Shown here: positions 1-64,000 of the stretch, one piece after another
Numbering within the stretch: the first letter of the stretch is position 1
Layout: the number at the start of each line of letters is the position of its first letter
Origin: Candidatus Muproteobacteria bacterium
Lineage (GTDB): Bacteria; Pseudomonadota; Gammaproteobacteria; Acidiferrobacterales; SPGG2
Length of the DNA: 64,000 nt
Assembly (NCBI GenBank): GCA_003251795.1
Contig: QKEI01000055.1
Coordinates: forward strand, 8,593-72,592
Reading direction: 5' to 3'
Translations under genes and position numbers: made by a program
The notes under the pieces: model-generated
The model's input: the letters and a program-made list of their open reading frames with translations, nothing else
Database searches by the model: none
Told to the model about the DNA's origin: nothing

Positions 1-1
1 C

Positions 2-1078
2 ATCGCTGTACCCAAGGGTGTGGTCGCGTCCACGGCCGAGCAGGCGTTACGCGGCGCGCAAATGCTTGGTGCAGTCGTGATCAAGGCCCAAGTACCGACC
101 GGCAAGCGCGGCAAGGCGGGCGGCGTGCGTGCGGTCGACACGCCAGAGCGAGCCGCCGCGGCCGCACGCGAAATCCTCGGCATGGCGATCGGTGGTCACA
201 ATGTCGAGCGCGTGCTGATCGAGCAGCGCGCCGATATCAAACAAGAGCTGTACGCGGCGGTGTTGAACGATTCCGTGTCGAAGGGACCGCTAGTGCTATT
301 CTCCACACTCGGCGGCATGGATATCGAGGAAGCAGCCGCGACCAAGCCCGATGCCGTGCGTCGCGGCCTAGTCGATATCCGCAGCGGATTTGATCGCGCG
401 GCGGCTGATAGATTGCTCGCGGGCATGGATCTCGCCGGCGCCGAGGGCAAGATCGGTGACGTGTTGGCGCGATTGTATGAGGTCTACCGCGAGCACGACG
501 CCGAGCTGGTCGAGATCAATCCACTGGCGTTGACGGCAACGGGCGAGCTCATCGCACTCGACTGCAAGTTCGTGCTCGATGATTCTGCCGTAGCCCGCCA
601 GCAGGCATTGGCGCAGCGCGGCGTACCCGAACGTCTGACTGACGCCGAGCGTCGTGGTCGCGAGCTAGGCCTTCGCTACATCGAGCTCGAGGGCAATGTC
701 GGCGTGCTAGCCAATGGCGCCGGTCTTACCATGACGACTATGGATGCCGTGCGGCACTACGGCGGGCAGCCCGCTAATTTCTTGGAGATTGGCGGCGAGG
801 CCTACACGCTTGCCAAGCCGGCGCTCGAGCTGGTACTGGACAATCCCAGAGTAAAGACCCTGGTGATCAACTTCTGCGGCGCGTTCGCGCGCACCGATGT
901 CATGATGGAGGGCGTACTCAGCGCCTGGCAGGAGCTCAAACCGAAGATCCCGGCTTTTTTCTCGGTGCACGGCACCGGCGAGGACGAGGCCGTGCAACTA
1001 CTGCGCGAGCGATTGCAAATGGAACCGTTTGACCTGATGGATGACGCGGTCAAGGCGGCGGTGGAGGCGGCACGATGA
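2..1078 (+). CDS. sucC: Succinyl-CoA ligase (ADP-forming) beta-subunit-like ATP-grasp protein, 5' partial
   Basis: The reading frame is open to the window edge, so roughly 20 N-terminal aa are missing. SucC-like motifs are present: VIKAQV..GKRGKAGGV, EINPL, ANGAGL.M.TMD. The stop overlaps the next start (ATGA at 1075-1078). The acid substrate (succinate vs malate or other) is not decidable. Confidence 0.85.
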   Translation: MAVPKGVVASTAEQALRGAQMLGAVVIKAQVPTGKRGKAGGVRAVDTPERAAAAAREILGMAIGGHNVERVLIEQRADIKQELYAAVLNDSVSKGPLVLFSTLGGMDIEEAAATKPDAVRRGLVDIRSGFDRAAADRLLAGMDLAGAEGKIGDVLARLYEVYREHDAELVEINPLALTATGELIALDCKFVLDDSAVARQQALAQRGVPERLTDAERRGRELGLRYIELEGNVGVLANGAGLTMTTMDAVRHYGGQPANFLEIGGEAYTLAKPALELVLDNPRVKTLVINFCGAFARTDVMMEGVLSAWQELKPKIPAFFSVHGTGEDEAVQLLRERLQMEPFDLMDDAVKAAVEAAR

Positions 1079-1947
1079 TCGTGCGCGGCAGCGAACGCGT
1101 GCTGGTTCAAGGTATCACTGGCCGCCAAGGCAGCTTCTGGACGGAGCGCATGCAGGCCTATGGCACAAGCATCATGGGTGGCGTCAATCCGAAGAAGGCC
1201 GGTAGCACTCACTGTGGTGTACCGGTCTATGGCAGTGCGCATGCGGCCATGGATGCCGAAGGCTTCGATGTTTCCGTGTTATTCATACCGCCGCTTGGCG
1301 TGCGCGATGCTGCGCTCGATGCGATTGAGGCCGGCGTGAAAAAGCTCGTGGTCCTAACCGAGCACGTACCGGTGCAGGATGTCATGTATTTTCTTGCGGC
1401 GGCGCGCGAACGCAGCATCGAGGTAATCGGCCCCAATACCGCCGGCTTGGTGACGCCGGGAGAATGCTTTGTCGGTTTCATGCCTGCCTTCAATGAGCGC
1501 ATTTTTCGCCGAGGAAGGATCGGCGTTATCTCGCGCAGCGGCAGTCTCGGTACGTTGGTCTGTTTGAATCTGGTGCGTGCCGGGTTCGGCGAGTCGGCGT
1601 TTATTGGGATCGGCGGCGACCCTATTCTCGGTACCACGACGCGCGACGCCTTGGTTACGCTCGACCGTGATGCGCAGACCGATGCCGTGGTGATTGTCGG
1701 TGAAATCGGCGGGGCGCTTGAAGAGGAGGCCGCGGAGTACGCCCATACCATGCGCAAGCCGGTGGTTGCGTTCATCGCCGGTCGCGCCTCACCGCCCGGC
1801 AAGCGCATGGGTCATGCCGGCGCCATCGTTATGGGCGCGCGCGGCTCTTACGATTCCAAGCGCACAGCGCTTGAGCGCGCAGGTGTTACCGTACTCGATA
1901 CACCCTCGTATGTGGCCCGCGCCGTCAGTGATGCTTTGGGCCGCTGA
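1075..1947 (+). CDS. sucD: Succinyl-CoA ligase alpha subunit
   Basis: CoA-binding GITGRQG, the SRSGSLG loop and the phosphohistidine loop MGHAGAIV are present. It is translationally coupled to the beta subunit. Confidence 0.9.
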   Translation: MIVRGSERVLVQGITGRQGSFWTERMQAYGTSIMGGVNPKKAGSTHCGVPVYGSAHAAMDAEGFDVSVLFIPPLGVRDAALDAIEAGVKKLVVLTEHVPVQDVMYFLAAARERSIEVIGPNTAGLVTPGECFVGFMPAFNERIFRRGRIGVISRSGSLGTLVCLNLVRAGFGESAFIGIGGDPILGTTTRDALVTLDRDAQTDAVVIVGEIGGALEEEAAEYAHTMRKPVVAFIAGRASPPGKRMGHAGAIVMGARGSYDSKRTALERAGVTVLDTPSYVARAVSDALGR

Positions 1948-1985
1948 AGTCACATCGCCGCTGTCACGATAGCGAGACAACTCTT

Positions 1986-2981
1986 ATGCAAGCTGTGCAG
2001 ATCGGGGATTACGGCGGGAGACAGCAACTGCGTGTCGCCGATGTGTCCGTGCCCGAGCCTGGCAAGGGAGAAGCACTCGTGCAGCTGGCGTATGCCGGCG
2101 TTAACTTCATCGATGTCTACATGCGCGAGGGCCACTATCGGCACTCGGCCACCTACGGGACGCCTTTGCCATTTACGCTGGGCATGGAAGGGGGCGGTAC
2201 GGTTGCAGCGATCGGGTCTGAAGTGAAGGGCATCAAAACCGGAGATCGAGTCGCCTATTGTCTGAGCCGCGGCAGTTATGCCCAGTACGCCGTGGTGCCG
2301 GAATGGAAGCTCGTTAAGGTTCCGCAACGCGTACCGCTCGACGTTGCGACTACCCTGATGCTGCAGGGTTGCACCGCACACTATCTATCGCATTCGTTGT
2401 TTCCACTTCAACCGGGGCACAGCTGCCTGGTGCATGCCGGCGCCGGTGGCGTCGGCCAGCTGCTAATTCAGTTGGCACGATTGCGCGGTGCGCGCGTCTT
2501 GGCCACGGTCGGCAACGACGAAAAGGCCGATATCGTCAAGCGCCTTGGCGCGGAGCCGATTCTTTATAGAGAGGTGGATTTTCGCGAGGCTGTGATGGCG
2601 GCCACCGCCGGCGAGGGGGTGAATGTTGTTTACGACGCCGTCGGCAAGGAGACCATTGATCGCAGCCTACGCTCGCTCAAGCGTCGCGGCACCTGCGTCA
2701 ACTACGGCGGTAGCTCGGGTCTGGTGGAGAGCATCCGTCCATTGGATCTGGCAGAAGCCGGTTCGGTGTTTTTTACCCGTCCGCATCTGGCCCATTACAT
2801 GGCCGATAGCACTGAGATCGACACACGCGCCGCCGATCTATTTGCCGCGTTTCTTAACGGACAGATCAAGGTCGCTATCGATCGCACGTTGCCCCTGGCG
2901 CACGCAGCCGAGGCGCACGCCATCATCGAGGGCAGACAGACCAAGGGCAAGCTCTTGCTCGAAGTGCCGGAATCGACGTGA
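1986..2981 (+). CDS. NADPH:quinone oxidoreductase / zeta-crystallin-type medium-chain dehydrogenase
   Basis: MDR-family layout with a GroES-like N-terminus, an AGAGGVG dinucleotide motif and a typical Qor C-terminal ..GKLLL. Confidence 0.8.
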   Translation: MQAVQIGDYGGRQQLRVADVSVPEPGKGEALVQLAYAGVNFIDVYMREGHYRHSATYGTPLPFTLGMEGGGTVAAIGSEVKGIKTGDRVAYCLSRGSYAQYAVVPEWKLVKVPQRVPLDVATTLMLQGCTAHYLSHSLFPLQPGHSCLVHAGAGGVGQLLIQLARLRGARVLATVGNDEKADIVKRLGAEPILYREVDFREAVMAATAGEGVNVVYDAVGKETIDRSLRSLKRRGTCVNYGGSSGLVESIRPLDLAEAGSVFFTRPHLAHYMADSTEIDTRAADLFAAFLNGQIKVAIDRTLPLAHAAEAHAIIEGRQTKGKLLLEVPEST

Positions 2982-2994
2982 GTCGCAGTTCACG

Positions 2995-3759
2995 GTGAGC
3001 TCGATCTTGACTGAGCCCAGCCTAATCGTCATTGTTTGGTGCGCGCTGGTACTGGCGCTGGCTGGCGCCGTCAAAGGCATACTCGGTATCGGTTTGCCGA
3101 TCATCTCTATCCCGTTGCTCGCGCTGGTGATGCCGGTGCCGCAAGCGGTGGCGCTGATGCCACTGCCTATTTTGTTTTCCAATATCTGGCAGTCCTTCCA
3201 TGGCGGCTATTTCCTAAAGACACTGCGTCGTTTTTGGGCTTTGCTGCTGGGGTTAATTATCGGGACGGTCATCGGTACAAAGGTGCTTTCCACCGTGCAT
3301 CCGCACATGCTCTACGTGTTGGTCGGTGTGGTGGTCGTTATCTTTTCGCTCACGAGTTACTTGCAGCCGCAGTTGCGTGTGGCTCCGCACCATGAACGCT
3401 GGCTGGCGCCCACGGCAGGGTTGATCGGCGGACTGCTGGGTGGTCTGTCGACCATCTTCGGTCCACCGCTCATCATTTTCCTCGTGGCGCTGCATTTACA
3501 GAAGGACGAATTCGTCGGCACCATCTCGACGTTCTATCTGATCGGTGTGCTGCCGCTGATACTAGCACTCGGCGCTTTCCATATGATGGGCCAGAGAGAG
3601 CTGGTAGCTTCGTCGCTGGCGACCATTCCGTTACTGGCCGGTGTGGGAATTGGCCAAATATTGCGAACGCGCATTGCGCAGGAAGGTTTTCGCCGGGTGT
3701 TGCTGGTGATGCTGACATTGCTGGGGTGTGGTCTGGTGGTGCGGACGCTGCTGGCCTAA
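2995..3759 (+). CDS. TauE/SafE (DUF81) family anion-exporter-like membrane protein
   Basis: The polytopic hydrophobic protein begins VSSILTEPSLIVIVWCALVLALAGAVKGILGIG. The ORF-track N-terminal extension (2623-2994) overlaps the qor-like gene in another frame and is Arg/Pro-rich junk. A GTG at 2995 (or TTG at 3007) is the plausible start. Confidence 0.7.
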   Translation: MSSILTEPSLIVIVWCALVLALAGAVKGILGIGLPIISIPLLALVMPVPQAVALMPLPILFSNIWQSFHGGYFLKTLRRFWALLLGLIIGTVIGTKVLSTVHPHMLYVLVGVVVVIFSLTSYLQPQLRVAPHHERWLAPTAGLIGGLLGGLSTIFGPPLIIFLVALHLQKDEFVGTISTFYLIGVLPLILALGAFHMMGQRELVASSLATIPLLAGVGIGQILRTRIAQEGFRRVLLVMLTLLGCGLVVRTLLA

Positions 3760-4436
3760 AGCAGATCTTTCATATCGCGATGGCGACGGGAGATGTAGTC
3801 TTTCATCGCCGCCTCCGCCGCTTCCGGTTGACGGCGACTGATGGCATTAACGACGGAATCGGTCATCTCGTCATGCGCGTGCGCGGTGCCGTGCCAATCG
3901 CCGGTTTTTTTGGCGATGTAGAACCACAGACGCAGGTGCTGATTAAAGATCCGTGGAACAACCTCTTCCAGGTAGCTGTTGCGTGACGCCCGTGCCAACA
4001 GTTGGTGGAAGCGGTAGTCCAGCGATACGTAGTGGTCGATATCGTTTTCCGCTGTCGCTTGCGCCAGTTGTGAATGCAGCCGATAGAGCTCGGCGATTTC
4101 CTTTTCCGAGCCGCGCGTTGCCGCCAATTTTGCCGTGAATCCTTCGATCAGACCGCGGAACTCGTAGATCTGTTGCACGCTGGTGGCGCTGACCTCGGCG
4201 ACAAACATGCCACGATTGGGCAAGTGACTGACAAGTCCCTCGATGGCCAGTCGTTGCAGGGCCTCGCGTATCGGTGTGCGACCGATACCCAGATCCGCCA
4301 TCAATACCTTCTCTGCCAATAGCGCGCCTGGCGCCAACTCCAGGCGGGTGATCTTTCTTACCAGAATCTGATAGGCCTTCTCGGCCAGTGACACGCTGGC
4401 GCTGTGACCGGCTTCGCTGACTTGCGCCTGGCTCAT
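3756..4436 (-). CDS. GntR-family transcriptional regulator (FadR/FCD subfamily)
   Basis: N-terminal winged helix (LAEKVLMADLGIGRTPIREALQRLAIEGLV) plus a helical FCD-like C-terminal domain. Its ATG overlaps the stop of the upstream COG0523 gene (ATGA at 4433-4436). Confidence 0.85.
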   Translation of the reverse strand: MSQAQVSEAGHSASVSLAEKAYQILVRKITRLELAPGALLAEKVLMADLGIGRTPIREALQRLAIEGLVSHLPNRGMFVAEVSATSVQQIYEFRGLIEGFTAKLAATRGSEKEIAELYRLHSQLAQATAENDIDHYVSLDYRFHQLLARASRNSYLEEVVPRIFNQHLRLWFYIAKKTGDWHGTAHAHDEMTDSVVNAISRRQPEAAEAAMKDYISRRHRDMKDLL

Positions 4437-5398
4437 TGCGACCTTGCTGTGGAGGCGTGTTCCTTTCCTCGACGGACCGAGGCAAAACGGGCCTCGACCG
4501 CATCGCGATCAAGACCGCTGCCGATAAAGACCATCTGCTGTTTGTGCTGTACGTCGCTCACTGTGATGTCAAGTTGCCCGGAGGCGAACTGTACCAGTGC
4601 GGGTTTGCCGTCGATCAGCATGAACCCCTTGGCGCGCCACACATTGTCCGGTAGCTCGGCAAAAAACCGCTCGACTTCGCTGCGCTCGGCATTGCCGTTG
4701 GCCTCGAGGACGAACGATTCGACCGGCGGATGGGTAGTGTGCCCATGGTCATGTCCGTGGGCATCATCCGCGTGGCCGTGTGCGGCCGGCAGCGGGCGCC
4801 CGAGCAACGCACTTTCATCGCCATCGAGCAGAAACCCGAGATCAGCCTCACACTGTTCGGTGAACAACACGGTCGCCTTGGGGTTGAGCTGCTGCACCTG
4901 CTCGCGCACCGATTCCAGCTCAGCGGGCGTGGCAAGATCTATCTTATTCAACAGCAGCACATCGGCGTTGGCGATTTGGGCGCTGTAGAAATCGCCGAGT
5001 CCGTCAAGCAGCCGCGAAAACTTGGGGGCGTTGACCACGGTAACCAGCGGGCCGATATCGACGTTGGAGCGAAAGTCCGGGTCAGCGAGCGTTTCCAGCA
5101 TATCTTCGGGTTGCGCAACACCCGTTGCTTCCACCACGACGCGGTCGACGCCGCTCACCTCGTGCAGCTCCTCGATCGCGTTCAGCAGCGAACCCTTGAG
5201 AGTGCAGCACAAACAGCCGGAGGTAAGCTCGACCACATCGATGTTGCGCCCCTCGATAATGGCACCATCGATGCCGACCTCACCGAACTCGTTGACGATT
5301 ACCGCCAGTCGCTGCTGCTGCGCGCGTTCGGCCAGGATATGACGCACCAGCGTGGTCTTGCCGGAGCCGAGGAAACCGAACAGCAGATTCACTCTCAC
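4433..5398 (-). CDS. COG0523 / CobW-family G3E GTPase metallochaperone with His-rich insert
   Basis: P-loop GFLGSGKTTL, the CxCC metal motif (SGCLCCT) and a His-rich stretch AAHGHADDAHGHDHGHTTHP. The GTG start overlaps the stop of the activase gene by 1 nt. Confidence 0.85.
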   Translation of the reverse strand: MRVNLLFGFLGSGKTTLVRHILAERAQQQRLAVIVNEFGEVGIDGAIIEGRNIDVVELTSGCLCCTLKGSLLNAIEELHEVSGVDRVVVEATGVAQPEDMLETLADPDFRSNVDIGPLVTVVNAPKFSRLLDGLGDFYSAQIANADVLLLNKIDLATPAELESVREQVQQLNPKATVLFTEQCEADLGFLLDGDESALLGRPLPAAHGHADDAHGHDHGHTTHPPVESFVLEANGNAERSEVERFFAELPDNVWRAKGFMLIDGKPALVQFASGQLDITVSDVQHKQQMVFIGSGLDRDAVEARFASVRRGKEHASTARSQ

Positions 5399-7302
5399 TA
5401 CTGCGCCCCTGCGGCCGCGGAGGCCTGGGCAGTTGCCGGACTCGAGAACGTGATGGCGTCGACGAACACGTCCTGAAACTCGGGGCGAGTTGCCAAAGCG
5501 ACGTGTTCGATGCGCTGCGCGATCGTATACGTGCGCGCGCGCTCGGTCTCGGACAACAACGCCAGCTGCGCACCCAGGTGCGCGGCATTGCCAAAATAAG
5601 TAATCTTGTGCAACGGCAACGGCGGCAGCAAGCGAATGCGCACCGCGCTCTCGATATTGATGTAGTTACCGAAGCCGCCGCAGAGCATGATCTCTTCGAT
5701 CTGTTGATCGGTGACGCCCATCACCTTCTGCAGCATCATAATGCCGGAGTAGATCGCGCCCTTGGCCAGTTGCAGCTGGCGGATGTCGGTCTGCGTCAGC
5801 GTAACGGCCTCATCCTTGCCGGCATCAGTCGCCTTTACCAACATAAACTCACAGCCATGTGGGTTGTCGATCAGACGTTCGCGTATCGCTGGAGGCAGCG
5901 CCTCGCGGTCACGCCGGCGCAGCAATCCACTGCTATTCACCACCTCGGCGTCGAGCATCTTGGCCACCGCGTCGATCAGGCCCGAACCGCAAATGCCGAT
6001 GGCCGGGGCATTGCCGATGACCTGACAGTGCACATCGGTGTCGATTTGGACCTTTTCGATAGCGCCGACGGCACCACGCATGCCATGGCGGATCTGTGCA
6101 CCTTCGAGCGCCGGACCGGCTGGTGCCGAGCAAGCCATGAGCTTGTCCTTCGAGCCCATCACCACCTCGCCGTTAGTACCGATGTCGACCATTACGCGAA
6201 TCTTGTCGCTATCGTAGATGCGCGTGGCCAGCACGGCGCCCATGGTGTCGGCACCGACAAAACCGGCCACGATCGGCAACAGGCAAACGCGGGCATTGGG
6301 TGCCGCCTTTAGCGGCAGTTCTTTCGCCGCCAGTACCAGCGGGTCGCGTACCACCGGGGCATAGGGCGCGAGCCCGACGTAGCTGACGTCGATGCCTAAG
6401 AAGATATGATGCATGCAGGTGTTACCGACTACCACGATCTTGTAGATGTGCTCCGGTGCTACCTTCGCCTGTTCGCAGGCTTCCTTTATGAAGTCATTGA
6501 TAGCATTGAGCGCACGGACACGCAGAGTCGTAAGTTTCTTTTCGTCGAACTGCGCATAAGCGATGCGCGACATCAGGTCGCCGCCGTAGGTCGCTTGAGG
6601 ATTGACGTTGCCCACTGACGCCAGCTCCTCACCGGTCACGAGATCGAGCAGGGTGCCGACGATACTAGTGGTGCCGATATCGAACGCCATACCGTATTTG
6701 TGTGCGCTGGTATCGCCAGCTTCCACGTCGATAACGTTTTGGTTGAACGTCGTAACGGTGAGCAATCCCTTCTGTGCGCGTAGCACGGCTGGCAGCTTGC
6801 GCATGATTTCTAACGGGATCTCGCGGGACACGTCGACGGCGAGCGCCGTCAGCATCTCTTCCACGTCGGAGGTCTGGTGATGCTCGTCGGCAGGTGCCTT
6901 GGCGACGATCACACGCTTTTCCACGCCAGAATCGAGGGCGACGCCAGCGCTATCCAGAGCACGCCCGGAAGCGAGAATCTGGTGTCCGACCTCGGTCTTC
7001 GGCGGCGCTACCAGCACGGTGCAATCGGAGACGATTCTGGTTTGACAGGAGAGCCGGAACTGCTCGTGCACCTCTTCGTGACCGAGCTGAATCGTGTCCT
7101 GCACGGTCGGCGGCGGTACGTCGCCCTTCAGCACCTTCACCCGGCAACTACGACAGCGGCCACGTCCGCCACAGGTAGCAGCGATGTCGACACCGGCCGC
7201 TTGCGCCGCCTGCAACACCGTTTCGCTGAGTGCGGCCCGCGCAGTCCGGCCACGGGTTTGTGCGTTCGGACCGACGAAGGTCACCTCGACGCTGCTGGTC
7301 AT
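5398..7302 (-). CDS. Corrinoid reductive activase (RACo-type): N-terminal plant-type [2Fe-2S] ferredoxin + ASKHA ATPase domain
   Basis: N-terminus CGGRGRCRSCRV...C (2Fe-2S) is followed by a large ASKHA/DUF4445-like body (DIGTTS, DIGTNGE, GFGNY motifs). It lies directly downstream of the corrinoid protein gene. Confidence 0.85.
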   Translation of the reverse strand: MTSSVEVTFVGPNAQTRGRTARAALSETVLQAAQAAGVDIAATCGGRGRCRSCRVKVLKGDVPPPTVQDTIQLGHEEVHEQFRLSCQTRIVSDCTVLVAPPKTEVGHQILASGRALDSAGVALDSGVEKRVIVAKAPADEHHQTSDVEEMLTALAVDVSREIPLEIMRKLPAVLRAQKGLLTVTTFNQNVIDVEAGDTSAHKYGMAFDIGTTSIVGTLLDLVTGEELASVGNVNPQATYGGDLMSRIAYAQFDEKKLTTLRVRALNAINDFIKEACEQAKVAPEHIYKIVVVGNTCMHHIFLGIDVSYVGLAPYAPVVRDPLVLAAKELPLKAAPNARVCLLPIVAGFVGADTMGAVLATRIYDSDKIRVMVDIGTNGEVVMGSKDKLMACSAPAGPALEGAQIRHGMRGAVGAIEKVQIDTDVHCQVIGNAPAIGICGSGLIDAVAKMLDAEVVNSSGLLRRRDREALPPAIRERLIDNPHGCEFMLVKATDAGKDEAVTLTQTDIRQLQLAKGAIYSGIMMLQKVMGVTDQQIEEIMLCGGFGNYINIESAVRIRLLPPLPLHKITYFGNAAHLGAQLALLSETERARTYTIAQRIEHVALATRPEFQDVFVDAITFSSPATAQASAAAGAQ

Positions 7303-7303
7303 A

Positions 7304-8011
7304 CTATCCCCACGGTTCGCGCGGCTGCTTCACCCGATCCAGCGCCAGCTTCACCGCTTCCATCGCGTCTTTACCCCAGCCATCGGCGCCGCACTCGTCC
7401 GCCCAATCCTGGGTCGTGGGCGCGCCACCGATCAGTATCTTAACCTTGTTGCGAAAACCCGCCTTCTCAAACTCCTCGATGGTCACCTTCTGATAATACA
7501 CGGTGGTCGACAGCAATGCCGAGAAACCGACAAGATCAGCCTTTTCCTTTTGTGCGGTTTCAATGAAGCGATCCGGGTGCACGTCGGTACCTAGGTTGAT
7601 GACGTTGAAGCCGGCGTTCTCCAGCATGATCGTTACTATAGATTGGCCGATATCGTGCATATCGCCGAGCACGGTACCCATGACAAAAGTGCCGACGGGT
7701 TTTTCAGCCTGTGCCGCCAGCAGCGGGCGGATCAGCGCCAGCCCCGCTTTCATGGCACGTGCCGTAATTAGCATTTCAGGAATGAAGATAATCTGCGCGC
7801 TGAAACGGTCGCCCTGCAGGTTGAACCCTGGAAATAGCCCGTCATCCAGAATGATCCGCGGGTTGATCCCGACATCAATGGCCTTGCGCACGAACTCATC
7901 GGTATAGGTGTGATTGCCGTTTTCGACCGCTTCCCATAAGGAGCTCCACTCCCAGCCATCGGGGGCACGCCCCTGCCAACCCTCTGGAATCTGTAATACT
8001 GGTTCTGTCAT
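7304..8011 (-). CDS. Corrinoid (B12-binding) protein
   Basis: DxHxxG base-off/His-on motif (GDMHDIGQSIV), SALLSTT and a GGAP loop, with an N-terminal helical cap. I chose the ATG at 8011 (GGGAGG upstream) over the TTG at 8032. Confidence 0.85.
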   Translation of the reverse strand: MTEPVLQIPEGWQGRAPDGWEWSSLWEAVENGNHTYTDEFVRKAIDVGINPRIILDDGLFPGFNLQGDRFSAQIIFIPEMLITARAMKAGLALIRPLLAAQAEKPVGTFVMGTVLGDMHDIGQSIVTIMLENAGFNVINLGTDVHPDRFIETAQKEKADLVGFSALLSTTVYYQKVTIEEFEKAGFRNKVKILIGGAPTTQDWADECGADGWGKDAMEAVKLALDRVKQPREPWG

Positions 8012-8038
8012 TCTATTTCTTTCGCCTCCCAAGGGTGT

Positions 8039-9208
8039 TCAATTAAGGGGATACTTGCCGTACACGCCATAGTCTTTTTGCGCTTCGATCATGGCGTAGA
8101 TGTTCTGGATCGGCACATCCGCGAGTATGTAATGCGAGGGCGAGAAGATATAACCGCTGCCCGGGGCCAGATTTTTCATGACTTCGAGCACGCCTTTTCT
8201 GACATCTTCTACCTGGCCGCGCGGCAGCAAGCGCTGCACGTCGAAGCCGCCGACAAAGGCGATCTTATCGCCATATTTTTGCTTGATGCCGGCCTGGTCC
8301 TTGTTGCCACCGGTCGGCTGCATCAAGCCGGAGAGATGCACGCCGAGCTCGACTTCGTCCGGAATGATCGGCGAGTAATCACCGCAGGAGTGCAGCTTGA
8401 TGAATATCTCTGGATTTTCCTTCTTGAACTCACTAAACATGTGCTGAAAACGCGGTTTCGCCAGCTCCCGCCATTGCACCGGCGATAGCATCATCGATTG
8501 CTGGGCACCGACATCGTCACCTACTCGGATCATGTCGACACCGAGCTTGACGGCATTTTTGCCGAGCGCCGTATAGTATTCGGTCAGGCCATCGAGCACG
8601 CCGTGGATAAGCTCGGGCTGATCGAACAAATACAAGAAGAAGTTTTGCGTGCCGACCAGATGCGCGTAGGCGGCTTCGATCAACGTCGAAGAAAGATCGA
8701 CGATAATGAAGTAATCGTCTTGATACGCCTTGCAAATGTCTTTGATCGGGTCCAGCAGGGCAGGGTCATTGGGGTCCGGCCACTTGTAGTTTTTCAGGTC
8801 CTCCAACGACGTGATCGGATGCGATTTAGGAAAGTTCTCCGGCACCACCTTGGCCGGTCCCCAGAACTCCTGAGTCTTTATGAATTGATGATGTTCTTCT
8901 TCCGTGCGCCCTTTCAGACCGCTCTTTCCGTAGCCCACGCCGAAATGGTTGGTCCAGGTCTCGCCGATAGGAATGGGGCGATGCGAGAACTCGGCGTTGA
9001 TGCCGATTTGGTAAATGATGGCGTCATTACCGAGTCGCAGCTCGAGCTCGGGGTTGTGCTTGAGCCCAGTGCCGGTCTTGGTGACGCCGTAGACACGGGC
9101 GATCTTTTCTTTGGCCTCGCTCTTCATACGATACAGCACCGGTACCCGGTCGACCTTTTCGTGACGCAGGACGCGGATAAAGCGCTCGCGGGGTTTCAGT
9201 TCTTTCAT
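8039..9208 (-). CDS. URO-D-family (MtaA/CmuA/MtvB-like) methyltransferase, candidate substrate:corrinoid MT-I
   Basis: URO-D TIM-barrel fold signature. The N-terminus RERF..L..EKVDRVPV and the HxC zinc motif (KLHSCGD) are present. I chose the ATG at 9208, which is preceded by GGAGG; the ORF-track N-terminal 50 aa is unlikely coding. Confidence 0.8.
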   Translation of the reverse strand: MKELKPRERFIRVLRHEKVDRVPVLYRMKSEAKEKIARVYGVTKTGTGLKHNPELELRLGNDAIIYQIGINAEFSHRPIPIGETWTNHFGVGYGKSGLKGRTEEEHHQFIKTQEFWGPAKVVPENFPKSHPITSLEDLKNYKWPDPNDPALLDPIKDICKAYQDDYFIIVDLSSTLIEAAYAHLVGTQNFFLYLFDQPELIHGVLDGLTEYYTALGKNAVKLGVDMIRVGDDVGAQQSMMLSPVQWRELAKPRFQHMFSEFKKENPEIFIKLHSCGDYSPIIPDEVELGVHLSGLMQPTGGNKDQAGIKQKYGDKIAFVGGFDVQRLLPRGQVEDVRKGVLEVMKNLAPGSGYIFSPSHYILADVPIQNIYAMIEAQKDYGVYGKYPLN

Positions 9209-9248
9209 GGGATTGCCTCCGGCCGTTGCGGGTGGTGTCCTAGGCCTA

Positions 9249-9269
9249 TAATATATTTTTGATATATTA
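9249..9269. promoter_or_regulatory. AT-rich palindrome TAATATAT-TTTTG-ATATATTA between the MT-II and MT-I genes
   Basis: Perfect 8-bp arms, read directly. It is the only AT-rich island in the 116-nt MT-II/MT-I gap. Confidence 0.4.
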
Positions 9270-9324
9270 CCGGCTTCGGCCGCCCCGTCAACCTGGGAAC
9301 GCGCCAAGTTATTGGCGTTTGGGC

Positions 9325-10320
9325 CTAGGACGTGGTCCGGGCTTTTTCGGCCCGGCAATACTTCAAGTAGCGCAAGGCGTACTCGTCCTTGGCGGTCAGT
9401 GCGTCGGCAGCATAACGGAATTCCTCGAAGACTTTCGGGGGATTCATGATGGGGTCTACCATCAGGGCATCGCAGCCCGCCAGGATCGCCAGCGTGACGA
9501 AGGCATGGTTGAGCAATTTGCGCCGTGGCAACCCGAAGGACACATTGCTATGCCCACCGAAAATATGAACCTCCGGGTACATCTGCCGGAGCGTCCGCAC
9601 CGCGTCGAGATAGTGATTACCGTAATCAGGTCCGGCTCCGATCGGAAACACCAATGGATCGAGAAAACGGTCGGTGATGGCAATGTTGCCCTTATCCATC
9701 ATCTCCATGCACTGAGTTAGATTGGCTACACGTTCCTCGGCATTCTGCGGCATGCCTGAGCGCCCACTGGCATTGGCGATGAGGATGGCATTCTTTTCGG
9801 TCGCCATTTCCACCAGCACTTGGCGACCCTCTTCCAGATTCACCGAGTTGATAGCCGGCCGGCTTTTGCTGGCGTCGTGCGCCTCGAGTCCGGCATGTAT
9901 GGTCTTGGAATCGGAGGAGTCGATGGCGACGACCGAGTCAGTAATAGATTGCGCAGTTTTGACTAACCACTGCATCCATTCGAAACGTTCCTCCGGGTAG
10001 ACCGACATCTCGTCCACGCAAAGGTCGATAATGTGCGCGCCCGCTTTCTCCTGCGCGCGAATCGCCCAAGTGATGTAATTCAGGTCTTTCTTGCGCAGCG
10101 CCTGGGCGATATGCGGAATCATAAAGCTTTTTTGTTCCGCCGGGTTTTCCGGGAATATATCTGTGCAGTCAAGCATACGTTTGCTGCCGTCGAGATCGGT
10201 ATAGGCGATTCCCACCTTGCCGTCTTCGCGCACCACACGCGGGCTACTGGCCTTGATCTTGCGTGTGGCGTTGAAGTTCTCGCCAATAATTATCAGGCCG
10301 CCCTTGTTGTTGATGCTCAT
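9325..10320 (-). CDS. Pterin-binding methyltetrahydrofolate:corrinoid methyltransferase (MT-II; MetH module-2/AcsE-like)
   Basis: Motifs align with the MetH pterin module: IIGENFNATRK, IIDLCVDE, AIDSSD, INSVN, DPLVFP, GGHSNVSFG. A strong GAGGAGG RBS precedes the start. Confidence 0.8.
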   Translation of the reverse strand: MSINNKGGLIIIGENFNATRKIKASSPRVVREDGKVGIAYTDLDGSKRMLDCTDIFPENPAEQKSFMIPHIAQALRKKDLNYITWAIRAQEKAGAHIIDLCVDEMSVYPEERFEWMQWLVKTAQSITDSVVAIDSSDSKTIHAGLEAHDASKSRPAINSVNLEEGRQVLVEMATEKNAILIANASGRSGMPQNAEERVANLTQCMEMMDKGNIAITDRFLDPLVFPIGAGPDYGNHYLDAVRTLRQMYPEVHIFGGHSNVSFGLPRRKLLNHAFVTLAILAGCDALMVDPIMNPPKVFEEFRYAADALTAKDEYALRYLKYCRAEKARTTS

Positions 10321-10439
10321 TACCCCTCCTCGAAACTCAGATTTGTAAAGGATTGCGCGATGATTGACATCGTTACGTGTGAACCGGCAAATTAATCGAG
10401 ATATTTGTGGTCATCTTGCATAGACGTTTGGCCGGCATC

Positions 10440-10730
10440 TTACGCTTTTGATTTTTGCAGCGCCGTAGCCTTGATCGTGTCGTACTGCGCCTCCAGCTCA
10501 TCCTTAACCGTTTGTGCCACCCCCTGCGCCGTGCCCTCGCGCTCCACGGGTGCACCCCTATTAAAACCTTCGAGATAGGCATCAGTCCCAGCCAGCCCGC
10601 GCTTCATCGCGATCAGATCGATCAATTCTTGGAAGCGACTGCTCAGCTGTTGTTTGCTGGTGCCCGTAGCATCAGTGGCTTCTACCACCGAGGGGATCTC
10701 TTGCCAGTAGAGAATCGAGTATTTGGCCAT
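10440..10730 (-). CDS. Small conserved protein (resembles the 'virulence factor' domain family seen beside corrinoid/THF methyltransferase genes)
   Basis: 96 aa. The pattern YWQEIPSVV...RF..LID..AM..G...TDAYLEGFNRG matches my recollection of that family. AAGGAG RBS 8 nt upstream of the ATG at 10730. Confidence 0.5.
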   Translation of the reverse strand: MAKYSILYWQEIPSVVEATDATGTSKQQLSSRFQELIDLIAMKRGLAGTDAYLEGFNRGAPVEREGTAQGVAQTVKDELEAQYDTIKATALQKSKA

Positions 10731-10861
10731 CAATTATGCTCCTTTTCTAAGCGGCTTGCGGGAACAGCACATTCACATCGGCAATATCGACCTCGCCGGC
10801 GTGGACGCCGACATGGGCATGGTAAAGAATAAGCGATACCGCATCTCAATGGTGATGTCCG

Positions 10862-11533
10862 ATGCTGCAGAGTGAGATCAGCGCCTTCATTCGCGCGCAC
10901 ACAACGGTCGATGCGCCGCCCTTGTGCCCCGAGATCACACTGCATCTGGCGTCGGCGCTTATGCCGATTTGGGAGGCGAGAGAAGCTATGGGTAGCGCTA
11001 CACCACCACCCTATTGGGCCACAGCGTGGGCGGGTGGCCAGGCATTGGCCCGCTATGTGCTGGATCACCGGAGGCTGGTTCTGCATAAGCGCGTTTTGGA
11101 TTTTGGCTCCGGATCCGGGGTTTGCGCTATCGCCGCGGCAAAAGCCGGTGCCGCCAAGGTTCAGGCGGCGGAGCTTGACCCATTCGGTCTGCGAGCTATT
11201 GCTATGAATGCGGCGCTGAATACGGTGATCGTTCATACGATCTCTATCGATATGACTGTCGTCACCAGATGCAACTGGGACGTCGTACTGGCAGGTGATC
11301 TCTGGTACGAGCGCTTGTTCGCCGAGCGCGCTACTGCGTGGCTACGAAACCTGGCAACAAACGGTTGTATTGTCTTGTTAGGTGACATGCGACGTAACTA
11401 CTTTCCAAAACAGGGTATAGAAGAGTTGGCGCGATACTCTGTCGCCACACCCGTTGAGATCGAGCGCGAGCCGATTTCGACCGGCGTTGTTTGGCGCATG
11501 CTGCCCGATGGCATGAGGGCAGCTGTCAGCTGA
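10862..11533 (+). CDS. Class I SAM-dependent methyltransferase (COG3897 / Methyltransf_16-like)
   Basis: SAM motif I VLDFGSGSGVCAIAAAKAGA, then the acidic E of motif II (AAELD) and GDLWYE. It converges on metF with an 8-nt overlap. Confidence 0.7.
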   Translation: MLQSEISAFIRAHTTVDAPPLCPEITLHLASALMPIWEAREAMGSATPPPYWATAWAGGQALARYVLDHRRLVLHKRVLDFGSGSGVCAIAAAKAGAAKVQAAELDPFGLRAIAMNAALNTVIVHTISIDMTVVTRCNWDVVLAGDLWYERLFAERATAWLRNLATNGCIVLLGDMRRNYFPKQGIEELARYSVATPVEIEREPISTGVVWRMLPDGMRAAVS

Positions 11534-12461
11534 TATCGGCGTCGACGCTGAAGCCTTTGCCGTCCTTGGCGAGCGTAAACTCGCCGTCGATTACTGCATA
11601 GCTCCATTTTGCCGACTTGCGCAACCCGCCCAATGGGTACATGTGCACGCCGGCGATGCCGCAGTTGCCGTCGCTGGCGCGATAACGAGCGAGCTCCGTC
11701 AGCAGTCGGTCCGGCGCGGATACGGTCATGAGCTTAGCGAGGTTGCGAGCCTGCTTGGTCAGAAATCGCATGGACGGCCCGATGCCACAGGCTTTCGCGT
11801 GGTTCAATAGTGTCTTCAACGTCGCCAATCCGGGTATGCCGATATAAACAGGCAGCCGGTTGCCCTCCGCCTGAATCTTCCGGTCCCAGTCGATGATCGG
11901 CTGCGCGTCGAAACAGAACTGGGTAACGACATAAAGTCGCGCACCCGTGCGTTCGGCGAAATCGTTCTTCCACTTGAGCGCCTGTTTAATAGCCTCGTCG
12001 GCGATATCTGGGCTCCCCTCGGGATGGCCGGCCACCCCGATCTTGTTGATGCCATATCGATCGAACAGTCCGGTTTCCAGGAGCTGCATGGAGTCGCTGA
12101 ATTCACCCAGCGGCTTATCGATCGCGCCCGCGATCACCAGTGCCTGTGTCAATCCAACCTCCTGCTGCAAGCGCAGTAGACTGCGCTCAAGGAACGCCCT
12201 TGTGGGAATGCTGCGCGCGGCGAGGTGCGGCACCGGGTTGAAGCCTTCTTGCTGCAGGCGCTTAGCGACGGCGATGGTCTGGTCGAAATCCGACCCTGGC
12301 AGAAAAGTGATGTAGACGGTGGTGCCCGGACGCAGATGCTGGCGATAATCGGCGATCTTGGCGGCCGCCCCCGGGGTCGTTTCGGCGGTAAAGCCCGACA
12401 TCAAGTCGATGATTTGTTGCTTCACGTTGCCGCCGGCCGCGGCCTCGTTCGCCAGTGACAT
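11526..12461 (-). CDS. metF: Methylenetetrahydrofolate reductase (MetF-family, copy 1)
   Basis: MTHFR-fold motifs: TPGAA.., YITFLPG, VPHLAARS, GVAGHPEGSP, VTQFCFD. The start is ambiguous (ATG 12461 vs GTG 12482). Confidence 0.8.
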   Translation of the reverse strand: MSLANEAAAGGNVKQQIIDLMSGFTAETTPGAAAKIADYRQHLRPGTTVYITFLPGSDFDQTIAVAKRLQQEGFNPVPHLAARSIPTRAFLERSLLRLQQEVGLTQALVIAGAIDKPLGEFSDSMQLLETGLFDRYGINKIGVAGHPEGSPDIADEAIKQALKWKNDFAERTGARLYVVTQFCFDAQPIIDWDRKIQAEGNRLPVYIGIPGLATLKTLLNHAKACGIGPSMRFLTKQARNLAKLMTVSAPDRLLTELARYRASDGNCGIAGVHMYPLGGLRKSAKWSYAVIDGEFTLAKDGKGFSVDADIS

Positions 12462-12558
12462 GATTAACCCTGCAGCCTGCACGGAATAAGGCGTAAGGAA
12501 TCATCTTAGCATTCACCTCGCGCGCAGAGCTATGCATGCGGATCATATCTGACCAGCG

Positions 12559-13542
12559 TCAGGCGCGCGCTTCAGCAAGCTCTACCGTAATCTTTACCGG
12601 TCCCAGCAGGCGTTCGATCTCGCTGTATGACGGCGCTGCGGCCTTCGCGCGCGCACCCAGGGCCTCGCTCATGGCGCGCAGGTGCACCGGCGTGGTGCCG
12701 CAACAACCGCCGATGATACGCGCACCGGCATCACGCGCGAGGCAGGCGTAATCCGCCATAATCTGCGGGGTGCCGTCATACTCGATCTTGCCCCCCTTGC
12801 CGATATGCGGCACGCCACAGTTACTCTTGGCGACAATCACTTGATCGGCGCTGGCGCCTTTCTTGAGGCCGATCACCGAGTCGAGCAGCTGCGCCGGACC
12901 CACGCCGCAATTGGCGCCGAAGGCGATCGGTTTCACGTCGAGATCATGCGTAAGGCGTATCGCATCATGCGGCTTCATGCCCATCATGGTGCGCCCGCCG
13001 GTATCGAACGTCATGGTGGCCACGTACGGCAAACCGGCGCGCACGACACCTCGGATTGCTGCAAACAGCTCGTCATGCGAGTACATGGTTTCGATCCAGG
13101 CGATGTCGGCGCCGCCTTCTTTCAACGCAGCAGCTTGCTCGGCGAAGGCGTCTTCGGCTTCCTGCGCAGTGCGCTCCCCTAGCGGTTCCAATAGATCGCC
13201 CGTAGGTCCAATGTCGCCAGCGACGATGACGGTACGACCGGCCGCATCGGCAACCTCCCGTGCCAGTGTGGCGGCGGCACGATTGACTTCGTGCACGCGG
13301 CCTTCGATGCGATGCAGTTTGAAGCGGTAGCGGTTAGCGGTAAATGAATTGGTCAAAATGATGTCGGCACCCGCGTCGATGAAGCCCTGATGGATAGAGC
13401 ACACACGGTCCGGGTGGTCTATGCACCAGACCTCGCCGGCGGCGCCATTCGCGAGGCCGAGATCGAATAGGTTGGTTCCCATGGCGCCATCGGCCAAAAC
13501 GACATCTTTCTTTGCCAGTAGCTGGCTCAACGGGTTTGACAT
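12559..13542 (-). CDS. Homocysteine S-methyltransferase domain protein (MetH module-1-like, Zn-dependent)
   Basis: DGAMGT, GADIILTNSF, ANCGVGP and GGCCGTTP (the Zn Cys triad is intact). I chose the ATG at 13542 with GGAG upstream; the ORF-track extension is Arg-rich and overlaps the regulator gene. Confidence 0.85.
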   Translation of the reverse strand: MSNPLSQLLAKKDVVLADGAMGTNLFDLGLANGAAGEVWCIDHPDRVCSIHQGFIDAGADIILTNSFTANRYRFKLHRIEGRVHEVNRAAATLAREVADAAGRTVIVAGDIGPTGDLLEPLGERTAQEAEDAFAEQAAALKEGGADIAWIETMYSHDELFAAIRGVVRAGLPYVATMTFDTGGRTMMGMKPHDAIRLTHDLDVKPIAFGANCGVGPAQLLDSVIGLKKGASADQVIVAKSNCGVPHIGKGGKIEYDGTPQIMADYACLARDAGARIIGGCCGTTPVHLRAMSEALGARAKAAAPSYSEIERLLGPVKITVELAEARA

Positions 13543-13564
13543 AACTGCTCTCCTTGGACGGCTG

Positions 13565-14590
13565 TCAGGCCGCTTCCGATCGGCGGCGAGAAGGCGCACG
13601 CCTGCTTTGTATGCTTGTCCACAGCGACACCGTGAGTTTATCGCTTCTTGATTTGGCGGATGCGCTGAGGTGTCGGACGTTCGCATCGACCAGGCCCGCA
13701 GCGCGGCACCAGCCCATCACCTCATCATCCGCGAATCCGAGACGGCGATGTGCAAATTCGGTGCGCAAGAACTCCAGCTGGTGGCGCGCGAAGTCTACTA
13801 TCAACAGACGTCCCTCTGGTTTTAGCGTGCGCGCCGCCTCCGCCACGGCGGCGCCAGGGTTGTCGAGAAAGTGCAAGACGTGGTGAATCGTCACGGCGTC
13901 GAACGATGCATCGGGCACCGGCAGGTTGTAGATGTCGCCATGGCGCACTTGGCAATGGCGCAGGTTCAGCGCCTCCAGGTTCGCGCGCGCGACGGCAAGC
14001 ATCTCACGACTGCTGTCGATCCCGAGACCGCGCTTGATACGAGGCGCGAACACCTGCAGGATGCGCCCGGTACCCGTGCCAAGATCGAGCAGCTCCGCGA
14101 TGGGTTTGTCACTTAATGCCTCGAGCATAGCCTGTTCGACTTTCGCCTCGGCCACGTACAAGGAGCGAATCGAGTCCCAATCCGCAGCATTGCGTCGGAA
14201 GTATTCCGCTGCGGCTGCTGCATGTTCCTTAATAATGGTATCGAGTCGTTGCAGGTCACGACCAAGCTGGGGATCATTGGCCGGTACCAGCTCAAGTAGG
14301 TTGTGCGCCAGAAGTGCGCCCAAGCCGCGATCCGCCACGCGGTAAAACACCCATGCACCCTCCGGCGAACGCTCTACCAAACCGGCGTCGCACAGTAGCT
14401 TCAGATGGCGGCTTACGCGTGGCTGACTCTGACCGAGGATACGCGTGAGCTCTGATACCGTGAGCTCGGCGCGCCCCAGTAATGCCAACAGGCGCAATCG
14501 CGTATGCTCACCAGCTGCGCGTAAGGCTGTTAATAGCGGTTCCACGGATAGTGCGGCGGGTTTATTAAGAGTCGATACGTATATAAACAT
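13565..14590 (-). CDS. sahR: ArsR-type HTH fused to a SAM-methyltransferase-fold domain (SahR-like SAH-responsive regulator of the methionine/C1 cycle)
   Basis: The N-terminal ArsR wHTH (EHTRLRLLALL..LTVSELTRILGQSQPRVSRHLKLL) is followed by LDLGTGTGRIL and an acidic loop of a class I MT fold. It lies immediately upstream of the Hcy-MT and metF genes. The start is uncertain (ATG 14590 or GTG 14545). Confidence 0.7.
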   Translation of the reverse strand: MFIYVSTLNKPAALSVEPLLTALRAAGEHTRLRLLALLGRAELTVSELTRILGQSQPRVSRHLKLLCDAGLVERSPEGAWVFYRVADRGLGALLAHNLLELVPANDPQLGRDLQRLDTIIKEHAAAAAEYFRRNAADWDSIRSLYVAEAKVEQAMLEALSDKPIAELLDLGTGTGRILQVFAPRIKRGLGIDSSREMLAVARANLEALNLRHCQVRHGDIYNLPVPDASFDAVTIHHVLHFLDNPGAAVAEAARTLKPEGRLLIVDFARHQLEFLRTEFAHRRLGFADDEVMGWCRAAGLVDANVRHLSASAKSRSDKLTVSLWTSIQSRRAPSRRRSEAA

Positions 14591-14600
14591 ATCTTTATAT
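14581..14600. promoter_or_regulatory. Operator candidate ATATAA-ACATATCT-TTATAT
   Basis: Same arms and spacing. It overlaps the annotated ATG of the SahR-like regulator. Confidence 0.6.
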
Positions 14601-14802
14601 AACCCGTCAACCGACGGAACCCTTGCCCGTTAGCAGTTCAGCGCATCGCCGCTGTTCTGCGTGGTGGCACAGCAACGCGGAAGATGCATGCATGGTATGC
14701 GCTAGGCGCCGGCAATTCGTTTGCGCCATTGCAGTGCGTTGCTAAAATGCGGCAGGTTGTTGCTATCACAATGTCCGCCGCAGCTCGAAGGAGTGCGCAA
14801 AC

Positions 14803-15378
14803 ATGTACGCCAAACGCTTCCCGATTCCGGAGTTTAACCGTGACGAGCTCAAGGATTTGTCGTGGAGCGAGCCGAGCTTTCTCTCCAAAGACGAGATCGC
14901 TCAACTCATCGCCCGACAGAAGTCGGCAGACACTAACGCCTACGGCGGCTATGCGGTCAGCCCCGACGATGCGCTTTTTGCAAAGCTCAAGGTAGAGGGG
15001 AGTCACAGGCACGCAGTGATGTGCGTGTTGCCCGATAAACCGGTGAGCCTGCTCGGACGTTCGTGCGCTTGGGCGTTGCAGCGTGCCATTGTGCTCGATA
15101 GCCTCGACCCTGACCGTTGCCAAGCCATCGTCGATTGGCGTACACCGCGGCCGATGAACACCCGTTTGGGGCCCGAGGACGGTGTGTCCATAGCTGGCGG
15201 TATTATCTATGCTATCTGCGGCCACAAGGTCGGCGACCACTGGGTAGGCAACCGTACCCGCCTAGAGCGGACATGGCGCGGACTACCGGCAGGTGAAGGT
15301 CTAGCAGTGCTTTCGAGTTATAACCCGGAGATCAACGATTTTCACGACTGCAACCTCTACTTCTCCTGGGCAGCCTAG
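14803..15378 (+). CDS. Hypothetical protein
   Basis: 191-aa ORF with a coding-like composition and no motif I recognise. Confidence 0.4.
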   Translation: MYAKRFPIPEFNRDELKDLSWSEPSFLSKDEIAQLIARQKSADTNAYGGYAVSPDDALFAKLKVEGSHRHAVMCVLPDKPVSLLGRSCAWALQRAIVLDSLDPDRCQAIVDWRTPRPMNTRLGPEDGVSIAGGIIYAICGHKVGDHWVGNRTRLERTWRGLPAGEGLAVLSSYNPEINDFHDCNLYFSWAA

Positions 15379-15466
15379 CCCGGTTTTGGCGGGGGCCGCA
15401 ACACGACGCCGACGGGGAGCACCAGGTTCCGGCCCGAGGCCACGCTAAGCGGCCGCTAATACACCT

Positions 15467-16678
15467 ATGCCTGAGGTCTTCGCCGTCGTCGGAGCTGGCC
15501 ACTGTGCGGGGCAAGCGGCCGCCAGCCTGCGTCAGCAAGGCTTCGCGGGTGACATCGTGATCATCGGCGAAGAGCCGCATGTCCCCTATCAACGACCGCC
15601 TTTGTCGAAGAAATTTCTCATCGGCGAGCTGCCGCTCGAGCGCGTGTACCTGCGCCCGCCAAAATTTTACCGGGACAACAATATCGAACTCTTGCTCGAT
15701 ACCCGGGTAGTGGCGTTGCGTCGGCGCGAGCATGAAATCGTCCTCGCGGACGGCAGGCGGCGGCACTACGATAAGCTGCTGTTGGCGACCGGCAGCAGCC
15801 CAAGACGCTTGCAGGTTACCGGCGTAGATTTGCCAGGCATCTGCTACTTGCGAACGATCGCCGATGCGCAACGCATACAACCGCACTTGCGGGCCGAGAA
15901 GAACCTGGTTGTTATTGGCGGAGGCTACATCGGCTTGGAAGTGAGCGCAGTGGCCGCACAACGCCGGATGCGAGTCACCCTGCTCGAAGTTGACGGTCGT
16001 ATTCTCAATCGTGTTGCTGCGCCGGTGATCTCGGATTTCTTTGTGCAACTGCATCGCCAGCACGGTGTCGACATCCGTTGTAACGCGCGCGTGCTGCGTT
16101 TCGAGGGCAGCGAACGGGTGACCGGTGTGATCTGTGAGGATGGTCGCATAGAGGCGGACTTGGTCGTTATCGGCATAGGAATTGCGCCCAATACCGAGTT
16201 AGCACAATCCGCTGGTTTGCCGTGCGGCAATGGCATTATTGTTGACGAGTACTGTCAGACCGCCGATGCCGCTATCTTCGCCGCCGGTGACTGTAGCAAC
16301 CACCCTAATCCATTGTTGCAGCGCCGCCTGCGTCTGGAGTCGGTACACAATGCCGTCGAGCAGGGTAAGACGGCGGCCGCCAATATGTGTGCCAAAGGGC
16401 AGCGCTATGCGGAAATACCGTGGTTTTGGTCTGACCAGTACGACGTCAAGTTGCAGATCGTTGGCCTGGCAGCCGGTTACGATCAGTTGGTGCAGCGCGG
16501 CCGTATGGAGGAAGGTGGGTTCGCGCTGTTTTACCTGAAGGACGGTGTGCTTATCGCGGTCGATGCTATCAACAACCCTAGAGAATACATGGCTTGCAAA
16601 AAATTGATCCCGCAGCGGCTACGCATCGCCCCTGAACGCTTGGCCGATCCGACCGTTGCGATGCAGGACATGGCCTAG
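15467..16678 (+). CDS. NAD(P)H:ferredoxin reductase (putidaredoxin/rubredoxin-reductase-type FAD oxidoreductase)
   Basis: Two Rossmann motifs (VVGAGHCAG, VIGGGYIGLE), the PPLSK motif and a C-terminal reductase dimerisation-domain pattern WFWSDQYD. Confidence 0.85.
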   Translation: MPEVFAVVGAGHCAGQAAASLRQQGFAGDIVIIGEEPHVPYQRPPLSKKFLIGELPLERVYLRPPKFYRDNNIELLLDTRVVALRRREHEIVLADGRRRHYDKLLLATGSSPRRLQVTGVDLPGICYLRTIADAQRIQPHLRAEKNLVVIGGGYIGLEVSAVAAQRRMRVTLLEVDGRILNRVAAPVISDFFVQLHRQHGVDIRCNARVLRFEGSERVTGVICEDGRIEADLVVIGIGIAPNTELAQSAGLPCGNGIIVDEYCQTADAAIFAAGDCSNHPNPLLQRRLRLESVHNAVEQGKTAAANMCAKGQRYAEIPWFWSDQYDVKLQIVGLAAGYDQLVQRGRMEEGGFALFYLKDGVLIAVDAINNPREYMACKKLIPQRLRIAPERLADPTVAMQDMA

Positions 16679-16681
16679 GTG

Positions 16682-17002
16682 ATGGCCAAGGTTACGTTCA
16701 TTCAGCCAGATCATCGTCGGCGAACGGTGGAAATCGAAAACGGTTATACGGTCATGCAGGGGGCGACCGCGAACAACATAGCAGGTATTAAAGCGGAATG
16801 CGGTGGGGCTTGTTCCTGTTCGACCTGCCATTGTTATGTCGAGACCACGTGGTTTGATCGGCTACCGCCGGTGGAGGACGAAGAAGCCGGTCTACTTGAG
16901 TTCGCGTGGGAGCCGAAGCCAACGAGCCGTCTCACCTGTCAGCTCGTCGTGACCGACGAGCTTGATGGGTTGATCCTGTATGTACCGGAGCAGCAGCTGT
17001 AG
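16682..17002 (+). CDS. [2Fe-2S] ferredoxin, adrenodoxin/putidaredoxin type
   Basis: The cluster motif CGGACSCSTCHC...C (TCQ) is present. It abuts the reductase stop codon. Confidence 0.85.
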   Translation: MAKVTFIQPDHRRRTVEIENGYTVMQGATANNIAGIKAECGGACSCSTCHCYVETTWFDRLPPVEDEEAGLLEFAWEPKPTSRLTCQLVVTDELDGLILYVPEQQL

Positions 17003-17099
17003 CGTAGCCCAAGCTTGGAGAAGTGACGCCCTCAAGTGACACGGCGATCATGTGTTTCGCTTTCGCGCATGAAGTTCGATAAGATCGAACGAGCCAATT

Positions 17100-17124
17100 C
17101 CCGAGAATAGTCGGGGTGTTTTTT
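17100..17124 (+). terminator. Weak rho-independent terminator candidate after the ferredoxin gene
   Basis: 5-bp stem CCCGA/TCGGG, a 6-nt loop, then GTGTTTTTTG. Confidence 0.3.
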
Positions 17125-17138
17125 GTGGGGAGCAAGAC

Positions 17139-17456
17139 ATGAGTGAGACCGGAATCAATTGGTATCGGGTAGCGGATTTGGACGAGTTGGCGGAGGGTGC
17201 GGTAAAGAAGGTCATCGCTGGCGAGCGAACCATTGCGCTTACGCATTTTGAAGGAAAATACGGCGCGCTCGACAACACCTGTCCTCATATGGGTGGTCCG
17301 CTGGCGGAGGGAACCATCGATTTCGGCGTCCTGATTTGTCCATGGCATGGCCGCGAGTATCATCCGCTCACGGGCGAGTGCGAAGCCTACGGTGAAGCAG
17401 TAACCACTTTTCCGGTAGAGGTGCGTAGCGACGGTATCTACATCGGTGTTTCATAG
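17139..17456 (+). CDS. Small soluble Rieske [2Fe-2S] protein (NirD/ferredoxin-like)
   Basis: CPHMGGPL ... CPWHGREY Rieske motifs. 105 aa with no signal peptide. Confidence 0.8.
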   Translation: MSETGINWYRVADLDELAEGAVKKVIAGERTIALTHFEGKYGALDNTCPHMGGPLAEGTIDFGVLICPWHGREYHPLTGECEAYGEAVTTFPVEVRSDGIYIGVS

Positions 17457-17550
17457 CAGTCGGTGACCACACGCTTGACAGTGTCAGTAGGCGTGATGCA
17501 AGGTCTGCGCGGACTGTGTGCTGTCTCTTTTCGTGCAAGTGAGGTGGTGA

Positions 17551-18042
17551 ATGGTTAATAGGCGTGGTTTCATAAAGGTTAGTTGTACCGGCGTTGCCGG
17601 ACTTGTGGTTGCTCGACATGGCATGCATTCTGTGGCGGCGCAGTCGCCTCAGACATCGGTCTACCCGATTGTCGATATTGCGCCGTTGTCGTCCATTGCC
17701 CGCGGTGCTGCCATTCCGTTCAGTTATCCCGACGAGCGCTCGCCGGCGCTGCTGCTACGGGTCAACGAACCCGCTGCCGCAGGCGTCGGTCCGAACAACG
17801 AAATCGTTGCCTATTCCACCCTGTGCACCCATAAGGGATGTCCCGTCAGTTACAAGCCTGAGCGCAAGCTGTTCATCTGTCCATGCCACTGGAGCACCTT
17901 CGATCCCGTGAAGTCGGGCACGCTCGTGATCGGCCAGGCGAGCGAAGCGCTGCCGCAGATTAATCTGCGCGTGCTCGCGGGCATGGTGCAGGCGCAGGGT
18001 GTGAGCGGCCTGATTTACGGCCGTTACACAAATATCGTTTAG
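17551..18042 (+). CDS. aioB: Arsenite oxidase small (Rieske) subunit with Tat signal
   Basis: Twin-arginine NRRGFIK, Rieske CTHKGCP...CPCHWSTFD and the C-terminal GLIYGR..N.. are typical of AioB. Confidence 0.85.
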   Translation: MVNRRGFIKVSCTGVAGLVVARHGMHSVAAQSPQTSVYPIVDIAPLSSIARGAAIPFSYPDERSPALLLRVNEPAAAGVGPNNEIVAYSTLCTHKGCPVSYKPERKLFICPCHWSTFDPVKSGTLVIGQASEALPQINLRVLAGMVQAQGVSGLIYGRYTNIV

Positions 18043-18055
18043 CTGGGATGCGCTA

Positions 18056-20545
18056 ATGGCCACGGTTCCGCTGCCGCCGCCGGATGCCCAGCGGTTCAAT
18101 ACGGTCTGTCAATTCTGCATCGTCGGTTGCGGTTATCAGGTCTATAAGTGGCCGCTGGGTCGTGACGGCGGCCCGGCGCCCGCCGACAACGCCCTCGGCG
18201 TTGACTACCGACAGCCGTTGCCGGCCCTGAGCGATTGGATCTCGCCTTTGATGCACTCACAAATCACCGGACGCGACGGGCGACGTTACAACGTTGTCAT
18301 CGTGCCGGATCATACCTGCGCGGTGAATGAGGGGTTGGCGTCGGTGCGCGGTGGCGGGTTGGCACAAACGCTCTACTCGCCCGAGCGGCCGACCAAGGCA
18401 CGGCTGTCGGAACCACTGATCGCTGTCGGCGACACACATACGCCGCTCGGCTGGGACCAGGCGACCGATCTCGGCGCGCGGGTGATCAAAGCGGTAGTGG
18501 ATCGCTGGGGTGCCGACGCCGTCGGCATGAAGTTCTATGACCATGGCGGTGGCGGTGGTGGCTTCGAGAATAACTGGGCGATCGGCCGCTTTTTCTTTTC
18601 CGGGCTTGGCACGCGCACCGCATCAATCCACAACCGTCCGGCTTACAACAGCGAGATCCATGCCGCCGGCGACGCCGGCCTGGCGGCGCTGACCAATGCG
18701 TATCTGGACGCGCAGCTAGCCGATACCATAGTCATTGTCGGTGCCAACCCCTACGAGACGCAAAGTAACTACTACCTCACCCATATGATTCCGAACCTGA
18801 ACGGGGCGACGCTCAAACGCAAGCGCGCCATGTTCGGCGCTGAAGCGGTTGAGCGGGCGCGCATGATCATCATCGATCCAAGGCGAACCATGACGGTCGC
18901 AACCGCTGAGGCGGCGGGCGGCAAGGATCGTGTATTGCATTTGCAAATTGAGCCAGGCGCTGACATCGCATTACTCAATGCTATCGCCCGCGTCGTGCTC
19001 GAGCGGCGCTGGCACGATGTCGCTTTCATCCGCGAACGCACTGAATGGCAGACCTTCGAGTCCTACCAGCGCTCTACATTGGCTGTCGATCGCCCGTTGC
19101 AGGAGGTCGTGAACGAGGCTGCACGCGTAGCCGGCGTACCGGCGTCGCAGATCCGTCAAGCTGCGCAATGGATTGCCGCCCCCAAGCGCGATGGTGCGCG
19201 GCGGCGCACGTTGTTGCACTACGAGAAAGGTTTGATCTGGGGCTTGAAGAATTACGAGAACATCGCTGCTCTGGTTGATCTGGGATTGTTGAGCGGCAAT
19301 GTCGGCAAGCCGGGCACCGGCGTCAGTCGGCTTGGCGGCCACCAGGAGGCCTATGTGCGCCCGCCATACCCAGGTGGTCGACCCGCACTCAATGTTGACG
19401 AGGCCGTACGTCGGGGTGAGGTCAAGTGTTACTGGATCGGTGGCTGCAATCCCGTGCTGACGACGTTACGGGCAGAGGCGATGGAGGCGGCGCTGCGCGA
19501 GCGCGGCGCTGTCGTGCGCGAAGTGCTGTTGCAGACACAGGGTAAGCCAGTGGGAGAGCGTGTCACACGCATTGTCGAGGCGTTGAAGGCGGGCGGCATG
19601 TTTATTCTAACCCAGGATATTTATATGACCGCGAGCGCACGCTACGCACATCTGGTGTTGCCCGCGGCGCAATGGGGCGAGATGAATCTGACGTCGATCA
19701 ATGGTGAACGGCGCTTGCGTCTATATCAACGTTTCATGGACCCGCCAGGTGCGGCGATTCCGGACTGGATGATCATGGCGCGTTTCGCGCGGCGTTTGCG
19801 CGCGCTCTACCTGCAAGACCGCAATCCGCTAAAGGCCAATCGCTTCCTTGATTTTGACTGGAAGGGAGACGAAGACGTGTTTATCCATGCGCGCTATCAG
19901 TTCAAGGGCGACGGGAGCGATGCAATGGAGGGCTACGCAGGTGTCACTTATGACCTTTTGCGCAGGCTTGGCAACAACGGCATTCAGACGCCAACACAGA
20001 TCGTAAACGGCGTGCCTGTCGGTAGCGTGCGCCTGCACGAGGACGGACGCTTCTTCACCGCTTCGGGGCGGGCACGTTTTATCCCTGCACCGCAACCCTG
20101 GCCGGGTTATGCCGCCCAAGTAACGCGCCAACGCGCGCGTTACCCTTTCTGGGTGAATAACGGCCGTAGCAACCACATTTGGCAAACGTTGTACCATCAC
20201 CAGTTGATACCGTTCTACAGTGAGCACAACCCGATGCCGTTTCTCGAGATCCACGCGCAGGACGCGAAGCGTCTGGGTGTGGCTTCTGGTGATCTGGTCG
20301 AGCTCAGTAACGACGTCGGCAAGGTGCGGGCGTTGGCCTATCTGTCGGACGCCGTGAAGCCCGGTCACACCTTCATGATATTCGGCCAACCGCGCGGTGC
20401 AGTAGGTGATTTGGTATCGGATCATGTCGATCCGACGACAACCATTCCTTATTATAAAGGTGCCTGGGCAGCAATTCGCCGCATCAGTGGCGCGCCCGAG
20501 ATCGCCAAGACCGTGTCATTCCTGCCACAGAACGTCGCCCAATGA
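18056..20545 (+). CDS. aioA: Arsenite oxidase large (Mo-bisPGD, [3Fe-4S]) subunit
   Basis: N-terminal CQFCIVGCGY (C-x2-C-x3-C), plus DHGGGGGGFEN, IHNRPAYNSE, LHLQIEPG, HYEKGLIWG, GGHQEAYVRPPYPG, LPAAQWGEMNLTSINGERR and IPYYKGAW. All of these match AioA as I recall it. Confidence 0.9.
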   Translation: MATVPLPPPDAQRFNTVCQFCIVGCGYQVYKWPLGRDGGPAPADNALGVDYRQPLPALSDWISPLMHSQITGRDGRRYNVVIVPDHTCAVNEGLASVRGGGLAQTLYSPERPTKARLSEPLIAVGDTHTPLGWDQATDLGARVIKAVVDRWGADAVGMKFYDHGGGGGGFENNWAIGRFFFSGLGTRTASIHNRPAYNSEIHAAGDAGLAALTNAYLDAQLADTIVIVGANPYETQSNYYLTHMIPNLNGATLKRKRAMFGAEAVERARMIIIDPRRTMTVATAEAAGGKDRVLHLQIEPGADIALLNAIARVVLERRWHDVAFIRERTEWQTFESYQRSTLAVDRPLQEVVNEAARVAGVPASQIRQAAQWIAAPKRDGARRRTLLHYEKGLIWGLKNYENIAALVDLGLLSGNVGKPGTGVSRLGGHQEAYVRPPYPGGRPALNVDEAVRRGEVKCYWIGGCNPVLTTLRAEAMEAALRERGAVVREVLLQTQGKPVGERVTRIVEALKAGGMFILTQDIYMTASARYAHLVLPAAQWGEMNLTSINGERRLRLYQRFMDPPGAAIPDWMIMARFARRLRALYLQDRNPLKANRFLDFDWKGDEDVFIHARYQFKGDGSDAMEGYAGVTYDLLRRLGNNGIQTPTQIVNGVPVGSVRLHEDGRFFTASGRARFIPAPQPWPGYAAQVTRQRARYPFWVNNGRSNHIWQTLYHHQLIPFYSEHNPMPFLEIHAQDAKRLGVASGDLVELSNDVGKVRALAYLSDAVKPGHTFMIFGQPRGAVGDLVSDHVDPTTTIPYYKGAWAAIRRISGAPEIAKTVSFLPQNVAQ

Positions 20546-21537
20546 TGCCACTGGACAAATTCGTTCGAGCCTGCTTAGTCGTCTGCGCGGTGTGTGCGAG
20601 CGCAGTGGTACAAGAGACACTCGCTGCGCAGGCCACGAATCGACCGCAGTTTGCCGAGCGTAATCAGGCGGGCGCCGATCTGCGCGGCGCCAACCTCGCC
20701 TACGCCAATCTCGACGGTGTCGTATTGACCGGCGCTACACTCGTCGGAGCGGACCTGCGCGGCGCAAGCTTGCGCGGCGCCGATCTACGCGAGGCGTATT
20801 TGCGCGAGGTACGCGCGCGCGGAGCAGATTTCTCGGGCGCGCAGCTCGGCGGCAGTGACCTCACGCGTGCCGACCTGCGCGAGGCCAAGTTTGAATCAGC
20901 CAGTTTGGTGCGGGCTGTGCTCGATAGTGCGCGCCTGGACAATGCTGTACTGCGCAAGGCGTTTCTGCCGGGCGCGCGTCTGATCAAAGCGCAGCTACCG
21001 CAGGCCGACCTCGAGGCAGCCGTGTTATCGGCGGCCGATTTGACGCAGGCGACACTGACCGGTACGAACTTTCGATATGCCGATCTCGGCGCGAGTGGAC
21101 TCGGGCAGCCGGCACCGCGGGGAGCCAGCCTGGTCGGCGCCGATCTGCGCGAAGCCGATCTCACCGGCGCAAACCTACGCAGTGTCAATTTGCGCGAGGC
21201 CATCCTTACGGGTGCGGTATTTAGGCAGGCGCAACTGGGGCAAGCCGATCTGATATGGGTACGCGCTCAGGGTGCGGATTTCTCGGAGGCCGTGCTTTCC
21301 TGGGCGCTTGGTTACGGTGGTGACTTTCGTTCAGCTATCTTTCGCAACGCGCGTCTGATATTGGCACAGTTTACTGGAGCGAATCTCACTGGTGCCGACC
21401 TGCGCGGTGCCACACTCGATGGCACCGATTTCAATCAGGCGAACCTCGCTAATGTGGACGTAACAGGCGCCGACATTCGTCGAGTCCTGACCAATGCCAC
21501 ACGTAATCTACCTACCGTGTTTCTAAGGGGCCAGTAG
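20542..21537 (+). CDS. Secreted pentapeptide-repeat protein
   Basis: An N-terminal hydrophobic signal-like segment ends LAAQA. It is followed by about 55 tandem A(D/N)LxG-type pentapeptides (ADLRGANLAYANLDGVVLTGATL...). The start overlaps the aioA stop (ATGA). Confidence 0.8.
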   Translation: MMPLDKFVRACLVVCAVCASAVVQETLAAQATNRPQFAERNQAGADLRGANLAYANLDGVVLTGATLVGADLRGASLRGADLREAYLREVRARGADFSGAQLGGSDLTRADLREAKFESASLVRAVLDSARLDNAVLRKAFLPGARLIKAQLPQADLEAAVLSAADLTQATLTGTNFRYADLGASGLGQPAPRGASLVGADLREADLTGANLRSVNLREAILTGAVFRQAQLGQADLIWVRAQGADFSEAVLSWALGYGGDFRSAIFRNARLILAQFTGANLTGADLRGATLDGTDFNQANLANVDVTGADIRRVLTNATRNLPTVFLRGQ

Positions 21538-21540
21538 ACC

Positions 21541-22446
21541 ATGAATGATCCCGCCAACAGTGAATCGAGCGTTACCGTCGACGAGGGATTTGGTGCCAAG
21601 GCGCAGACGAAAAAGGTGGAGGTGGCGATAACGCGTCTCTGGGCTGCACTGGTCGGTGAGTACTTCGGCACTTTCATCCTCGTATTCTTTGGCGTTGGTG
21701 CGGTTAATGCAGCGGTGCTGACCGGCGCGCAGGCGGGGCTCTGGCAGGTCGCAGTTGTTTGGGCCGTCGGCGTGAGCGTGGCGATCTATACGGTCGCCGG
21801 ACTCTCCGGCGCCCACATCAATCCCGCCATCACTCTGGCGGCCGCGCTCTACGATCGCTTTCCCTGGCCGCGCGTGCTGCCTTATTGGATTGCGCAGACG
21901 GCCGGCGCGGCCTGCGCATCGCTCGTGCTCTACGGTATGTTCGCCGAAGCGATCATCGAGTTTGAACGTCACCACGGGTTGTTGCGCGGGGGCCCGGGTA
22001 GTGAGTTGAGTGCCATGGTGTTTGGCGAATACTTTCCTAATCCAGCGTTGTACGGCACCGCCGAGGAGGCCTGGCGTGTGGTTAGCCCGGCGGCGGCGTT
22101 TTTCGCCGAAATGGTGGGCACGGCAATGCTTGCCTTTATCGTCTGGTCGGTGACGAATGTACGCAATCCGGCACGACCGGGCGCAGCCGCGGCTGCGGTC
22201 GTCATCGGCGTTGGTGTCGCCGCCATCATTTCCGTGATCGCGCCGCTTACGCAGGCGGCCCTCAATCCGGCACGTGATCTCGGACCGCGGCTGGTGTCTT
22301 ATTTCCTTGGCTGGGGCGAGATTGCCATTCCCGGCCCGCGTGGCGGCTGGCTCACGGTTTACGTGCTCGGCCCGCTGGTCGGCGGCGTTATCGGTGCCGG
22401 TTTGTATCGCATCGTCGCCTGGCATCTGCCGCGTGCCCATGAGTGA
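21541..22446 (+). CDS. MIP-family channel (aquaglyceroporin, possible As(III) conduit)
   Basis: Two NPA boxes (SGAHINPAITLA; LNPARDLGPRL) and a six-TM pattern. Confidence 0.85.
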   Translation: MNDPANSESSVTVDEGFGAKAQTKKVEVAITRLWAALVGEYFGTFILVFFGVGAVNAAVLTGAQAGLWQVAVVWAVGVSVAIYTVAGLSGAHINPAITLAAALYDRFPWPRVLPYWIAQTAGAACASLVLYGMFAEAIIEFERHHGLLRGGPGSELSAMVFGEYFPNPALYGTAEEAWRVVSPAAAFFAEMVGTAMLAFIVWSVTNVRNPARPGAAAAAVVIGVGVAAIISVIAPLTQAALNPARDLGPRLVSYFLGWGEIAIPGPRGGWLTVYVLGPLVGGVIGAGLYRIVAWHLPRAHE

Positions 22447-22481
22447 ACGCAAACCGAGATGCGGACAACGGAGTAACAGCT

Positions 22482-23324
22482 ATGTCACCTGAAGAGCTGC
22501 CGCTGCAGACCTTGTTGTTTGAACGGAGTGAGGGCGTGGCACTGGTGACGCTCAATCGACCCGAGCGTCTCAATGCCATCAGTCGACGCATGATTGGCGA
22601 GATGCATCAGTTGTTAGATGCGATCGTTGCGGACGATGACCTCGGTGCGGTGGTGATTAGCGGTGCCGGCCGAGCGTTCTCCGCGGGCATGGATCTGAAG
22701 GATGACGCTGCCGTGGGCCCGTCCGACGTCGGCGGGTGGCGCAAAGCCTTGCAGGAGGATCTGGATTTTCTCTTGCGCTTTTGGGATTTCGAGAAGCCCA
22801 CCATTGCCGCCGTGCACGGTTACTGCCTAGCGGCTGCGTGCGAGCTGGCCATGTGTTGCGACGTGACCATCGCCGCCGAAGGCACATACTTGGGTGAACC
22901 CGAGCTCAAGTTCGGTAGCGTCATCACGGCCATGATCATGCCATGGCTGACGGGACCGAAGTTGGCAAAGGAGCTGTTGCTGTCGGCCGACGACCGCATC
23001 CCGGCCGAACGCGCTGAACGTATTGGCTTGGTCAATCAGATGGTGCCGCAAGGCACCCACGTTGAAGCAGCGTTCAACCTAGCCCGCAAGATGGCAACCA
23101 TGGATCGCGCAGCAGTCTCCATGACCAAAGAGGCCATTAACCGCAGCTTCGATGGCATGGGTTTTCGCGAGGTCATGCGCGCTAACCTCGACATTGCCGT
23201 GCAGCTTGAAAGTTTGGAAACGCCTTCGCGCAAGCAGTTTAAGGAAATCACCCGACGAGAGGGTTTGAAGGCAGCCATTGCCTGGCGCGATCAGCGCCTG
23301 CAGGATGGAGGCAAGGCGCGCTAA
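22482..23324 (+). CDS. Enoyl-CoA hydratase/isomerase (crotonase) family protein
   Basis: VALVTLNRPERLNA, GAGRAFSAGMDL and the oxyanion-hole pattern. I chose the ATG at 22482 with GGAG upstream; the GTG at 22443 is possible. Confidence 0.8.
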   Translation: MSPEELPLQTLLFERSEGVALVTLNRPERLNAISRRMIGEMHQLLDAIVADDDLGAVVISGAGRAFSAGMDLKDDAAVGPSDVGGWRKALQEDLDFLLRFWDFEKPTIAAVHGYCLAAACELAMCCDVTIAAEGTYLGEPELKFGSVITAMIMPWLTGPKLAKELLLSADDRIPAERAERIGLVNQMVPQGTHVEAAFNLARKMATMDRAAVSMTKEAINRSFDGMGFREVMRANLDIAVQLESLETPSRKQFKEITRREGLKAAIAWRDQRLQDGGKAR

Positions 23325-23335
23325 CCGCGTAACAC

Positions 23336-23920
23336 ATGCAGACTTGGGGTGAGGTTAAGGCCTGGCGTAAGCAGATGCGTAGGCAGTTGCTCGAGCGACG
23401 CACACGTATTGGCGCCGAGCACTTCTTTCACTGTTGTGCCGCTATCGAGCGCCACCTGAAAGAGCTACTGCAAAACTTTCAGGGCAAAACTCTGGGGTTC
23501 TATTGGCCGTTTTTCAAAGGCGAATTCGACGCCCTGCCGCTGGCGGGCGAATTCCTCGGCCAGGGCGGACGCAGCGCCTTGCCGGTGTTTGGCAAGCCGT
23601 TTACGCCCATGCAGTTCTGCAGTTGGGCGCCCGGACAGGAGCTTGTTCCTGGCCGTTTTCAGATACCGATGCCGAAAGAACGAAACGTCGTGATACCGGA
23701 TATCGTGCTGGTGCCATTTCTTGGTTTCGATCACTGCTGTCATCGCTTGGGCTTCGGTATGGCTTACTATGACATTACGCTCGCCGCGCTCGAACCGCGA
23801 CCCTTTGCTGTCGGTGTGGGTTACGAGTTTCAGCGACTGGAGACGATCTATCCACAGTCGTTCGATGTACCGATGAATCTTATCGTTACCGAAACCGGGC
23901 GGCACGAACCGTCGTCTTGA
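23336..23920 (+). CDS. 5-formyltetrahydrofolate cyclo-ligase family protein
   Basis: Conserved C-terminal pattern: D..LVP.LGFD....RLG.G.GYYD. Confidence 0.7.
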   Translation: MQTWGEVKAWRKQMRRQLLERRTRIGAEHFFHCCAAIERHLKELLQNFQGKTLGFYWPFFKGEFDALPLAGEFLGQGGRSALPVFGKPFTPMQFCSWAPGQELVPGRFQIPMPKERNVVIPDIVLVPFLGFDHCCHRLGFGMAYYDITLAALEPRPFAVGVGYEFQRLETIYPQSFDVPMNLIVTETGRHEPSS

Positions 23921-23940
23921 ACAGACTCAGCGCGGTGCTG

Positions 23941-25608
23941 TCAGTGTGGCGTCGACGCGAGCAGGCGCGCGCGCAGCTCCGCGCGACGGATCTTGCCAGA
24001 GCTCGTCAGCGGAAAGGAATCGACGAACTCGATCTCGCGCGGATATTTGTACGCCGCGAGATTGTCCTTGACGAATTGCTGCAATTCACGTTTTAACTGG
24101 GCGCTTGGTTGCGCGCTTTGCACGAGGCGTACGAAGGCGACTACGACCGCGCCGCGTTCGGCATCGGGTCGACCAACTACCGCTGCCTCGGCGACCTGCG
24201 GGTGTTTAACCAGTGCATCTTCCACCTCCGCCGGACCAATGCGGTAGCCGGCACTTTTGATCAGATCGTCGTTGCGTCCCTGGTACCAGAAATAGCCGTG
24301 TTCATCGCGCAGCGCGAGATCGCCCGAGCGCAACCAACCTCCGATACGCATGTGTTCCGGCACCCCCGGGTTTCCCCAGTAACCCATAAACAACGTCGGA
24401 TCGTACGCCCGCCAGGAAGCGATTTCGCCTACCACACCGTCGCCTTGTTCGTTGCCATGCTCATCAATGATCGCTACGCGCCGTCCGGGAAAGGCCCGCC
24501 CCATGGAACCAGGGACGATCGGATACAACGCCCGGCAGTTACCGACCATGTGGTTAAATTCGGTGAGCCCGTAAAACTCATTGCAGACGATGCCCAGATC
24601 GCGCTCGGCCCAGCGCACGGTCTCGCCCGGCAGGCTCTCCCCGCCGGTGCAAACGACGCGCAATTGCAGTCGCCAGCGCTCGCGCGGTTGCTTGATCTCA
24701 GCAAGACGTTTGAGGGCGGTCGGCGTCATGAACGAGTGCGTTACGCCGTGACGTGCCATGAAATCAAACGCCCACTCGGCCTCGAAACGATGGCGCGTAG
24801 CGACTACCGTTTGTCCGTGTTGCCAGGCCGGTAGCACCGCGTCGAGCAGGCCGCCGACCCATGCCCAGTCGGCCGGGCTCCAGAAGACCTGTCCAGGTTT
24901 GTCGAGCTCCAGGTTATAGACCATCGTCAGACTCGGCCGGTAGGCGTGAATGATGCGGTGGGCGTGTAACATGCCCTTCGGCATTCCGGTGGAGCCCGAC
25001 GTATACATCAACAGCGCCGACTCATCGGCATTGGTCTCAACCGGTGTTAGCTCAGAGGCGTCGTCAATCAAACATTGTGCAAACGACATTTCGCCGGCGA
25101 CGGTGTTGCCGGTGACGATGCAGTGTTCGAGCGAGGTGAAACGCGCACGATGGGGGCGCAGGTTGCCCCAGGCACTGTCGTCAGTGATGACGACCCGCGC
25201 TTTCGAATCGTTGAGGATATATGCAACGGTATCCGGCCCGTACAGTTGCGACAGCGTCAGCACAATGGCACCGAGCTTGTAGATGGCCATATGGGCGATG
25301 GCTGTCTGCGGCGATTGGCCAGTGTGTACCACCACCGGTTCGCCGCGCCGCACGGCAAGCGTGCGCAATCCCTTGGCCAGTTGGTCGGAAAGCCGATCCA
25401 GCTCTGTGAAGCTGTAGCGATGAGTTTTACCCTGAGCATCCTCAAACAGCAGCGCCGTGTGCCCGCCGGCATCGCCTTTGGCGTAACGCACGATGGTATC
25501 GAGGGCGATGTTCGCCTTGACAGGCAGCTCGACCTTGAGACGTTGCTCCTGTTCGTTGTAGCGCAGATTGGTCTTGGCGACGACCTGGGCATAAAGCTCG
25601 CTGTTCAT
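23941..25608 (-). CDS. AMP-forming acyl-CoA synthetase/ligase
   Basis: AMP-binding signature YTSGSTGMPKG, plus GYWG..., GDL..RDE.GY.W..GR.DD.IK and the terminal SGKI.R. Confidence 0.85.
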   Translation of the reverse strand: MNSELYAQVVAKTNLRYNEQEQRLKVELPVKANIALDTIVRYAKGDAGGHTALLFEDAQGKTHRYSFTELDRLSDQLAKGLRTLAVRRGEPVVVHTGQSPQTAIAHMAIYKLGAIVLTLSQLYGPDTVAYILNDSKARVVITDDSAWGNLRPHRARFTSLEHCIVTGNTVAGEMSFAQCLIDDASELTPVETNADESALLMYTSGSTGMPKGMLHAHRIIHAYRPSLTMVYNLELDKPGQVFWSPADWAWVGGLLDAVLPAWQHGQTVVATRHRFEAEWAFDFMARHGVTHSFMTPTALKRLAEIKQPRERWRLQLRVVCTGGESLPGETVRWAERDLGIVCNEFYGLTEFNHMVGNCRALYPIVPGSMGRAFPGRRVAIIDEHGNEQGDGVVGEIASWRAYDPTLFMGYWGNPGVPEHMRIGGWLRSGDLALRDEHGYFWYQGRNDDLIKSAGYRIGPAEVEDALVKHPQVAEAAVVGRPDAERGAVVVAFVRLVQSAQPSAQLKRELQQFVKDNLAAYKYPREIEFVDSFPLTSSGKIRRAELRARLLASTPH

Positions 25609-25621
25609 GATCTATCGCTTC

Positions 25622-26074
25622 CTATTTATCATCTACCACAAAACACGCGCTCTGCGCCGGATGCGGTGTCGCTGCCGCTGCCGCACTGAGACGCACACGT
25701 GCGCCCTTTTGAAGCACGCGTTCATCGCCGATAACGCGCGCGAAGCTCGCGTTATCGGCACCGTCGAGCGCTAGCAGGGCGAAGCAGTGATGGCTCGAGG
25801 TCTGTGCCAGCGGCAAGCGGCTGGTGCCACACGTGACACTAATGATACGCCCACGCCCGCTGAGCCTAACCCACTCGGTGGTAGACCGGTCATACGAGCA
25901 CAGCAGGCGCGGTGGGAACCAAATGCGCTGGCACTGCGGGCAGCGGCTGGCTAACGCCTGCCCCTGTTGCAGGGCCTCGAAGTAAGGTCGCAACCCGCCC
26001 GGCGTATAGGCGTAGCGCAGCTGCAGCTCGAGAGTCAGCGGCCCAGCGGTAACGGGTTTGCGCGGGTGTGCCAT
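25622..26074 (-). CDS. DUF35 OB-fold / rubredoxin-like Zn-ribbon protein (thiolase partner)
   Basis: CPQCQRIWFPPRLLC Zn-ribbon followed by an OB-fold region. Its ATG overlaps the thiolase stop (ATGA at 26072-26076). The ORF-track 90-aa N-terminal extension is Arg-rich junk. Confidence 0.75.
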   Translation of the reverse strand: MAHPRKPVTAGPLTLELQLRYAYTPGGLRPYFEALQQGQALASRCPQCQRIWFPPRLLCSYDRSTTEWVRLSGRGRIISVTCGTSRLPLAQTSSHHCFALLALDGADNASFARVIGDERVLQKGARVRLSAAAAATPHPAQSACFVVDDK

Positions 26075-27279
26075 CAGTCGAGTCGTCGCAACACGTGGGT
26101 GATGCTGACCGCGCAAATGCCGCCGTGGGCATCGGCCAAGCCGACGCGCAGGTCTCGTGCCGGCTGCGCCTCTGGCCAATAGCGCCCTGTGAGCAAGCGT
26201 TGGATGGTCAGCGCCTGCAGAACACCGGTGGCGCCGGGCGCTCCACCCTGCCCAATCAGCCCCCCCGACAGATTCACTGGCAGACGGCCGTCGGCGGCGA
26301 ATTCCCCGTCGCCGCACGCCACACCGCCGCGACCCTCCGCGCACAAACCGAGTGCCTCAACGCCCTGAATCTCGGCGCCGCTGAAGGCATCATAGATCTC
26401 GGCGACATCGATCTCGCTGGCAGGGTCAGTAATTCCGGCCATAGCATACGCTGCTTGGGATGATTGCACCTTGGCGGTAAAGCGATAGCGCGCGCTGCGG
26501 TCACCGAGGCGTACGTAATCCGAGGCGCAGCCGCTACCTGCGATACAGACGCGCGGGCGCGAGGATGCCGGCACGTATTGCGGATCGGACAATACCACGG
26601 CGGCCGCCGCGTCGCTGATCGTCGAGCAATCGAGCAAGTGATAGGGCGTGCTTACCATGGGCGAGGCAAGCACCTGTTCTATAGTCAAAGCCATCGGTCG
26701 ATGTGCCCATGGGTTGTGGCCTGCATTAGCGTGATTCTTTACTGAGACCTGCGCCAGTTGTTCGGCAGTGGTGCCGAACTGTTGCATATGTTCCTGTATC
26801 GATAATGCGTACAGATTTACTGCGGTGGCACCCGCCATGCCTTCCAAGTCAGCGTCGAAGGACAACCCGTAGATCATGCGCACTTCGTCGCTGCTGAGCC
26901 GACTGGCTGTTTGTTCGAAGCCGATCACCAGCACTGTACGCGCCTGGCGTGCGGCGATCTGCATAAAGCCGGTGCGCAGGGCCGCGGCGCCGCTGGCGCC
27001 TCCGCTTTCCACGCGCATCACCGGACACGGTACCAGCCCGATATCGTCGACGATTACCGAACCCGGTGCGACTTGCAGGGAAAAGAAGTCACTCTCGGAG
27101 GCGACAATGACGGCGTCGATGTCGTGCGCTTCCACACCGGCATCGGCAAGCGCGTCTGTCGATGCGATACGCACCCAATCACGCCACGACGAGCCGTCGT
27201 CATAGCGACGCAAAGGTACGGCGCCCCCTCCTAGAAGCAGCGCTCGGGTTAGCCCGCTATCATCTTCTTGGGCAGCCAC
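26074..27279 (-). CDS. Thiolase-fold protein, SCP-x / lipid-transfer-type
   Basis: Thiolase-like core (VESGGASGAAA, GFE) and a glycine-rich C-terminus, with the usual pairing to a DUF35 gene. The start overlaps the dctM end by 31 nt and is uncertain. Confidence 0.8.
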   Translation of the reverse strand: MAAQEDDSGLTRALLLGGGAVPLRRYDDGSSWRDWVRIASTDALADAGVEAHDIDAVIVASESDFFSLQVAPGSVIVDDIGLVPCPVMRVESGGASGAAALRTGFMQIAARQARTVLVIGFEQTASRLSSDEVRMIYGLSFDADLEGMAGATAVNLYALSIQEHMQQFGTTAEQLAQVSVKNHANAGHNPWAHRPMALTIEQVLASPMVSTPYHLLDCSTISDAAAAVVLSDPQYVPASSRPRVCIAGSGCASDYVRLGDRSARYRFTAKVQSSQAAYAMAGITDPASEIDVAEIYDAFSGAEIQGVEALGLCAEGRGGVACGDGEFAADGRLPVNLSGGLIGQGGAPGATGVLQALTIQRLLTGRYWPEAQPARDLRVGLADAHGGICAVSITHVLRRLD

Positions 27280-28562
27280 GTGGCTATCTCCGGATAGGTG
27301 ATGAGCAACGCCAGTACGATCATATCGAACAGGATGAAAGGGATAACACCTTTCACGACATGACGGAAGTCCGTGTACTTGTCGACAGCGCTCATCACCG
27401 CAAACAAGTTAATACCGACGGGTGGTGTGATCACCGATATTTCGATTAACTTGACCAGCACGATACCGAACCAGATGGGGTCGATCTGCAATGCCACGAC
27501 CACCGGGAACAAGAATGGCAGCGTCACGACCATCATGGAAGTGGTATCAAGGAAGCAGCCCAGCACGATATAGAGAATCGAGGCAAAAATCATGAACTTC
27601 AGCGGCGTGTCGGCCACATGCGTGATGGCCAGCACAAGCTCATCAATTACGCCGACCACCACAAGCATGCGTGACAGCAACAACCCGCCGATGAGAATGA
27701 CGAAGATGATGCAGCTGATCGAGGCCGCATCTTGCAATGCTGGCGGCAGCCAACCTCTGAGTGTGCGCTTGTGTCCGAGCGCCAGGCAGAACGCCCCGAA
27801 GGCGCCGGCCGCACCGGCCGCCGACGGCGGGAACAGGCCCGAGTAGATCCCGCCCAGCACCAGCGTCATAAGCACCACCACCGGCCAAACGTAGACGGCC
27901 GCACGCCACTTTTCGCGCAGGCTGGCATCGATGGTGATCGGCGGGGCAAGCGCGGGTTTGAAACGCACCAGTAGGTACACACCCACGAGATAGATAAAAG
28001 CAGTGAGGATACCGGGGATGACACCGGCAATTAGCAGCTGACCGACCGATTGCTCGGTCATGATCGCGTAGATCACCATGGTGATGGATGGCGGGATCAT
28101 CGCGGCGAAGCTGCCAGAACCGGCGATGGCGCCGATCGAGAGGCTGCGCGAGTAGCCGAACTTCATCATCTGCGGGAAGGCTATACGCGTGAACACCACA
28201 GCATTGACAATGGTCGAGCCGGAGATAGCAGCGAAGATTGCGGAACCGACGATGACTGCCTGATAGAGTCCGCCGCGGAAGCGGCGCAACCACAGATCCG
28301 CGGCGTAAAACACACGGTCGGTGATGCCCGAGGTCTCCGCCAGTACCCCCATCAACACGAACATGGGCAACACCGCGAAGGCATAGTTGTTCACTACCCA
28401 GAAGGGCAGGACCGTCAGCTGCCCGGCAGTCAGCGCCGGCCCCGCCGCCAGATACATGCCGGCGATACCGATGGTGCCCATGGCAACGCCCACCGGTATA
28501 CCAGCTGCCAGGAACACAAATAACAGTATCGCGCCGCCGTAACCGATGTAGAGGGGGTCCAT
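27249..28562 (-). CDS. dctM: TRAP transporter large permease
   Basis: A 437-aa polytopic protein with typical DctM sequence character, in dctPQM order. Confidence 0.9.
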   Translation of the reverse strand: MDPLYIGYGGAILLFVFLAAGIPVGVAMGTIGIAGMYLAAGPALTAGQLTVLPFWVVNNYAFAVLPMFVLMGVLAETSGITDRVFYAADLWLRRFRGGLYQAVIVGSAIFAAISGSTIVNAVVFTRIAFPQMMKFGYSRSLSIGAIAGSGSFAAMIPPSITMVIYAIMTEQSVGQLLIAGVIPGILTAFIYLVGVYLLVRFKPALAPPITIDASLREKWRAAVYVWPVVVLMTLVLGGIYSGLFPPSAAGAAGAFGAFCLALGHKRTLRGWLPPALQDAASISCIIFVILIGGLLLSRMLVVVGVIDELVLAITHVADTPLKFMIFASILYIVLGCFLDTTSMMVVTLPFLFPVVVALQIDPIWFGIVLVKLIEISVITPPVGINLFAVMSAVDKYTDFRHVVKGVIPFILFDMIVLALLITYPEIATWLPKKMIAG

Positions 28563-28578
28563 GCGCGCTCAGCTTCTC

Positions 28579-29130
28579 TTAGGAGTCCGTCGTTCCGGGG
28601 TAGCGCGAGTCAGTGCAGCGGTAGCGTTGAGCAAACAATCCGACAATGTCGAAGCAGCATTGGATGCTCAAAAGTGTGGCACCAAAGGCGAGAATGAACC
28701 GTGCAGGCCAGATCGGAAAGTTGATGAGCCCCGGCGCGTACTCGCCGACATTGAAACTGTGCACCGCAGCTGGCCAGGCGAACCAGGCGATCAGTCCAAA
28801 AAACGCTACAGCTAGAACATACTGTGCGACATCAGCCACTCGTTGCAGTATTCTCGGCAAGCGATTGACCAGCACTTCAACGCGTATGTGCTGGCGCCGC
28901 ACCTGGCCAAGCGAGACCGCGAGAAATACGTTGACCACCATCATCGTCGCCATGAACTCAAACGCCGCTGGGATCGGCGAACTCGGTAGCTTGAGCAAAT
29001 CGAGATTGGTGCCGATCACATCGGCCGCCCCAGCGAGCATCATCAGGAGCAGCGCTACGCCTGAGAGGAAGGCGCAAGCTAAGTTGATTCGTAGTAACCA
29101 GTGAGCGATGGCCGCGCGATCCGAATTCAT
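28579..29130 (-). CDS. dctQ: TRAP transporter small permease
   Basis: A four-TM small subunit between dctP and dctM. The ATG at 29130 is preceded by GGAGG. Confidence 0.75.
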   Translation of the reverse strand: MNSDRAAIAHWLLRINLACAFLSGVALLLMMLAGAADVIGTNLDLLKLPSSPIPAAFEFMATMMVVNVFLAVSLGQVRRQHIRVEVLVNRLPRILQRVADVAQYVLAVAFFGLIAWFAWPAAVHSFNVGEYAPGLINFPIWPARFILAFGATLLSIQCCFDIVGLFAQRYRCTDSRYPGTTDS

Positions 29131-29212
29131 GACCAGGCCTCCGGGGTGAGTGCTGGCACAGCAGAACTCCCGGCACGGCCGCAGGCCGTACCGGGAGTGG
29201 ATCAACTAACGT

Positions 29213-30250
29213 CTAGCTACCGACGACCTCGCGCCAGATTGTGATGGTCTTGCGCGCGGCATCACCGCGGCCAAGCTTTTCCTGCTCGGCGATGAAGTCA
29301 GCAAAAAAGTCAGGGTTGGCGGTCTTCCATTGCTTCTTGTCGGCCTCCGGGAATTCATGGAACTGCACACCCTTGGCCTTGAGCGTTGCCACTGCCGTCT
29401 CACCGGCGGCGACCACTTGATCGCGGTCGCGCTTGGCGGCTTCGAACGACACCTGCTGCACTACTTTTTGATGATCCGGCCGCATGTCATTCCAGACAGT
29501 GCGCGAGATCCACACGGCATTGGTCGGACCCTCCCAGAGCGTGATGTCATGCACGTGCTTGGCGACCTCGTAGATCTTGTAGTTGACCATCAGATCAACT
29601 GAGAAGGGAATGCAATCGACGGTGCCGCGGGACAGTCCTTCATAGAGTTCCGGTAATCCCAGTGTCACCGGCACACCGCCCGCAGCCTGCACCATGCGCG
29701 GCATGTCTTTGCCCCAGGTGCGCACCTTTTTACCCTTCATGTCAGACAGTCCGCTTATTTGCTCTTTGCACACGAGCTTATAGGGATTGAGGTGATGGAA
29801 GAACAGGGATTTCATGCCGTTGCGTGCTGCCTCCTGGTCAAACTCGGGCACCTCGGTCAGCAATCGTTCCATGAGTGTGGTGGCTTGTGACACCTCCGAC
29901 ATGGCCATGGGGATCGAGTTCGGAGCCGCATGAAACGGCAGCTCCGCTGGGAAGTAACCGGGCGACATGGCGGCGAGATCGATCGCGCCTTTTTGTATCA
30001 ACCCCAGATTCTCCTTGGCCTTGCCGAGCGCACCTTCCCAGAAGATCTTTATGTTCACTGTGCCGTCCGTGCGCTGGCGGATCTCCTCGGCCCACCATTT
30101 GTCTACCTGCGCGCCGGCGGTGGTTTCCGTCCACTGACTGCTCATGCGCAGCTTGACCAGGCTATCGAGCGCGCGCGCCGGCGATGCAGTGAATACCAGT
30201 GTTGCCGCTGCCAACAATGCGGCTACGATGCCGAATGAACGCGTATACAT
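29213..30250 (-). CDS. dctP: TRAP transporter solute-binding protein
   Basis: A signal peptide followed by a DctP-family periplasmic domain. It is the first gene of the dctPQM operon. Confidence 0.85.
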   Translation of the reverse strand: MYTRSFGIVAALLAAATLVFTASPARALDSLVKLRMSSQWTETTAGAQVDKWWAEEIRQRTDGTVNIKIFWEGALGKAKENLGLIQKGAIDLAAMSPGYFPAELPFHAAPNSIPMAMSEVSQATTLMERLLTEVPEFDQEAARNGMKSLFFHHLNPYKLVCKEQISGLSDMKGKKVRTWGKDMPRMVQAAGGVPVTLGLPELYEGLSRGTVDCIPFSVDLMVNYKIYEVAKHVHDITLWEGPTNAVWISRTVWNDMRPDHQKVVQQVSFEAAKRDRDQVVAAGETAVATLKAKGVQFHEFPEADKKQWKTANPDFFADFIAEQEKLGRGDAARKTITIWREVVGS

Positions 30251-30396
30251 ATTCCCCTCCTAGTTATTTGGTGTGTTAGACCAAAACGATATTGACAAAT
30301 AGCCGGCTTCAATTCAATCTTCTAGAACTATGGAGGAGTCATCTGGCTGCGCGTTTTGGCGCAGTGCAGCGTGCGCACAACAACGAGGACCCCACC

Positions 30397-32508
30397 ATGA
30401 CTAGCGGCACGCCAGACCTCGGTTCACAGCTCGCCAAGATTAAAGGGGCCAAGGTTATCAAGAGCTTTTGCTATACCTGTCCCTGGCAATGTCCGACCGA
30501 GGTCTTTGTCAGAGACGGCAAGGTTGTTTATCACAAAGGTAATCCGGAATCGCCTAACAATATTGGCTCACGCTGCGCCAAGGGTATGGCGAGCTGGTAC
30601 GTCACCCAGGACCCGGACCGGCTCAAATTTCCGCTGCTGCGCACCAACGCCAAAGGCGGGCCGGGCCAGTTCAAACGCGTCTCCTGGGACGAGGCATTCG
30701 CCTTCATCGCCGATAAGCTCAAGCACATAAAAGACAAGTGGGGTCCGGAGGCGGTCGCCTTTACGTGCCACCACGATCCCAACTCCCATTTCTACTGGCA
30801 CCTGTTGCGCGATCTCTACGGCAGCCCGAACATGTACACGCACACCTCGGGCTGCGAGCAGGACCGACGCGCGGCTTGCCTGACGTTGTTCGGGCACGTG
30901 TTTCCCATGCATGACTTTGCCAACTCGCGCTATGTGATGCTGTGGGGCATGAACATGCTCGGCGCCAATCAGGGGCTGTGGGAAAGCCGGGCGCTGATGG
31001 AGGCCAAGAACAAGGGCTGCAAGCTCGTGGTGGTCGATCCCAACTTCACCGAGACGGCACAGAAGGCGGACGAGTGGGTACCGATTCAGCCCGGCACCGA
31101 TGGCGCGATGGCGCTGGCGATGTGCCGCGTGATCATCGACGATAACCTGTACGACAGCGATTTCGTCAATAAGTACTGCGAGGGTTTCGCCGGATTCCGT
31201 GATCATGTGCGTGACAAGGGCTACACGCCGCAGTGGGCCGAACCTATTTGCGGCATTCCGGCGGCGACCATCACACGCCTGGCGCGCGAGTTCGCTAGCA
31301 CCAAACCGGCGATGTCCGCCATCTTCAAGGGCTCCGGCTACTACACCAACGGCGCCGATGCCGGTCGCGCCTGCTATATCCTCGACGCCATTACCGGCGA
31401 GCTCGATAAGCCCGGCAACCTGCACTTGAAAGACTGGGCACCGCTCGCGCCCGCGGTAAACATCCCGGAGGACGCCAAGGGCAAGGCGACCAAGCCGCCA
31501 CTGCACATTGCCATGGGCTATCCATTGGCGCCCGATCTGCCCAATGCGCGCCTGCCGAACGCTGTCATCAACGCCGACCCCTATCCGGTGAAGGCGCTGT
31601 TCGTGCAGTCCACCAACCCGGTGATGAGTGACCCGAATCGCGATGCCGTGCAAGAAATGTTCAAGCAACTGGAGCTGGCAGTGACCTGCGAAATCTACAT
31701 GAGCGAGACGGCGCTCGAGTCCGACATCGTGTTGCCCGAGACTTCGTTTTATGAACATGCCGAGATTCGCCAGGGCATGTGGTTGGGGCCGGAGGTGGTG
31801 TTGTGCCAGCCCGCGGTAGCGCCCCCGGGAGAGGCTAAGCCAGCGTACGAGATCGTCAAGGGCATCGCCCAGAAGATGGGCTGGGGCCAGTACTTTCCCT
31901 ACGAGAAGTGGGAGGACTGGGGTGAGCTCATGATGAAGGATATACCCATGTCGCTCGCCGAGCTCAAACAAAAGGGTTTCTGGGCTGGTCCGATCCGCTA
32001 CCACCGCGTACCCGAAGGCTTGGCAACTCCTTCGACCAAGGTGGAGATCTATTCCAAGGCCTATGCCGATGCCGGTTTCGACCCGTATCCGGTATACCGC
32101 GAGCGCAGCGTCAAGCCCGATGCGCAGTACCCATTACAGGTCACGCATTCCAAGTTCAGCATGCACTGCAATATTGTCACGCAGAACAACCCTTATCTGA
32201 TGGAGATCTGCGGCGAGAACTGGGTGGAGATCAATACGCTCGACGCGCAGAAGTACGGCATCCAGGACGACAGCTATGTCGTCGTCGAATCACCCAAGGA
32301 CCAGATCAAGATCAAGGCCAAGGTGGTCGAGGGTTTGGTGCCCGGTTGCGTCAGTATCCGCCACGGTCACGGTTTCGGCCACTGGGCCATGGGAACGCAT
32401 GCTAAAGGCAAGGGCGCGCACTCCAATAACCTCATGGACAGCTATACCAATCCGATCACCGGCGCCAACTGTTACAACGAGTGCAAGGTGCGAGTGCGTC
32501 CGGCTTAG
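30397..32508 (+). CDS. Molybdopterin (Mo/W-bisPGD) oxidoreductase catalytic subunit, PsrA/PhsA/ArrA-like, no Tat signal
   Basis: N-terminal FS0 motif CYTCPWQC-x27-C, a candidate Mo-ligand Cys in HTSGCEQD, and MGD-binding segments. The ATG at 30397 has GAGGA upstream. No RR motif is present in either possible N-terminus. Confidence 0.85.
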   Translation: MTSGTPDLGSQLAKIKGAKVIKSFCYTCPWQCPTEVFVRDGKVVYHKGNPESPNNIGSRCAKGMASWYVTQDPDRLKFPLLRTNAKGGPGQFKRVSWDEAFAFIADKLKHIKDKWGPEAVAFTCHHDPNSHFYWHLLRDLYGSPNMYTHTSGCEQDRRAACLTLFGHVFPMHDFANSRYVMLWGMNMLGANQGLWESRALMEAKNKGCKLVVVDPNFTETAQKADEWVPIQPGTDGAMALAMCRVIIDDNLYDSDFVNKYCEGFAGFRDHVRDKGYTPQWAEPICGIPAATITRLAREFASTKPAMSAIFKGSGYYTNGADAGRACYILDAITGELDKPGNLHLKDWAPLAPAVNIPEDAKGKATKPPLHIAMGYPLAPDLPNARLPNAVINADPYPVKALFVQSTNPVMSDPNRDAVQEMFKQLELAVTCEIYMSETALESDIVLPETSFYEHAEIRQGMWLGPEVVLCQPAVAPPGEAKPAYEIVKGIAQKMGWGQYFPYEKWEDWGELMMKDIPMSLAELKQKGFWAGPIRYHRVPEGLATPSTKVEIYSKAYADAGFDPYPVYRERSVKPDAQYPLQVTHSKFSMHCNIVTQNNPYLMEICGENWVEINTLDAQKYGIQDDSYVVVESPKDQIKIKAKVVEGLVPGCVSIRHGHGFGHWAMGTHAKGKGAHSNNLMDSYTNPITGANCYNECKVRVRPA

Positions 32509-32519
32509 GGGGGGCGACC

Positions 32520-33080
32520 ATGCAATACGGTTTCTACTTCGATCATAAGCGCTGCGTGAAATGTCACGCGTGCGAGATTGCCTGCAAGACGTGGAACGAG
32601 GTCGAGATCGGCCCGCGTTGGCGCGAAGTCGTCAAGATTACCTCCGGCACCTTCCCAAACGTGACGGCAATGAATGTGTCGATGGCCTGTATGCATTGCG
32701 GCGATGCGCCATGCCGAAACGCCTGCCCGGTGAACGCGATCAGCAAGCGCACCGAGGATGGCATCGTCCTCGTCGATCAAAACAAATGCATCGGTTGCGG
32801 CTTCTGCACATGGGCGTGCCCATTTAATGCACCGCAGCTCTCGGCCATGGCCGGCAAGATGGAAAAATGTAACTTCTGCCAGACGCCCGGCAAGGAACGG
32901 CCACTCGGCATGCCGCGGGCGTGCGAGGAGATCTGTCCGACCGGTGCCATACGCTCAGGTTCGATGACGGAGCTGGCCAGCAGCGGCCGCGAACGTGCCG
33001 CCGAGCGCCTCGCCGCGCAGGGCCTGCCCGGGTTGATTCTGGATGCGCAGCAGCGCTTTGGCGTTGCCGGCGGTGACTAG
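32520..33080 (+). CDS. 4x[4Fe-4S] ferredoxin-type electron-transfer subunit (PsrB/DmsB-like)
   Basis: CVKCHACEIAC, CMHCGDAPC, CIGCGFCTWAC and CNFC...C cluster motifs. Its ATG lies 12 nt after the alpha-subunit stop. Confidence 0.85.
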   Translation: MQYGFYFDHKRCVKCHACEIACKTWNEVEIGPRWREVVKITSGTFPNVTAMNVSMACMHCGDAPCRNACPVNAISKRTEDGIVLVDQNKCIGCGFCTWACPFNAPQLSAMAGKMEKCNFCQTPGKERPLGMPRACEEICPTGAIRSGSMTELASSGRERAAERLAAQGLPGLILDAQQRFGVAGGD

Positions 33081-33123
33081 GTGACAACGGCGTTTGAGAT
33101 TTTGGGTGAAGAGGGGGGTCAGC

Positions 33124-33468
33124 ATGAACAAGATGAGCAAACCAGAGGTCATCGACGCGCTGTGTGCACTCGCTCACGAAAGCCGTCTCGATATTTTTCG
33201 CTACCTTATTCAGAAAGGCTTCACCGGCGCAGCCGCCGGCCAGATCGCTGGGAAACTTCGTCTGCCGTCGGCGACGCTTTCGTTTCACTTGAGTGCGCTC
33301 AAGCAAGCCGGTCTGGTCGTCGCCCGACGCGAGAGTCGTTCCATCATTTACAGCGCCAGCTTCGACAGCATGAATGCATTAGTGGCTTATCTGCTGTCGA
33401 ATTGCTGTGGCGGTGTGCCGGAGGCGTGTGCCGAGTTGATCTCATTAGACGCAGCGAAAGGCCGCTAG
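33124..33468 (+). CDS. arsR: ArsR/SmtB-family metalloregulator with a C-terminal Cys triad
   Basis: wHTH ESRLDIFRYL...LSFHLSALKQAGLV. The C-terminal SNCCGGVPEAC (a vicinal Cys pair plus a third Cys) is reminiscent of the Acidithiobacillus-type As(III) site. Confidence 0.8.
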   Translation: MNKMSKPEVIDALCALAHESRLDIFRYLIQKGFTGAAAGQIAGKLRLPSATLSFHLSALKQAGLVVARRESRSIIYSASFDSMNALVAYLLSNCCGGVPEACAELISLDAAKGR

Positions 33469-33539
33469 CGATGTAGCCACGCGTCACGCTCAGGATCGCC
33501 TCAACGCGACCCAATGATCATAAAAGAGGGTGGAGAGGA

Positions 33540-34409
33540 ATGTTAGGCCAACAGATCATGAGTGGTTTAGCCACCGGCAGTCTCTATGCTTTGACTGCCG
33601 TGGCGGTGGTCGTGGTCTTCCGCAATACCCGCACTATTAACCTCGCGCAGGGTGATTTCTCGATGATGGGCGCGTTTATCGCCATCATTCTGCTGAAGAC
33701 TTACGGACTCAACTACTATGCGACCATTGTCTTGTGCGTGCTCGCGATCATGGCATTGGGCGTGCTTACCGAGCGCCTGGTCATGCGTCCGATTGCCGAC
33801 TCCGACTGGTTAACGCTGTTTACTGCCACGCTCGGTGTCTACTACATCTTGCACGGCGTTGCCGGTTGGATCTGGGGGCGCGACACCAAGGCATTTCCGG
33901 TTACGTTCGATCCGACGCCGGTGCATATCTTCGGCACAGTCGTCAGTCACGGACACCTAATCAACATGGGTTGGGCGGCGGCCATCGGCGTCGTGTTGTA
34001 CGTATTTTTCAAGTACACCAAACAGGGCATCGCCATGCGCGCTGTTACTGACGACCCGGAAACCGCCAAGCTCATGGGCATCCCCGTCCGGTTCATTGTC
34101 ACACTGACGTGGGCGATGGCGGGATTTCTCGCGGCGTTCATTGGCATCCTGATCGCGCCCATCATCTATGTGGCGCCGGAAATGATGGACGAGGTGTTGA
34201 TCAAGGGTTACGTCGCCGCGGTTTTCGGTGGGCTCTATTCGATCCCAGGGGCGATCATCGGCGCGCTCATGATCGGCGTGGCGGAAAATCTGGCCGGTGG
34301 TTATCTGGGGTCACATTACAAGACGGCCACCGCGTTTGCCATGATTGTGGTCTTGCTTACGTTCAGGCCGCAGGGGCTGTTCGGTATTCAGAAGCGCCGT
34401 GAGATCTAA
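33540..34409 (+). CDS. livH: Branched-chain-amino-acid-type (HAAT) ABC transporter permease
   Basis: LivH-like membrane protein, first gene of a five-gene HAAT cassette. Confidence 0.85.
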   Translation: MLGQQIMSGLATGSLYALTAVAVVVVFRNTRTINLAQGDFSMMGAFIAIILLKTYGLNYYATIVLCVLAIMALGVLTERLVMRPIADSDWLTLFTATLGVYYILHGVAGWIWGRDTKAFPVTFDPTPVHIFGTVVSHGHLINMGWAAAIGVVLYVFFKYTKQGIAMRAVTDDPETAKLMGIPVRFIVTLTWAMAGFLAAFIGILIAPIIYVAPEMMDEVLIKGYVAAVFGGLYSIPGAIIGALMIGVAENLAGGYLGSHYKTATAFAMIVVLLTFRPQGLFGIQKRREI

Positions 34410-34427
34410 GCGCCACGGGAGTAGCGA

Positions 34428-35519
34428 GTGAACGAGATGGTTGCGGCGGCGCGAACGTCTGCGCCGATAGCAAATCGACAGGCTGTTGCCGCGCTGAAAG
34501 CGAGATTCGCGCAACAGAACTGGATCTTCGCCGGTGTCTTGTTTGCATTGCTGGCGCTAGTGCCACTGCTGCCGGTGGTCGAAGGCTGGATGGCGACACA
34601 GGCGGCGCTGGTGATCATCTATATCCTGGCAGCGCAAGGCGTAAGCGTGTTGACCGGCCACACGGGTTTGGTAACCGTAGGTCACGGCGGTTTCCTCGCC
34701 ATTGGTGCCTATACTTCGGCGCTGATGAGCCACTATCTGGGTGCGGATCTGCTGAGCGGTATGATTTGCGGCGGCCTCATGGCCGCGCTTATCGGCTGCC
34801 TTTTGGGTCTGATCTTTCTCAGGCTTGCCGGCGCTTTCATGGCCATCGGTACCTTGGGTTTCGCCTTCTTCATCGGCACCATCGTCAACAACGTGCCGAT
34901 CTTCAATGGACGCACGGGTTTCTCGTTACCGCCGAATAATCTCTTCGGTGTCATCGATATCGGCGATTTCGGGTTCTACTACGTGTGCCTCGTGACCTTG
35001 GCATTAATGACGTTATTCATGTACAGCCTAGTGCGGTCCGGCGTCGGTCGCGCGTTTAAAGCGCTGCGCGATGCCGAGAAGGCGGCACAAAGCAGCGGCG
35101 TAAACCGCCTCTTCTACCGGACTTTGGCCTTTACCATCAGCGCCTTTATCACCGGCGTTGCCGGCGCCTTGAATGGCCACATCGTGAGCTTCGTGTCTGC
35201 CGAGGTCTACGCCGACATCTGGTACTCGGTAGACATTCTGGTCGCAGCCATCGTCGGCGGTTCGGCCATGTTGTTCGGCCCGTTCATCGGTGGTGTCTTT
35301 ATCGTCATGGTGCCGTTCTTCTTCGAGGAGCTGGCAGATTTCTCCTTTATCCTCAAGGGCATCGTCTTGATTGGTGTGCTCATGTTGGCACCAGCAGGCG
35401 TGGCCGACGTCGCGGCCAGACCGTTTCGTGCGATGCGGCAACGCGCGCTCGCTCAGGCGGGCGGCGCGACAGCTCGTGAGCACGGCAGAACAGGTGGATC
35501 GCCTGGGGGCGCGGAATGA
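34428..35519 (+). CDS. livM: HAAT ABC transporter permease
   Basis: LivM-like membrane protein. Confidence 0.85.
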   Translation: MNEMVAAARTSAPIANRQAVAALKARFAQQNWIFAGVLFALLALVPLLPVVEGWMATQAALVIIYILAAQGVSVLTGHTGLVTVGHGGFLAIGAYTSALMSHYLGADLLSGMICGGLMAALIGCLLGLIFLRLAGAFMAIGTLGFAFFIGTIVNNVPIFNGRTGFSLPPNNLFGVIDIGDFGFYYVCLVTLALMTLFMYSLVRSGVGRAFKALRDAEKAAQSSGVNRLFYRTLAFTISAFITGVAGALNGHIVSFVSAEVYADIWYSVDILVAAIVGGSAMLFGPFIGGVFIVMVPFFFEELADFSFILKGIVLIGVLMLAPAGVADVAARPFRAMRQRALAQAGGATAREHGRTGGSPGGAE

Positions 35520-36289
35520 CTCAGCTGCGCTGCGAAAACATTACGGTGAGCTTTGGCGGTGTTGTTGCTTGCAACAACATCAGTCTGGAAGTGCCGACGG
35601 GCAAGATCGTCGGTCTGATCGGTCCTAATGGCGCCGGTAAGACAACGCTATTCAACGTGCTCAGCCGATTCCAGGATCATGATAGCGGCCATATCTATTA
35701 TCGCGATCAAGACATCGACCGCAAAAAGCCGCACCAGATGGTCGAGCTCGGTATGGCGCGCACCTTTCAAAACATCAATCTTTTCGGTGAGCAATCCACG
35801 CTCGATAACATCCTTATTGGTGCGCACCATCTCATCGGCAATCCCTTCGCCGACATGTTCTCGCTGCCGGCGGCGCGCCGCACAGAGCGCTCGTTGGTGC
35901 AGCGGGCAAACGAGATCGCGGAGATGCTGCACATGCAAGACGAACTCGACACCCTCGTCAAGAATCTGCCCTATGGCTATCGCAAGCGCGTTGAGCTGGC
36001 GCGCGCGCTGGCATCGCAGCCCGAGTTGATCCTGCTCGACGAACCGGTGGCCGGTTGCAACGATGAAGAGACCGATGAGCTCAGGGGCATCGTGCAACGC
36101 TTAAATCGCGAGCTCGGCATCACGATTTTTCTGGTTGAGCACGATATGTCGATGGTAATGAATGTGTGCGACTACATTTACGTGATCAACTTCGGCTCCA
36201 ATCTTGCCGATGGCACGCCGGCGGAAGTGCAGGCGAACGCGGATGTCATCAGCGCTTATTTAGGTGAGGAGCACGATGACGCTGCTTAG
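35516..36289 (+). CDS. livG: HAAT ABC transporter ATP-binding protein
   Basis: Walker A GPNGAGKTT, the signature LPYGYRKRVE.. and Walker B LILLDEP. Confidence 0.9.
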   Translation: MTQLRCENITVSFGGVVACNNISLEVPTGKIVGLIGPNGAGKTTLFNVLSRFQDHDSGHIYYRDQDIDRKKPHQMVELGMARTFQNINLFGEQSTLDNILIGAHHLIGNPFADMFSLPAARRTERSLVQRANEIAEMLHMQDELDTLVKNLPYGYRKRVELARALASQPELILLDEPVAGCNDEETDELRGIVQRLNRELGITIFLVEHDMSMVMNVCDYIYVINFGSNLADGTPAEVQANADVISAYLGEEHDDAA

Positions 36290-36995
36290 GCTGGAAAACG
36301 TGGTGGCGAGTTACGGTGCCGTACGCGCGCTGCAAGGTATCTCGATTGATGTGCAGAGTGGCGCAATCGTTGCCCTGCTCGGCGCCAACGGTGCCGGCAA
36401 GTCGACCACGCTAAAGACGATCTCGGGCATGGTGCGACCGGCCTCGGGTTTCGTCGAGTACGACGGGCAGCGCCTCGAGGGCAAGACCCCGAATCAGATC
36501 GTCCGTCTGGGTATCGCCCAGATACCTGAAGGCCGCAAGATCTTCAAGGACTTGACGGTGTCGGAAAATCTGCGCATGGGCGCCTATACGCGCAAGGACA
36601 AGGCGGGCATCGAACAAGACCAGGAGCTGGTGTTTGTGCTGTTCCCGATCCTCAAGGAACGGGCCAGGCAGCTCGGCGGCTCCTTAAGTGGCGGCGAGCA
36701 GCAGATGTTGGCGATCGGCAGGGGCCTGATGGCGCGACCGCGGTTGCTGCTGCTAGATGAGCCGTCGCTGGGATTGGCGCCGCTGCTGGTCGCGGACATC
36801 TTCCAGGCCCTGCGCAGAATCAATAAGGAGCGCGGTACCACATTGCTGATCGTCGAGCAGAACGCACATGTGGCGTTGAAGAACGCTAATTTCGGTTATG
36901 TGCTACAAGTCGGCAGAGTGGCCACTGAGGGTACGTCGGAGGAGCTACAACGTAACAGGGAGGTAGTCGAGTCGTATATGGGAACACAGCAGTAG
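36276..36995 (+). CDS. livF: HAAT ABC transporter ATP-binding protein
   Basis: Walker A GANGAGKST, LSGGEQQML and LLLLDEPS. Confidence 0.9.
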   Translation: MTLLRLENVVASYGAVRALQGISIDVQSGAIVALLGANGAGKSTTLKTISGMVRPASGFVEYDGQRLEGKTPNQIVRLGIAQIPEGRKIFKDLTVSENLRMGAYTRKDKAGIEQDQELVFVLFPILKERARQLGGSLSGGEQQMLAIGRGLMARPRLLLLDEPSLGLAPLLVADIFQALRRINKERGTTLLIVEQNAHVALKNANFGYVLQVGRVATEGTSEELQRNREVVESYMGTQQ

Positions 36996-37071
36996 TGCAA
37001 GAGTGCCATGGAACGGTGTGCTGTAAATGGGGTCAAGAAGTCTTAATTAGGAGGCTCAACTGGAGGTCGAT

Positions 37072-38259
37072 ATGAAACGTCTGATGAAGTTAGTGTTAAC
37101 GCTTGTGAGCAGCGGTGTGCTCGCCTTGCTCTCGGTTCATGCGTCAGCCGCGAATGATCCGGGGGTTAGTGCCAAGGAGATACTTATCTGCTCTTACCAA
37201 CCCATGACCGGCAAGATATCGAGTTACTTCCGCATGGGAAAGGGGGCAGATGCGTGGTTCAAGTATGTCAACGATCAGGGTGGAATCAACGGCCGCAAGA
37301 TCGATTACAAAATGGTTGATGACAAGTACGAGCCGGCACGGACCATGACAGTAGTCAAGCGCTTTATTGAGAGAGACAAGTGTTTTGCCATTGTCTCACC
37401 GCTGGGTTCCGCGCCTACAGCCGCTGTTATCGATTACATCACATCCAAGGACGTGCCGTTGATCGGTGCCGGTACCGGTGCGGAAAAGAACCTGACCTAT
37501 CCAAGTAAGTGGGTATTCCCGCTGTATCCGAGTTATTTCACCGAAGGGCAGCAGCTGGTGCGTTTTGCCAAGGAAGTATTTGGTGCCAAGACAGTGGCCT
37601 TGCTCTACCAGAATGACCCATCCGGCAAGACCCATATCAAGGGCATCGAGTCGGTGCTCGATAAATATGGCGTCAAGCTGGTGGCCCAGGAGGGTTACGA
37701 GCAGAAGGAAGTGGACGTCAGCGCGCAGGTGATTGCCATGAAGAACGCCAATCCAGACGCGGTTATTTGTTCTTGCGCGCCGGAGCCGGCGGCCAAGTTC
37801 TACACCGAGCGCAAGAAGCTCGGCTGGAACGTGCCGGTGGTCAACGTGTTCTTCGGCAAGAGCCCCAAGGTTCCCGAGCTGGCCGGCAAGGACGCGGTCG
37901 AGGGCGTGTACTTCTCTACCATCTTCCGTGACTTCAACTCGCCGGCACCGCAGATTCAACAGGCCAAGGAGTTGCTGAAGAAGTACTATCCGGAGGAGCA
38001 ACCTGACGCGATCCATCTCTGGGGTTTCGCCGGTGCGCAGGTGTTCACCGAGGCCCTGCGCCGCATGGGGCCGGACAACATCACGCGCGCGCGATTGGTG
38101 GAAACCCTGGAAAGCATCCAGGACTGGAAGGGTAGCGTGGTGCCGTCGGTCTCCATCGGTCACGGCAACGCCCCCGAGCACTTCATCGTCAAAGACATGG
38201 CCTGGGTGGTTTATAAGAACGGCGAATTCCAGGACTTCAAGCCACCCTGGGGCGGGTAG
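37072..38259 (+). CDS. HAAT-family periplasmic solute-binding protein (type I PBP)
   Basis: A signal peptide followed by a LivK-like domain. The ligand is unknown. Confidence 0.85.
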   Translation: MKRLMKLVLTLVSSGVLALLSVHASAANDPGVSAKEILICSYQPMTGKISSYFRMGKGADAWFKYVNDQGGINGRKIDYKMVDDKYEPARTMTVVKRFIERDKCFAIVSPLGSAPTAAVIDYITSKDVPLIGAGTGAEKNLTYPSKWVFPLYPSYFTEGQQLVRFAKEVFGAKTVALLYQNDPSGKTHIKGIESVLDKYGVKLVAQEGYEQKEVDVSAQVIAMKNANPDAVICSCAPEPAAKFYTERKKLGWNVPVVNVFFGKSPKVPELAGKDAVEGVYFSTIFRDFNSPAPQIQQAKELLKKYYPEEQPDAIHLWGFAGAQVFTEALRRMGPDNITRARLVETLESIQDWKGSVVPSVSIGHGNAPEHFIVKDMAWVVYKNGEFQDFKPPWGG

Positions 38260-38325
38260 TGTAGCGAGGCGGGGCAGGTCGCCGCTCGCTTGCTCGTCGG
38301 TCGGCGGGGAGCGCACCGTTGCAGT

Positions 38326-38356
38326 GAGGGGATATGCATGCTATGCATATCCCCTC
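38326..38356 (+). terminator. Perfect 14-bp-stem hairpin (GAGGGGATATGCAT-GCT-ATGCATATCCCCTC): terminator or operator
   Basis: Read directly from the sequence. It lies 67 nt after the binding-protein stop and 154 nt before the MT-I gene, and is followed by TGTTTG. Confidence 0.45.
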
Positions 38357-38509
38357 TGTTTGCCAAGCAGGTCGACAGCCTCCCGGCACTGCGGTAGGGT
38401 CTTTTGGCTTGAGGAAGCCAGGGTTGCGCATGGAGCATGCCTCACGTCAAACAGGCATGGCGCAGCCAGGCGGTTCCGTCGAATTTGTCAGTAATCGCGG
38501 AGGAGCGCG

Positions 38510-39856
38510 ATGGCAGAAATTATCGGTAAGGCGATTCCGCCTGAGCGGAAGCGGGTGATCGATACCCTGCACTTGCGGGAACCCGACAAGGTACCCGTGG
38601 GCCTGTGGGGCACGATCGAAGGCTATCAAAATCTGCGGCGTGGCCTGGGCATGGACTACAAGGCCGACGCGCGCGATTACCGTACGGGCTCGACCAGCTG
38701 GACCACGGATGTGGCCTTTGAACTCGATCTGGCGGAAAAACTGGGTTTGGACTTTGTGCGCATATCGATGGGTCCCCCCGGGGGCTCGCCGGGGTTTCGC
38801 GACATCAGGTTCGAGGAGGTGCCGTTCGACATGGGCATTCCGCCACCCGACGTCGACATCAACGTGGACGAGTGGGGCGTGGTGCGCAAGTGGACGCCGC
38901 ATGAACAGGGCGGCTACTACGAGATGATCGGCTATCCGCTGTATCACGCGACCAGCGCGCCGTTGGAAGAGGGGCTCAAGATCCTCGAGGAGTTTCCATG
39001 GCCGGACCACACGGATGAGTCCTGTTGGAACGACGCGCCGATTCCCGGCATGACGCTGCGTCAATATTGCAAGTACATCCGGGAGGAGACCCCCTTTGCG
39101 GTCATGGGTCAGGGCGGGCGCGGCGGCTTGTTCGAACAGGCAAAGTACATGGTGGGCTACGCCAAGATCTTCTCCGATTTTATCGAGTCGCCCGAATTTC
39201 TCGACGCGATGCTGACCAAGTTGACCGATCTTGAAATCGAAGCCAACAAGGCCTTCCTCGATCAGGTCGGCGAGTACATCGATTGGTTACGCATGAGCCC
39301 AGAGGATCTGGCGAGCGAGAAGACTGCGTTTATCTCGCTGAAGATGTTCAATAAACAGCTGAAGCCGCATTACATGCGCGCGATCCAGGAAACTAAGGAG
39401 TACTACTTGAAGAAAAACCCGCTTGGCCGTATTCAGTTTCATAGCTGCGGCGCCATCCCCGAGGTGTTCATGCGCGGGCTCATCGACTGCGGCGTTGATG
39501 GTTATGATAGCCTGCCCCCAAAGGTGGCGCGTCACTCCAATCCGGCCGCAAAGAAACGCCAGCTTGGCAGGGAGATGTTCTTCTACGGTGGCATCGACGT
39601 GCAGGAGACTCTGCCTTGGGGCAAGCCGGAGGACGTGCGTGCCGAGGTGCGTGCCAGGATCTGGGAGATGGGTCACGGTGGTGGTTACCTATTGAGCTCG
39701 TCGCATCGTCTCGAGCATGACGTGCCGATTGAGAACACACTCGCCATGATCGAGGAGGCACGTGAGTATGGCGTTTATCCGTTGCCCAAGGATCCTCCAC
39801 CCGGGGCCGATATCGGCGAGGAAACGGAAGAATGGGGTGGTCTGAAGAAGGATTGA
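38510..39856 (+). CDS. URO-D-family methyltransferase, second MT-I candidate
   Basis: URO-D-like TIM-barrel pattern with HxC (QFHSCGA) and the N-terminal REPDKVPV motif. It shares the ..EEAREYGVYPL / ..EAQKDYGVYGKYPL C-terminal motif with the 8039-9208 paralogue. Confidence 0.8.
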   Translation: MAEIIGKAIPPERKRVIDTLHLREPDKVPVGLWGTIEGYQNLRRGLGMDYKADARDYRTGSTSWTTDVAFELDLAEKLGLDFVRISMGPPGGSPGFRDIRFEEVPFDMGIPPPDVDINVDEWGVVRKWTPHEQGGYYEMIGYPLYHATSAPLEEGLKILEEFPWPDHTDESCWNDAPIPGMTLRQYCKYIREETPFAVMGQGGRGGLFEQAKYMVGYAKIFSDFIESPEFLDAMLTKLTDLEIEANKAFLDQVGEYIDWLRMSPEDLASEKTAFISLKMFNKQLKPHYMRAIQETKEYYLKKNPLGRIQFHSCGAIPEVFMRGLIDCGVDGYDSLPPKVARHSNPAAKKRQLGREMFFYGGIDVQETLPWGKPEDVRAEVRARIWEMGHGGGYLLSSSHRLEHDVPIENTLAMIEEAREYGVYPLPKDPPPGADIGEETEEWGGLKKD

Positions 39857-39902
39857 ATGCCCCAGCCAGTATTGTCGTCGATTGGCTGTCCGAGGGATAA
39901 GC

Positions 39903-40739
39903 ATGCCGCTGCAAATCGAAACTGAGAAAGAGTTTGATATCGAAGATCTGAAGCACGATATCGACGCGACGCGCAAGACTGACCGTTGGAGCGAGGCGCC
40001 GGCGGACGTCAAAGACCTGTTTCATCAGATCGAGTGGAATATTATCGACGGGGAACACGCTGAAACGCCCAGCCTCATCAATCCCGCGCTGGAAAAGGAT
40101 GTGTCGGCGCGTACGCTCATCGCCGGTCCGATGGCGACTGGCATCGCTGAGGTAGGCCGGCGTTTCAAGATGGATGAGTATTTCCTGCCTGAAGTGATGA
40201 TGTCGGCCAAATGCATGCATGCGGCACTGGCGATATTGAAACCGTTGATCATCGCTGAGAAAACGGAAGAGATCGGTACCGTGGTCGTCGGTACGGTGCA
40301 GGGCGACTTGCACGACATCGGCAAGAAAATCGTCGCCATGATGTTGGAGGCAGCGGGTTTTACCGTGTTCGATCTCGGTGTGACCGTACCACCGGAAGAT
40401 TTCATCGCCGCCATCAAGGAGCACAAACCGCAGATCGTCGGCTTCTCCGCTCTGCTAACCACCACCATGAACATGCAATGGGAGACTATCAAAGCAATCC
40501 AAGCGGAGGGTCTGCGTGAACAGGTTAAGGTATTCGTCGGCGGCGCGCCCATCAGCCAGGGGTGGTGCGACAAAATCGGTGCCGATGCCTATGCCGCCGA
40601 TGCACTGATTGCCGTGGAAAAAGCCAAGGCCTGCGTGCAAGAATTCCGTGATCTTAAGGGAGGCGATCCGGCGCTGCATGCCGCCATGTTGGCGCTGGAT
40701 GCCGAACGCATGGCGCAGAAGGCCGCCGTCGCGGGCTGA
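39903..40739 (+). CDS. Corrinoid (B12-binding) protein, second copy
   Basis: GDLHDIGKKIV (DxHxxG), SALLTTTM and a GGAP loop, with an N-terminal cap domain. Confidence 0.85.
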   Translation: MPLQIETEKEFDIEDLKHDIDATRKTDRWSEAPADVKDLFHQIEWNIIDGEHAETPSLINPALEKDVSARTLIAGPMATGIAEVGRRFKMDEYFLPEVMMSAKCMHAALAILKPLIIAEKTEEIGTVVVGTVQGDLHDIGKKIVAMMLEAAGFTVFDLGVTVPPEDFIAAIKEHKPQIVGFSALLTTTMNMQWETIKAIQAEGLREQVKVFVGGAPISQGWCDKIGADAYAADALIAVEKAKACVQEFRDLKGGDPALHAAMLALDAERMAQKAAVAG

Positions 40740-40778
40740 TTCGCAAGCAAACGTGCCATAACCGTAACTAACGCCGCC

Positions 40779-41888
40779 ATGCCTTTACCGGCGCTGACAA
40801 GACCGTCGCTCTGGGGCCCCGCAATAATCGGCGCCGTAGTGTTTCTTGCAGGTCTTTTCGGCACGCTCAACGCGGCCTGGGGTTACGGCCTGTTTCTCGT
40901 CGCCGGTGCGCTGCTGTTCGCAGGTCTGCTGGTATTTGGCGTGTTCGTGCTTTCGCGAAGTTTCGACAGCGACACACTGCGCTGGAGTTACACTTGGCTG
41001 TTCACGCTTGGTGCCTGGTGTTATGTCTATTGCGTGTGCGCTTTTGCCGGATATTTTACCTACGAGACCCTACAGGGACGCATGGAGCTGCGCTGGATAC
41101 TGTTCGGACCAGCGGTGTTGGCAGCGCTCATCGTGCTCGACACGGGTATCTATCGCATGATCGTGCGCAAGAACGCGCCGACCTACGAGCGCTACCGGCG
41201 CTACATATCGCGCGAAGCCAGCGACCCGGCCGCCATGCGCCGCACGTTGGTGGATGACGTGCTGTTGCAGAAGGCGCTGTACTCCGTGAGTGGTGTGCGC
41301 TGGCTGCGGCATACGTTGATTTTCTGGGGATTCATATTGATGTTCCTGGTCGAGCTGGCGGCGATTGTGTTTCGTGAGGCGTTGCCGGCATTTGGTCTTG
41401 CCGACGTCTGGCGCGAACCAGGGAGTTTGCTGCGCCTGGCATTTGACTTCGCGTTCGACTTTTTCGGTTTGATGGTGCTGATCGGCGCGAGCATGGCGCT
41501 ACTGTGGCGCCTCACGGTTAACGGCACTGAGCAACAAAAGTACGCCGATACGCCGACGGCGGTATTCCTGTTGTTTGTGGTCGTCAGCGGTTTTCTGGTG
41601 GAAGCGATACGTCTCGGCGCCGCGCCAGCAGCACCTTATGCCACAACAGAGTTCGTTGGTTATGCGATGGCGGCGTTGTTACCGCACAGCGACAGACTTG
41701 TGGGCGCGTACGAACCGCTCTGGTTGATCCACGTCCTCGGTGCTTGTCTGTTCATCGCCTACGTGCCGCTCATGCGCCTGGTGCATTCGTGTGCCACACC
41801 GGTGGGCCGACTGGCGAATTCGCAGAAACAATTGTTGGCGGCCAAGAAGCAGGCCATGTTGAGCGGTCTACTAACGCGTCGGCCATAA
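40779..41888 (+). CDS. Polytopic membrane protein with a NarI/DsrM/HdrE-like cytochrome-b C-terminal half
   Basis: About 9 predicted TM helices. The C-terminal helix carries IHVLGACLFIAYVPLMRLVH, two His 18 residues apart as in NarI helix V. An earlier helix carries WLRHTLIFWGF. The N-terminal ~120 aa add extra helices of unknown family. Confidence 0.55.
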   Translation: MPLPALTRPSLWGPAIIGAVVFLAGLFGTLNAAWGYGLFLVAGALLFAGLLVFGVFVLSRSFDSDTLRWSYTWLFTLGAWCYVYCVCAFAGYFTYETLQGRMELRWILFGPAVLAALIVLDTGIYRMIVRKNAPTYERYRRYISREASDPAAMRRTLVDDVLLQKALYSVSGVRWLRHTLIFWGFILMFLVELAAIVFREALPAFGLADVWREPGSLLRLAFDFAFDFFGLMVLIGASMALLWRLTVNGTEQQKYADTPTAVFLLFVVVSGFLVEAIRLGAAPAAPYATTEFVGYAMAALLPHSDRLVGAYEPLWLIHVLGACLFIAYVPLMRLVHSCATPVGRLANSQKQLLAAKKQAMLSGLLTRRP

Positions 41889-41931
41889 GTGCGACAGCGA
41901 GGAAATGGCATAGCGCCAACGGTATCGGGTC

Positions 41932-42753
41932 ATGACTAAAGTTATCGCCATCTACGGTAAGACGTGCTCGCTCAAATCGGATGTCGCCCGTGGCATCTCG
42001 CGATTGACCGGCTACAAGGTGAAACATCCGGGCGAGGCCGCCACCACCTACGCCAAGGTCGCCAAGCTCGACTCTGCCCTCAAGTTGTCTGAGGAGCGAC
42101 ACCGGGCGATTGACGAAGATACGCTTGCCTGGATCAAAACGACTCGCGATCCCGTCATCATCATCGAGAGCACGCTATTGGACGCCGTGCTCAAGGATGT
42201 GGGCGATGTGTTCCGGGTGCATTTACATTCGCGCGATGAGGTTCGCCAGCAACGTTGGCACCGACGCAAAGAAGAGGGCGGCGGCCGCACACGCCAGATA
42301 GGCGATAGTGTCGAGCGCCGCGACCATGACGACGCTGAGTTGCGCGCAAAGCTTTACGGTGCGGACTCCGGGAGCCGCGCTCCGGATCTGGAGCTCGAGA
42401 CTTCAGAACGCTCAGCCGAGGATTGCGCGCGCGCGATTTGGGCGGCGTTTCAGGGCGAGGACGCACTGGCGCGCGGGACTGCTTCGGTAGGCAAGCCGGC
42501 GATGGACAAGAGTCAGCGCAAGGGCATTCGCCCCGGAGCAAGCAGCGGAACCGTGAAAGTATACAGCGCCAACCGCAATCCCTTCGGCGGTTATATCACG
42601 GACGATCACAGCAAACGCGATGTCTTCGTGCATAAGTCGGCGGTGGATGAGGCCGGCTTGGAGAGGTTACAAAAGGGTCAACGCGTAAGCTTCGATATAG
42701 TCGAGGACGGTTTTGGCGGCTTCAAGGCCGTCAAGGTCAGGCCATCCGCCTAA
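41932..42753 (+). CDS. Fusion protein: cytidylate-kinase-like P-loop-fold N-domain (degenerate Walker A) + C-terminal cold-shock domain
   Basis: The N-terminus IAIYGKTCSLKS has no canonical GK[ST]. The C-terminus GTVKVYSANRNPFGGYITDD..DVFVHKSAV....L..GQRVSFDIV aligns with the CspA fold. Confidence 0.55.
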   Translation: MTKVIAIYGKTCSLKSDVARGISRLTGYKVKHPGEAATTYAKVAKLDSALKLSEERHRAIDEDTLAWIKTTRDPVIIIESTLLDAVLKDVGDVFRVHLHSRDEVRQQRWHRRKEEGGGRTRQIGDSVERRDHDDAELRAKLYGADSGSRAPDLELETSERSAEDCARAIWAAFQGEDALARGTASVGKPAMDKSQRKGIRPGASSGTVKVYSANRNPFGGYITDDHSKRDVFVHKSAVDEAGLERLQKGQRVSFDIVEDGFGGFKAVKVRPSA

Positions 42754-42776
42754 CATGACGGCGCTGGCGATCGAAC

Positions 42777-43052
42777 ATGCCCAAGTTGAAGCAGGTTCTT
42801 CCCGAGCAGTTTCTCGCAGGCGCTTACGACGATACGCCAGCGTACTCGTTGCGTGATACGGAAGTGATAGCGCGCAAGTTGACGACCGGCGCGCCCTGTG
42901 ACAGCGCTAGCAAGAACGATCTTTTCCAGGCCTGGCCCGGCCCGCACGAGCATGTAGGCTATTGGTTCATTCTTGATAACGGCAAGGCCGTCGGTGTCAA
43001 CGAGGACCCGAAAAAGGGCTTCTCCTTTCCTGTGGTTGATTATCAGGCGTGA
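42777..43052 (+). CDS. Hypothetical small protein
   Basis: 91-aa ORF whose stop overlaps the LysR start (GTGA). No motif recognised. Confidence 0.35.
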   Translation: MPKLKQVLPEQFLAGAYDDTPAYSLRDTEVIARKLTTGAPCDSASKNDLFQAWPGPHEHVGYWFILDNGKAVGVNEDPKKGFSFPVVDYQA

Positions 43053-43984
43053 CGATGGATTGGGATCGTTTGCGCACCTTCCATGCGGTAGCCGAGGCGG
43101 GAAGTTTCACCCGAGCCGGTAAGGCGCTGGGTCTTAGCCAGTCGGCGGTGAGTCGGCAGATCGCCGTGCTTGAGCGCGCCTTAAAGGTCTCGCTGTTTCA
43201 TCGCCATGCGCGGGGGCTGGTATTGACCGAGCAAGGCGAAGAGATCTACCGCACGGTGCAGGAGATGGCCGCCAAGCTTGCCTTGGCGCAAGCGCGTATC
43301 AACGAAAGTCGAGAGCAACCCGAAGGACCAGTGAAGATCACGACCTCGGTCGCCTTCGGGTCGGCGTGGTTGACGTCACGCATGAATACCTTCCATGCGC
43401 TCTATCCCGACATCCGCGTGACCCTGCTGTTGGTCGACAATTTGGAGCTTGATCTGTCGTTGCGCCAGGCCGACGTGGCGATTCGCTTCGCTCAGCAACG
43501 TCAGGCCAATCTGATTCAGCGCCATCTGATGACCATCCATTACCAGGTGTTTGCCACGCAGGAGTATCTGAAAAAAAACGGCACACCGCTCACGCCGCAG
43601 GACCTGGATGACCATGAAATCATCGTCTATGGTGAGGATGTGCCGGCACCTGTCGCGGACATGAACTGGCTGTTACAGGCGGGAGCAACGCCCGGTAAAC
43701 CACGCGAGCCGGCGTTGCGGGTGAACAGCGTCTACGGTATCTATCGGGCCGTGCGCAGCGGGTTCGGCGTCGCCGCACTACCTTACTATATGAGCAGCGA
43801 ATCCCCCGAGCTGGTACACATCTTACCGGCATTACATGGACCCAGCATCGACGCCTACTTTGTTTACCCCGAGGAGTTACGTCACTCGAAACGCATCGCC
43901 GTTGTGCGTGATTTCTTGCTGCGTCAGGTAGCGGAAGACGAGCTGGCGGATAGCCGGCCGAGTCAGCGCCGCGTCGGCGAATAA
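43049..43984 (+). CDS. LysR-family transcriptional regulator
   Basis: N-terminal HTH (LRTFHAVAEAGSFTRAGKALGLSQSAVSRQI) plus a LysR substrate-binding domain. Confidence 0.85.
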   Translation: MTMDWDRLRTFHAVAEAGSFTRAGKALGLSQSAVSRQIAVLERALKVSLFHRHARGLVLTEQGEEIYRTVQEMAAKLALAQARINESREQPEGPVKITTSVAFGSAWLTSRMNTFHALYPDIRVTLLLVDNLELDLSLRQADVAIRFAQQRQANLIQRHLMTIHYQVFATQEYLKKNGTPLTPQDLDDHEIIVYGEDVPAPVADMNWLLQAGATPGKPREPALRVNSVYGIYRAVRSGFGVAALPYYMSSESPELVHILPALHGPSIDAYFVYPEELRHSKRIAVVRDFLLRQVAEDELADSRPSQRRVGE

Positions 43985-44042
43985 CCATGTGCCTTGCCAT
44001 CCCGCCTCACCCCGAAAAGACTCTGCGTTTGACCATCGCATC

Positions 44043-44300
44043 ATGAGTAAACCGATCTCGCCGCAAATAGGTCCGTACGCGGTCAGGGTGGAGCAGGGCA
44101 AGCGTTATCGCTGGTGCAGGTGCGGACGCAGCATCACGCAACCGTGGTGTGACGGCTCGCACGAGGGTACCGGTCTCGAGCCCATCGAATTCGAGGCGCC
44201 GATCAGCGAGATTTTCTACATGTGCGGATGCAAGAGATCCGATAATCCTCCGTACTGTTTCGGTAACTGCACAGGTAATGCCCGTTCGCGCAACGGCTAG
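44043..44300 (+). CDS. CDGSH-type iron-sulfur domain protein
   Basis: CRCGRS..QPWCDGSH plus a second degenerate repeat CGCKRS..PPYCFGNC. I chose the ATG at 44043. Confidence 0.7.
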   Translation: MSKPISPQIGPYAVRVEQGKRYRWCRCGRSITQPWCDGSHEGTGLEPIEFEAPISEIFYMCGCKRSDNPPYCFGNCTGNARSRNG

Positions 44301-44349
44301 TGCGCTGCTAGCGAAGCTGCGATGGCGGTAGCACCAGGGAGAAGGCACT

Positions 44350-44664
44350 ATGGCGCGTGGGCAATTATATAAGGTGGTCATCAAGCACAACATCGTTTGC
44401 GCTATTCAGCGCATCGATGAACCTTCGCTAGTGGACGTCCCGCAAAGCAAGTTAGAGGTGAGTGCGCAGCTGGCGACAAACAACCAGATCAATGGCTGTA
44501 TCGACGGCGACTATTACTTCCAGGACGCGACGCTGGCCAAGAACTTCGCGGTGCTAGCGTTGGATTTTGTCAAACGTCTGACCGAGAAGACGCTGGAGCA
44601 GATCGAGAACCGCCATTTCGGCGGTGAGTTCGACTGGCGTAATCCGCACCAGGGCTCCAACTAA
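44350..44664 (+). CDS. Hypothetical protein
   Basis: 104-aa ORF, noticeably less GC-rich than its neighbours. No motif recognised. Confidence 0.35.
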   Translation: MARGQLYKVVIKHNIVCAIQRIDEPSLVDVPQSKLEVSAQLATNNQINGCIDGDYYFQDATLAKNFAVLALDFVKRLTEKTLEQIENRHFGGEFDWRNPHQGSN

Positions 44665-44679
44665 TTGCCGAATGTCCCG

Positions 44680-45117
44680 CTAACCTGCACCGAAATGCTT
44701 CTTTAAATTGTCGAGACCGCTGATGAACACGCCGCTGATCATGCCGACGAACTGCGCTTCGTCGGCGGGCGCGACGTCGAATTCCGAGGTCCACTCGACG
44801 TAAGTGCGGTTGCCGTCGGTGATGGGTCGCAGGCGCAACGTGCCATTGTAATTTTTTACTGGCAGCGGCCCTTCTATGATGGTGTACTTGTACATATAGT
44901 CATCGTAGGAGAGCGTCACCAGCTTCTCGCGAATCTTGGCGCCATCGGGCATAGTTAGATTGCGAGTAGCGCCGACGGTATCGCAGGACACAAAGTTTTC
45001 GATACTGCACTCCTTGATATCAGGATGCCATTCGGGTACCGCATCGAACTCACCGATAACCTTCCACACCTCCTCGACCGGTGCGTTGAGTACCGAGCTC
45101 ACAAATACTTTCGCCAT
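44680..45117 (-). CDS. SRPBCC (Bet v1 / polyketide-cyclase-like) ligand-binding protein
   Basis: Pattern ..APVEEVWKVIGEFDAVPEWHP... and a length typical of SRPBCC. Confidence 0.65.
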   Translation of the reverse strand: MAKVFVSSVLNAPVEEVWKVIGEFDAVPEWHPDIKECSIENFVSCDTVGATRNLTMPDGAKIREKLVTLSYDDYMYKYTIIEGPLPVKNYNGTLRLRPITDGNRTYVEWTSEFDVAPADEAQFVGMISGVFISGLDNLKKHFGAG

Positions 45118-45412
45118 AACACGAACCCCCTAGGAAGATGAACCCAGATGGACACGCCGTGTTTCTCCCGTCAGTGTTATGTTACCCCTCAAGGTAAGTG
45201 TAAAGAAGCGTTTCGGTATACAATGGCCCCACATGTACAACCATGCTTGGCGAGCAAGGCTCTAGGCAGCAAATGGGTAACAATCTGGACAGCAAACGCT
45301 AGTGTCTCGCTGACAAGAAACAGCAGTTGCTGTAGCCCATGGACGGCAAGGACTGCAAGAGCAGCCCGGTAATACGCTGGCGATGAACTGAATCGACTTA
45401 CAGTGGGGGGCC

Positions 45413-46270
45413 CTAGGATACCTTACCGAGCGTAGGCTCGAGATAGAGTACGCTTGAAGCGGGTTCGATCTCATCAACAGCAAGATCCTGATACCACTGC
45501 GTGACTGGTCGCAAATTGTCTTCTGCTAGCGCCCGTAGCTGTTGGTCACGCGCACGGGTCTCAGCTGGGGATCTACCCCCGTCGATCAGGTTGATCTGTT
45601 GCACACGGATGGCAGTTTTCAGTGCATTGGTACCGGCTTGCAACTCTTGGTAGTAACAGATGACCGCATCGGCCAGCGGATTTTTTGGGCCACACAGTTC
45701 CGGCGTCGTGCAGGCGCGCTGCAAGAAGATCGGCACCTGCGAATACAGGCGCTGCTTTACTCTGCGGGCGGCACGCAGCACCATAGCCGCCCTCGTGGGA
45801 GCCTTGGTAAGATCGATGGCGATACCGTCCACACCTCCGGCGATCAGGCCTTCGACCTGGATAGCGAACGCACGTTCGACAATCGTGGAGGAAGCGAGCC
45901 AGCCCTCGTCATTGACGATGCCGAGTACGAATCGACGGCGGCCGTACCCGGGCACGCTATCGACCGCTTTGCAAGCATTTTGGGCAGCCGAGTAGTTGAT
46001 ATAAAAGGCCTCGTCCGCCATGCCAAAACGTTGCAGTGACAGGGGCGAAGCCTGCGCGGACTGTGTTCGAATCACATCGGCGCCAGCCTCGAGATAAGCA
46101 ACGTGTGCATCACGCACTAGGCGAGGACGTGTAAGATTCAGCACGTCCAGGCAATCCGTCGCGCCATAGAGGTCACGATTCAAGTCGAGCCTGTGCCCTT
46201 GGAGGAGGGCGCTGGTCGAGCCGTCAGCTAGGAGGACACGTTGGTCTAGCGCTTCAGTCAATGTTCGCAT
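45413..46270 (-). CDS. Degenerate homocysteine-S-methyltransferase-fold protein (Zn-Cys triad lost)
   Basis: It aligns to the MetH module-1 N-terminus (VLLADGSTSALLQ; VAYLEAGADVIRTQS; LIAGGVDGIAIDL). The GGCCGT motif is replaced by DGGRSPAET and no NCG motif is present. The ATG at 46270 lies 2 nt after the metF stop, with GGAGG inside the metF 3' end. Confidence 0.7.
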   Translation of the reverse strand: MRTLTEALDQRVLLADGSTSALLQGHRLDLNRDLYGATDCLDVLNLTRPRLVRDAHVAYLEAGADVIRTQSAQASPLSLQRFGMADEAFYINYSAAQNACKAVDSVPGYGRRRFVLGIVNDEGWLASSTIVERAFAIQVEGLIAGGVDGIAIDLTKAPTRAAMVLRAARRVKQRLYSQVPIFLQRACTTPELCGPKNPLADAVICYYQELQAGTNALKTAIRVQQINLIDGGRSPAETRARDQQLRALAEDNLRPVTQWYQDLAVDEIEPASSVLYLEPTLGKVS

Positions 46271-46272
46271 GA

Positions 46273-47169
46273 TTAAGCTGCCTCCGTACAATACGGCCGC
46301 ACGTTTAGCTTGCGGCAAATGGCATAGGTGAGTGCGGCGCGGTTGAGTGTGTAGAAATGAAGAGCGGTAACACCTTCGGCAATAAGGTCTCGGGATAGGC
46401 GACACGCGGTCGATAGGGCGACTATGGCCCGCATTTCTGGTTCATGATCAAGACCGTGAAACCGTTCGGCGAGCCACGAGGGTACCGTAGCGCTGCAACG
46501 CTTGCTGAATTGCAGGACCTTCGCAAAATTTGTGATCGGGAGGATACCGGGAATAATCGGCACGTTGATACCCGCCTGCACAGCGCGGTCGCGAAAACGA
46601 AGAAAGGTTTCGACGTCAAAGAAATATTGCGTGATGAACCTACTCGCACCTGCATCGACCTTCCGCTTGAGATTGTCGAGATCTGCGCCCAGTGATTTCG
46701 AATCTGGGTGACCTTCCGGATACGCGGCGGCGGAAATGTCAAAGTCCGCAATGCGGCGCAATCCGGCAATCAAATCCGCGGCGTCGCGATAACCTTTGGG
46801 GTGTGGTACGAATGGCGCGCCCGGAACCGACATGTCGCCGCGCAGCGCCACTATACGACTAACGCCCGCACCCGCCCAGGCGCGGGCCAACTGATCGATT
46901 TCTGAGCGGGACGCGCCAACGCAGGTCAGATGGGTTGCCAGCGGGATATCTCGGCGGGCAAGCAAGGCACCTACTAAACGATGGCTACTGTCGCGTGTGC
47001 TACCACCAGCGCCATAGGTGAGCGACACGAACTGCGGCTCGAGCGGCACGAGACGGTTGATAGCATTCCAGAAAAACTGCTCGTTGACCGCGGGCGGAAA
47101 GAATTCGAACGAAACGGCAAGCGGCGCCGACGACGCCGGGTTTGGCAATGATCTGGGATGCTGGCGCAT
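46273..47169 (-). CDS. metF: Methylenetetrahydrofolate reductase (canonical MetF, copy 2)
   Basis: SFEFFPP, SLTYGAGGSTR, THLTCVG, ALRGD, AAYPEGHP, ITQYFFD and PGILPI. Confidence 0.9.
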   Translation of the reverse strand: MRQHPRSLPNPASSAPLAVSFEFFPPAVNEQFFWNAINRLVPLEPQFVSLTYGAGGSTRDSSHRLVGALLARRDIPLATHLTCVGASRSEIDQLARAWAGAGVSRIVALRGDMSVPGAPFVPHPKGYRDAADLIAGLRRIADFDISAAAYPEGHPDSKSLGADLDNLKRKVDAGASRFITQYFFDVETFLRFRDRAVQAGINVPIIPGILPITNFAKVLQFSKRCSATVPSWLAERFHGLDHEPEMRAIVALSTACRLSRDLIAEGVTALHFYTLNRAALTYAICRKLNVRPYCTEAA

Positions 47170-47194
47170 GGGTCGCTGATTTGCTTATATAACC

Positions 47195-47214
47195 ATATAA
47201 AGATCTTTTTATAT
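47195..47214. promoter_or_regulatory. Operator candidate ATATAA-AGATCTTT-TTATAT
   Basis: Perfect 6-bp inverted arms with an 8-bp spacer. One of three identical-architecture sites in the window. Confidence 0.6.
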
Positions 47215-47235
47215 CATCACCTGCAAGCAAGTCAA
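47208..47235 (-). promoter_or_regulatory. Sigma70-type promoter candidate for the metF (copy 2) operon
   Basis: On the minus strand it reads TTGACT-N16-TATAAA. The -10 element overlaps the ATATAA-N8-TTATAT operator, about 40 nt upstream of the metF ATG. Confidence 0.55.
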
Positions 47236-47535
47236 CCCCCGTTGCTTCCTCCCCAAGGTATCCGTCACTCTTTACACACATAAGGCACTGAAACGGTTAG
47301 GGTTTTCCGTCTACGTCGACTCCCTGCGCGTATTTTTGGGCGCCTGACTTGACCGTGACCGTACACTGGGCGTCGCTTTTGACACATCTACCAGGGTTTT
47401 ACGCCTGCCCGGGACATGGAAGCAGGACCCGCGCGGTCGTGCTGGATAACAGTGAGGATCTCCTGGCTATCGCCGCAGCTCAGATGATGGCGCCACCCAT
47501 CGACCATCAGCGGCGCGAGGGCCGCAGGACTGCGA

Positions 47536-48216
47536 TCAGCCGCAGAGCTTATCAGCCAGCGCCGCTAAATCGGTTACGACCAGATCAGGTTGTGGACCGA
47601 GCTCATCGAGTGGCTCGCCGGTGCGATTGATCCAAAATGTGGGGTAACCGTAATATTTGCCGCCCATCACATCGAATGAGTTGCCGGACACGAAACCGAT
47701 TTGTTCCTTTGTTAAGCCGAGGCGCTGGACCGCCAGATCGTAGGCGTCCCGACTGGGCTTGTAGACTTTGTACGGTTCGGCGCTGATGATCTCCTTGAAG
47801 TATTGTTGTACTCCGGCATGTTTTTGCGACGCTTCCACCATCCAACCCGACGCCATAGTCAATACGACAAGCGTATACTTGGCTGCCAACCGCTTCAGCG
47901 CCGCTGGCACCTCCGGAAACGGCGGCAGCACGAGGTCTGCCTTGATTAGCTGCTCGTGCAGCTCGGATGTGACCGCCAGCGAAAGAGATTTGCCGGCATA
48001 ACCTAGAGCGCGCTTGGTGAGCTCATCCCAGGTGACATAACGTTCCATCATGCCGCTCAAGAAACAATATTGCTTGAGAGTACTGAACCAAAGCCTGGCC
48101 AGCTCCTGACCGCGGCCCGGAAAGTGTTGTTCCATCACCTCGCCGACAGCGTGCTTATCGAACAGTGTGCCGTAGTGGTCGAAGGCGAGCGCCTTGATGT
48201 TGTTGTATGTCGTCAT
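47536..48216 (-). CDS. HAD-superfamily type II haloacid dehalogenase-like hydrolase
   Basis: Nucleophile motif FDHYGTLFD, the cap-region pattern and the C-terminal SGNSFDVMG. Confidence 0.75.
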   Translation of the reverse strand: MTTYNNIKALAFDHYGTLFDKHAVGEVMEQHFPGRGQELARLWFSTLKQYCFLSGMMERYVTWDELTKRALGYAGKSLSLAVTSELHEQLIKADLVLPPFPEVPAALKRLAAKYTLVVLTMASGWMVEASQKHAGVQQYFKEIISAEPYKVYKPSRDAYDLAVQRLGLTKEQIGFVSGNSFDVMGGKYYGYPTFWINRTGEPLDELGPQPDLVVTDLAALADKLCG

Positions 48217-48434
48217 TGCTATTACTCCTCCACCGTGGTCTACAGTCTACAGTGCACCTGTGCACGTCTCAAATAAGCCAATAACGTGTCTCGTTGACGT
48301 CGCATTTCGCCAATTCTGCGACGGCTCGTTGGATCATTTTTGAACATGGAGCTTATTGGAAATTTGAATTGGACTGACAAGACATTCTTTACGAATAATT
48401 CAGTCTGATGTCGTTCTCGCGGAGGACCTTGCAA

Positions 48435-48857
48435 ATGAAATCAATCAACCTATGGGCCAACGCAAACCGAGTCGTTACCGGTATGTACCGTAAGTGGCGC
48501 CAGCAAAGAGAGCAGCAACAGTCGCGAGATAAACTCGTGGGTCGCCCCGAGACAGCGGCTGATCAGCTCGCGGCGCAGGCTGGCAGGGCACCGGGATTGA
48601 GCGAGGTCATGCTCAGGCTTGGGTCGAATACCCGGCGCATGTTGAACGTTGCCGGTGTTAAGGCGTCGTCGAACCCCCAAGCCGTTACCCTGCTCGCAGA
48701 GATAGGTCAGGCGTGTGCGCATTGCCCCGATTGGGAACGCTGCAAACGCTGGCTCGAAGCAGGTGCAAGGGGTAAGGGCTACCTCGAGTTTTGTCCGAAT
48801 GCGGCAAGGTTCGCTCAGCTCAAGGCCGACGCGACGCGCAGCCAATCTACGGGCTGA
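48435..48857 (+). CDS. Small Cys-motif protein (DUF6455-like by recollection)
   Basis: CAHCPDWERCKRWL....FCPNAARFAQL pattern. GGAGG lies 9 nt upstream of the ATG at 48435. Confidence 0.45.
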   Translation: MKSINLWANANRVVTGMYRKWRQQREQQQSRDKLVGRPETAADQLAAQAGRAPGLSEVMLRLGSNTRRMLNVAGVKASSNPQAVTLLAEIGQACAHCPDWERCKRWLEAGARGKGYLEFCPNAARFAQLKADATRSQSTG

Positions 48858-48910
48858 GCTGGGTTTCGCGCAGGCCATCCTGTTGCCCCACCGCGGCACG
48901 CTAGCGAATG

Positions 48911-49810
48911 CTAAGAGCCGACACGCAGGCTAACACTCTCCTCTGCACCCTGTTGAAACGAGTCACCCCGGATGAAGCGCTCGCGGATCCGTTTCGAGAA
49001 GAAGTCGATAAAATAGACCACGATAATAATCATGATGATGATCAGACAGGCTCGGTCGAATTCGAACGCCCGTAAGGCATCGGACAGCTCAAAGCCGATG
49101 CCGCCGGCGCCGACGATGCCGAGGATGGTGGCGGCGCGGGTGTTAGACTCGAACATGTATAAAGCATTGCTTAACATCACCGGCAGCACCTGCGGCAGCA
49201 CACCGAAACGCACGACCTGATACCAGTTGCCGCCTGAGGCCCTGATTCCCTCGATCTGCCTGCGGTCGATGTTCTCAATCGCCTCCGAGTAGAGTTTGGT
49301 TAGCGTACCGGTGTCGACGATGGCGATCGCCATGATGCCGGGCAGCGGACCGAGCCCAATGGCGCGCACGAAAATCAGCGCCCAGATCAGGTAATCGGCG
49401 CTGCGCAGCACGTCGGAAAAACGGCGAAAACCGAACTGTAGTACCCGCACCGGAAACATATTCTTTGACGCGAGAAATCCCAACGGTATCGCGAACGTGG
49501 CACCGATGAGCGTGCCGAGGAAGGCCATCGCGAGCGTTTCCGCCATCGAGTGCAGGAACTGCGGCATGTATTGCCATCCCGCCGGTGGAAACAGTTGCCC
49601 CGCCATCACGCTGAGCTTGGTGAAGCCGTGAATGAAGCGCTGCGAGAAAAAGCCGAAGTGATACAAACCGTACAGCAAGATCAATGCCGTGCTACCCCAG
49701 ACCAGCCAACGCAGGGCCAGCTCGCGCGGCGTCGCCGAGAAAACGCGCGGGAAGCGTTCGCGCTCGACGCGCACGTCATCGGCAGTCAGATTTTCTAGTC
49801 TTACAGACAT
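48911..49810 (-). CDS. phnE: Phosphonate ABC transporter permease
   Basis: PhnE-like, six TM helices with an EAA-type loop (..EAIENID..QIEGIRASGG). Confidence 0.85.
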   Translation of the reverse strand: MSVRLENLTADDVRVERERFPRVFSATPRELALRWLVWGSTALILLYGLYHFGFFSQRFIHGFTKLSVMAGQLFPPAGWQYMPQFLHSMAETLAMAFLGTLIGATFAIPLGFLASKNMFPVRVLQFGFRRFSDVLRSADYLIWALIFVRAIGLGPLPGIMAIAIVDTGTLTKLYSEAIENIDRRQIEGIRASGGNWYQVVRFGVLPQVLPVMLSNALYMFESNTRAATILGIVGAGGIGFELSDALRAFEFDRACLIIIMIIIVVYFIDFFSKRIRERFIRGDSFQQGAEESVSLRVGS

Positions 49811-49821
49811 ACTTTTTCCTG

Positions 49822-50718
49822 TTACGAAACCAAGGTCTCTTTGCCGATCATGTAATGCCGTAGCCGCTCGCTCGCCATATCGATCAAGACCACCGCGGCA
49901 ATGACCATCAGCAGGATCGCGCCGACATCCTGGAAATACAGCAGCTTGACCGCATTGATCAGCTCGAAACCGATGCCACCGGCGCCAACGAAGCCGACCA
50001 CGGTGGCGCTACGCACGTTCAGCTCGAGACGCCAGAAGGTGTAGGAGATGAAGTTCGGCATCACTTGCGGCACGACGCCGAAGCGCATCTCCTCGAACCA
50101 GTTACCGCCGGCGGCGCGCACGCCCTCCAGCGGCTTGTCATCGATATTTTCATTGACTTCCGCAAACAGCTTGCCTGTCGCTCCGAGCGTATGGATGGTG
50201 ATGGCGAGCACGCCGGCTATCGGTCCCACGCCAAAGGGAAAGATGAAAAGCAACGCCCAAACGATGTCCGGCACCGTGCGCGCGATCTCAAGCACCCGGC
50301 GTGTAATAAAGTACACCCAATAGTTCTTCGCGAGATTCCGCGAGGCCATGAAGCTGAGCGCGCCGCCGATCACCGTGCCCATGAAGGTGGCGACGAAGGC
50401 CATCAGCACGCTGGTAAAAAGCTCCCGTAGCCACTTGCCGAATCCCCAATACCAGTCGGCGATATCGGCCCACAGGTTGGCCCAGGTGAGCGGCGGGAAC
50501 ATCTTGATGATGAAGCCCGAGGTTCGCGGAAAGCCACCGATCAGCACGGCGATATCGAAGCGGGTGGTGATGATCGACATGACGAGACAAGCAAGGAAGA
50601 CTACCCAGAAGACAACGACATACAGGCGCTTGCCGCGCAGATAGCGCGCACGCACCGCCTCAAAGCGGGCGACGACATCCTGGTTCGGTGATGTAAGTGC
50701 TTGCTGCGGTGTGCTCAA
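49822..50718 (-). CDS. phnE: Phosphonate ABC transporter permease
   Basis: Paralogue of the downstream permease (..EVNENIDDKPLEGVRAAGG). Confidence 0.85.
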   Translation of the reverse strand: MSTPQQALTSPNQDVVARFEAVRARYLRGKRLYVVVFWVVFLACLVMSIITTRFDIAVLIGGFPRTSGFIIKMFPPLTWANLWADIADWYWGFGKWLRELFTSVLMAFVATFMGTVIGGALSFMASRNLAKNYWVYFITRRVLEIARTVPDIVWALLFIFPFGVGPIAGVLAITIHTLGATGKLFAEVNENIDDKPLEGVRAAGGNWFEEMRFGVVPQVMPNFISYTFWRLELNVRSATVVGFVGAGGIGFELINAVKLLYFQDVGAILLMVIAAVVLIDMASERLRHYMIGKETLVS

Positions 50719-50835
50719 GTGCGTTTGTTGCCCGTGAACTTCAACCTATGCCACCACTCGACGGTCTGCCGCATGGATCAAAATAATGAAGCGAAGGCGC
50801 TGTGTCAGCGCCTTCGCTTCCAGTGCCACGACCCT

Positions 50836-51759
50836 TTAGCCCCCTTTCTTGCGTTGTTGTTTAAGCCACTGCTTGGCCTTGATGATGGGGATGTAGTCTT
50901 CGTGATAGACACGCTGCAAGCCTAGTGTCTTGCCCTGGGCCACTGCGTCGGCCGCTGCCTCGTTGACTCGTACCAGGCGGATGAACATCTTCTCGAGATC
51001 GGCCTTCATCTGCGGCGGCAGATCCGAGCGGATCACCACCGGTGGCGTCGGGATCATCGGTGAGGTCCAGATGACGCGGATCTGATCCCGTTTCAGCAGA
51101 CCCTTGTCGATCATCTTGCGGATGGCGCCGAAGCCGTCGCCTGGGGTGGTCCAGGTGAAACCACCGTCATAAGTACCGTTCAACACGCCGACGATGGTCT
51201 GCTGATGCCCGCCAGACAAAGGCGAATTGAAGTACTTGTCGACCGGCTTGCCCATCTCGGCGAATTCCACCGTGGGAACCGTGAAACCCGAGGTCGAGTG
51301 CGGGTCATTACGTGCCACCGTCTTTCCCTTCAAGTCCTCATAGCTCTTGTACGGGCTGTCGGCCTTGACAATCAGCACTGAGTTGTAACCCATGGCACCC
51401 TTGACATCCTGGGCGCCGACCAGCGGCTCCACGCACTTGCAATCGAGCCAGGTGGTGGCGTAGCTACTGGCACCCAACCAGCCGAGCTGTATCTGGCCGG
51501 TCGCGAGCGCGTTGACGATGCCGGCATACTCGGTCGCAGTGAATAGCTCCACCGGTACGCCGAGCTCCTTTTTGGCCTCTTTGAGGAAGACGTCCTGATT
51601 CTTCATCGTGTCGACCTGGGTCTCGACCGAGATGATGCCGTACTTGATCGTCGGAAACTTCTTGCGCCAGTCATCGGCTTTGGCCGTGAGTGCGCTTAAG
51701 GTCAGTACGGCGACCAGTGCAGCCAGCGGTACGGAAACAAACAAACGTCTAGTCAACAT
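50836..51759 (-). CDS. phnD: Phosphonate/phosphite-type periplasmic binding protein
   Basis: A signal peptide followed by the PhnD-family pattern (IKYGIISVE..., GQIQLGWLG). The ATG at 51759 has AAGGAGG upstream. Confidence 0.85.
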   Translation of the reverse strand: MLTRRLFVSVPLAALVAVLTLSALTAKADDWRKKFPTIKYGIISVETQVDTMKNQDVFLKEAKKELGVPVELFTATEYAGIVNALATGQIQLGWLGASSYATTWLDCKCVEPLVGAQDVKGAMGYNSVLIVKADSPYKSYEDLKGKTVARNDPHSTSGFTVPTVEFAEMGKPVDKYFNSPLSGGHQQTIVGVLNGTYDGGFTWTTPGDGFGAIRKMIDKGLLKRDQIRVIWTSPMIPTPPVVIRSDLPPQMKADLEKMFIRLVRVNEAAADAVAQGKTLGLQRVYHEDYIPIIKAKQWLKQQRKKGG

Positions 51760-51833
51760 AACATCCTCCTTCTCCACGTGGGTTGAGACTTATTTTATTT
51801 TCGCAAGACCTTGGAACCTCGCGTTCGTGCGCG

Positions 51834-52673
51834 CTACTGTCGCATTCTGCGTACATTGGTTGCTGTGTTCTTCTGCCCCAGCGAGGTCGAAGTGACGGCG
51901 ACGGAGAACTCCTCATCCTCGCCACCCTCGCCGACGCCATAGATGTCGCGTGCCAGCTCGTCCGTCAGTGCCATCGGATCGCCGTCGTAGACGACCTTAC
52001 CCATCTTCATGCCCACGAGGCGATCGCAGTATTTCTTGGCTGTGTCGAGCGTATGCAGGTTGCAGATTACGGTGATGCCGTCCTCCCGATTGATCCGGCG
52101 CAGCGCATCCATGACGATGCCGGCATTGCGCGGGTCGAGCGAGGCGATCGGCTCATCGGCCAGCATGATTTTGGGTTCCTGCACCAACGCGCGGGCGATG
52201 GCGACCCGTTGCTGCTGACCGCCGGAGAGCGTGTCCGCACGTTGCAGCGCCTGTGCGCTGACGTCAAGACGGTCGAGAGCGCGAATCGCGAGTGCGCGTT
52301 CTTCAGGGGAGAACAAAGTGAATAGGGACTTCAGCGTAGAATTGTAATTGATGCGCCCCATGAGCACGTTGCTGATGACGTTCAAGCGCGGTATCAAATT
52401 GAACTGCTGAAAGATCATCGCGCAGTGGGTGCGCCAATTAAGTAGCGCCCTTCCCTTCAATGCGTTGACGTCGACCGCGTCACCGTTCTCCTCAAACAAA
52501 ATGCTGCCGCTGGTCGCATCGCCAAGGCGGTTGATCATTCGCAACAAGGTGGATTTGCCGGCGCCGGAGCGGCCGATGATGCCCAGCATCTGCCCGGTCG
52601 GGACGTCGAGGGTGACATCGTCCACGGCGGTCAATACGCCGAACGTTTTGGTCAGGTTTTGCAGCCTTAGCAT
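51834..52673 (-). CDS. phnC: Phosphonate ABC transporter ATP-binding protein
   Basis: [27 protein letters not shown] and MLADEP. Confidence 0.9.
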
Positions 52674-52890
52674 TCGTCTCCCCGGTGGCTCCGATGTTTC
52701 ATTATTGTTATTGCTGCCATGGCTTCAATGCAGCCGTCATTGTAATTTAACTGTTCCACAGTTGTGGAAGAGTCACAACACTTTCACGACCTACGCTCAG
52801 GTGGTCAAGTGAAGCCTACTCATGCCTATTATGAGAAAAAGGTCATGTCCGACCAAGCCTTTGCGAGCATCGTGACATACGCTTGACCAT

Positions 52891-52910
52891 ATATAATAAC
52901 TTACTTATAT
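52891..52910. promoter_or_regulatory. Operator candidate ATATAA-TAACTTAC-TTATAT
   Basis: Same arms and spacing, ending 10 nt before the GTG of the ArsR-ArsC fusion. A TTGACC lies 16 nt upstream of the TTATAT arm, a possible -35/-10 pair. Confidence 0.55.
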
Positions 52911-52919
52911 TCGATCGTC

Positions 52920-53708
52920 GTGGCCCTGCTCCCACAGCAACTGTTTCCGATCTTGTCCGATAACACGCGGTTGCGCGTCTTGCTTCTCTTGGTGCGCGAA
53001 GGTGAGCTAACCGTGGGCGAGCTGGCGCACGCTCTGCGACTGGTCCAACCGAAAATATCGCGTCACCTTGCCGTGCTCAGGGAAAGCGGCATCATCGACG
53101 ATCGTCGCCACGGGCCGTGGGTGTTCTATCAGCTGTCGGCGAAACTGCCGCCCTGGGTGATGACCGTGCTCACCGCGGCGGCGGAGGCGACCACGGGTCA
53201 CCAGCAGCTACGCACGGACCGGACCACGCTGGCTGCGATGCACAACCGTCCCGGGGCCCGTTACCGCGTGTCGCGTCTGCTATTCCTGTGCTTCGGCAAC
53301 TCGTGTCGCTCACAAATGGCGGAAGGGTGGGCACGTCATCTCGGCAGCGAGCTGTTGGACGTACGGTCCGCCGGCATCGAGGCGCACGGCGTGAATCCGC
53401 GGACACTTGCGGTGATGCAGGAAGCCGGCATCGACATTTCGCGCCAGCAATGCACGCGCCTGACGCCACGGCAACTCACCTGGCCAGATATGGTGGTGAC
53501 GGTGTGTGACCACGCCGATGAGCACTTACTGTGGCTGCCGGTGCGGGCGCGCAAGGAGCATTGGCGGATCCGAGACCCGGCGGCAGCAAGCGGTTCGGAA
53601 GAAGTGATTATGAAAGCGTTTCGCGCGGCCCGCGACGACATTGGCAAGCGCGTGCACCACCTGCTCGGACGCATACAAAGCGCCAGTTCTGTGACAGAGT
53701 TACATTGA
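52920..53708 (+). CDS. ArsR HTH fused to an LMW-PTPase-type arsenate reductase (ArsC)
   Basis: N-terminal wHTH DNTRLRVLLLL...LTVGELAHALRLVQPKISRHLAVL. The C-terminal domain has the CX5R P-loop LFLCFGNSCRSQMAEGW. GTG start. Confidence 0.8.
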   Translation: MALLPQQLFPILSDNTRLRVLLLLVREGELTVGELAHALRLVQPKISRHLAVLRESGIIDDRRHGPWVFYQLSAKLPPWVMTVLTAAAEATTGHQQLRTDRTTLAAMHNRPGARYRVSRLLFLCFGNSCRSQMAEGWARHLGSELLDVRSAGIEAHGVNPRTLAVMQEAGIDISRQQCTRLTPRQLTWPDMVVTVCDHADEHLLWLPVRARKEHWRIRDPAAASGSEEVIMKAFRAARDDIGKRVHHLLGRIQSASSVTELH

Positions 53709-53743
53709 GCATCGGCAGTCTTATGTGCACGCCAGCCCGTGAC

Positions 53744-54316
53744 TCAATTGCGCATCAGGCGTTGCAAGAGCGCGCGGTAGTGCTCCCCAGGCGGGTTTTT
53801 CATTCCTGGCACCGTCGCTTGTTCGTCCCAGCGGCGTAGCGTTACCGCTTGCGCCGCGTAGGCTGTGGCCTCGAACGCCACTACCTCACTCGCCGTCATT
53901 GGCCCACCCTGCAGTGCCAGCGTATGCCGGGTGGTGGACGATAACTTGTCAAAATACTTCGGCTCGACCGCGCACAGGTAGCGCTTGGCGGCCACGTGCA
54001 AGCGTATCGGCTCGGTGATTTCCGGAGCAAAATAGGGCTGCAATAGCTGCGCGCCGGCCTGCTCGTGATGGCGATCGATGCGTCGTCTCAGCATTTGGCG
54101 GTGCTCGCTGGACGTGCGATGCCAGGGAAAGTCCGTGCCGAAGTGGCCGATATCATGCAGCAGCGCTGCCGCCACTAGCGTGTCCGCAGCTTGGGCATGC
54201 TCAGCCAGTGCCGCCGTTTGCAGCATATGCTCGACCATGGTGACGCCTGCGCTGCCATACGCTCGGCTACTAAGACGAGCAAACGCGTCAAACAGGAAAT
54301 CGATAATCGCTACCAT
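53744..54316 (-). CDS. phnZ: PhnZ-family HD-domain (mixed-valent di-iron) oxygenase
   Basis: VEHMLQTAALAE, AALLHDIGH, HEQAGA, IRLHVAAKRYLCAVEP and LRRWDE..., matching the phosphonate-operon-associated HD family as I recall it. The ATG at 54316 gives about 190 aa. Confidence 0.7.
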   Translation of the reverse strand: MVAIIDFLFDAFARLSSRAYGSAGVTMVEHMLQTAALAEHAQAADTLVAAALLHDIGHFGTDFPWHRTSSEHRQMLRRRIDRHHEQAGAQLLQPYFAPEITEPIRLHVAAKRYLCAVEPKYFDKLSSTTRHTLALQGGPMTASEVVAFEATAYAAQAVTLRRWDEQATVPGMKNPPGEHYRALLQRLMRN

Positions 54317-54330
54317 GCCGAACGTACAAC

Positions 54331-55314
54331 CTACAGGTCCAGCACCAGCATACGACTCTTGGCGCGTGAGCAACAGATCGTTAAATACTGGCTGTGCTCC
54401 TCGTCGTCCAATACCAGGTCGCGATGATCAGGTTCACCCGTCAGGTAGCGCGTCTTACAGGTCGCACACAGCCCCGCTTCGCAGGAGGTTTCGACTTCTA
54501 TGCCCTGTTCGCGCAATACCTCGACGATGCTCTTGTCATTGGGCACGTAATAGACCGCACCCGTGCTGGCAATCTTGATTTGAAACCCCAGGCCAACGGC
54601 ATCGTCGCCGACGTCGGCGGCCTCGTCTTTGGTGAGCGTTGCCTTAGGTGAAGCCGCCGCCGTGAAGTACTCGCAATGCACGCTACCCTTCGGCCAATGT
54701 GCCGAGGCCGCTTCTGTCGCCCGCATGAAGCCGACGGGACCGCAATAGTAGAGATGCGTGCCCGGTTCGTACGATTTCAGCAGTGCGGCGATATCGAGGC
54801 CCCTGCGTGGATCACCGCCGTCGTGATGCAGCAGCACTCTGCCTTCACTTGCCAGCGCAGCAAGCTCGGGGCGAAATGCCGTATGTTCCGGGGATTTGGT
54901 GCAATAATGCATGGTAAAGTCGGCGCCGATGCTCTGCAAGCGATACAGCATGGCCATCATCGGCGTGACACCGATGCCACCGGCCAGTAACAGGTGGTGC
55001 GTTGCCTCTTCATGCAATGGAAAGTTGTTGCGCGGTTGCCGCCCCACGGACACCGTTCGTTGGGTATGAACACGCTCGAACAAGGCCTGCGAGCCACCGC
55101 GGCCGTATTCTTCGCGCAGCACTGCGATCAGGTACCGATGGCGTTCGCTCGGGTCATTGCACAGCGAGTACTGCCGTACGCTGCCATCGCGGAAGTGGAA
55201 ATCGATGTGCGCACCTGCGGTAAATGTCGGCAGCGGCTTGCCTTCCGGGTGAACCAACTCATAGGAATTGATGTCGCGCGCCTGGTAGGTGACTTGGCGC
55301 ACCTGCAGGCGCAT
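54331..55314 (-). CDS. Phthalate-dioxygenase-reductase-type oxidoreductase (FNR-like flavin/NAD domains + C-terminal plant-type [2Fe-2S])
   Basis: RQYSL flavin motif, LLAGGIGVTPM NAD motif and C-terminal CEAGLCATCKT...C. The start is uncertain (ATG 55314 preferred). Confidence 0.8.
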   Translation of the reverse strand: MRLQVRQVTYQARDINSYELVHPEGKPLPTFTAGAHIDFHFRDGSVRQYSLCNDPSERHRYLIAVLREEYGRGGSQALFERVHTQRTVSVGRQPRNNFPLHEEATHHLLLAGGIGVTPMMAMLYRLQSIGADFTMHYCTKSPEHTAFRPELAALASEGRVLLHHDGGDPRRGLDIAALLKSYEPGTHLYYCGPVGFMRATEAASAHWPKGSVHCEYFTAAASPKATLTKDEAADVGDDAVGLGFQIKIASTGAVYYVPNDKSIVEVLREQGIEVETSCEAGLCATCKTRYLTGEPDHRDLVLDDEEHSQYLTICCSRAKSRMLVLDL

Positions 55315-55521
55315 GCCGGATTTCGGGTATCGCGTTTGTTCAGTCACTTTGTTGGATTGGTCAACGACAAGGGAGGGGGATTGTTTGGCAAGGCGGATTA
55401 AGCACCATCCGCAACGATGGTACACCAGGTCTAAAATGCGTCAAATTCATTTATCATATGAAAGTCATATGGATTCGGGATGTATTCGTACCCCTGTCTC
55501 TAAGCTGCCGGGACCAATGCG

Positions 55522-56412
55522 ATGAACGAGAAGCAGCTGATCAACTTCAAGCAATTACGGTGCTTTCACGCCGTGGCACAAGAAGGTAGTTTCACCCAGG
55601 CAGCGCGCTCCCTGTCGGTGGGGCAGCCGAGCATCACGACGCACGTGAGGGCTTTGGAAAACCACTTCGGCGTCGAGTTGTTTTGTCGTCACGGCCACAG
55701 CGTCGAGCTCACGGACCTCGGACGTTGGTTACTGGAGATCACAAAACGCATCTTCACCCTGGAAAAAGAGGCGGCCGAGCTGTTGCTTGCTGCTAGCGGG
55801 CTCAAAATCGGTCATCTGAAGATCGGCGTGATCGGGCCGTTTCAGGTGACGCAAATGATCGTTGCCTTCAACCAGAGATACCCGGACGTGGAGTTGTCTG
55901 TCTCCATCGGTAATTCTCAGGAGATCCTCGAAAGCTTACTCGACTTCAGTGCCGATGTGGCAGTGTTGGCGCAGTTCGAGGATGACCCGCGATTTTTTTC
56001 CGTGCCATATAGTCGTAACCGCGTGATTGTGGTTGTGAGCTCAACCCATCCCTGGAGCTCGCGTGGCGATATACAGTTGCAGGAGCTCGATGGTCAACGC
56101 ATGGTTTTTCGTGAGCAAGGCTCAGCAACCCGGCGCGCCTTCGAAAAGGCGCTGGCGCTCGCCAAGGTCAACGTGCGCAAGGTGCTGGAGATCGAGAGTC
56201 GCGAGGCCGTACGTGAGCTTGTGGCAAATGGTGTCGGCATCGGCATCGCTCTGGAGGATGAGTTTGTCCCGCACAAGCGCTTGCACCCTCTGCAAATTGC
56301 CGACGCCGAGGTTTACATACACCCTCACGTGGTATGCCTGCTGGAACGCCGTAATGCGCCGTTGATCCAGGCCTTTCTCACAGTGGTCAAAGATCTGTTG
56401 CAGGCACGCTGA
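55522..56412 (+). CDS. LysR-family transcriptional regulator
   Basis: HTH LRCFHAVAQEGSFTQAARSLSVGQPSITTHV. It is divergent from the reductase-phnZ unit and upstream of the Rieske oxygenase. Confidence 0.85.
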   Translation: MNEKQLINFKQLRCFHAVAQEGSFTQAARSLSVGQPSITTHVRALENHFGVELFCRHGHSVELTDLGRWLLEITKRIFTLEKEAAELLLAASGLKIGHLKIGVIGPFQVTQMIVAFNQRYPDVELSVSIGNSQEILESLLDFSADVAVLAQFEDDPRFFSVPYSRNRVIVVVSSTHPWSSRGDIQLQELDGQRMVFREQGSATRRAFEKALALAKVNVRKVLEIESREAVRELVANGVGIGIALEDEFVPHKRLHPLQIADAEVYIHPHVVCLLERRNAPLIQAFLTVVKDLLQAR

Positions 56413-56569
56413 GCTCGACACGAGGTAAGCGCGTAGCCGCCGCTCGCATTACCTAATCTAATGAGCTCAATACGATAAATGAATTGGACAAGGCTTTGCT
56501 TTTGAGAGATTTTGCTCAGACGTGCCCGCAGTGGGCGAACCTTGGTTCGGAACCTCACGGAGACAGTCG

Positions 56570-58087
56570 ATGGATGTGAAGGCAAAAAAGCTCGATAGGA
56601 GCGGGGCACCGGCGACCCAGCGTAAGTTTGTGCCCTATGGTGGCTATTACAGCAACCAGGTACCGACCTACGACCCCGAGATCACGGAAACCGGGCCGGG
56701 CACACCGACCGGTGAGTACATGCGCCGCTTCTGGCACCCCGTGTGTCTGTCCGAGGAGCTGACCGACGTACCGCGCTACATCAAAATCATGGGTGAGGAG
56801 CTGGTCGCTTTTCGCGATAAGAGTGGTCGCGTGGGCGTGATGCACCTACACTGCCCACACCGCGGCGCGTCGCTCGAGTACGGCATGATCCAGGAAAGAG
56901 GCATCATGTGTTCGTACCACGGTTTTGTTTTTGACGTAGACGGTAGCTGCCTCGAGGTGCCGTTCCCCAAGGGCGAGGAGAAGGAAGGGGAAAAAGCCAA
57001 AGAGAAGATTTGTCAGGGAGCGTACAAGGCTTTTGAACGCCACGGTCTGGTGTTCGCCTATATGGGTCCGCCGGAAGAAGAGCCCCCGTTTCCCGATTGG
57101 GAGGGCGGTTTCACCGTTTATCCTGGTGACGAGCCGGTCGCATATAGCAACTTCCAGACTTGTAACTGGTTGCAAGTGCAGGACAACTCCGCCGACCAGT
57201 ACCACCACATCCCGCTGCACACCACCGCCGTCATTCCAGGGCACGAGCAAGGGACGACCTTCGGCGAGGCCGGGGCCGCACCCTATCTGGTGCGACCGGA
57301 TCTGCAGTTTTTCACCGTTCATGAGGGGCGAGGCGTGGCGTGGACTTCGTCGCGTCGCGTCGATGAAAGCAAGATCTTCATTCGCGTCAATCATCAGATC
57401 CTGCCGAACATTAGCTTCCACTCATATCTGTTCGAGGACGGTGCCAAAGCGAAGCACTTCAGCCGCATCCACATGATGCGTTGGACGGTGCCGGTGGATG
57501 ATGAGAACAGCAAGATGATCGGCTGGCGCGTCTTCGGCCCGCACATCGACCCACGTAATGTGGGCAAGCGCGAATATGTCGGCTACGAGAAGATGGATTT
57601 TCTCGAAGGTCAGACCGGTATGCGCCGCCCCGAGCGCATGAAGTACGGCGCGGGCGAGTTGCCACCGGTGCCCAAGGACCACCGTGATCGTACCTGGTAC
57701 AAGGAGGGACAGTACGCACCCGGGGATTACGAAGTGGTCTGCAGCCAGCGCCGGATTGCCGTGCACGCGCTGGAGAACCCGATGAAGTTCGATGGGGGGG
57801 TCTATCTATTTCGCAAGCTGCTGCGTGACGCCATACGCGGTAAGAATCCGGCCGCTTCGCCCGAGGCCTGGCGCCGCTGGCTACAGCAAGGCATGCCCAA
57901 CAGCTACTGCTCGGGCAACGTGCTGGCGATTGCGCAGGCGCCGACGCCGGAGGAAGAGGTGCAGAAACGGCGTCGCGTCGCGCAACAGGTGATCGAAGCC
58001 ACCACCGCGAGCGACAAGCTCAAGGGTGACGAGCGAGACCGTTTTATGAAGCAAAAGCTTGCCGAGCTCGAGCACAGCATGGGCTAA
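56570..58087 (+). CDS. Rieske non-haem-iron oxygenase alpha subunit (class IA-type, large ~505 aa)
   Basis: Rieske CPHRGASL...CSYHGF and the mononuclear-Fe motif DNSADQYHHIPLH (D-x2-H-x4-H). No beta-subunit gene is present. Confidence 0.85.
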   Translation: MDVKAKKLDRSGAPATQRKFVPYGGYYSNQVPTYDPEITETGPGTPTGEYMRRFWHPVCLSEELTDVPRYIKIMGEELVAFRDKSGRVGVMHLHCPHRGASLEYGMIQERGIMCSYHGFVFDVDGSCLEVPFPKGEEKEGEKAKEKICQGAYKAFERHGLVFAYMGPPEEEPPFPDWEGGFTVYPGDEPVAYSNFQTCNWLQVQDNSADQYHHIPLHTTAVIPGHEQGTTFGEAGAAPYLVRPDLQFFTVHEGRGVAWTSSRRVDESKIFIRVNHQILPNISFHSYLFEDGAKAKHFSRIHMMRWTVPVDDENSKMIGWRVFGPHIDPRNVGKREYVGYEKMDFLEGQTGMRRPERMKYGAGELPPVPKDHRDRTWYKEGQYAPGDYEVVCSQRRIAVHALENPMKFDGGVYLFRKLLRDAIRGKNPAASPEAWRRWLQQGMPNSYCSGNVLAIAQAPTPEEEVQKRRRVAQQVIEATTASDKLKGDERDRFMKQKLAELEHSMG

Positions 58088-58304
58088 CGCCCACGCCTCT
58101 CGGCGAATTGTGGTATTCTGCAATACGCCGCGCGGCTGGGCCCTGCCAAGGGAAGCCCGGACAAACTAGCGGAACCGCGGGCAAAGAAACACAAGCAACC
58201 CAGGTTCCATCTGCACGACAACAATGTCCCGCGAGCGGCCCAACGAACGGCTTAGCAAGGTCGCTGCGCGATGATCGTGCGTGCCCCCTGATGTTAGCGG
58301 TCCC

Positions 58305-59174
58305 ATGGATCTGATTGTTGCCGTACTCGTTCTAAGCTCGGCGGCGCTGCATCCACTGCGTGAGTTTTGGATCAAGGACGATATTTACCCCGAAGGCCTT
58401 ACGTTCGCGGTCATCATTCAATTCGGGCTGTACGCGGCGCTCCATAGCCTAGTCCTCGGTGTCGATCCGACGACCGCGCTGGCGGTGTGGCCGCTGGTGC
58501 TGCTGTCCGCGTTCGGGCTGTTCCTGTACTTTTTTAGCGTAGTGGCGACGCTGCGGCACGGCGATTTCTCGATCTACTACCCAATCATGCGTTCCTCCCC
58601 GCTGTACGTGGTCGTAGTCAGCGCGCTGCTCTTGGGCGAAAGCTATTCTGTCAGCATGCTCGCGGGTATCGCGTTGGTGCTGCTAGCCGCATTCTTCCTC
58701 CAGTACCGACGCGGCGCCCGGTTGCTCGCCGATCCGCGTACCTTGGCGATGGCGGTGCTCGCCATGGTTGGTCATGGCACGCTCACCGTAGCCGACGCAC
58801 AGGCCATGCGCAGCGTCGAGCCCATGGCCTTCCTGCTGTTGCTGTATCTCTTGTTTACCCCCTGCAGCGCAGTGTTTTTTACGGTGATGCGCCCGCGAGG
58901 ACGCCCACCACTACAGCACCTTTTTGCCGGTTGGCGCATCACCCCAGTGCGCTATTTTCTCGCCGGGATTACGTCCTACGTGTCGTACTACCTAATCCTC
59001 ACAGCCTTTCAGTTGGGAGGGAATGTCGCGGCCGTCAGCGCCGTGCGCCAGGTATCGATCCCGCTGTCGGTAGTGCTCGGCGGCATGTACCTGAAGGAAG
59101 CGAGCATGATGGTGCGGCTGGCATGGTCGATGGTGCTAGCCTTGGGTGTTGTCATTATCTTCTTCTCGCGCTAG
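58305..59174 (+). CDS. DMT-superfamily (EamA-like) transporter
   Basis: A ten-TM-like hydrophobic profile with an internally duplicated architecture. Confidence 0.7.
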   Translation: MDLIVAVLVLSSAALHPLREFWIKDDIYPEGLTFAVIIQFGLYAALHSLVLGVDPTTALAVWPLVLLSAFGLFLYFFSVVATLRHGDFSIYYPIMRSSPLYVVVVSALLLGESYSVSMLAGIALVLLAAFFLQYRRGARLLADPRTLAMAVLAMVGHGTLTVADAQAMRSVEPMAFLLLLYLLFTPCSAVFFTVMRPRGRPPLQHLFAGWRITPVRYFLAGITSYVSYYLILTAFQLGGNVAAVSAVRQVSIPLSVVLGGMYLKEASMMVRLAWSMVLALGVVIIFFSR

Positions 59175-59393
59175 CCCGCGGCCGCAACGTTGAACCTAGC
59201 CTCCTGCTGGAAAGGCCGCTGTCGGCCGTATGAGTTCGCGCTCATATGGCGCATGAGTAGGTTTCGTTTGACCGTTCATCCCGATCCGAGTTATCTGTCT
59301 TGGCTAAGAAGGTTAGCTTGCCTTTTATGTCCGCGACGGTGCGCGCGGGCACGTACATGAACCAACTCCTGAATCAGACACGAGGATAGGGCG

Positions 59394-60347
59394 ATGCCAG
59401 CGCTAAAAGTTTCGATCGTTACCAACGCCAAAGAGGACACGGCCCGTTATACCGACGGCATATTTCCCGCTGGTTGCGAGGTATTGTTACAAACGGAGCA
59501 AGAGCTCTACGAACAGATCGGCGATATCGATATCCTGATTCCCGGCCACATCAGCGTGGGTAAGGATCTGATCGAACGCGCGGCCAAGCTCAAGCTCATC
59601 CATTGCGGCACCGGTTATAACAACGTGGATCTGGACGCGGCCAGTCAGCGCGGTGCCTACGTGGCGGTCACCCCGAACGTGGCGGCGCAGTCCGTCGCCG
59701 AGCTCGTGTTTGCCTCCATTCTGACGTTGGCCAAGAAGATCCACACATTTGACGCCACCATGAAGAGCGGCGGCTGGAAGAGCACCGATTTTATCGATGT
59801 GCCCGAGCTCAAGGGCAAGACCATGGGGATCATTGGTTACGGCAACATCGGCAAGGCCGCCGCGCGCATTGCCCGCGGCTTTCAGATGAAGTTGCTGGCG
59901 CACGATCCCAACATCAAAGTGGACGAGTCGGACGTCAAGCAGGTTGGACTCGATCAGCTGTTGCGGGACTCCGATTTCATTACCTTGCACGTGTTATTGA
60001 ATGCCGACACAAAGCACATGATGAGCGAGAAGCAACTTGGCATGATGAAGCCCAAGGCGATCCTCGTTAATGCCTCGCGCGGCCCGGTGGTCGATGAAAC
60101 GGCCTTGATCGCGGCGTTGAAGCAACGCAAGATCGGCGGCGCCTGCCTCGACGTATTCGAAAAGGAGCCGCTCGCTAAGGACAGCGAGTTGCGCAAGCTC
60201 GACAATATCCTGCTGACGCCGCACATCGCCTATTGCGCCAACGAGGCGCTGGCCGGTCGCTATCAATTCTTCGCCGACAACTGCAAGCTTGTAGCCAACG
60301 GTAGCGCGCCGAAGATGGCGGTAAACGCAGATAAGGTGAAGCGCTGA
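59394..60347 (+). CDS. D-isomer-specific 2-hydroxyacid dehydrogenase
   Basis: GIIGYGNIGKAAA NAD motif, NASRG, the DVFE.EP pattern and LTPHIA. Confidence 0.85.
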   Translation: MPALKVSIVTNAKEDTARYTDGIFPAGCEVLLQTEQELYEQIGDIDILIPGHISVGKDLIERAAKLKLIHCGTGYNNVDLDAASQRGAYVAVTPNVAAQSVAELVFASILTLAKKIHTFDATMKSGGWKSTDFIDVPELKGKTMGIIGYGNIGKAAARIARGFQMKLLAHDPNIKVDESDVKQVGLDQLLRDSDFITLHVLLNADTKHMMSEKQLGMMKPKAILVNASRGPVVDETALIAALKQRKIGGACLDVFEKEPLAKDSELRKLDNILLTPHIAYCANEALAGRYQFFADNCKLVANGSAPKMAVNADKVKR

Positions 60348-60399
60348 TCGACGATCCGGTCGGTTCAGAGTACTACAGATAGATAAAGAAGGAGGGCAT

Positions 60400-61830
60400 A
60401 TGCATGCCGTAACCAAACCCGAAGTCGAACACATGCAGTGCTTCGTGGCGGGCGAATGGATCGACTCGAAAGAACGCCTGGAAGTTTATAACCCGTACAC
60501 CAAGCAGCTGGTCGGTACCGTACCGATCCTAACTGCGCAACAGGTGCAACAGGCGGTCGATGCGCTAGCCGCCTACCAGCCGAAACTGTCGGCGCATCAA
60601 AGATCGGAAATACTGGCCAAGGCCGCCGCAGAGATCAAGGCGCATAAGGATAAGCTGGCCATGGGGATTTCCATGGAGTCGGGCATGTCGCTCGCAAACG
60701 CCCAGACCGAGGTGTCGCGCAGCGTCGGTCTCATGCTAACGGCGTCGGAGGAGGCCAAGCGTATCATGGGTGAGCAGCTCCCGAGTGACACCGATTCTGC
60801 TGGGCGTGACAAGATTATCCTGGGCATGCGTTTCCCGGTCGGTGTGGTGACCGCCATCGTGCCGTTTAATCGGCCGCTGAATCAGGTGGTGGTCAAGGTC
60901 GCGCCCTCATTCGCCGCCGGCAATAAGACCATCATCAAGCCAACGGAAAAAGCGCCGCTATCGGCATTCCGATACGTCAAGATCCTGTTGAACAGCGGCA
61001 TGCCACCGGAGATGATTAGCATCGTCAGCGGGCGACCAAGCGAGATCGGTGAGGTGCTCGTCGGCAGCAAGAACGTCGATATGGTGACGTTTACCGGTAG
61101 CACCGCCACCGGCCGCCGACTCGCCAACATGGCTGGCATCAAAAAGCTTACCATCGAGGCTGGGGGCAACGATCCGCTTATCCTCTGCGAGGATGGCGAC
61201 ATCGATAAAGCAGTCAGTCTGGCGGTCGCTGGGGCTTTCGGCAATGCCGGCCAGTCGTGTCGCGGCATCAAGCGCATCCTGGCGATGGAATCGGTGGCTG
61301 ATGAGTTCGCGAGCAAGTTCACCAAGAAAGTGAAGGCGATGAAATGCGGCGATCCGTTCGATCCTGAGACCGAGATCGGCACGCTGATCGACGAGGAAGC
61401 GGCGATGCGCGTGGAGGCCGCGGTCAACGCAGCGGTCAAGCAAGGCGCCAAGGTGTTATGTGGCCACAAGCGCGAGGGCGCGCTTTATCCGCCGACGGTA
61501 GTCGATTTTGTTCCGCCGGATGCGGACATGGTGGTCAATGAGTGCTTCGGTCCGACGGCGCCGATCGTGCGGGTCAAGAACCTGCAGCAAGCGGTGGAGA
61601 TCGCTAACTCGACGGACTACGGACTGCAGTCGGGTGTGATGACCAAGAATCTCGATAACATTCGTTACTGCATCAATCATCTGAAAGTCGGCGCGGTCAA
61701 CATCAACGAGGGCCCCCAGTTTGATATGCCGAACATCCCATTCGGTGGCGTCAAGCAGAGCGGTATCGGGCGCGAGGGCATCCGCTACGCCATCCAGGAG
61801 ATGACTTACGTCAAGACCGTCGTGATGTAG
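60400..61830 (+). CDS. NAD(P)+ aldehyde dehydrogenase (candidate phosphonoacetaldehyde dehydrogenase by context)
   Basis: ALDH motifs FTGST.TG, EAGGNDP, catalytic Cys in GQSCRG and the PFGG.K.SG pattern. The functional guess rests only on adjacency to the PhnA-like gene. Confidence 0.8.
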   Translation: MHAVTKPEVEHMQCFVAGEWIDSKERLEVYNPYTKQLVGTVPILTAQQVQQAVDALAAYQPKLSAHQRSEILAKAAAEIKAHKDKLAMGISMESGMSLANAQTEVSRSVGLMLTASEEAKRIMGEQLPSDTDSAGRDKIILGMRFPVGVVTAIVPFNRPLNQVVVKVAPSFAAGNKTIIKPTEKAPLSAFRYVKILLNSGMPPEMISIVSGRPSEIGEVLVGSKNVDMVTFTGSTATGRRLANMAGIKKLTIEAGGNDPLILCEDGDIDKAVSLAVAGAFGNAGQSCRGIKRILAMESVADEFASKFTKKVKAMKCGDPFDPETEIGTLIDEEAAMRVEAAVNAAVKQGAKVLCGHKREGALYPPTVVDFVPPDADMVVNECFGPTAPIVRVKNLQQAVEIANSTDYGLQSGVMTKNLDNIRYCINHLKVGAVNINEGPQFDMPNIPFGGVKQSGIGREGIRYAIQEMTYVKTVVM

Positions 61831-61856
61831 CAGATTACAAGCCTCCGTGGTTGGGT

Positions 61857-61885
61857 GCCGGGTCAGACGACCCGGCGCGTTTTTT
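61857..61885 (+). terminator. Rho-independent terminator
   Basis: GCCGGGTC-AGAC-GACCCGGC stem-loop followed by GCGTTTTTT, 27 nt after the ALDH stop. Confidence 0.7.
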
Positions 61886-61940
61886 CGTGTTGGCATATGG
61901 CAAGCAGCAACGATCGCAGCAATCGAGGAAAGTGCCCAGT

Positions 61941-63080
61941 ATGAGCAAGAAGCGCAAGATCCTGATCGTCATGATGGATGGCTTTGACCCGGCCTACCTG
62001 CAGGCCAGTGATATGCCCAACACCAAGCAAATGATCGCCCGGGGTTTCTACAAGACCGTAAAAGGTGTGATGCCGAGCGTCACCAACGTCAATAACACCG
62101 GCATCTGCTGCGGCGGTCCACCGAAGCTACATGGTATTACCGCCAACTCCTATTTCGATCTGCAAACCCGCAAGGAAGAGTACATGGACAAGGCGGCGAT
62201 GGTGCTGGCGCCGACGGTATTCGAGCGTGCGGACAAGGTCGGTCTCAAATCGGCGTTGATGACCGCCAAGAAGAAGACTCAGTCACTATTACGTACCGGC
62301 GCCAGCATACGTCTGGCAGCAGAAGCGCCGCAGGAAGCGGAGGGCGGTCAGATCGATTGGGTCGCTCGCCTGGGTCCGGCGCCGGATATCTACTCGCCCG
62401 AGATCAATCACTGGTTATTCCGTGCCACCCAGATTGTGCTCAACGAGACCGACACCGATCTCGCCTACTTTCACACCACCGACTACCCGATGCATATGGA
62501 GCCGCCGTGGGGCGAAATGTCGCAGTTCCATTTGAGCGAATGGGATCGTTTGCTCGGCGAGACCTTGAACGAGCATACCGATCTCGAGGTCTATATGTCG
62601 GCCGATCACGGCATGAACTTCAAGTCGCTGTGCTACGACCTAAATAAGGTGTTACCGAAACGCGGTGTCGAGATCTTCTTCGCCATGTCGGCAGAGCGCG
62701 ATCCCTACGTCAAGCATCACCGTACCTACGGCGGCACGGCCTTCGTCTGGCTCAAGGAACCGGGTGACTTCGAACGGGTCGCAGACGCTTGTCGTCGGCT
62801 CGAGGGTGTGGAGGCTGTATACGACCGCTATACGGCTGCCGCAAGATTCGAGTTGCATCCCGATCGCATCGGCGACATGCTCGTTACCGGCGACATCAAC
62901 ACGGTGTTTGGGCCGGTGGATAAAGACGAAGGAATCGAGCAGTTGCCGCAGGGCTTCCGCACCCATGGCGGTAGCGACGAGGCCAACGTGCCGCTCATCG
63001 TCTATAACCGCGAAGTCGACCCGCGCAACTGGCACGGTTACCGTATGAACTACGACCTCATCAAGTCCATCGGTTTCTAA
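61941..63080 (+). CDS. phnA: Alkaline-phosphatase-superfamily phosphonoacetate hydrolase (PhnA)-like enzyme
   Basis: MDGFDP..., PSVTNVNNTGICCGGPPKLHGITANSYFD parallels the PhnA nucleophile region as I recall it, plus the SADHGM metal site. The ATG at 61941 has GAGGA upstream. Confidence 0.7.
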   Translation: MSKKRKILIVMMDGFDPAYLQASDMPNTKQMIARGFYKTVKGVMPSVTNVNNTGICCGGPPKLHGITANSYFDLQTRKEEYMDKAAMVLAPTVFERADKVGLKSALMTAKKKTQSLLRTGASIRLAAEAPQEAEGGQIDWVARLGPAPDIYSPEINHWLFRATQIVLNETDTDLAYFHTTDYPMHMEPPWGEMSQFHLSEWDRLLGETLNEHTDLEVYMSADHGMNFKSLCYDLNKVLPKRGVEIFFAMSAERDPYVKHHRTYGGTAFVWLKEPGDFERVADACRRLEGVEAVYDRYTAAARFELHPDRIGDMLVTGDINTVFGPVDKDEGIEQLPQGFRTHGGSDEANVPLIVYNREVDPRNWHGYRMNYDLIKSIGF

Positions 63081-63336
63081 CGTATTACGCGGGGCGCTCG
63101 CTCGCTTGACGCCCCGTAGCTTATCTGCGACGCTTACTCGCGGTTGTTGAGATTCGGTTCAGACACAACCGCGACGTTAGCCAAAACGCAGTGGGCTCTT
63201 CCAAGACGGCGCCACCGTTCCAGCCCTTCGTGCAAACCAGCCGGTTTTGCCACAATCGGAGACTGTATCGGAGGCCGTTACACGTCCCCCTAACCTTGGT
63301 CATGACAGGCCACAGATGAGGCCTGCACGCAGTGCA

Positions 63337-64000
63337 ATGGAAGCGCAATTGTTACAAATCGGCAGCTTTACTCCGCGACGCATCAGCGTGCGCGTTGATC
63401 CCATGTTGCGTATACACGGCTATAGCGAACCGCGGCGGGTGAAGCCGGCCATTCGCAATGCGGCTGAGACGGTAGCCGCAACGGCGGAACGCGTATTTAC
63501 GCCCGAGGTGTACTATCGGCGTGTGCCGATCAAGAGCTGCACGCATGGGTTACTGTTGCTCGAAACCGGTACCATGTTTCATAGCCTGGCATTCTCACAA
63601 TTCCTTGGCGGCTGCCACCAGGTGATCGTTTTCGTGCTCACGCTCGGCAGCAGGTTCGACCAGGTGGCGCAAAATCTGACGGACAGCGGCCAGACGTTGG
63701 AGGCACTATTTCTCGAGACCGCCGGCTGGCTCGGTGTGGAGGCGGCAACCAAGTCCTTTACCGAGCATCTGCGCGCCGTGCTGCGCAAGCAGGGCTGCGC
63801 TCTTACGCGCCGCTTCGGTCCCGGTTATACCTACCGCTCGCGTGCCGATGATAGCGAGTGGCCGCTGGAGGAACAGAAGTCGCTATTCGCACTGTTCGAA
63901 GGCCAGGCGATTTCGGTCCAATTGTTAGACAGCTGTGCCATGATCCCCAAGATGTCGCGTTCCGGTCTCTACGGTGTGCGGCGCAAGACAGCCGGGCAAT
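63337..64000 (+). CDS. Stand-alone MetH activation-domain-like protein, 3' partial
   Basis: This ORF is not in the supplied track because it runs off the window. My translation gives ...RFGPGYTYRSRADDSEWPLEEQKSLFALFEGQAISVQLLDSCAMIPKMSRSGLYGV, matching the PGY..W...EQ..LF......I.L..S..M.P.KS.SG signature of the B12-dependent methionine synthase activation region. The start is uncertain (ATG 63316 or 63337). Confidence 0.6.
   Translation, partial: MEAQLLQIGSFTPRRISVRVDPMLRIHGYSEPRRVKPAIRNAAETVAATAERVFTPEVYYRRVPIKSCTHGLLLLETGTMFHSLAFSQFLGGCHQVIVFVLTLGSRFDQVAQNLTDSGQTLEALFLETAGWLGVEAATKSFTEHLRAVLRKQGCALTRRFGPGYTYRSRADDSEWPLEEQKSLFALFEGQAISVQLLDSCAMIPKMSRSGLYGVRRKTAGQ

Follow-up and report, generated by a model that had tools for sequence, protein, structure and literature searches.

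A probable corrinoid-dependent, tetrahydrofolate-linked demethylase operon conserved in uncultured proteobacteria

Within the 64-kb stretch of DNA analysed here (the window), seven minus-strand genes at positions 3756–10730 raise the question of which methyl group they handle and where it goes. Domain searches and an open reading frame (ORF) check bore out the seven assignments of a preliminary description: a GntR/FCD regulator, a COG0523 GTPase, a RACo-type activase, a corrinoid protein, a URO-D-family methyltransferase (MT-I), a pterin-binding methyltransferase (MT-II) and a PF13769 protein (Table 1). A corrinoid methyltransferase system has four parts, and each is present with strong matches, which supports our view that the cluster is probably a corrinoid-dependent, tetrahydrofolate (THF)-linked demethylase for some methylated compound. 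The genes had been described as lying on one strand and being mostly translationally coupled. The first point stood, and the second applied to four of the six junctions (a 4-nt overlap between the COG0523 stop and the GntR start, a 1-nt overlap, a 1-nt gap and a gap of 6–27 nt), but not to the gaps of 119 nt between the PF13769 and MT-II genes and of 116 nt between MT-II and MT-I, the latter containing a promoter-like site. The ORF listed for MT-I (8039–9358) opens at TTG 9358 and overlaps MT-II; because the listed homologues have 389 aa (one has 404 aa), and because ATG 9208 is preceded by a GGAGG at a distance of 8 nt, translation almost certainly begins at that ATG, for a product of 389 aa.

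Table 1. Features of the operon and its surroundings in the window
Feature	Position	Strand	Evidence or remark
GntR/FCD transcriptional regulator, last gene of the operon	3756–4436	−	PF00392 E 1e-16; PF07729 E 3e-26
COG0523 (CobW/ZigA-like) metallochaperone GTPase	4433–5398	−	PF02492 E 2e-50; PF07683 E 1e-14
RACo-type reductive activase of corrinoid protein ([2Fe-2S] + ASKHA ATPase)	5398–7302	−	Fer2, RACo_linker, Raco_middle, RACo_C_ter
Corrinoid (B12-binding) protein	7304–8032	−	PF02607 + PF02310; start TTG 8032 or ATG 8011
MT-I candidate, 389-aa URO-D-superfamily methyltransferase	8039–9208	−	PF01208 E 4e-35
Promoter-like site TTGACG-16-TAATAT (9291–9264) and palindrome AATATAT-N5-ATATATT (9250–9268)	9250–9291	−	overlapping elements
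MT-II, predicted methyl-corrinoid:THF methyltransferase, pterin-binding TIM barrel	9325–10320	−	PF00809 E 1.5e-18
Small 96-aa PF13769 ('Virulence_fact') protein	10440–10730	−	PF13769 E 4e-13
PrmA/Methyltransf_16-like SAM-dependent methyltransferase	10862–11533	+	PF06325 E 3e-12; divergent from PF13769 gene
Type-4 (S6MTHFR/MetF2-like) methylenetetrahydrofolate reductase, predicted CH3-THF oxidation	11526–12482	−	PDB 7XG9/7XLF
Homocysteine S-methyltransferase module (Bmt/MtgE-like)	12559–13686	−	PF02574 E 1e-63; PRK07534 444 bits vs cut-off 338
ArsR-HTH + SAM-methyltransferase-domain regulator (SahR-like)	13565–14590	−	HTH_5, Methyltransf_11
c7, conserved 191-aa protein	14803–15378	+	139 homologues, 0 annotated
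Ferredoxin-NAD+ reductase (15467–16678), [2Fe-2S] ferredoxin (16679–17002), Rieske ferredoxin (17139–17456)	15467–17456	+	
GlpF-type MIP channel	21541–22446	+	PF00230 E 1e-45
Psr/Phs-like molybdopterin oxidoreductase (30292–32508) and DmsB-like Fe-S subunit (32481–33080)	30292–33080	+	
Met_synt_B12-like ORF at the window edge	63316–63999	+	weak PF02965 match, E 4e-4

MT-I did not group with the uroporphyrinogen decarboxylases, an outcome on which the preliminary reading depended. Its best match in both sequence and fold was the corrinoid methyltransferase MtaA, its nearest solved relative ahead of HemE, CmuA and CmuC (AF2 model pLDDT 78; top fold match 4ay7), and an identity as true HemE was rejected (TIGR01464, 27 bits against a cut-off of 303). 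The NCBIfam scores for PRK06252 (91 bits) and TIGR01463 (MtaA/CmuA, 82 bits) were both under cut-off. A relative with 46% identity (P0126) is fused to a corrinoid-binding domain with DxHxxG, again in keeping with a corrinoid methyltransferase. The HxC motif reported earlier is present as LHSCG (H273/C275), aligned with LHICG of MtaA. Both residues and H359 are conserved across relatives, this invariant His replacing the downstream Cys of MtaA; the model has pLDDT <50 at residues 359–363, around the putative third ligand. The insertions that had been called long exist, in the N-terminal third, but are modest (~20–40 aa) relative to MtaA and the nearest relatives.

The remaining operon proteins gave a consistent set of matches. 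In the PDB, MT-II came closest to its counterpart from the D. hafniense O-demethylase (4o0q/4o1e, E 3e-30), followed by AcsE/MeTr and the pterin modules of MetH, and scored 204 bits against the NCBIfam PRK07535 cut-off of 259. The corrinoid protein carries DxHxxG as GDMHDIG, has 1y80, MttC (7xcn) and MtmC (3ezx) as top PDB matches, and is 76–90% identical across related loci. The activase matched RACo of C. hydrogenoformans over its full length (3zyy, E 6e-105), with NCBIfam AcsV at 439 bits against a cut-off of 800. The COG0523 GTPase is kept in 33 related loci and combines a P-loop (GSGKT) with a CLCC motif and a stretch rich in His; CobW proper was rejected (TIGR02475, 156 bits against 332). 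What had been noted as a small conserved protein is the PF13769 member, with a homologue near the operon in 32 loci, for which NCBIfam and PDB searches gave no relative.

Gene order, whose conservation the preliminary description had also made decisive, recurs in dozens of relatives. Of the 33 related loci that are not truncated (numbered with the prefix L below), 30 have the genes in the order MT-II, MT-I, corrinoid protein, RACo, COG0523, GntR; the loci belong to alpha-, beta- and gammaproteobacteria and are metagenome-assembled genomes throughout. Conservation is highest in MT-I and the corrinoid protein (76–92%). MT-II has moved elsewhere in L029, L032 and L047, and the Roseiarcus loci lack it.

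The methylenetetrahydrofolate reductase (MTHFR) gene next to the operon bears on the direction of methyl flow. Such a gene does adjoin it, as had been proposed, but it is not a canonical metF. It matched S6MTHFR at E 2.5e-56 versus 4e-7 for canonical MTHFR, with ~48% identity to the Sphingobium S6MTHFR and 39% (E 5e-78) to MetF2 of strain CM4. S6MTHFR was shown to oxidise CH3-THF and to pair with THF-dependent demethylases, as is proposed for the type-4 family founded on it (PMC11868366). Of the ten signature residues, L48, P49, C219, P268, G270, G271 and L272 are kept; because the other three differ (R78S, F215H, F269L), CH3-THF-oxidising behaviour is not assured. The gene co-occurs with the operon in 30–32 related loci, and in Roseiarcus loci a 315-aa ORF without a Pfam match, 57% identical to the window enzyme by tblastn, is followed by purU. 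Since the adjoining MTHFR is of the type-4 kind and predicted to oxidise CH3-THF, a catabolic flow X-CH3 → Co(I) → THF → CH2-THF appears favoured, although sequence alone does not fix it because URO-D-family enzymes such as MtaA run from methyl-cobalamin to thiol.

The GntR protein scored under every NCBIfam equivalog cut-off, and a homologue follows the COG0523 gene in ~34 related loci. The palindrome overlapping the promoter-like site is the sole such site in the window. It recurs 50–60 nt upstream of MT-I in L001, L002, L004, L006 and L036, with degenerate versions in L022, L035, L032, L047 and L042, and may serve as the operator through which GntR controls the unit from MT-I to GntR.

It is possible, if rather unlikely, that the operon is a chloromethane or methyl-halide dehalogenase (Cmu/Cdm variant) or an aromatic O-demethylase (Mtv/Odm type) moved into aerobes. 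The architecture, the closeness of MT-II to the D. hafniense enzyme and the likeness of the MTHFR to CM4 MetF2 all fit, and the GntR/FCD class includes the VanR-type vanillate sensors. CdmB and the O-demethylase MT-Is, moreover, share the UroD superfamily (PMC13222342). However, on pCMU01 MT-I matched CmuC alone (27% identity over 39% of the length) and the search missed CmuA at E 1e-5, while MT-II belongs to PF00809, whereas cmuB on pCMU01 carries the annotation MtrH-like (tetrahydromethanopterin S-methyltransferase subunit H). The MT-I clade also stands apart. More than 120 homologues share 80–92% identity with MT-I, internal identity of the clade is ~75–92% in a single 50% cluster, and the next full-length relatives reach 52% and 46%; judged by sequence, the clade is isolated, without a full-length relative above 52%, in a comparison that left out MtvB, OdmB, MtoB and CdmB.

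The homocysteine methyltransferase and SahR-like neighbours named earlier were both found. The ORF of the former overlaps the next gene, so its true start is probably internal; the latter had only generic NCBIfam matches (ArsR/SmtB, methyltransferase). Together with the other MetH-type modules, all present, they fit a split cobalamin-dependent methionine synthase of the Phaeobacter/Ruegeria style, which would carry CH3-THF to methionine and leave the URO-D protein to methylate thiols in an accessory or alternative role; P. inhibens and R. pomeroyi have a split MetH made up of matching parts (PMC5764234; PMC12478193). Most relatives further have a Met_synt_B12-like gene inside the operon (36 related loci), just upstream of MT-II/MT-I; it is missing from this position in the window and L001, and the ORF at the window edge is a ~40%-identical paralogue. 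This reading is nevertheless improbable as a replacement, since a homocysteine methyltransferase homologue is operon-linked in about 5 of >40 loci (among them L001, L030, L038 and L048) while the URO-D gene is in every one, MT-I is preceded by a probable operator for the operon's own GntR regulator, the MTHFR linked to the operon belongs to the type predicted to oxidise CH3-THF, and a canonical metF (46273–47169) and a second homocysteine methyltransferase ORF lie elsewhere in the window. It fits better as a side branch within the demethylase model. In R. pomeroyi, where the MtgBCDE model is experimentally supported, MtgBCDE, MetF2 and RamA let one corrinoid protein serve both catabolism and methionine synthesis (PMC12478193), a precedent in aerobes for the window system; both methyl fates proposed in the preliminary description, THF and homocysteine, fit that model.

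Other neighbours also recur. The PrmA-like gene has a homologue, equally divergent in position, in L029, L032, L038 and L045–L048. The gene for c7, for which a Pfam search gave no match, lies near the operon in 33–36 loci; its AF2 model (pLDDT 92.5) is a beta-sandwich with a weak LecB-lectin-like match. A Rieske ferredoxin gene follows c7 in L001, L029, L038, L045/46 and L048, and the redox proteins encoded there might donate electrons to RACo or accept them from the MTHFR. The MIP channel is 55–77% identical to those of 16 related loci, and in the Arenicellales loci the MIP genes are flanked on one side by the type-4 MTHFR gene and on the other by the genes upstream of MT-I. The molybdoenzyme (PhsA, 436 bits against a cut-off of 694) and its Fe-S subunit are 76–80% identical to operon-side genes in L029, L032, L047 and L048 and may be functionally linked to the operon. 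The wider context described earlier was recovered, with a Rieske oxygenase and reductase at 54331–58087 and aioB/aioA above NCBIfam equivalog cut-offs. The aquaglyceroporin, arsenite oxidase, molybdoenzyme and c7 are recurrent neighbours, and as leads, not proof, they point to a methyl-sulfur or methyl-arsenic donor.

Arsenite oxidase and aquaglyceroporin would also suit a reverse, MtaA-like flow for detoxification or biosynthesis, from CH3-THF over the corrinoid protein to a URO-D enzyme methylating a thiol or metalloid (sulfide, a small thiol, arsenite or selenide), as would the closest solved or curated relatives MtaA and MtbA, which move methyl groups from cobalamin to thiol via an HxC zinc site, and the methyl-S or methyl-Se chemistry that Kountz and Balskus proposed for Mlp homologues (PMC10418091). 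This is the least probable reading, as the linked type-4 MTHFR would use up CH3-THF and not supply it, Roseiarcus loci link to purU, and the third Zn ligand of the thiol methylases is not kept in MT-I. For arsenite, we know of no precedent for ArsM-independent, B12-dependent enzymatic methylation.

For the demethylase reading, we infer the following route. MT-I, its metal probably held by His273, Cys275 and His359, would pass the donor methyl to the corrinoid, in its Co(I) state, of the B12-binding protein, and MT-II would move it from CH3-Co(III) to THF. The type-4 MTHFR would then convert CH3-THF to CH2-THF for C1 oxidation or assimilation, and the MtgE/Bmt-like protein probably can take the methyl off the same corrinoid protein to form methionine. 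RACo would return accidentally oxidised Co(II) to Co(I) with ATP and an electron, and the COG0523 GTPase presumably serves metal loading. The GntR/FCD protein probably represses the unit from MT-I to GntR at the palindrome until an effector, probably a carboxylate, relieves it.

We agree with the preliminary description that the substrate of MT-I is not readable from its sequence. As donors we would put methyl-sulfur compounds (DMS, methanethiol, MMPA, DMSP) first, followed by methoxylated acids, next methyl halides and last methylated arsenic or selenium compounds. The system is so far limited to uncultured, probably oxygen-respiring proteobacteria, a group in which corrinoid demethylase systems are rare.

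The minus strand at 3756-10733 carries seven consecutive ORFs, and Pfam and NCBIfam bore out all seven domain assignments of the preliminary description, together with the DxHxxG motif of the corrinoid protein (GDMHDIG in translation) and the HxC motif of MT-I, the URO-D-family methyltransferase candidate (LHSCG). The translation of the RACo-type activase also contains a plant-type Cys cluster, and that of the COG0523 protein a P-loop, CLCC and a His-rich tract. The genes had been called mostly translationally coupled, which holds for the four junctions that overlap or nearly do so (MT-I/corrinoid protein, corrinoid protein/RACo, RACo/COG0523 and COG0523/GntR) but not for the other two, where gaps of 116 and 119 nt were found. 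The MT-I ORF as listed opens with TTG and overlaps the gene for MT-II, the pterin-binding protein. Among the at least 120 MT-I homologues listed, all but one are exactly 389 aa long (the exception 404 aa) with the N-terminus MKEL..., corresponding to an ATG at 9208 in the window with GGAGG upstream, and this ATG is almost certainly the MT-I start.

Positions of the operon genes and of other features in the window, with identities of operon homologues across bacterial classes
Feature	Position	Strand	Basis	Identity to window across classes
GntR+FCD regulator	3756-4436	minus	Pfam/NCBIfam	51-73%
cobW+CobW_C (COG0523)	4433-5398	minus	Pfam/NCBIfam	43-64%
Fer2 + three RACo domains (RACo)	5398-7302	minus	Pfam/NCBIfam	61-75%
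B12-binding_2+B12-binding (PF02607, PF02310; corrinoid protein)	7304-8032	minus	Pfam/NCBIfam	76-90%
URO-D (PF01208, E 4e-35; MT-I)	in ORF 8039-9358	minus	Pfam/NCBIfam	76-88%
Pterin_bind (PF00809; MT-II)	9325-10320	minus	Pfam/NCBIfam	63-81%
96-aa PF13769 protein	10440-10730	minus	Pfam	
Palindrome, candidate operator	9250-9268			
Type-4 MTHFR-like protein	11526-12482	minus		
Homocysteine methyltransferase	12559-13686		PRK07534	
Conserved 190-aa protein c7	14803-15378	plus		
aioB/aioA	17551-20545		NCBIfam	
GlpF-type MIP	21541-22446			
Psr/Phs-like molybdopterin oxidoreductase + DmsB-like Fe-S subunit	30292-33080			
Liv-type ABC transporter set	33540-38259			
Second URO-D-family gene + second corrinoid protein	38510-41888			
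NarI-like membrane protein, CSD protein, LysR regulator	41932-43984			
Canonical metF + second homocysteine S-methyltransferase ORF	45413-47169			
Canonical metF	46273-47169		PF02219, E 2e-83	
Phosphonate-type ABC transporter, ArsR-HTH fusion	48911-53708			
Rieske oxygenase, LysR gene, FNR/[2Fe-2S] reductase	54331-58087			
Met_synt_B12-like ORF, running off window end	63316-63999			

Comparison with PDB sequences gave a full-length match of RACo to the solved Carboxydothermus RACo (3zyy, E 6e-105), while MT-II was closest to the O-demethylase MT-II of Desulfitobacterium hafniense (4o0q/4o1e, E 3e-30), followed by AcsE/MeTr (2yci, E 1e-25) and then by pterin modules of MetH. The corrinoid protein was closest to 1y80, MttC and MtmC. 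By these domain and structure matches, the operon holds every part of a three-component system, namely a UroD-superfamily MT-I, a separate DxHxxG corrinoid protein, a MeTr/AcsE-related MT-II and a RACo/RamA-type activase. For the PF13769 protein, neither a curated family in NCBIfam nor a structure in the PDB was found.

MT-I does not cluster with true uroporphyrinogen decarboxylases (URODs). It scored 27 bits against the hemE model TIGR01464 (cut-off 303), and 3-4 times higher against the MtaA-type models PRK06252 (91 bits) and TIGR01463 mtaA_cmuA (82 bits), both far below cut-off. The MtaA/MtbA equivalogs NF040654 (69 bits, cut-off 400) and NF041608 (49 bits, cut-off 600) were missed as well. 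Its only PDB sequence matches were MtaA (E 3.6e-10) and two URODs. The AF2 model (pLDDT 78, pTM 0.83) matched the MtaA fold best (4ay7, E 1e-15, TM 0.67-0.76) and URODs after it, with E values of 1e-15 to 1e-12 overall. In the alignment, H273 and C275 of the H-x-C motif coincide with those of MtaA in a predicted Zn site, and the downstream MtaA Cys is replaced by His359, which is invariant in the MT-I family. A true HemE identity was thus ruled out by the NCBIfam scores and the gene context. Judged by the NCBIfam, PDB and AF2 matches, MT-I is neither a UROD nor an orthologue of any characterised methyltransferase.

Searching 5.8 billion proteins for MT-I homologues gave more than 120 clusters at 80-92% identity, and every taxon-bearing source name among them was that of a MAG. 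In a 50%-cluster library the family collapsed to one representative; the next full-length relatives were 52% (353 aa) and 46% (586 aa) identical and the others 39% or less, with 371 representatives at E 1e-30 or better. The nearest relatives are all unannotated metagenomic proteins without informative names. In the 586-aa relative, a URO-D-like domain is naturally fused to a DxHxxG corrinoid-binding domain, which ties the MT-I family independently to corrinoid chemistry.

Elsewhere in the window, another URO-D-family protein (448 aa, 29% identical to MT-I, likewise with HSCG) is encoded together with another corrinoid protein (40% identical); this module lacks its own MT-II and RACo. A Liv-type ABC transporter set lies upstream of this module, and genes for a NarI-like membrane protein, a CSD protein and a LysR regulator lie downstream. 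In Roseiarcus (loci L045/L046, 79-81% identity) and in locus L030, the same module and the main operon are at most 20 kb apart. In L045/L046 (4237-6169), the operon RACo gene is called as two or three pieces, possibly through a frameshift or an assembly error. At a distance of 8 kb, an intact second RACo gene (679 aa) adjoins the second URO-D/corrinoid module.

A synteny scan of one genome per GTDB species recovered 43 operon loci, all in MAGs, from Arenicellales (about 27 loci), Acidiferrobacterales, Usitatibacter, Burkholderiales, Methyloligellaceae, Hyphomicrobiales, Hyphomonadaceae and Rhodospirillaceae. Conservation of the gene neighbourhood, proposed earlier as a check, was confirmed: the order MT-II, MT-I, corrinoid protein, RACo, COG0523, GntR is kept in 30 of the 33 untruncated loci, the exceptions being two loci with a relocated MT-II and one without RACo. 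The G+C content is 54-56% over MT-I, MT-II and the PF13769 gene (8001-11000), against 57-64% in most flanks. This lower G+C content, together with the high cross-class identities (table), suggests that the operon spread laterally under strong constraint. The dip at 8001-11000 is itself consistent with a lateral acquisition of the best-conserved genes.

Several further genes recur beside the operon. The PF13769 gene is present in 32 loci, and in about seven of the loci a gene for a PrmA-like SAM methyltransferase is divergent from it. In 36 loci, the gene immediately upstream of MT-II or MT-I encodes a protein of about 220 aa with a weak Met_synt_B12 match; neither the window nor locus L001 has it at that position. 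An ORF running off the window end is a 40% identical paralogue of the relatives' gene, and may serve the operon in trans. The 190-aa protein c7 occurs in 33-36 loci, its gene usually adjoining that of the type-4 MTHFR or of a Rieske ferredoxin (the latter in several loci). Downstream of c7 in the window come genes for a ferredoxin reductase, a [2Fe-2S] ferredoxin and a Rieske ferredoxin. No Pfam or NCBIfam family matched c7. Its confident AF2 model (pLDDT 92.5) is a beta-sandwich with weak matches to lectin-like folds, and its PDB sequence matches are to one blade of designed Kelch propellers. GlpF-type MIP channels 55-77% identical to the window copy, which lies 11 kb from the operon, were found in 16 loci. 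In the Arenicellales loci, the MIP gene is flanked by the type-4 MTHFR gene on one side and by the genes preceding MT-I on the other; about 13 Arenicellales loci have a GlpF-type channel gene adjoining the methyltransferase genes. The Psr/Phs-like molybdopterin oxidoreductase and its DmsB-like Fe-S subunit have counterparts of 76-80% identity in the alphaproteobacterial loci L029, L032, L047 and L048, where their genes adjoin the operon.

The arsenite oxidase genes aioBA, whose window products pass the NCBIfam equivalog cut-offs for AioA and AioB, are 68-80% identical and directly flank the C1 module and its ferredoxin genes in the window, L001, L022, L029, L031 and L038 (alpha-, beta- and gammaproteobacteria), that is, in six of about 13 non-Arenicellales loci, often accompanied by a pentapeptide-repeat gene and a MIP gene. 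This position of aioBA next to the methyltransferase supercluster may reflect either a functional link or hitch-hiking on an island. The setting described earlier, beside arsenite oxidase and Rieske oxygenases, was recovered: the host encodes both. A set resembling N-demethylating monooxygenases of the GbcAB kind comprises a 521-aa Rieske oxygenase, a LysR gene in divergent orientation and an FNR/[2Fe-2S] reductase whose N-terminal domain is DmmA-like. The arsenic- and phosphonate-related content of the window is extended by a phosphonate-type ABC transporter (PhnD-like binding protein, two permeases, ATPase) and an ArsR-HTH fused to an LMW-PTPase/ArsC-type domain.

The gap between MT-II and MT-I contains a promoter-like sequence, TTGACG-16-TAATAT, overlapped by the perfect palindrome AATATAT-N5-ATATATT. 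A window-wide pattern search for a regulon returned this palindrome only once. The same palindrome lies 50-60 nt upstream of MT-I in loci L001, L002, L004, L006 and L036, and degenerate versions occur in L022, L035 and L042 and in the alphaproteobacterial L032 and L047. On these sequence patterns, the palindrome is a good operator candidate for the co-transcribed GntR/FCD repressor. Neither a B12 riboswitch nor any other Rfam RNA was found in the window at the Rfam gathering threshold (0 matches).

The neighbouring gene previously called metF encodes an MTHFR, but not a canonical one, matching PF02219 only at E 1e-7. Its affinity is to type 4 instead, with E values of 2.5e-56 against 7XG9/7XLF and 4e-7 against the canonical 1v93. 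It is 39% identical to MetF2 of Methylorubrum extorquens CM4, the product of the catabolic metF2 of that strain. The structures 7XG9/7XLF are those of S6MTHFR from Sphingobium lignivorans SYK-6, the founder of the 'type 4' MTHFRs, which oxidise CH3-THF, scarcely use NADH and co-occur with the THF-dependent demethylases LigM, DesA, CmuAB and Dmt (PMC11868366). Seven of the ten S6MTHFR signature residues (PMC11868366) are kept (L48, P49, C219, P268, G270, G271 and L272) and three are changed (R78S, F215H and F269L). The type-4 MTHFR co-occurs with the operon in 30-32 loci; in the Roseiarcus loci, a 315-aa ORF 57% identical to it (tblastn; no Pfam match on record) is followed by purU. The window also carries a canonical metF, followed by a second, partial-matching homocysteine S-methyltransferase ORF, and this pair probably serves biosynthesis, as the equivalent of the type-4 MTHFR/MtgE-like pair next to the operon. 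In R. pomeroyi, a biosynthetic metF is paired with a catabolic metF2 (PMC12478193). The type-4 affinity of the MTHFR, its linkage to the operon, purU and the separate canonical metF as in R. pomeroyi are the best available evidence that the operon would deliver methyl groups to THF for oxidation.

The other destination considered for the methyl group is homocysteine. The nearby homocysteine methyltransferase reported previously scored 444 bits against PRK07534 (cut-off 338), placing it with the Bmt/MtgE-type homocysteine-binding modules, and the SahR-like regulator gene adjoins it. According to a PNAS 2025 study, S. meliloti Bmt, P. inhibens PGA1_c13370 and R. pomeroyi MtgE are the homocysteine-binding module of a split methionine synthase, which uses the same corrinoid protein and MT-II as glycine-betaine demethylation. 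This precedent within the PRK07534 family, and the SahR-like regulator, make a branch from the methylated corrinoid protein to methionine plausible. Since no more than about five loci have the homocysteine methyltransferase gene linked to the operon, the homocysteine route was taken as a side branch of the delivery to THF.

Among known systems, MtgBCD(E) with MetF2 and RamA of Ruegeria pomeroyi and the split MetH of Phaeobacter inhibens are, like the predicted operon system, multi-subunit cobalamin methyltransferases of aerobic proteobacteria (PMC12478193; PMC5764234). They have in common with it a separate corrinoid protein, a pterin-binding MT-II, a RamA/RACo activase, a second, catabolic MTHFR and a Bmt/MtgE-type homocysteine module able to tap the same corrinoid protein. 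However, MtgB, which acts on glycine betaine, is of the MttB superfamily (PF06253), whereas MT-I is of the URO-D superfamily (PF01208), and no PF06253 protein was found among the 72 window ORFs scanned against Pfam. Moreover, the operon corrinoid protein falls below the NCBIfam MtgC cut-offs (177 bits against 370), and the operon genes form one compact unit with COG0523 and GntR.

The anaerobic O-demethylase and chloromethane systems (MtvABC, OdmABCD, Dhaf, CdmBCA; PMC13222342) consist of the same four parts as the operon (UroD MT-I, corrinoid protein, MeTr-like MT-II and RACo-type activase). In contrast to them, the operon is hosted by proteobacteria encoding arsenite oxidase and Rieske oxygenases, is linked with a type-4 MTHFR instead of the Wood-Ljungdahl pathway, and has the additional conserved partners COG0523, GntR, PF13769 and c7. 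Its MT-I forms a distinct clade among the cluster-library, PDB, NCBIfam and plasmid sequences with which it was compared.

The Cmu system of M. extorquens CM4 (cmuA, cmuB, cmuC, metF2, folD, purU) likewise supports aerobic corrinoid- and THF-dependent methyl catabolism and has a MetF2-type MTHFR, and purU is linked in an operon relative. CmuA, however, is a fusion of MT-I and corrinoid protein, which are separate proteins in the operon, and the cmuB product is annotated as MtrH-like whereas MT-II is PF00809. In a tblastn search against plasmids including pCMU01 of CM4, MT-I matched only CmuC, weakly (27% over 39% of the query), and did not match CmuA on pCMU01 at E 1e-5. Membership in Cmu was ruled out on these grounds. 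For the 21-kb stretch of pCMU01 around cmuB/cmuC, the PLSDB gene table, which is incomplete, gives no RACo, COG0523 or GntR gene; cmuA is located in another part of the plasmid. PF13769 and c7 homologues are absent from the CM4 segment.

MtaA, MtbA, MtsA and MtpA of methanogens provide the best sequence and fold matches of MT-I, at an identity of only about 20-25% and with every curated cut-off missed. As in the operon, a corrinoid protein and an activase are associated with MtaA-type enzymes and with type 1 mlp clusters. A type 1 mlp cluster, which has two or three Mlps without an H4folate methyltransferase and occurs only in anaerobes (PMC10418091), was ruled out, as the operon has one URO-D gene and an MT-II and its host encodes aioBA and Rieske oxygenases.

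The operon would work like the anaerobic Mtv/Odm/Cdm and the aerobic MtgBCD/Cmu systems, and its predicted general mechanism is conventional. In the comparisons with NCBIfam models, PDB entries and plasmid sequences it was assigned to none of them: its MT-I differs in family from MtgB, is not CmuA and could not be assigned to the O-demethylase MT-Is (MtvB, OdmB, VdmB, MtoB) or to CdmB. Of the proposed architecture of anaerobic O-demethylases and of chloromethane dehalogenase, the four-part plan stands but membership in Cmu does not. No description of this operon was found in the literature searched.

As stated in the preliminary description, the methyl donor cannot be read from the sequence, and even the leading candidate is a tentative one. 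Methyl-sulfur donors rank first, as a possibility that is still rather doubtful; the MtaA/MtsA-side affinity of MT-I and its HxC site would fit a chemistry of thioethers or thiols. Decades ago, physiological work led to the inference of an aerobic, cobalamin-dependent DMS methyltransferase, and in 2019 the enzyme had yet to be identified (PMC6548844); that the operon encodes such a DMS/methanethiol methyltransferase of aerobic sulfur oxidisers is unlikely, if worth considering. The GntR/FCD regulator, and a TRAP transporter and a CoA ligase carried in the window and in L048, point to a carboxylate (MMPA, DMSP or a methoxylated acid). No specific model supported a DmdB/DmdC-like identity of the nearby CoA ligase and acyl-CoA dehydrogenase. 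The type-4 MTHFR provides a further lead, being common to methoxy-aromatic and chloromethane pathways.

The MIP channel, aioBA and an arsR-arsD pair in L047 point instead to arsenic, and methylotrophic methanogens demethylate dimethylarsenate by an unidentified route (PMC10579292). Were the operon a corrinoid demethylase for methylated arsenic (such as methylarsonate, dimethylarsinate, trimethylarsine oxide or arsenobetaine), a methyl group would pass from pentavalent or onium arsenic to Co(I), leaving a trivalent arsenical, which the adjoining arsenite oxidase would re-oxidise and the aquaglyceroporin would carry. Such a function would explain the linkage to aioBA outside Arenicellales, the GlpF-type channel within that order and the Psr/Phs-like molybdoenzyme of the four alphaproteobacterial loci; we nevertheless regard it as highly improbable.

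Apart from MetH, cobalamin-dependent methyl transfer is regarded as mostly a chemistry of anaerobes. To our knowledge, the main aerobic exceptions are Cmu and, since 2025, MtgBCD. The operon would be a third aerobic system, with an MT-I family of its own and a wide distribution among uncultured proteobacteria of marine, sediment and soil habitats (Arenicellales, Acidiferrobacterales, Usitatibacter, Methyloligellaceae, Hyphomicrobiales and Roseiarcus), and would broaden the known demand for B12 in oxic habitats. Since the cluster is compact and its six genes could be expressed together, the question is directly testable. Finding the donor could fill a gap, the candidates including the DMS/methanethiol methyltransferase of aerobes, another route of DMSP/MMPA demethylation, sinks for methyl halides that lack cmu genes and the demethylation of methyl-arsenic, and the operon may thereby answer one of several open questions on methyl-group cycling.

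Follow-up and report, generated by a model that had tools for sequence, protein, structure and literature searches.

Matching palindrome arms at predicted SahR boxes and at a putative two-box ArsR-ArsC operator in an uncultured gammaproteobacterium

Three perfect copies of the inverted repeat ATATAA-N8-TTATAT in a 64,000-nucleotide stretch of DNA from an uncultured gammaproteobacterium (the whole of this stretch is called the window below) probably mark operators of two different ArsR-family regulators. Sites 1 and 2 are identified by comparison with orthologous loci as SahR boxes of methionine/C1-cycle genes, and site 3 is best explained as box B of an ArsRC-type operator whose two boxes most likely mediate autorepression by an ArsR-ArsC fusion protein, as judged from the promoter sequence. 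A preliminary description of this DNA had assigned the three sites to one identical motif; this assignment fails at site 3, which lacks the conserved SahR centre AAAGATATCTTT and is part of the separate two-box operator. Its more general proposal, that the repeats are operators tied to ArsR-type HTH proteins, is supported by our sequence comparisons.

Occurrence of the repeat

The exact repeat occurs in the window at three sites only, 14581-14600, 47195-47214 and 52891-52910 (sites 1, 2 and 3), and was not matched in any of 100 dinucleotide-preserving shuffles of the window, in agreement with the earlier statement that three exact copies are improbable by chance. All three copies lie in promoter regions, as expected from the 5' locations first ascribed to them. 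A search with the looser pattern ATAT-N12-ATAT retrieved the same three sites alone, the chance mean being 0.34. Up to two arm mismatches admitted one extra site in the window, at 9246-9265, which was rejected as a fourth member with scores of -1.2 and 0.2 on the SahR and fusion-box matrices described below; it represents a different conserved palindrome, AATATAT-N5-ATATATT, which covers the -10 hexamer of a gene for a URO-D-type methyltransferase.

Predicted SahR boxes at sites 1 and 2

The features of the window that relate to sites 1 and 2 are the following:

11526..12482, minus strand: divergent MTHFR-like gene, co-oriented with sahR and bhmT (a weak match of 32 bits to Pfam MTHFR, whose cutoff is 24)
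12559..13542, minus strand: bhmT, betaine-homocysteine S-methyltransferase, second gene of the sahR operon (NCBIfam NF005718)
13565..14545, minus strand: sahR (Pfam HTH_5 and Methyltransf_11/25), start codon GTG 14545
14581..14600: SahR box 1, ATATAAACATATCTTTATAT, predicted autoregulatory operator of the sahR-bhmT operon (exact match, matrix score 38.5)
14605..14610, minus strand: TTGACG, -35-like hexamer directly upstream of box 1 on the sahR strand, read from the sequence
45413..46270, minus strand: partial homocysteine-binding-domain protein resembling the MetH N-terminus, downstream of metF and co-oriented with it
46273..47169, minus strand: metF, methylenetetrahydrofolate reductase (Pfam MTHFR, 280 bits; TIGR00676, 303 bits against a cutoff of 293.7)
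47195..47214: SahR box 2, ATATAAAGATCTTTTTATAT, over the -10-like TATAAA of the metF promoter (exact match, matrix score 32.3)

SahR has been characterised as an ArsR-family repressor that controls the SAM cycle in response to SAH (Leyn et al. 2014, PMC4239095), with a 20-bp palindrome as its operator and a regulon core made up of sahR, ahcY, metF, metH and metK, to which bhmT is added as a genome-specific member. Table S1 of the same study (PMC4239095) has Azospirillum and Magnetospirillum among the genomes with SahR. The product of the regulator gene in the window has the SahR architecture, with an HTH_5 domain at residues 30-73 and a methyltransferase-like domain (Methyltransf_11/25) at residues 168-264. 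Nine orthologues all begin at the equivalent of GTG 14545, most of them with in-frame stops upstream, and this alignment therefore places box 1 at 36-55 nt upstream of the real sahR start. Site 1 had been thought to overlap the start of the regulator gene, which is true of the ATG at which the mechanical open reading frame begins but not of the real start, further downstream. The promoter scan called no full sigma-70 promoter at site 1, and the TTGAC hexamer was found at the same relative place in loci L005, L006, L013 and L017. The bhmT product matches NF005718 at equivalog level (443.7 bits against a cutoff of 338), the match running from residue 49 of the mechanical open reading frame, and the operon probably includes the divergent MTHFR-like gene as its third member.

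The metF start codon, ATG 47169, is 25 nt downstream of site 2. The promoter TTGACT-N16-TATAAA reported earlier at this site can indeed be seen by eye on the minus strand; the promoter scan makes no call there, since the second hexamer does not have the final T. The protein encoded downstream of metF matches positions 1-174 of the 283 of the Pfam S-methyl_trans profile and the N-terminal part of the NCBIfam metH model.

A scan of species-representative genomes retrieved 80 sahR orthologue loci (53-73% identity over the full length) from gammaproteobacterial MAGs, Azospirillum, Magnetospirillum and other alphaproteobacteria, and in 72 of these 80 loci a box with at most two arm mismatches was present 24-150 nt upstream of sahR. 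The consensus of the orthologue sites is a full 20-bp palindrome, ATATAAAGATATCTTTATAT, with positions 3-5, 9, 12 and 16-18 invariant. The matrix derived from these sites, with the window left out, comprised 33 distinct training sites scoring between 21.3 and 39.6, a range that includes both site 1 (38.5) and site 2 (32.3), the next independent background match in the window reaching 2.8. Since the training was confined to autoregulatory sites, weaker genuine SahR targets may exist. Over the 904 kb of sahR loci the scores were bimodal, with 74 matches of at least 27 and 5 between 15 and 27; arm matches with up to two mismatches numbered 82 in this sequence, 8 of which are not strong SahR boxes. 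The SahR regulon and the SahR box are reportedly also the subject of Novichkov et al. 2014.

A metF homologue immediately follows sahR in 75 of the 80 loci, and metH-like genes then follow in most of them. Therefore, the window can be read as a split version of the usual sahR-metF-metH operon, with a sahR-bhmT unit and a separate metF unit that have one box each. This arrangement, as well as the host, an uncultured gammaproteobacterium related to Acidiferrobacterales that falls outside the published study, sets the window apart from the known SahR regulons, whereas the domain composition of the regulator, the 20-bp palindrome before both the regulator gene and metF, the bhmT member, and the presence of orthologues in Azospirillum and Magnetospirillum (matched to Table S1 of PMC4239095 by genus) are shared with them. 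Sites 1 and 2 are thus identified as SahR boxes: both are 20-bp palindromes that follow the consensus including its conserved centre, score within the training range and precede units of the SAM cycle, sahR-bhmT and metF. The control of the methionine/C1 cycle that had been suggested for the repeat is borne out at these two sites. By analogy with the characterised SahR, a SahR dimer would repress the operons sahR-bhmT-(MTHFR-like) and metF-(homocysteine-binding-domain) by occluding the -10 hexamer and the transcription start region, and would be released once S-adenosylhomocysteine accumulates.

The ArsR-ArsC fusion gene and its neighbourhood

Site 3 precedes a gene outside the SAM cycle, and is surrounded by the following features:

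52875..52894: box A of the putative ArsRC operator, ACATACGCTTGACCATATAT, containing the -35 hexamer TTGACC and conserved in clade orthologues
52883..52911, plus strand: promoter of the fusion gene, TTGACC-N17-TATATT (promoter scan, 10 of 12 positions)
52891..52910: box B of the putative ArsRC operator (site 3), ATATAATAACTTACTTATAT, over the promoter spacer and the -10 hexamer, with exact arms
52920..53708, plus strand: ArsR-ArsC-like fusion regulator of 262 residues (Pfam HTH_5 and LMWPc)

The N-terminal domain of the fusion protein is a winged HTH of the ArsR/SmtB type that scores 109.4 bits with the ArsR subfamily model NF007528 (cutoff 97), whereas the ArsC domain remains below the cutoff of the equivalog TIGR02691 (143 against 174 bits). 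The equivalents of ArsR Cys32 and Cys34 are missing, the motif reading ELTVGEL; there is no cysteine anywhere in the ArsR domain, and neither ELCVC(D/E)L nor any of the alternative cysteine triads of arsenite-binding ArsR proteins is found. In an alignment including the Bacillus subtilis ArsC, the ArsC domain keeps the P-loop CFGNSCRS (CX5R) and the Cys82 equivalent, but Cys89 is replaced by leucine, with HLL in place of HCP, and the Cys10-Cys82-Cys89 relay of the thioredoxin-coupled enzymes is thus incomplete.

Few full-length relatives of the fusion protein are present in the protein database. Four clade members (L084, L086, L087 and L092) are 62-73% identical to it. The contig of L092 is too short to show neighbours, and in the other three the fusion gene lies in a syntenic region with genes for a phosphonate-type ABC transporter, an HD-domain protein, a reductase, a LysR regulator and a Rieske oxygenase. 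The neighbours in the window are genes for PhnD, PhnC, PhnE, a PhnZ/TmpB-like HD oxygenase, a phn-type LysR regulator and a Rieske oxygenase, together with a phosphonoacetaldehyde-dehydrogenase-like gene and a PhnA-like gene. Loss of one or both cysteines of the ArsR pair extends through the clade to which the window protein belongs, five members having ELTVGEL or ELSVGEL and two ELCVSEL or ELCVGEL; homologues that adjoin ArsB, ArsP or ACR3 keep ELCVCEL.

ArsRC regulators are known from ars operons, such as the arsU-arsRC-arsB operon of Leptospirillum ferriphilum (PMC4443643), and from a biosensor based on the Paracoccus ArsRC (PMC11672702). The window gene shares with them the two-domain fusion and the promoter-embedded AT-rich palindromes directly before the gene, and the homologues that we found precede ArsB, ArsP or ACR3. 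It differs from them in the motif ELTVGEL instead of ELCVCEL, in the missing Cys89 and sub-cutoff score of its ArsC domain, and in its place in a phosphonate island with no arsenite pump nearby: tblastn searches with ArsB, ArsP and ACR3 sequences found no arsB, acr3 or arsP homologue in the window, so that there are no adjacent arsenic-resistance genes for the regulator to control. The link to arsenic resistance drawn in the preliminary description is therefore weak, because the fusion protein has lost the ArsR cysteines and the ArsC Cys89 and is encoded in an island for phosphonate catabolism, and the label "arsenic resistance" for this gene is doubtful.

A putative two-box operator of ArsR-ArsC fusion genes

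Box B ends 9 nt before the start codon GTG 52920, just upstream of the fusion gene as had been noticed, the distance having been given as 10 nt. The promoter that it overlaps begins with TTGACC at 52883 and its -10 hexamer TATATT ends at 52911. In the window and in the orthologues the start codon follows 7-9 nt after this hexamer and no Shine-Dalgarno sequence is present; the transcript of the fusion gene is probably leaderless. Boxes A and B are two overlapping 20-bp palindromes with a common middle half-site. The promoters of the clade align as ATATAyGCTTGACC-rTATATAw-N7-CyTATATT, with arms and TTGACC conserved and spacers variable, and box A is conserved among the clade orthologues as ATATAyGCTTGACCrTATAT, a footprint of limited power given that it comprises five orthologues whose intergenic regions are 74% identical overall.

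The same layout extends to the wider family. A metagenome scan yielded about 33 full-length ArsR-ArsC fusions, known from contigs alone, and at least 23 of them (49-61% identical) carry a box B of the form ATATA[T/C]G-N6-C[G/A]TATAT that ends about 7-9 nt before the start codon, with a box A, as ATATATGCTTGACCATATAT, upstream of about 17 of the 23. These boxes score 13 or less on the SahR matrix. The 23 fusions keep the arsenite-binding motif ELCVCEL, and an ACR3-like open reading frame, called by sequence likeness, lies directly downstream of the fusion gene in 11 of the 13 loci examined (3 of them incomplete); two of the 11 were confirmed as ACR3 by the family model TIGR00832 with more than 360 bits. 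ArsB and ArsP were also considered as the genes that usually follow the metagenomic fusions; matches were mostly lacking, and ACR3 was found in their place. The two-box layout is likewise present in L088, a fusion gene of an ArsP operon whose product is 54% identical, and more distant ArsB-linked fusions, similar to the L. ferriphilum arsRC-arsB type, have ATATTTC-N10-GAAATAT. The recurrence of the layout across the family indicates that the two-box operator is a trait of ArsRC fusion genes. Neither this operator nor the cysteine-less branch in phosphonate islands was found described in the literature cited here, for which no targeted search was made.

The 23 family box B sites served to train a second matrix (training range 16.3-33.1). 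Box A of the window falls within this range with 20.7 and scores -0.5 on the SahR matrix. Box B has the position and geometry of the family boxes and reaches 10.5, below the range, because it differs from the family at positions 6, 7 and 15. Positions 6/15 are A/T in the window and in L084; L087 is changed in one half-site and L092 in neither. The A/T state is found in 63 of 66 SahR half-sites and in 0 of the 23 family boxes. Thus, the exact identity of the arms of box B with those of the SahR boxes is readily explained by a lineage-specific drift of an ArsRC box, in which positions 6 and 15 were changed symmetrically on a background of ATATA-type half-sites and 20-bp geometry that both families use. 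This drift could reflect relaxed constraint, an altered specificity of the fusion protein or capture by SahR. The residue before QPK in the recognition helix (Ser vs Val/Ile) was considered as a covariate of positions 6/15 and discarded, since L094, L102 and L092 combine Val/Ile with family-type boxes.

On the reading that we favour, the fusion protein would bind both boxes and thereby span the -35 and -10 hexamers of its own promoter; autorepression fits an operator placed over these two hexamers at a gene whose transcript is probably leaderless. One point against it is that site 3 fits the SahR matrix (18.1) better than the fusion-box matrix (10.5). All three sites might then be SahR operators, the fusion gene having been recruited into the SahR regulon and the phosphonate island tied to the level of SAH, an alternative that we consider unlikely. 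It would account for the exact SahR-type arms of site 3, which also matches every SahR-invariant position (3-5, 9, 12, 16-18), for a score far above the next independent background match, for the score of box B in L084 (21.5, just inside the SahR training range) and for the confinement of the SahR state at positions 6/15 to a clade that also lost the arsenite-binding cysteines. A metabolic link is conceivable as well through the TmpB-like HD oxygenase and the SahR-controlled BhmT, glycine betaine being the product of TmpB and the substrate of BhmT. Nonetheless, site 3 scores below all 33 distinct training sites and all 74 strong matches, and its centre, TAACTTAC, bears no likeness to the SahR centre AGATATCT. 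Box B of the orthologues ranges from 21.5 in L084, where the invariant position 9 is broken, through 13.8 in L087 and 3.7 in L086 to -0.3 in L092, from which it follows that the SahR likeness of box B is not conserved. The two-box layout is older than the clade and is shared by fusion genes with low-scoring boxes on the SahR matrix, and site 3 is therefore counted apart from the SahR motif. Cross-binding of SahR at site 3 is possible on the basis of its arms, with no sign of conservation among the orthologues.

Possible cross-talk between the two regulators

A combined explanation can also be envisaged, in which a cysteine-less fusion moved into the phosphonate island, box B gained SahR-type arms, and SahR, responding to SAH, came to share operators with the degenerate fusion protein, which would perhaps sense phosphate or arsenate through its retained P-loop. 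We hold this for quite improbable; if true, it would couple C-P bond cleavage and betaine-type methyl-donor supply to the methyl cycle.

Since the SahR boxes contain fusion-type ATATA-N10-TATAT arms, cross-talk in the reverse direction can be considered as well, with the fusion protein binding the SahR boxes and providing a second input to sahR and metF. The fusion-box matrix gives 15.2 for site 1 and 11.9 for site 2, the second and third best scores of the window and both above that of site 3, and the HTH regions of the two regulators are 43% identical over 46 residues. Both scores are nevertheless below the training range of the fusion boxes, and position 7, an A in the SahR boxes, is G in 40 of 46 family half-sites, which makes this kind of cross-talk very unlikely. 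The similar recognition helices of the two proteins (QPRVSRHL and QPKISRHL), adduced earlier in support of a shared operator, do not predict the operator, as illustrated by the ArsR of E. coli K-12. This protein, an autoregulated repressor, is 51% identical to the N-terminal domain of the fusion protein and has the identical helix QPKISRHLA; the E. coli ars promoter carries a different inverted repeat, TAAGTCA-N10-TGACTTA, with one central ATATAT only and no ATAT-N12-ATAT arms.

There is similarly little probability that site 3 is just AT-rich promoter sequence and the decaying relic of an operator bound by no regulator in this lineage. In favour of this view, the -10 hexamer TATATT falls on the right arm, neither matrix places box B within its range, the right arm of L086 is degenerate and the fusion protein no longer has the ligand-binding cysteines. 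Against it, the arms have stayed perfectly palindromic in both the window and L084 although each side has changed, no promoter element accounts for the left arm, box A is preserved and scores within range, and the HTH of the fusion protein still exceeds the ArsR subfamily cutoff.

Related regulators with look-alike operators have a precedent in SamR of Xanthomonadales, a distant SahR homologue that controls methionine genes through a 24-bp motif (PMC4239095). SamR resembles the present case in being an ArsR-family paralogue with a palindrome that is partly SahR-box-like; the regulator compared with it here is an ArsR-ArsC fusion protein instead.

Conclusions

Neither SahR boxes nor autoregulated ArsR-type operators are new in kind, the novelty lying in the lineage and in the arrangement, and our findings do not overturn the current understanding of either. 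They extend the reach of the SahR regulon to an uncultured gammaproteobacterial lineage and supply a clean SahR operator consensus independently derived from 80 genomes. In addition, the analysis defines a putative two-box, promoter-embedded operator for ArsR-ArsC fusion regulators. The three sites illustrate that matching palindrome arms can mislead, look-alike 20-bp operators of the ArsR family being separable only by their centres and by comparative context.

Arsenite oxidase genes in the vicinity of sahR

The window carries, 3 kb from the gene of the methionine-cycle repressor SahR and on the opposite strand, the genes of an arsenite oxidase preceded by a 191-residue gene (orf191):

14803-15378, orf191, preceding aioBA
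17551-20545, forward strand, aioB and aioA

Both products match their families above the respective cutoffs, AioB scoring 153 bits with TIGR02694 (cutoff 96) and AioA 970 bits with TIGR02693 (cutoff 359), and thus a genuine arsenic gene is present in this DNA. The divergent arrangement of sahR and orf191-aioBA is retained in L004, an Acidiferrobacterales metagenome-assembled locus where aioBA occupies positions 1392-4386. The aioBA promoter displays neither the palindromic box of the SahR type nor the overlapping palindromes of the ArsRC type that precede ArsR-ArsC fusion genes.

Methyltransferase genes

A corrinoid methyltransferase cluster, made up of a candidate corrinoid activase, a B12-binding protein, a URO-D-type gene and a pterin-binding protein, includes a promoter with a palindrome:

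8039-9208, URO-D-type methyltransferase gene, served by a TTGACG-N16-TAATAT promoter
9250-9268, conserved palindrome AATATAT-N5-ATATATT, overlapping the -10-like TAATAT
9286-9291, reverse strand, TTGACG hexamer of that promoter

The activase assignment refers to the 634-residue gene of the cluster, which we read as a putative corrinoid activase. The palindrome also occurs in L004 and probably binds some other regulator. Elsewhere in the window, a second corrinoid methyltransferase module consists of a URO-D-like and B12-binding gene pair (38510-40739, forward strand), adjoined by a branched-chain-type ABC transporter (33540-38259).

Downstream of metF lies a further gene with a methyltransferase domain:

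45413-46270, reverse strand, homocysteine S-methyltransferase domain matching positions 1-174 of 283 only

Neither pterin-binding nor B12-binding domains were found after this gene, which could be a truncated or split remnant of MetH.

The phosphonate island and its ArsR-ArsC fusion

The ArsR-ArsC-like regulator gene of the window is located in a phosphonate island, in which the following features were mapped:

48911-63080, phosphonate island
52754-52769, palindrome TTCCACAGTTGTGGAA, between phnC and the fusion gene
about 52828-52845, palindrome ATGAGAAAAAGGTCAT, in the same intergenic region
52920-53708, ArsR-ArsC-like fusion gene
53744-54373, PhnZ/TmpB-like HD oxygenase

Besides the transport genes phnC, phnD and phnE and a LysR regulator of the phn type (TIGR03339, 328 bits), the island encodes a DmmA/Fer2 reductase, a 521-residue Rieske oxygenase, a phn_DUF6 membrane protein, a 2-hydroxyacid dehydrogenase, a phosphonoacetaldehyde-dehydrogenase-like protein and a PhnA-like hydrolase. 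The Rieske oxygenase may replace the usual 2-oxoglutarate dioxygenase step ahead of the HD oxygenase. Among the loci with clade orthologues of the fusion, TTCCACAGTTGTGGAA is kept in L084 and L086, and ATGAGAAAAAGGTCAT in these two as well as in L087 and L092, some of the four carrying one or two arm changes in the latter palindrome; both may represent sites of the LysR protein or of a phosphate-starvation regulator acting on the divergent phnCDE promoter.

Fusions of the same architecture form, as arsRC-acr3 units, a sizeable family in metagenomes (L094-L150), with marine sediment among the sources. Their two-box operator is highly conserved (box A, ATATATGCTTGACCATATAT; box B, ATATAYG-N6-CRTATAT) and the fusion genes apparently have leaderless starts. 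These ACR3-linked homologues retain the ArsR motif ELCVCEL, which is the part covered by this comparison, and in the ArsB- and ArsP-linked homologues ELCVCEL, ArsC Cys89 and the CX5R P-loop are all present. In the alignment of the phosphonate-island clade the ArsR cysteines are lost, ELCVCEL being changed to ELTVGEL or ELSVGEL, and ArsC Cys89 is lost as well, with the CX5R P-loop retained. In this clade the fusion may now regulate in response to a signal other than arsenite.

What the first reader, a model, noticed from the sequence alone, without database searches (positions are those of the whole stretch)
30397..33468. Orphan cytoplasmic PsrAB/ArrAB-like molybdoenzyme followed by an As(III)-type ArsR
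The catalytic subunit has a C-x2-C-x3-C-x27-C FS0 motif and a candidate Cys Mo ligand. It has no twin-arginine leader at either possible start. The four-cluster beta subunit follows, and no membrane anchor (PsrC/NrfD-like) is present. Together this predicts a soluble cytoplasmic enzyme, which is unusual for this clade. Immediately downstream is an ArsR with a C-terminal CC-x6-C cluster. Divergently upstream lie TRAP, thiolase/DUF35 and CoA-ligase genes. The substrate is open: an organic acid or CoA ester, a sulfur compound, or an arsenic/antimony species.
Basis: partly seen in the sequence, partly recalled or inferred. Interest (0 to 1): 0.6.

Follow-up and report, generated by a model that had tools for sequence, protein, structure and literature searches.

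The report
Cytoplasmic molybdoenzyme in an arsenic–methyl-transfer island
The two genes encode a leaderless, cytoplasm-facing molybdenum enzyme of an uncharacterised, tightly conserved clade that is not an orphan: across dozens of uncultured Proteobacteria it travels with a vitamin-B12 methyl-transfer system, a NarI-like membrane protein and, in many genomes, arsenite oxidase, so it may be the missing redox step in bacterial breakdown of methylated arsenic.

Summary
Window 30397-32508 encodes a 703-aa PsrA/PhsA-like Mo-bisPGD subunit with FS0 motif C25-x2-C28-x3-C32-x27-C60, a Cys153 ligand and no Tat leader. A 16-Cys four-cluster beta subunit and an ArsR with a C-terminal CC-x6-C follow.

The interpretation needs revision. 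The enzyme belongs to an isolated clade: 57-88% identity inside it, at most 38% to anything else, and the nearest outgroups carry Tat leaders. All 120 listed close homologs lack a Tat leader.

It is neither orphan nor clearly soluble. Of 76 related loci:
- 41 carry a URO-D-type methyltransferase and 44 a corrinoid protein.
- 32 carry a NarI/EtfD-like membrane protein, which directly follows beta in L084/L085.
- 12-16 have bona fide aioBA, a periplasmic pentapeptide protein and a MIP channel immediately upstream.
- Four alpha-beta loci (the window and three of the 76) carry an As(III)-type ArsR.

Best reading (about 0.4): a quinone-linked, cytoplasm-facing oxidoreductase that interconverts As(V) and As(III) forms of (methyl)arsenicals for corrinoid-dependent demethylation, with As(OH)3 leaving through the MIP to Aio. 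This rests on synteny only.

Rivals are methyl-sulfur/selenium chemistry, polyphenol transformation after O-demethylation, and electron supply for corrinoid activation.

The parts
30397..32508 (+). Alpha: leaderless Mo-bisPGD catalytic subunit, 703 aa. It has FS0 (C25/C28/C32/C60), Mo ligand Cys153, and the family signature H125-H126-D127 ... H149-T-S-G-C153-E-Q-D-R157-R158.
32520..33080 (+). Beta: four-[4Fe-4S] electron-transfer subunit, 186 aa, no leader.
   Evidence: All 16 Cys are invariant in 72 sequences. Present in 71 of 76 loci.
33124..33468 (+). ArsR/SmtB regulator with a C-terminal CC-x6-C, the putative As(III)-type S3 site.
   Evidence: Homologs with the same Cys motif sit next to alpha-beta in L061, L002 and L005.
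33540..38259 (+). LivHMGF-K type ABC transporter. In this window it is inserted between beta/ArsR and the methyltransferase. It is present in 14 loci.
38510..39856 (+). UROD1: divergent URO-D/MtaA-family methyltransferase, 448 aa, with an invariant H311-x-C313 Zn-type motif. It is the most frequent partner of alpha-beta.
   Evidence: (41 loci, about 81% identity)
39882..40739 (+). corr1: cognate corrinoid (B12-binding) protein.
   Evidence: (MtgC/MtbC-like)
40779..41888 (+). NarI/HdrE/EtfD-like polytopic membrane protein, 369 aa, 7-8 TM helices, with invariant H178, H318, H336 and C338. It is the candidate quinone-linked third subunit.
   Evidence: (32 loci). Directly follows beta in L084/L085.
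41932..42753 (+). Fusion of a P-loop-kinase-like domain with a cold-shock domain, 273 aa. Function unknown; conserved after the NarI-like gene in 23 loci.
42777..43052 (+). Conserved 91-aa protein (c5). No family match. Present in 29 loci.
43049..43984 (+). LysR-type regulator, conserved in 10 loci.
44043..44288 (+). CDGSH-type iron-sulfur protein, 81 aa, present in 29 loci.
44350..44664 (+). Conserved 104-aa protein (c8). No family match. Present in 21 loci.
17551..20545 (+). aioB (Tat leader MVNRRGFIK) and aioA: a bona fide periplasmic arsenite oxidase.
   Evidence: TIGR02693 970 bits against cutoff 359; TIGR02694 153 against 96. (777-779 bits, about 55% identity by my reading, to solved AioA; the His/Glu/Arg/His substrate residues as I recall them from 1G8K are kept).. 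Conserved upstream of alpha in 13-16 loci.
20542..22446 (+). Periplasmic pentapeptide-repeat protein (with a signal peptide) followed by a MIP-family channel. In other loci they sit directly upstream of alpha.
   Evidence: 12 and 14 loci
22443..30250 (.). About 8-kb block separating MIP from alpha in this window: ECH and 5-FTHF cyclo-ligase on the + strand; AMP-ligase, DUF35, thiolase and TRAP DctMQP on the - strand. An orthologous TRAP/ligase/thiolase set recurs next to alpha in L004, L062, L081 and L083.
3756..12482 (-). Second, complete corrinoid methyl-transfer module: GntR, CobW, RACo/RamA-type activase, corr2, UROD2, pterin-binding MT2 and a divergent MTHFR. A SAM-methyltransferase-like gene on the + strand (10862-11533) lies inside the block.
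48911..53708 (.). PhnCDE-like ABC transporter (-), divergent from an ArsR-ArsC (LMWP) fusion gene (+).

Best explanation
SHOWN. Alpha-beta is the catalytic subunit (Mo/W-bisPGD, Cys153-ligated, FS0) plus a four-cluster electron-transfer subunit of a leaderless, hence cytoplasmic, oxidoreductase. It belongs to an isolated and strongly conserved clade at the Psr/Phs, Arr and acetylene-hydratase corner of the DMSO-reductase superfamily. Its conserved genomic partners are a URO-D-type methyltransferase with a corrinoid protein, and a NarI/EtfD-like membrane protein. In at least four separate branches of the family, aioBA, a pentapeptide protein and a MIP channel lie immediately upstream, and As(III)-type ArsR (with ArsC in one locus) lies downstream.

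INFERRED. The three redox proteins form a cytoplasm-facing, quinone-coupled complex with NarGHI/EtfD-like topology rather than Psr-like topology. This complex carries out the two-electron As(V)/As(III) interconversion of methylated arsenicals. That step is needed once per methyl group when corrinoid methyltransferases (UROD1/corr1, backed by UROD2/corr2, pterin MT2, the RACo activase and MTHFR) strip methyl groups onto tetrahydrofolate.

The direction is not resolved. One option is reduction of MAs(V)/DMAs(V) to the trivalent substrate, as published work on demethylation requires. The other is re-oxidation of the trivalent product.

The final As(OH)3 would leave through the MIP and be oxidised by periplasmic Aio. 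ArsR would sense As(III) or MAs(III) and de-repress the genes.
For: Enzyme anatomy and cytoplasmic location.

Isolated clade:
- The only full-length relative above 40% identity is P0264 (57%). It is leaderless and keeps the same HHD...H-S-S-G-C-D-Q-D-R-R motif.
- The next hits are at most 38% identical, and the four closest inspected carry Tat leaders.

Active site:
- An invariant His/Asp/Arg-rich pocket surrounds Cys153.
- H149, T150 and R158 occupy the positions of ArrA H189, S190 and K198. H125 and K311 occupy those of PsrA H145 and R332 (ArrA and PsrA residue roles from memory).

Synteny:
- Among the 76 loci: UROD1 in 41, corrinoid protein in 44, NarI-like in 32, AioA in 13, AioB in 16, pentapeptide in 12, MIP in 14.
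- Example L016, co-directional and tightly spaced: RACo-CobW-GntR-MTHFRlike-AioB-AioA-penta-MIP-alpha-beta-UROD1-corr1-NarIlike.
- L088: HMT-MTHFRlike-AioB-AioA-penta-MIP-alpha-beta ... ArsC-ArsR.
- alpha-beta-NarIlike are contiguous in L084/L085.
- Aio-linked alphas fall in at least four branches of the alpha tree.

Other arsenic evidence:
- AioA is genuine and AioB has a Tat leader.
- All four ArsRs next to alpha-beta share CC-x4-6-C.
- The window also carries an ArsR-ArsC fusion divergent from a PhnD-type transporter.

NarI-like fold: best matches are EtfD (probability 1.0) and NarI (probability 0.95).

Literature:
- Corrinoid methyltransferases are implicated in As demethylation (bioRxiv 10.64898/2026.08.27.747368).
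- Marine bacteria oxidise methyl groups of DMA/MMA by undetermined enzymes (PMC6426599).
Against: - There is no biochemical evidence. Everything about the substrate is guilt by association.
- The 23 Arenicellales-type compact operons and the 8-9 'alpha-beta alone' gammaproteobacterial loci (7 among the 76, plus L078/L079) show no aio, MIP or ars gene within 10 kb.
- The 712-aa sister subclade (68-71% identity, same active-site motif) sits beside MttB-type (glycine-betaine-like) methyltransferases, sulfatase/FGE, or TRAP/CoA-ligase/thiolase genes, often without beta. This points to a role not specific to arsenic.
- ArrA's Arg165/Tyr166 are His/His here.
- UROD1 has no Cys triad of the kind that binds As(III) in ArsM.
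- The NarI-like protein has only three invariant His, not the four expected for two hemes.
- Seawater arsenic is nanomolar, so a dedicated catabolic island is a priori unlikely.
Confidence: 0.4

Rival explanations
1. Methyl-sulfur or methyl-selenium chemistry. The URO-D methyltransferases would act like MtsA/MtpA on DMS, methanethiol, MMPA or methylselenides. Alpha-beta, being Psr/Phs/Srr-like, would handle the inorganic or oxidised partner in the cytoplasm: (poly)sulfide, thiosulfate, sulfite, selenite, or a sulfoxide such as DMSO or DMSOP. Electrons would go to or come from quinone through the NarI-like protein.
For: - The closest characterised relatives are polysulfide and thiosulfate reductases.
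- H125 and K311 match PsrA H145 and R332.
- URO-D/MtaA family membership of UROD1 and UROD2.
- Related MtaA-like gene clusters have been proposed for methyl-S/Se metabolism (PMC10418091).
- Sulfur-flavoured neighbours occur in some loci: sulfatase/FGE and rhodanese in L080, sulfatase in L055 and L077, TauE/SafE in the window.
- The Arenicellales operons have no arsenic genes.
Against: - It does not explain genuine aioBA-pentapeptide-MIP wedged between the MTHFR-like gene and alpha in 12-16 loci from several orders.
- It does not explain the As-type Cys motif of the adjacent ArsRs, or ArsC.
- Identity to any Psr/Phs is only 28-31%, and the PhsA model score is far below its cutoff.
Confidence: 0.2
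2. Aromatic catabolism. UROD1 and UROD2 would be aryl-methyl-ether O-demethylases of the classical four-component kind (MT I, corrinoid protein, MT II, activase). Alpha-beta-NarI-like would be a quinone-linked hydroxylase, dehydroxylase or transhydroxylase acting on the resulting polyphenol or its CoA ester, functionally like resorcinol hydroxylase or pyrogallol transhydroxylase. Substrates would enter through the TRAP or Liv transporters and be activated by the CoA ligase, ECH and thiolase/DUF35.
For: - The module at 3756-12482 has exactly the MT I/CP/MT II/activase architecture.
- URO-D-family O-demethylases are known (cited in PMC10418091).
- An orthologous TRAP + CoA-ligase + thiolase + DUF35 set recurs beside alpha in the window, L004, L062, L081 and L083.
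- Liv-type ABC genes precede UROD1 in 14 loci.
- Cytoplasmic alpha-beta Mo enzymes without a Tat leader are known for polyphenols (4v4c is among the structural hits).
Against: - Similarity to pyrogallol transhydroxylase is remote (E 4e-18; TM 0.74 and 18% identity), and that enzyme uses a Ser ligand (from memory).
- The invariant pocket is His/Arg/Asp-rich, not hydrophobic.
- It offers no explanation for aioBA/MIP/ArsR/ArsC or for the MttB-linked loci.
- The TRAP block is absent from more than 90% of loci.
Confidence: 0.15
3. Generic service module for aerobic corrinoid methyltransferases. Alpha-beta would oxidise a low-potential cytoplasmic substrate such as sulfite, an aldehyde or a C1 intermediate. 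It would deliver electrons through beta to the RACo/RamA activase to keep the corrinoid in the Co(I) state, or dump them to quinone through the NarI-like protein. It would therefore be independent of which methyl donor is used.
For: - Alpha is found next to RACo, pterin MT2 or MTHFR genes whether the MT1 is of URO-D or MttB type: L084/85, L086, L055, L039, L024, L027, L031, L046, L060 and L061.
- Aerobic MtgBCD-type systems need dedicated cobalamin reactivation (PMC12478193).
Against: - It has no FDH signature, since Cys153 is followed by Glu rather than His.
- The window already encodes a ferredoxin reductase and a [2Fe-2S] ferredoxin that could feed RACo.
- Many alpha-beta loci have no corrinoid gene within 10 kb (L078, L080, L082, L088).
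- It does not explain the Aio/MIP/ArsR linkage.
Confidence: 0.1
4. One reading: a free-standing soluble cytoplasmic PsrAB-like enzyme under ArsR control, whose substrate is an organic acid or CoA ester supplied by the divergent TRAP/thiolase/CoA-ligase genes.
For: - The genes are adjacent in the window.
- The same TRAP/ligase/thiolase set recurs in four other loci.
- Some genomes have alpha or alpha-beta with no conserved partner nearby.
Against: - In 41-44 of 76 loci the neighbours are the methyltransferase, corrinoid and NarI-like genes instead.
- In most MIP-containing loci alpha starts about 200 bp after MIP, so the TRAP block is an insertion here.
- A membrane partner is conserved, and is contiguous with beta in L084/L085.
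Confidence: 0.08

Closest known systems
Polysulfide/thiosulfate reductase PsrABC/PhsABC (T. thermophilus 2VPW; Salmonella PhsA)
   Same: - Best sequence and structural match: E 2e-88, TM 0.85, and the top NCBIfam model.
- Shares FS0, the Cys Mo ligand, a four-cluster B subunit, and residues H125 and K311 at the positions of PsrA H145 and R332.
   Different: - Only 28-31% identical, and below the PhsA model cutoff (436 against 694).
- No Tat leader and no NrfD-type PsrC, so the active site faces the cytoplasm.
- It has its own invariant motif HHD...HTSGCEQDRR.
- Its partner is a NarI-like protein.
Respiratory arsenate reductase ArrAB / anaerobic arsenite oxidase ArxAB (Shewanella ANA-3 6CZ7)
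   Same: - Same structural neighbourhood (TM 0.85) and a Cys ligand.
- H149, T150 and R158 sit at the positions of ArrA H189, S190 and K198.
- An alpha plus four-cluster beta pair that can work without an NrfD subunit.
- An arsenic gene context.
   Different: - 21% identity, and ArrA model score 187 against a cutoff of 1600.
- No Tat leader.
- ArrA R165/Y166 are replaced by H125/H126.
- Linked to corrinoid methyltransferases, which Arr and Arx are not.
Acetylene hydratase (Pelobacter acetylenicus 2E7Z)
   Same: Cytoplasmic and leaderless, of similar size (727 aa), with FS0 and a Cys ligand. TM 0.84.
   Different: - Acetylene hydratase is monomeric and non-redox, and needs Asp13 next to the second FS0 Cys. 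Here that position is Pro29.
- This enzyme has a dedicated four-cluster partner.
NarGHI / EtfD-type cytoplasm-facing quinone-linked complexes
   Same: - The proposed topology: a cytoplasmic catalytic subunit, an FeS subunit and a NarI-fold membrane protein.
- The NarI-like gene matches Pfam Nitrate_red_gam and folds like EtfD and NarI.
   Different: - The catalytic subunit is not NarG-like (type II).
- The membrane protein is longer (369 aa, 7-8 TM helices) and has three rather than four invariant His.
- Complex formation has not been shown.
Aerobic split corrinoid methyltransferase systems (MtgBCD/RamA of Ruegeria; four-component O-demethylases; CmuAB)
   Same: Corrinoid protein, pterin-binding MT2, RACo/RamA activase, MTHFR paralog, and homocysteine/BHMT-type modules in the same island.
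   Different: - The substrate-specific MT1 is a divergent URO-D-type protein with no solved relative.
- A molybdoenzyme and arsenite oxidase are embedded in the cluster, which was not found described for any such system in the searches made here.

Membership tests
DMSO-reductase (Mo/W-bisPGD) superfamily | Molybdopterin and Molydop_binding domains with an N-terminal FS0 Cys motif | tested here: met
   Pfam hits at 2e-48, 2.5e-16 and 4e-11. C25/C28/C32/C60 are invariant.
DMSO-reductase (Mo/W-bisPGD) superfamily | Protein ligand to Mo at the conserved position | tested here: met
   Cys153 aligns with PsrA Cys173 and the ArrA ligand Cys. It is invariant in 121 sequences. Metal content cannot be tested.
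PsrABC/PhsABC | Twin-arginine leader on the A subunit (periplasmic active site) | tested here: not met
   No RR motif at either start. 117 of 120 homologs start 22-34 residues before FS0, most at 23-24.
PsrABC/PhsABC | NrfD-type integral membrane subunit C in the operon | tested here: not met
   None was found in the annotated parts of the window or in the Pfam-annotated related loci.
PsrABC/PhsABC | Score above the curated PhsA equivalog cutoff | tested here: not met
   436 bits against a cutoff of 694, split over three stretches.
PsrABC/PhsABC | Four-[4Fe-4S] B subunit | tested here: met
   16 invariant Cys in four groups.
ArrAB/ArxAB | Score above the curated ArrA equivalog cutoff | tested here: not met
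   187 bits against 1600 for ArrA; 92 against 450 for ArrB.
ArrAB/ArxAB | Arsenate-binding residues (R165, Y166, H189, S190, K198 of ANA-3 ArrA; roles recalled from memory) | tested here: inconclusive
   The H189, S190 and K198 positions hold H149, T150 and R158. R165 and Y166 are replaced by H125 and H126. All are invariant in the family.
Acetylene hydratase | Catalytic Asp directly after the second FS0 Cys; no electron-transfer partner | tested here: not met
   C28 is followed by Pro29. Beta is present in 71 of 76 loci.
Formate dehydrogenase | Cys/Sec-His dyad at the Mo ligand | tested here: not met
   C153 is followed by E154, which is nearly invariant at 120 of 121.
NarGHI/EtfD-like cytoplasm-facing membrane complex | NarI-fold membrane subunit encoded with the catalytic subunits | tested here: met
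   Pfam Nitrate_red_gam, 30 bits against a cutoff of 22.9. Foldseek matches to EtfD (probability 1.0) and NarI (0.95). Present in 32 of 76 loci. Contiguous with beta in L084/L085.
NarGHI/EtfD-like cytoplasm-facing membrane complex | Four conserved His as axial ligands of two b hemes | tested here: inconclusive
   Only H178, H318 and H336 (plus C338) are invariant. H318 and H336 are 18 residues apart, as in NarI helix V (NarI spacing recalled from memory).
NarGHI/EtfD-like cytoplasm-facing membrane complex | Physical complex and quinone reactivity | not testable with these tools
   Requires purification or a multimer model.
As(III)-responsive ArsR (AfArsR type) | ArsR/SmtB winged helix plus a C-terminal three-Cys As(III) site | tested here: met
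   HTH_20/HTH_5 domains. The CC-x6-C motif is seen here, and CC-x4-6-C in the three orthologs beside alpha-beta. The AfArsR motif (C95, C96, C102) is recalled from memory. Metalloid binding was not tested.
Arsenite oxidase AioBA (neighbour) | Equivalog-level scores, Tat-Rieske small subunit, substrate-binding His/Glu/Arg/His | tested here: met
   970 bits against 359, and 153 against 96. 777-779 bits, about 55% identity by my reading, to solved AioA; the four residues are kept in the alignment, their roles recalled from 1G8K. AioB has the leader RRGFIK.
Corrinoid methyltransferase system (MT1/CP/MT2/activase) | All four components encoded together | tested here: met
   UROD1/corr1. UROD2/corr2/pterin MT2/RACo.

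The most novel reading that the evidence does not exclude
The island encodes a previously unknown, cobalamin-dependent and respiratory-chain-coupled pathway by which aerobic or microaerobic Proteobacteria use methylated arsenicals (DMA, MMA, possibly arsenobetaine) as methyl-group donors.

Proposed steps:
1. A cytoplasm-facing Mo/FeS/NarI-like complex shifts arsenic between +5 and +3.
2. URO-D-type (or, in the sister clade, MttB-type) methyltransferases pass the methyl groups through corrinoid proteins to tetrahydrofolate.
3. The As(OH)3 released exits through a dedicated MIP channel.
4. Periplasmic arsenite oxidase oxidises it for energy.

This would supply the unidentified enzymes of the marine 'parasitic arsenic cycle' and the unidentified methylarsenate/dimethylarsenate reductase.
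Probability: 0.3. Interest if true: 0.9.

Novelty: new variant of a known kind. Interest (0 to 1): 0.7.

Why it matters
If the arsenic reading holds, three things follow.

- **Candidate genes for an open question.** It would provide the first candidates for two steps of the arsenic cycle that are measured in seawater and soils but, in the literature searched here, have no assigned bacterial genes. One is reduction or re-oxidation of methylated arsenicals. The other is oxygen-independent removal of their methyl groups. Heterologous expression and metatranscriptomics could then test the idea directly.

- **A new enzyme architecture.** Independently of the substrate, the finding defines a new, widespread clade of DMSO-reductase-family enzymes. 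The clade has more than 120 clusters at 90% identity, and every genome hit was a metagenome-assembled genome of uncultured Alpha-, Beta- or Gammaproteobacteria. Its architecture is unusual: a PsrAB-like catalytic pair facing the cytoplasm, paired with a NarI/EtfD-like membrane protein instead of PsrC.

- **An undescribed linkage.** Molybdoenzymes have not been described as partners of aerobic corrinoid methyltransferase systems.

Tried and rejected
- **Tat signal at an alternative start.** Rejected. The 904-916-aa homologs have disordered N-terminal extensions, not leaders or beta fusions.
- **Formate dehydrogenase.** Rejected because there is no Cys-His dyad.
- **Acetylene-hydratase-type hydratase.** Rejected because there is no Asp after the second FS0 Cys and a beta subunit is conserved.
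- **TRAP/thiolase/CoA-ligase and ArsR as the conserved partners.** Tested by tblastn over 76 loci. They occur in only 1-3 of those loci, although the TRAP block later turned up in L081 and L083.
- **Cultured or annotated relatives.** None found on PLSDB plasmids; the best hit is PhsA at 31%. All 76 genome hits are MAGs.
- **Solved relative of UROD1.** None found.
- **Sequence-based PDB search for the NarI-like protein.** Nothing found. Only the fold search gave matches.
- **Promoter, terminator and inverted-repeat scans around alpha and ArsR.** No more hits than chance, and no operator-like palindrome.
- **Literature.** Eight full-text searches found no description of this cluster. The ArrA structure paper could not be retrieved, so the roles assigned to ArrA residues rest on memory. 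The residue identities themselves were checked against the 6cz7 alignment.
- **Gene calling.** My greedy ORF caller was unreliable in high-GC loci (for example the MIP and ArsR frames). Synteny counts therefore rely on tblastn with window proteins and on the precomputed gene calls of the look-up of encoding contigs.

Full report
**1. Checking the observation**

The region holds three co-directional genes.

Alpha (30397-32508, 703 aa) has the Molybdop_Fe4S4, Molybdopterin and Molydop_binding domains. Its FS0 motif is C25-x2-C28-x3-C32-x27-C60. Cys153 aligns with the Mo ligand Cys173 of Thermus PsrA and with the ligand Cys of ArrA (chain position 153 of 6cz7_A).

There is no Tat leader. The in-frame extension to TTG 30292 contains no twin arginine. 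ATG 30397 has a GAGGA 8 nt upstream. Of 120 homologs, 117 begin 22-34 residues before FS0, most at 23-24, with a conserved DLGxRLAxIKGAK N-terminus. The other three carry a disordered extension of about 200 aa.

Beta (32520-33080, 186 aa) has four Cys groups, and all 16 Cys are invariant in 72 sequences. The ArsR (33124-33468) ends in NCCGGVPEAC. TRAP DctPQM, thiolase, a zf-ChsH2/DUF35 protein and an AMP-ligase lie divergently upstream.

**2. Where the enzyme sits among known families**

No curated model is reached. PhsA scores 436 bits against a cutoff of 694, in three stretches. Fdh-alpha scores 302, DmsA 274 and ArrA 187 against 1600.

The best solved relatives by sequence are PsrA (2e-88), acetylene hydratase (5e-63) and ArrA (4e-54). 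An AlphaFold model (pLDDT 82) is about equally close to all three: PsrA TM 0.85 at 28% identity, acetylene hydratase 0.84 at 25%, ArrA 0.85 at 21%.

In a library clustered at 50% identity the family collapses to a single full-length relative, P0264 (57%, leaderless). The next hits are at most 38% identical. The closest of these (P0268, P0269, P0271, P0274) have classical Tat leaders and different active-site sequences.

Within the family, 294 of 703 positions are at least 98% conserved. These include H125-H126-D127, H149, C153, D156-R157-R158, F169 and H172-D173. P0264 keeps the same motif.

Residue comparisons:
- H149, T150 and R158 occupy the positions of ArrA H189, S190 and K198.
- H125 and H126 replace ArrA R165 and Y166.
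- H125 and K311 match PsrA H145 and R332.
- Pro29 replaces the catalytic Asp13 of acetylene hydratase.
- Glu154 replaces the His of the FDH Cys/Sec-His dyad.

The roles of the ArrA, PsrA, acetylene hydratase and FDH residues are from memory. Their identities were read from the alignments. The pocket is polar and cationic, as expected for an oxyanion or metalloid substrate.

**3. Genomic context is the main result**

A scan of one genome per species returned 76 loci. All are MAGs of Burkholderiales, Usitatibacter, Rhodospirillaceae, Magnetovibrio, Methyloligellaceae, Hyphomicrobiales, Arenicellales and unclassified Gammaproteobacteria.

TRAP, thiolase and ligase occur in 1-3 loci, and ArsR in 3. 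Other genes of the window are frequent:

| Partner | Loci (of 76) |
|---|---|
| URO-D-type methyltransferase UROD1 (about 81% identity) | 41 |
| Corrinoid protein | 44 |
| NarI-like membrane protein | 32 |
| 91-aa protein c5 | 29 |
| CDGSH protein | 29 |
| P-loop/CSD fusion | 23 |
| 104-aa protein c8 | 21 |
| Liv-type ABC transporter | 14 |
| MIP | 14 |
| AioA | 13 |
| AioB | 16 |
| Pentapeptide-repeat protein | 12 |
| RACo | 14 |
| CobW | 13 |
| GntR | 13 |
| Pterin MT2 | 12 |
| Divergent MTHFR | 10 |

Typical layouts:
- Arenicellales have a compact operon, alpha-beta-UROD1-corr1-NarIlike-(P-loop/CSD)-c5.
- Magnetovibrio L016 reads RACo-CobW-GntR-MTHFRlike-AioB-AioA-penta-MIP-alpha-beta-UROD1-corr1-NarIlike-c5-LysR-CDGSH-c8, all on one strand.
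- L088 reads HMT-GYD-MTHFRlike-AioB-AioA-penta-MIP-alpha-beta-HAD-x, followed by a convergent ArsC(LMWP)-ArsR pair.

The window contains all of these genes, spread out by two insertions. One is the ECH-to-TRAP block between MIP and alpha. The other is ArsR plus the Liv genes between beta and UROD1. A second complete corrinoid module lies at 3756-12482.

**4. The arsenic genes are genuine**

Window AioA scores 970 bits on the arsenite-oxidase equivalog (cutoff 359), and AioB scores 153 (cutoff 96). AioA matches solved AioA structures at 777-779 bits, about 55% identity by my reading of the alignment, and keeps the His/Glu/Arg/His residues that I recall as the substrate-binding set of 1G8K. AioB has the Tat leader RRGFIK, and the pentapeptide protein has a signal peptide.

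The ArsRs beside alpha-beta in the window, L061, L002 and L005 all carry CC-x4-6-C at the C-terminus. This resembles the three-Cys As(III) site of Acidithiobacillus ArsR (from memory). The window also has an ArsR-ArsC(LMWP) fusion divergent from a PhnCDE-like transporter.

In a neighbour-joining tree of 83 alphas, the Aio/MIP-linked members fall in at least four separate branches of the 703-aa clade. The linkage is therefore not a single recent transfer.

**5. The 'missing anchor'**

The 369-aa protein at 40779-41888 matches Pfam Nitrate_red_gam and weakly matches the QmoC membrane domain. It has 7-8 hydrophobic helices. Its AlphaFold model (pLDDT 84) finds mycobacterial EtfD (probability 1.0) and E. 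coli NarI (probability 0.95) as the best folds.

In L084/L085 the order is alpha-beta-NarIlike with no gene in between. I infer a cytoplasm-facing, quinone-linked three-subunit complex. This is not proven. Only three His (178, 318, 336) and Cys338 are invariant, so the heme content is uncertain.

**6. Evidence that complicates the arsenic reading**

A 712-aa sister subclade (68-71% identity) occurs in several different contexts:
- Next to MttB-family methyltransferases, a corrinoid protein, RACo, GntR and pterin MT2 (L084/85, L055, L057, L039).
- Next to RACo and MTHFR (L086).
- Next to an orthologous TRAP/CoA-ligase/thiolase/DUF35 set (L081; L083, which also has HMT and a MIP 73% identical to the window's).
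- Next to sulfatase/FGE (L080) or TRAP/hydantoinase/TPP genes (L082).

In this subclade beta is often not adjacent. Some large gammaproteobacterial genomes have alpha-beta with no conserved partner. The most general association is thus with corrinoid and tetrahydrofolate methyl transfer. The arsenic association is strong but confined to part of the family.

**7. Mechanistic proposal**

Removing a methyl group from arsenic and delivering it as a methyl cation equivalent to Co(I) and then tetrahydrofolate changes arsenic by two electrons per methyl. Experimentally, DMAs(V) and MMAs(V) must first be reduced to the trivalent form before demethylation, and no reductase gene is named there (PMC10579292). 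Corrinoid methyltransferases of methanogens are implicated in DMAs demethylation. SAR11 oxidises the methyl groups of DMA and MMA through undetermined enzymes (PMC6426599).

A cytoplasm-facing Mo enzyme of the Psr/Arr type, wired to quinone, is a natural candidate for this redox step. The methyltransferases, activase and MTHFR would carry the methyl groups into C1 metabolism. The MIP and periplasmic Aio would dispose of, and gain energy from, the As(OH)3 released. The ArsRs would sense the trivalent species.

What is shown is the anatomy, the cytoplasmic location, the clade isolation and the synteny. What is inferred is complex formation, the substrate, the direction of the reaction and the regulation. 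I put this explanation at about 0.4.

**8. Novelty**

Eight full-text searches found no description of this family or cluster. Public annotations call it 'thiosulfate/polysulfide reductase chain A' or a generic molybdopterin oxidoreductase. The enzyme is of a known kind, a DMSO-reductase-family alpha-beta pair. The variant is new in three respects: an isolated leaderless clade, a NarI-like rather than NrfD-like partner, and embedding in a corrinoid methyl-transfer and arsenite-oxidase island.

Noticed in passing
window 48911-53708: A PhnCDE-like ABC transporter sits on the - strand; its PhnD scores 252 bits, just under the cutoff of 261. It is transcribed divergently from a gene that fuses an ArsR HTH domain to an LMWP-type arsenate reductase domain. 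This suggests arsenic-responsive control of a phosphonate-type importer, and methylarsonate is a methylphosphonate analogue.
   Followed up: partly
window 20542-21537 and 12 related loci: A pentapeptide-repeat protein of about 320-330 aa with a signal peptide is always inserted between aioA and the MIP gene. No role for such a protein in arsenite oxidation is known to me.
   Followed up: partly
window 41932-42753; 23 loci: A conserved protein fuses a degenerate P-loop kinase-like domain (weak (d)CMP-kinase match) to a C-terminal cold-shock domain. It directly follows the NarI-like gene. Its function is unknown.
   Followed up: partly
P0087, P0091, P0094 (homologs of alpha, 904-916 aa): Three homolog clusters have a low-complexity N-terminal extension of about 200 aa. 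It contains a twice-repeated W(S/K)SDRL(R/K)RI(L/M) motif ahead of the normal start. It may be a mis-called start or a real appended region.
   Followed up: no
L039 7330-9468 and 10001-12112: Two alpha paralogs (67% identical; one of the 712-aa type and one of the 703-aa type) lie in tandem and share one beta gene. An MttB homolog, a corrinoid protein and RACo lie downstream.
   Followed up: partly
L031 18790-21631; L048 11591-14425: More distant AioBA-like pairs (36-49% identical to the window's Aio proteins) lie within 10 kb of alpha-beta in a Methyloligellaceae MAG and a Burkholderiaceae MAG. Their substrate is unknown.
   Followed up: no
window 12559-14590 (-): A betaine-homocysteine S-methyltransferase (444 bits against a cutoff of 338) lies next to an ArsR-HTH/SAM-methyltransferase-domain fusion. 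The fusion resembles the SahR type of methionine-cycle regulator (from memory), not a metal sensor.
   Followed up: partly
window 15467-17002 (+): A ferredoxin-NAD(P) reductase (Pyr_redox_2 + Reductase_C) and a small [2Fe-2S] ferredoxin sit between the corrinoid module and aioB. The ferredoxin is conserved in 9 loci. They are possible electron donors for the RACo activase.
   Followed up: partly
window 54331-58087: An FNR-like/[2Fe-2S] reductase with a DmmA-like N-terminal domain and a 521-aa Rieske protein lie here. They may form an oxygenase-type N- or O-demethylase. If so, the window holds both oxygen-dependent and corrinoid-dependent demethylation systems.
   Followed up: no
window 45413-47169 (-) and 47536-48216 (-): A second homocysteine S-methyltransferase-like gene, a canonical MTHFR and a HAD hydrolase lie here. 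A HAD hydrolase also directly follows beta in L088.
   Followed up: no
L087 (Logan SRR17658275 contig 9840): A public read-set assembly contains a 21.9-kb contig whose NarI-like protein is 100% identical to the window's and whose downstream gene order is the same. The organism, or a very close relative, has therefore been sampled elsewhere.
   Followed up: partly
window 2623-3759 (+): A TauE/SafE-family (sulfite exporter-type) membrane protein lies next to the GntR regulator of the corrinoid module. Succinyl-CoA-synthetase-like genes lie at 20-1947.
   Followed up: no
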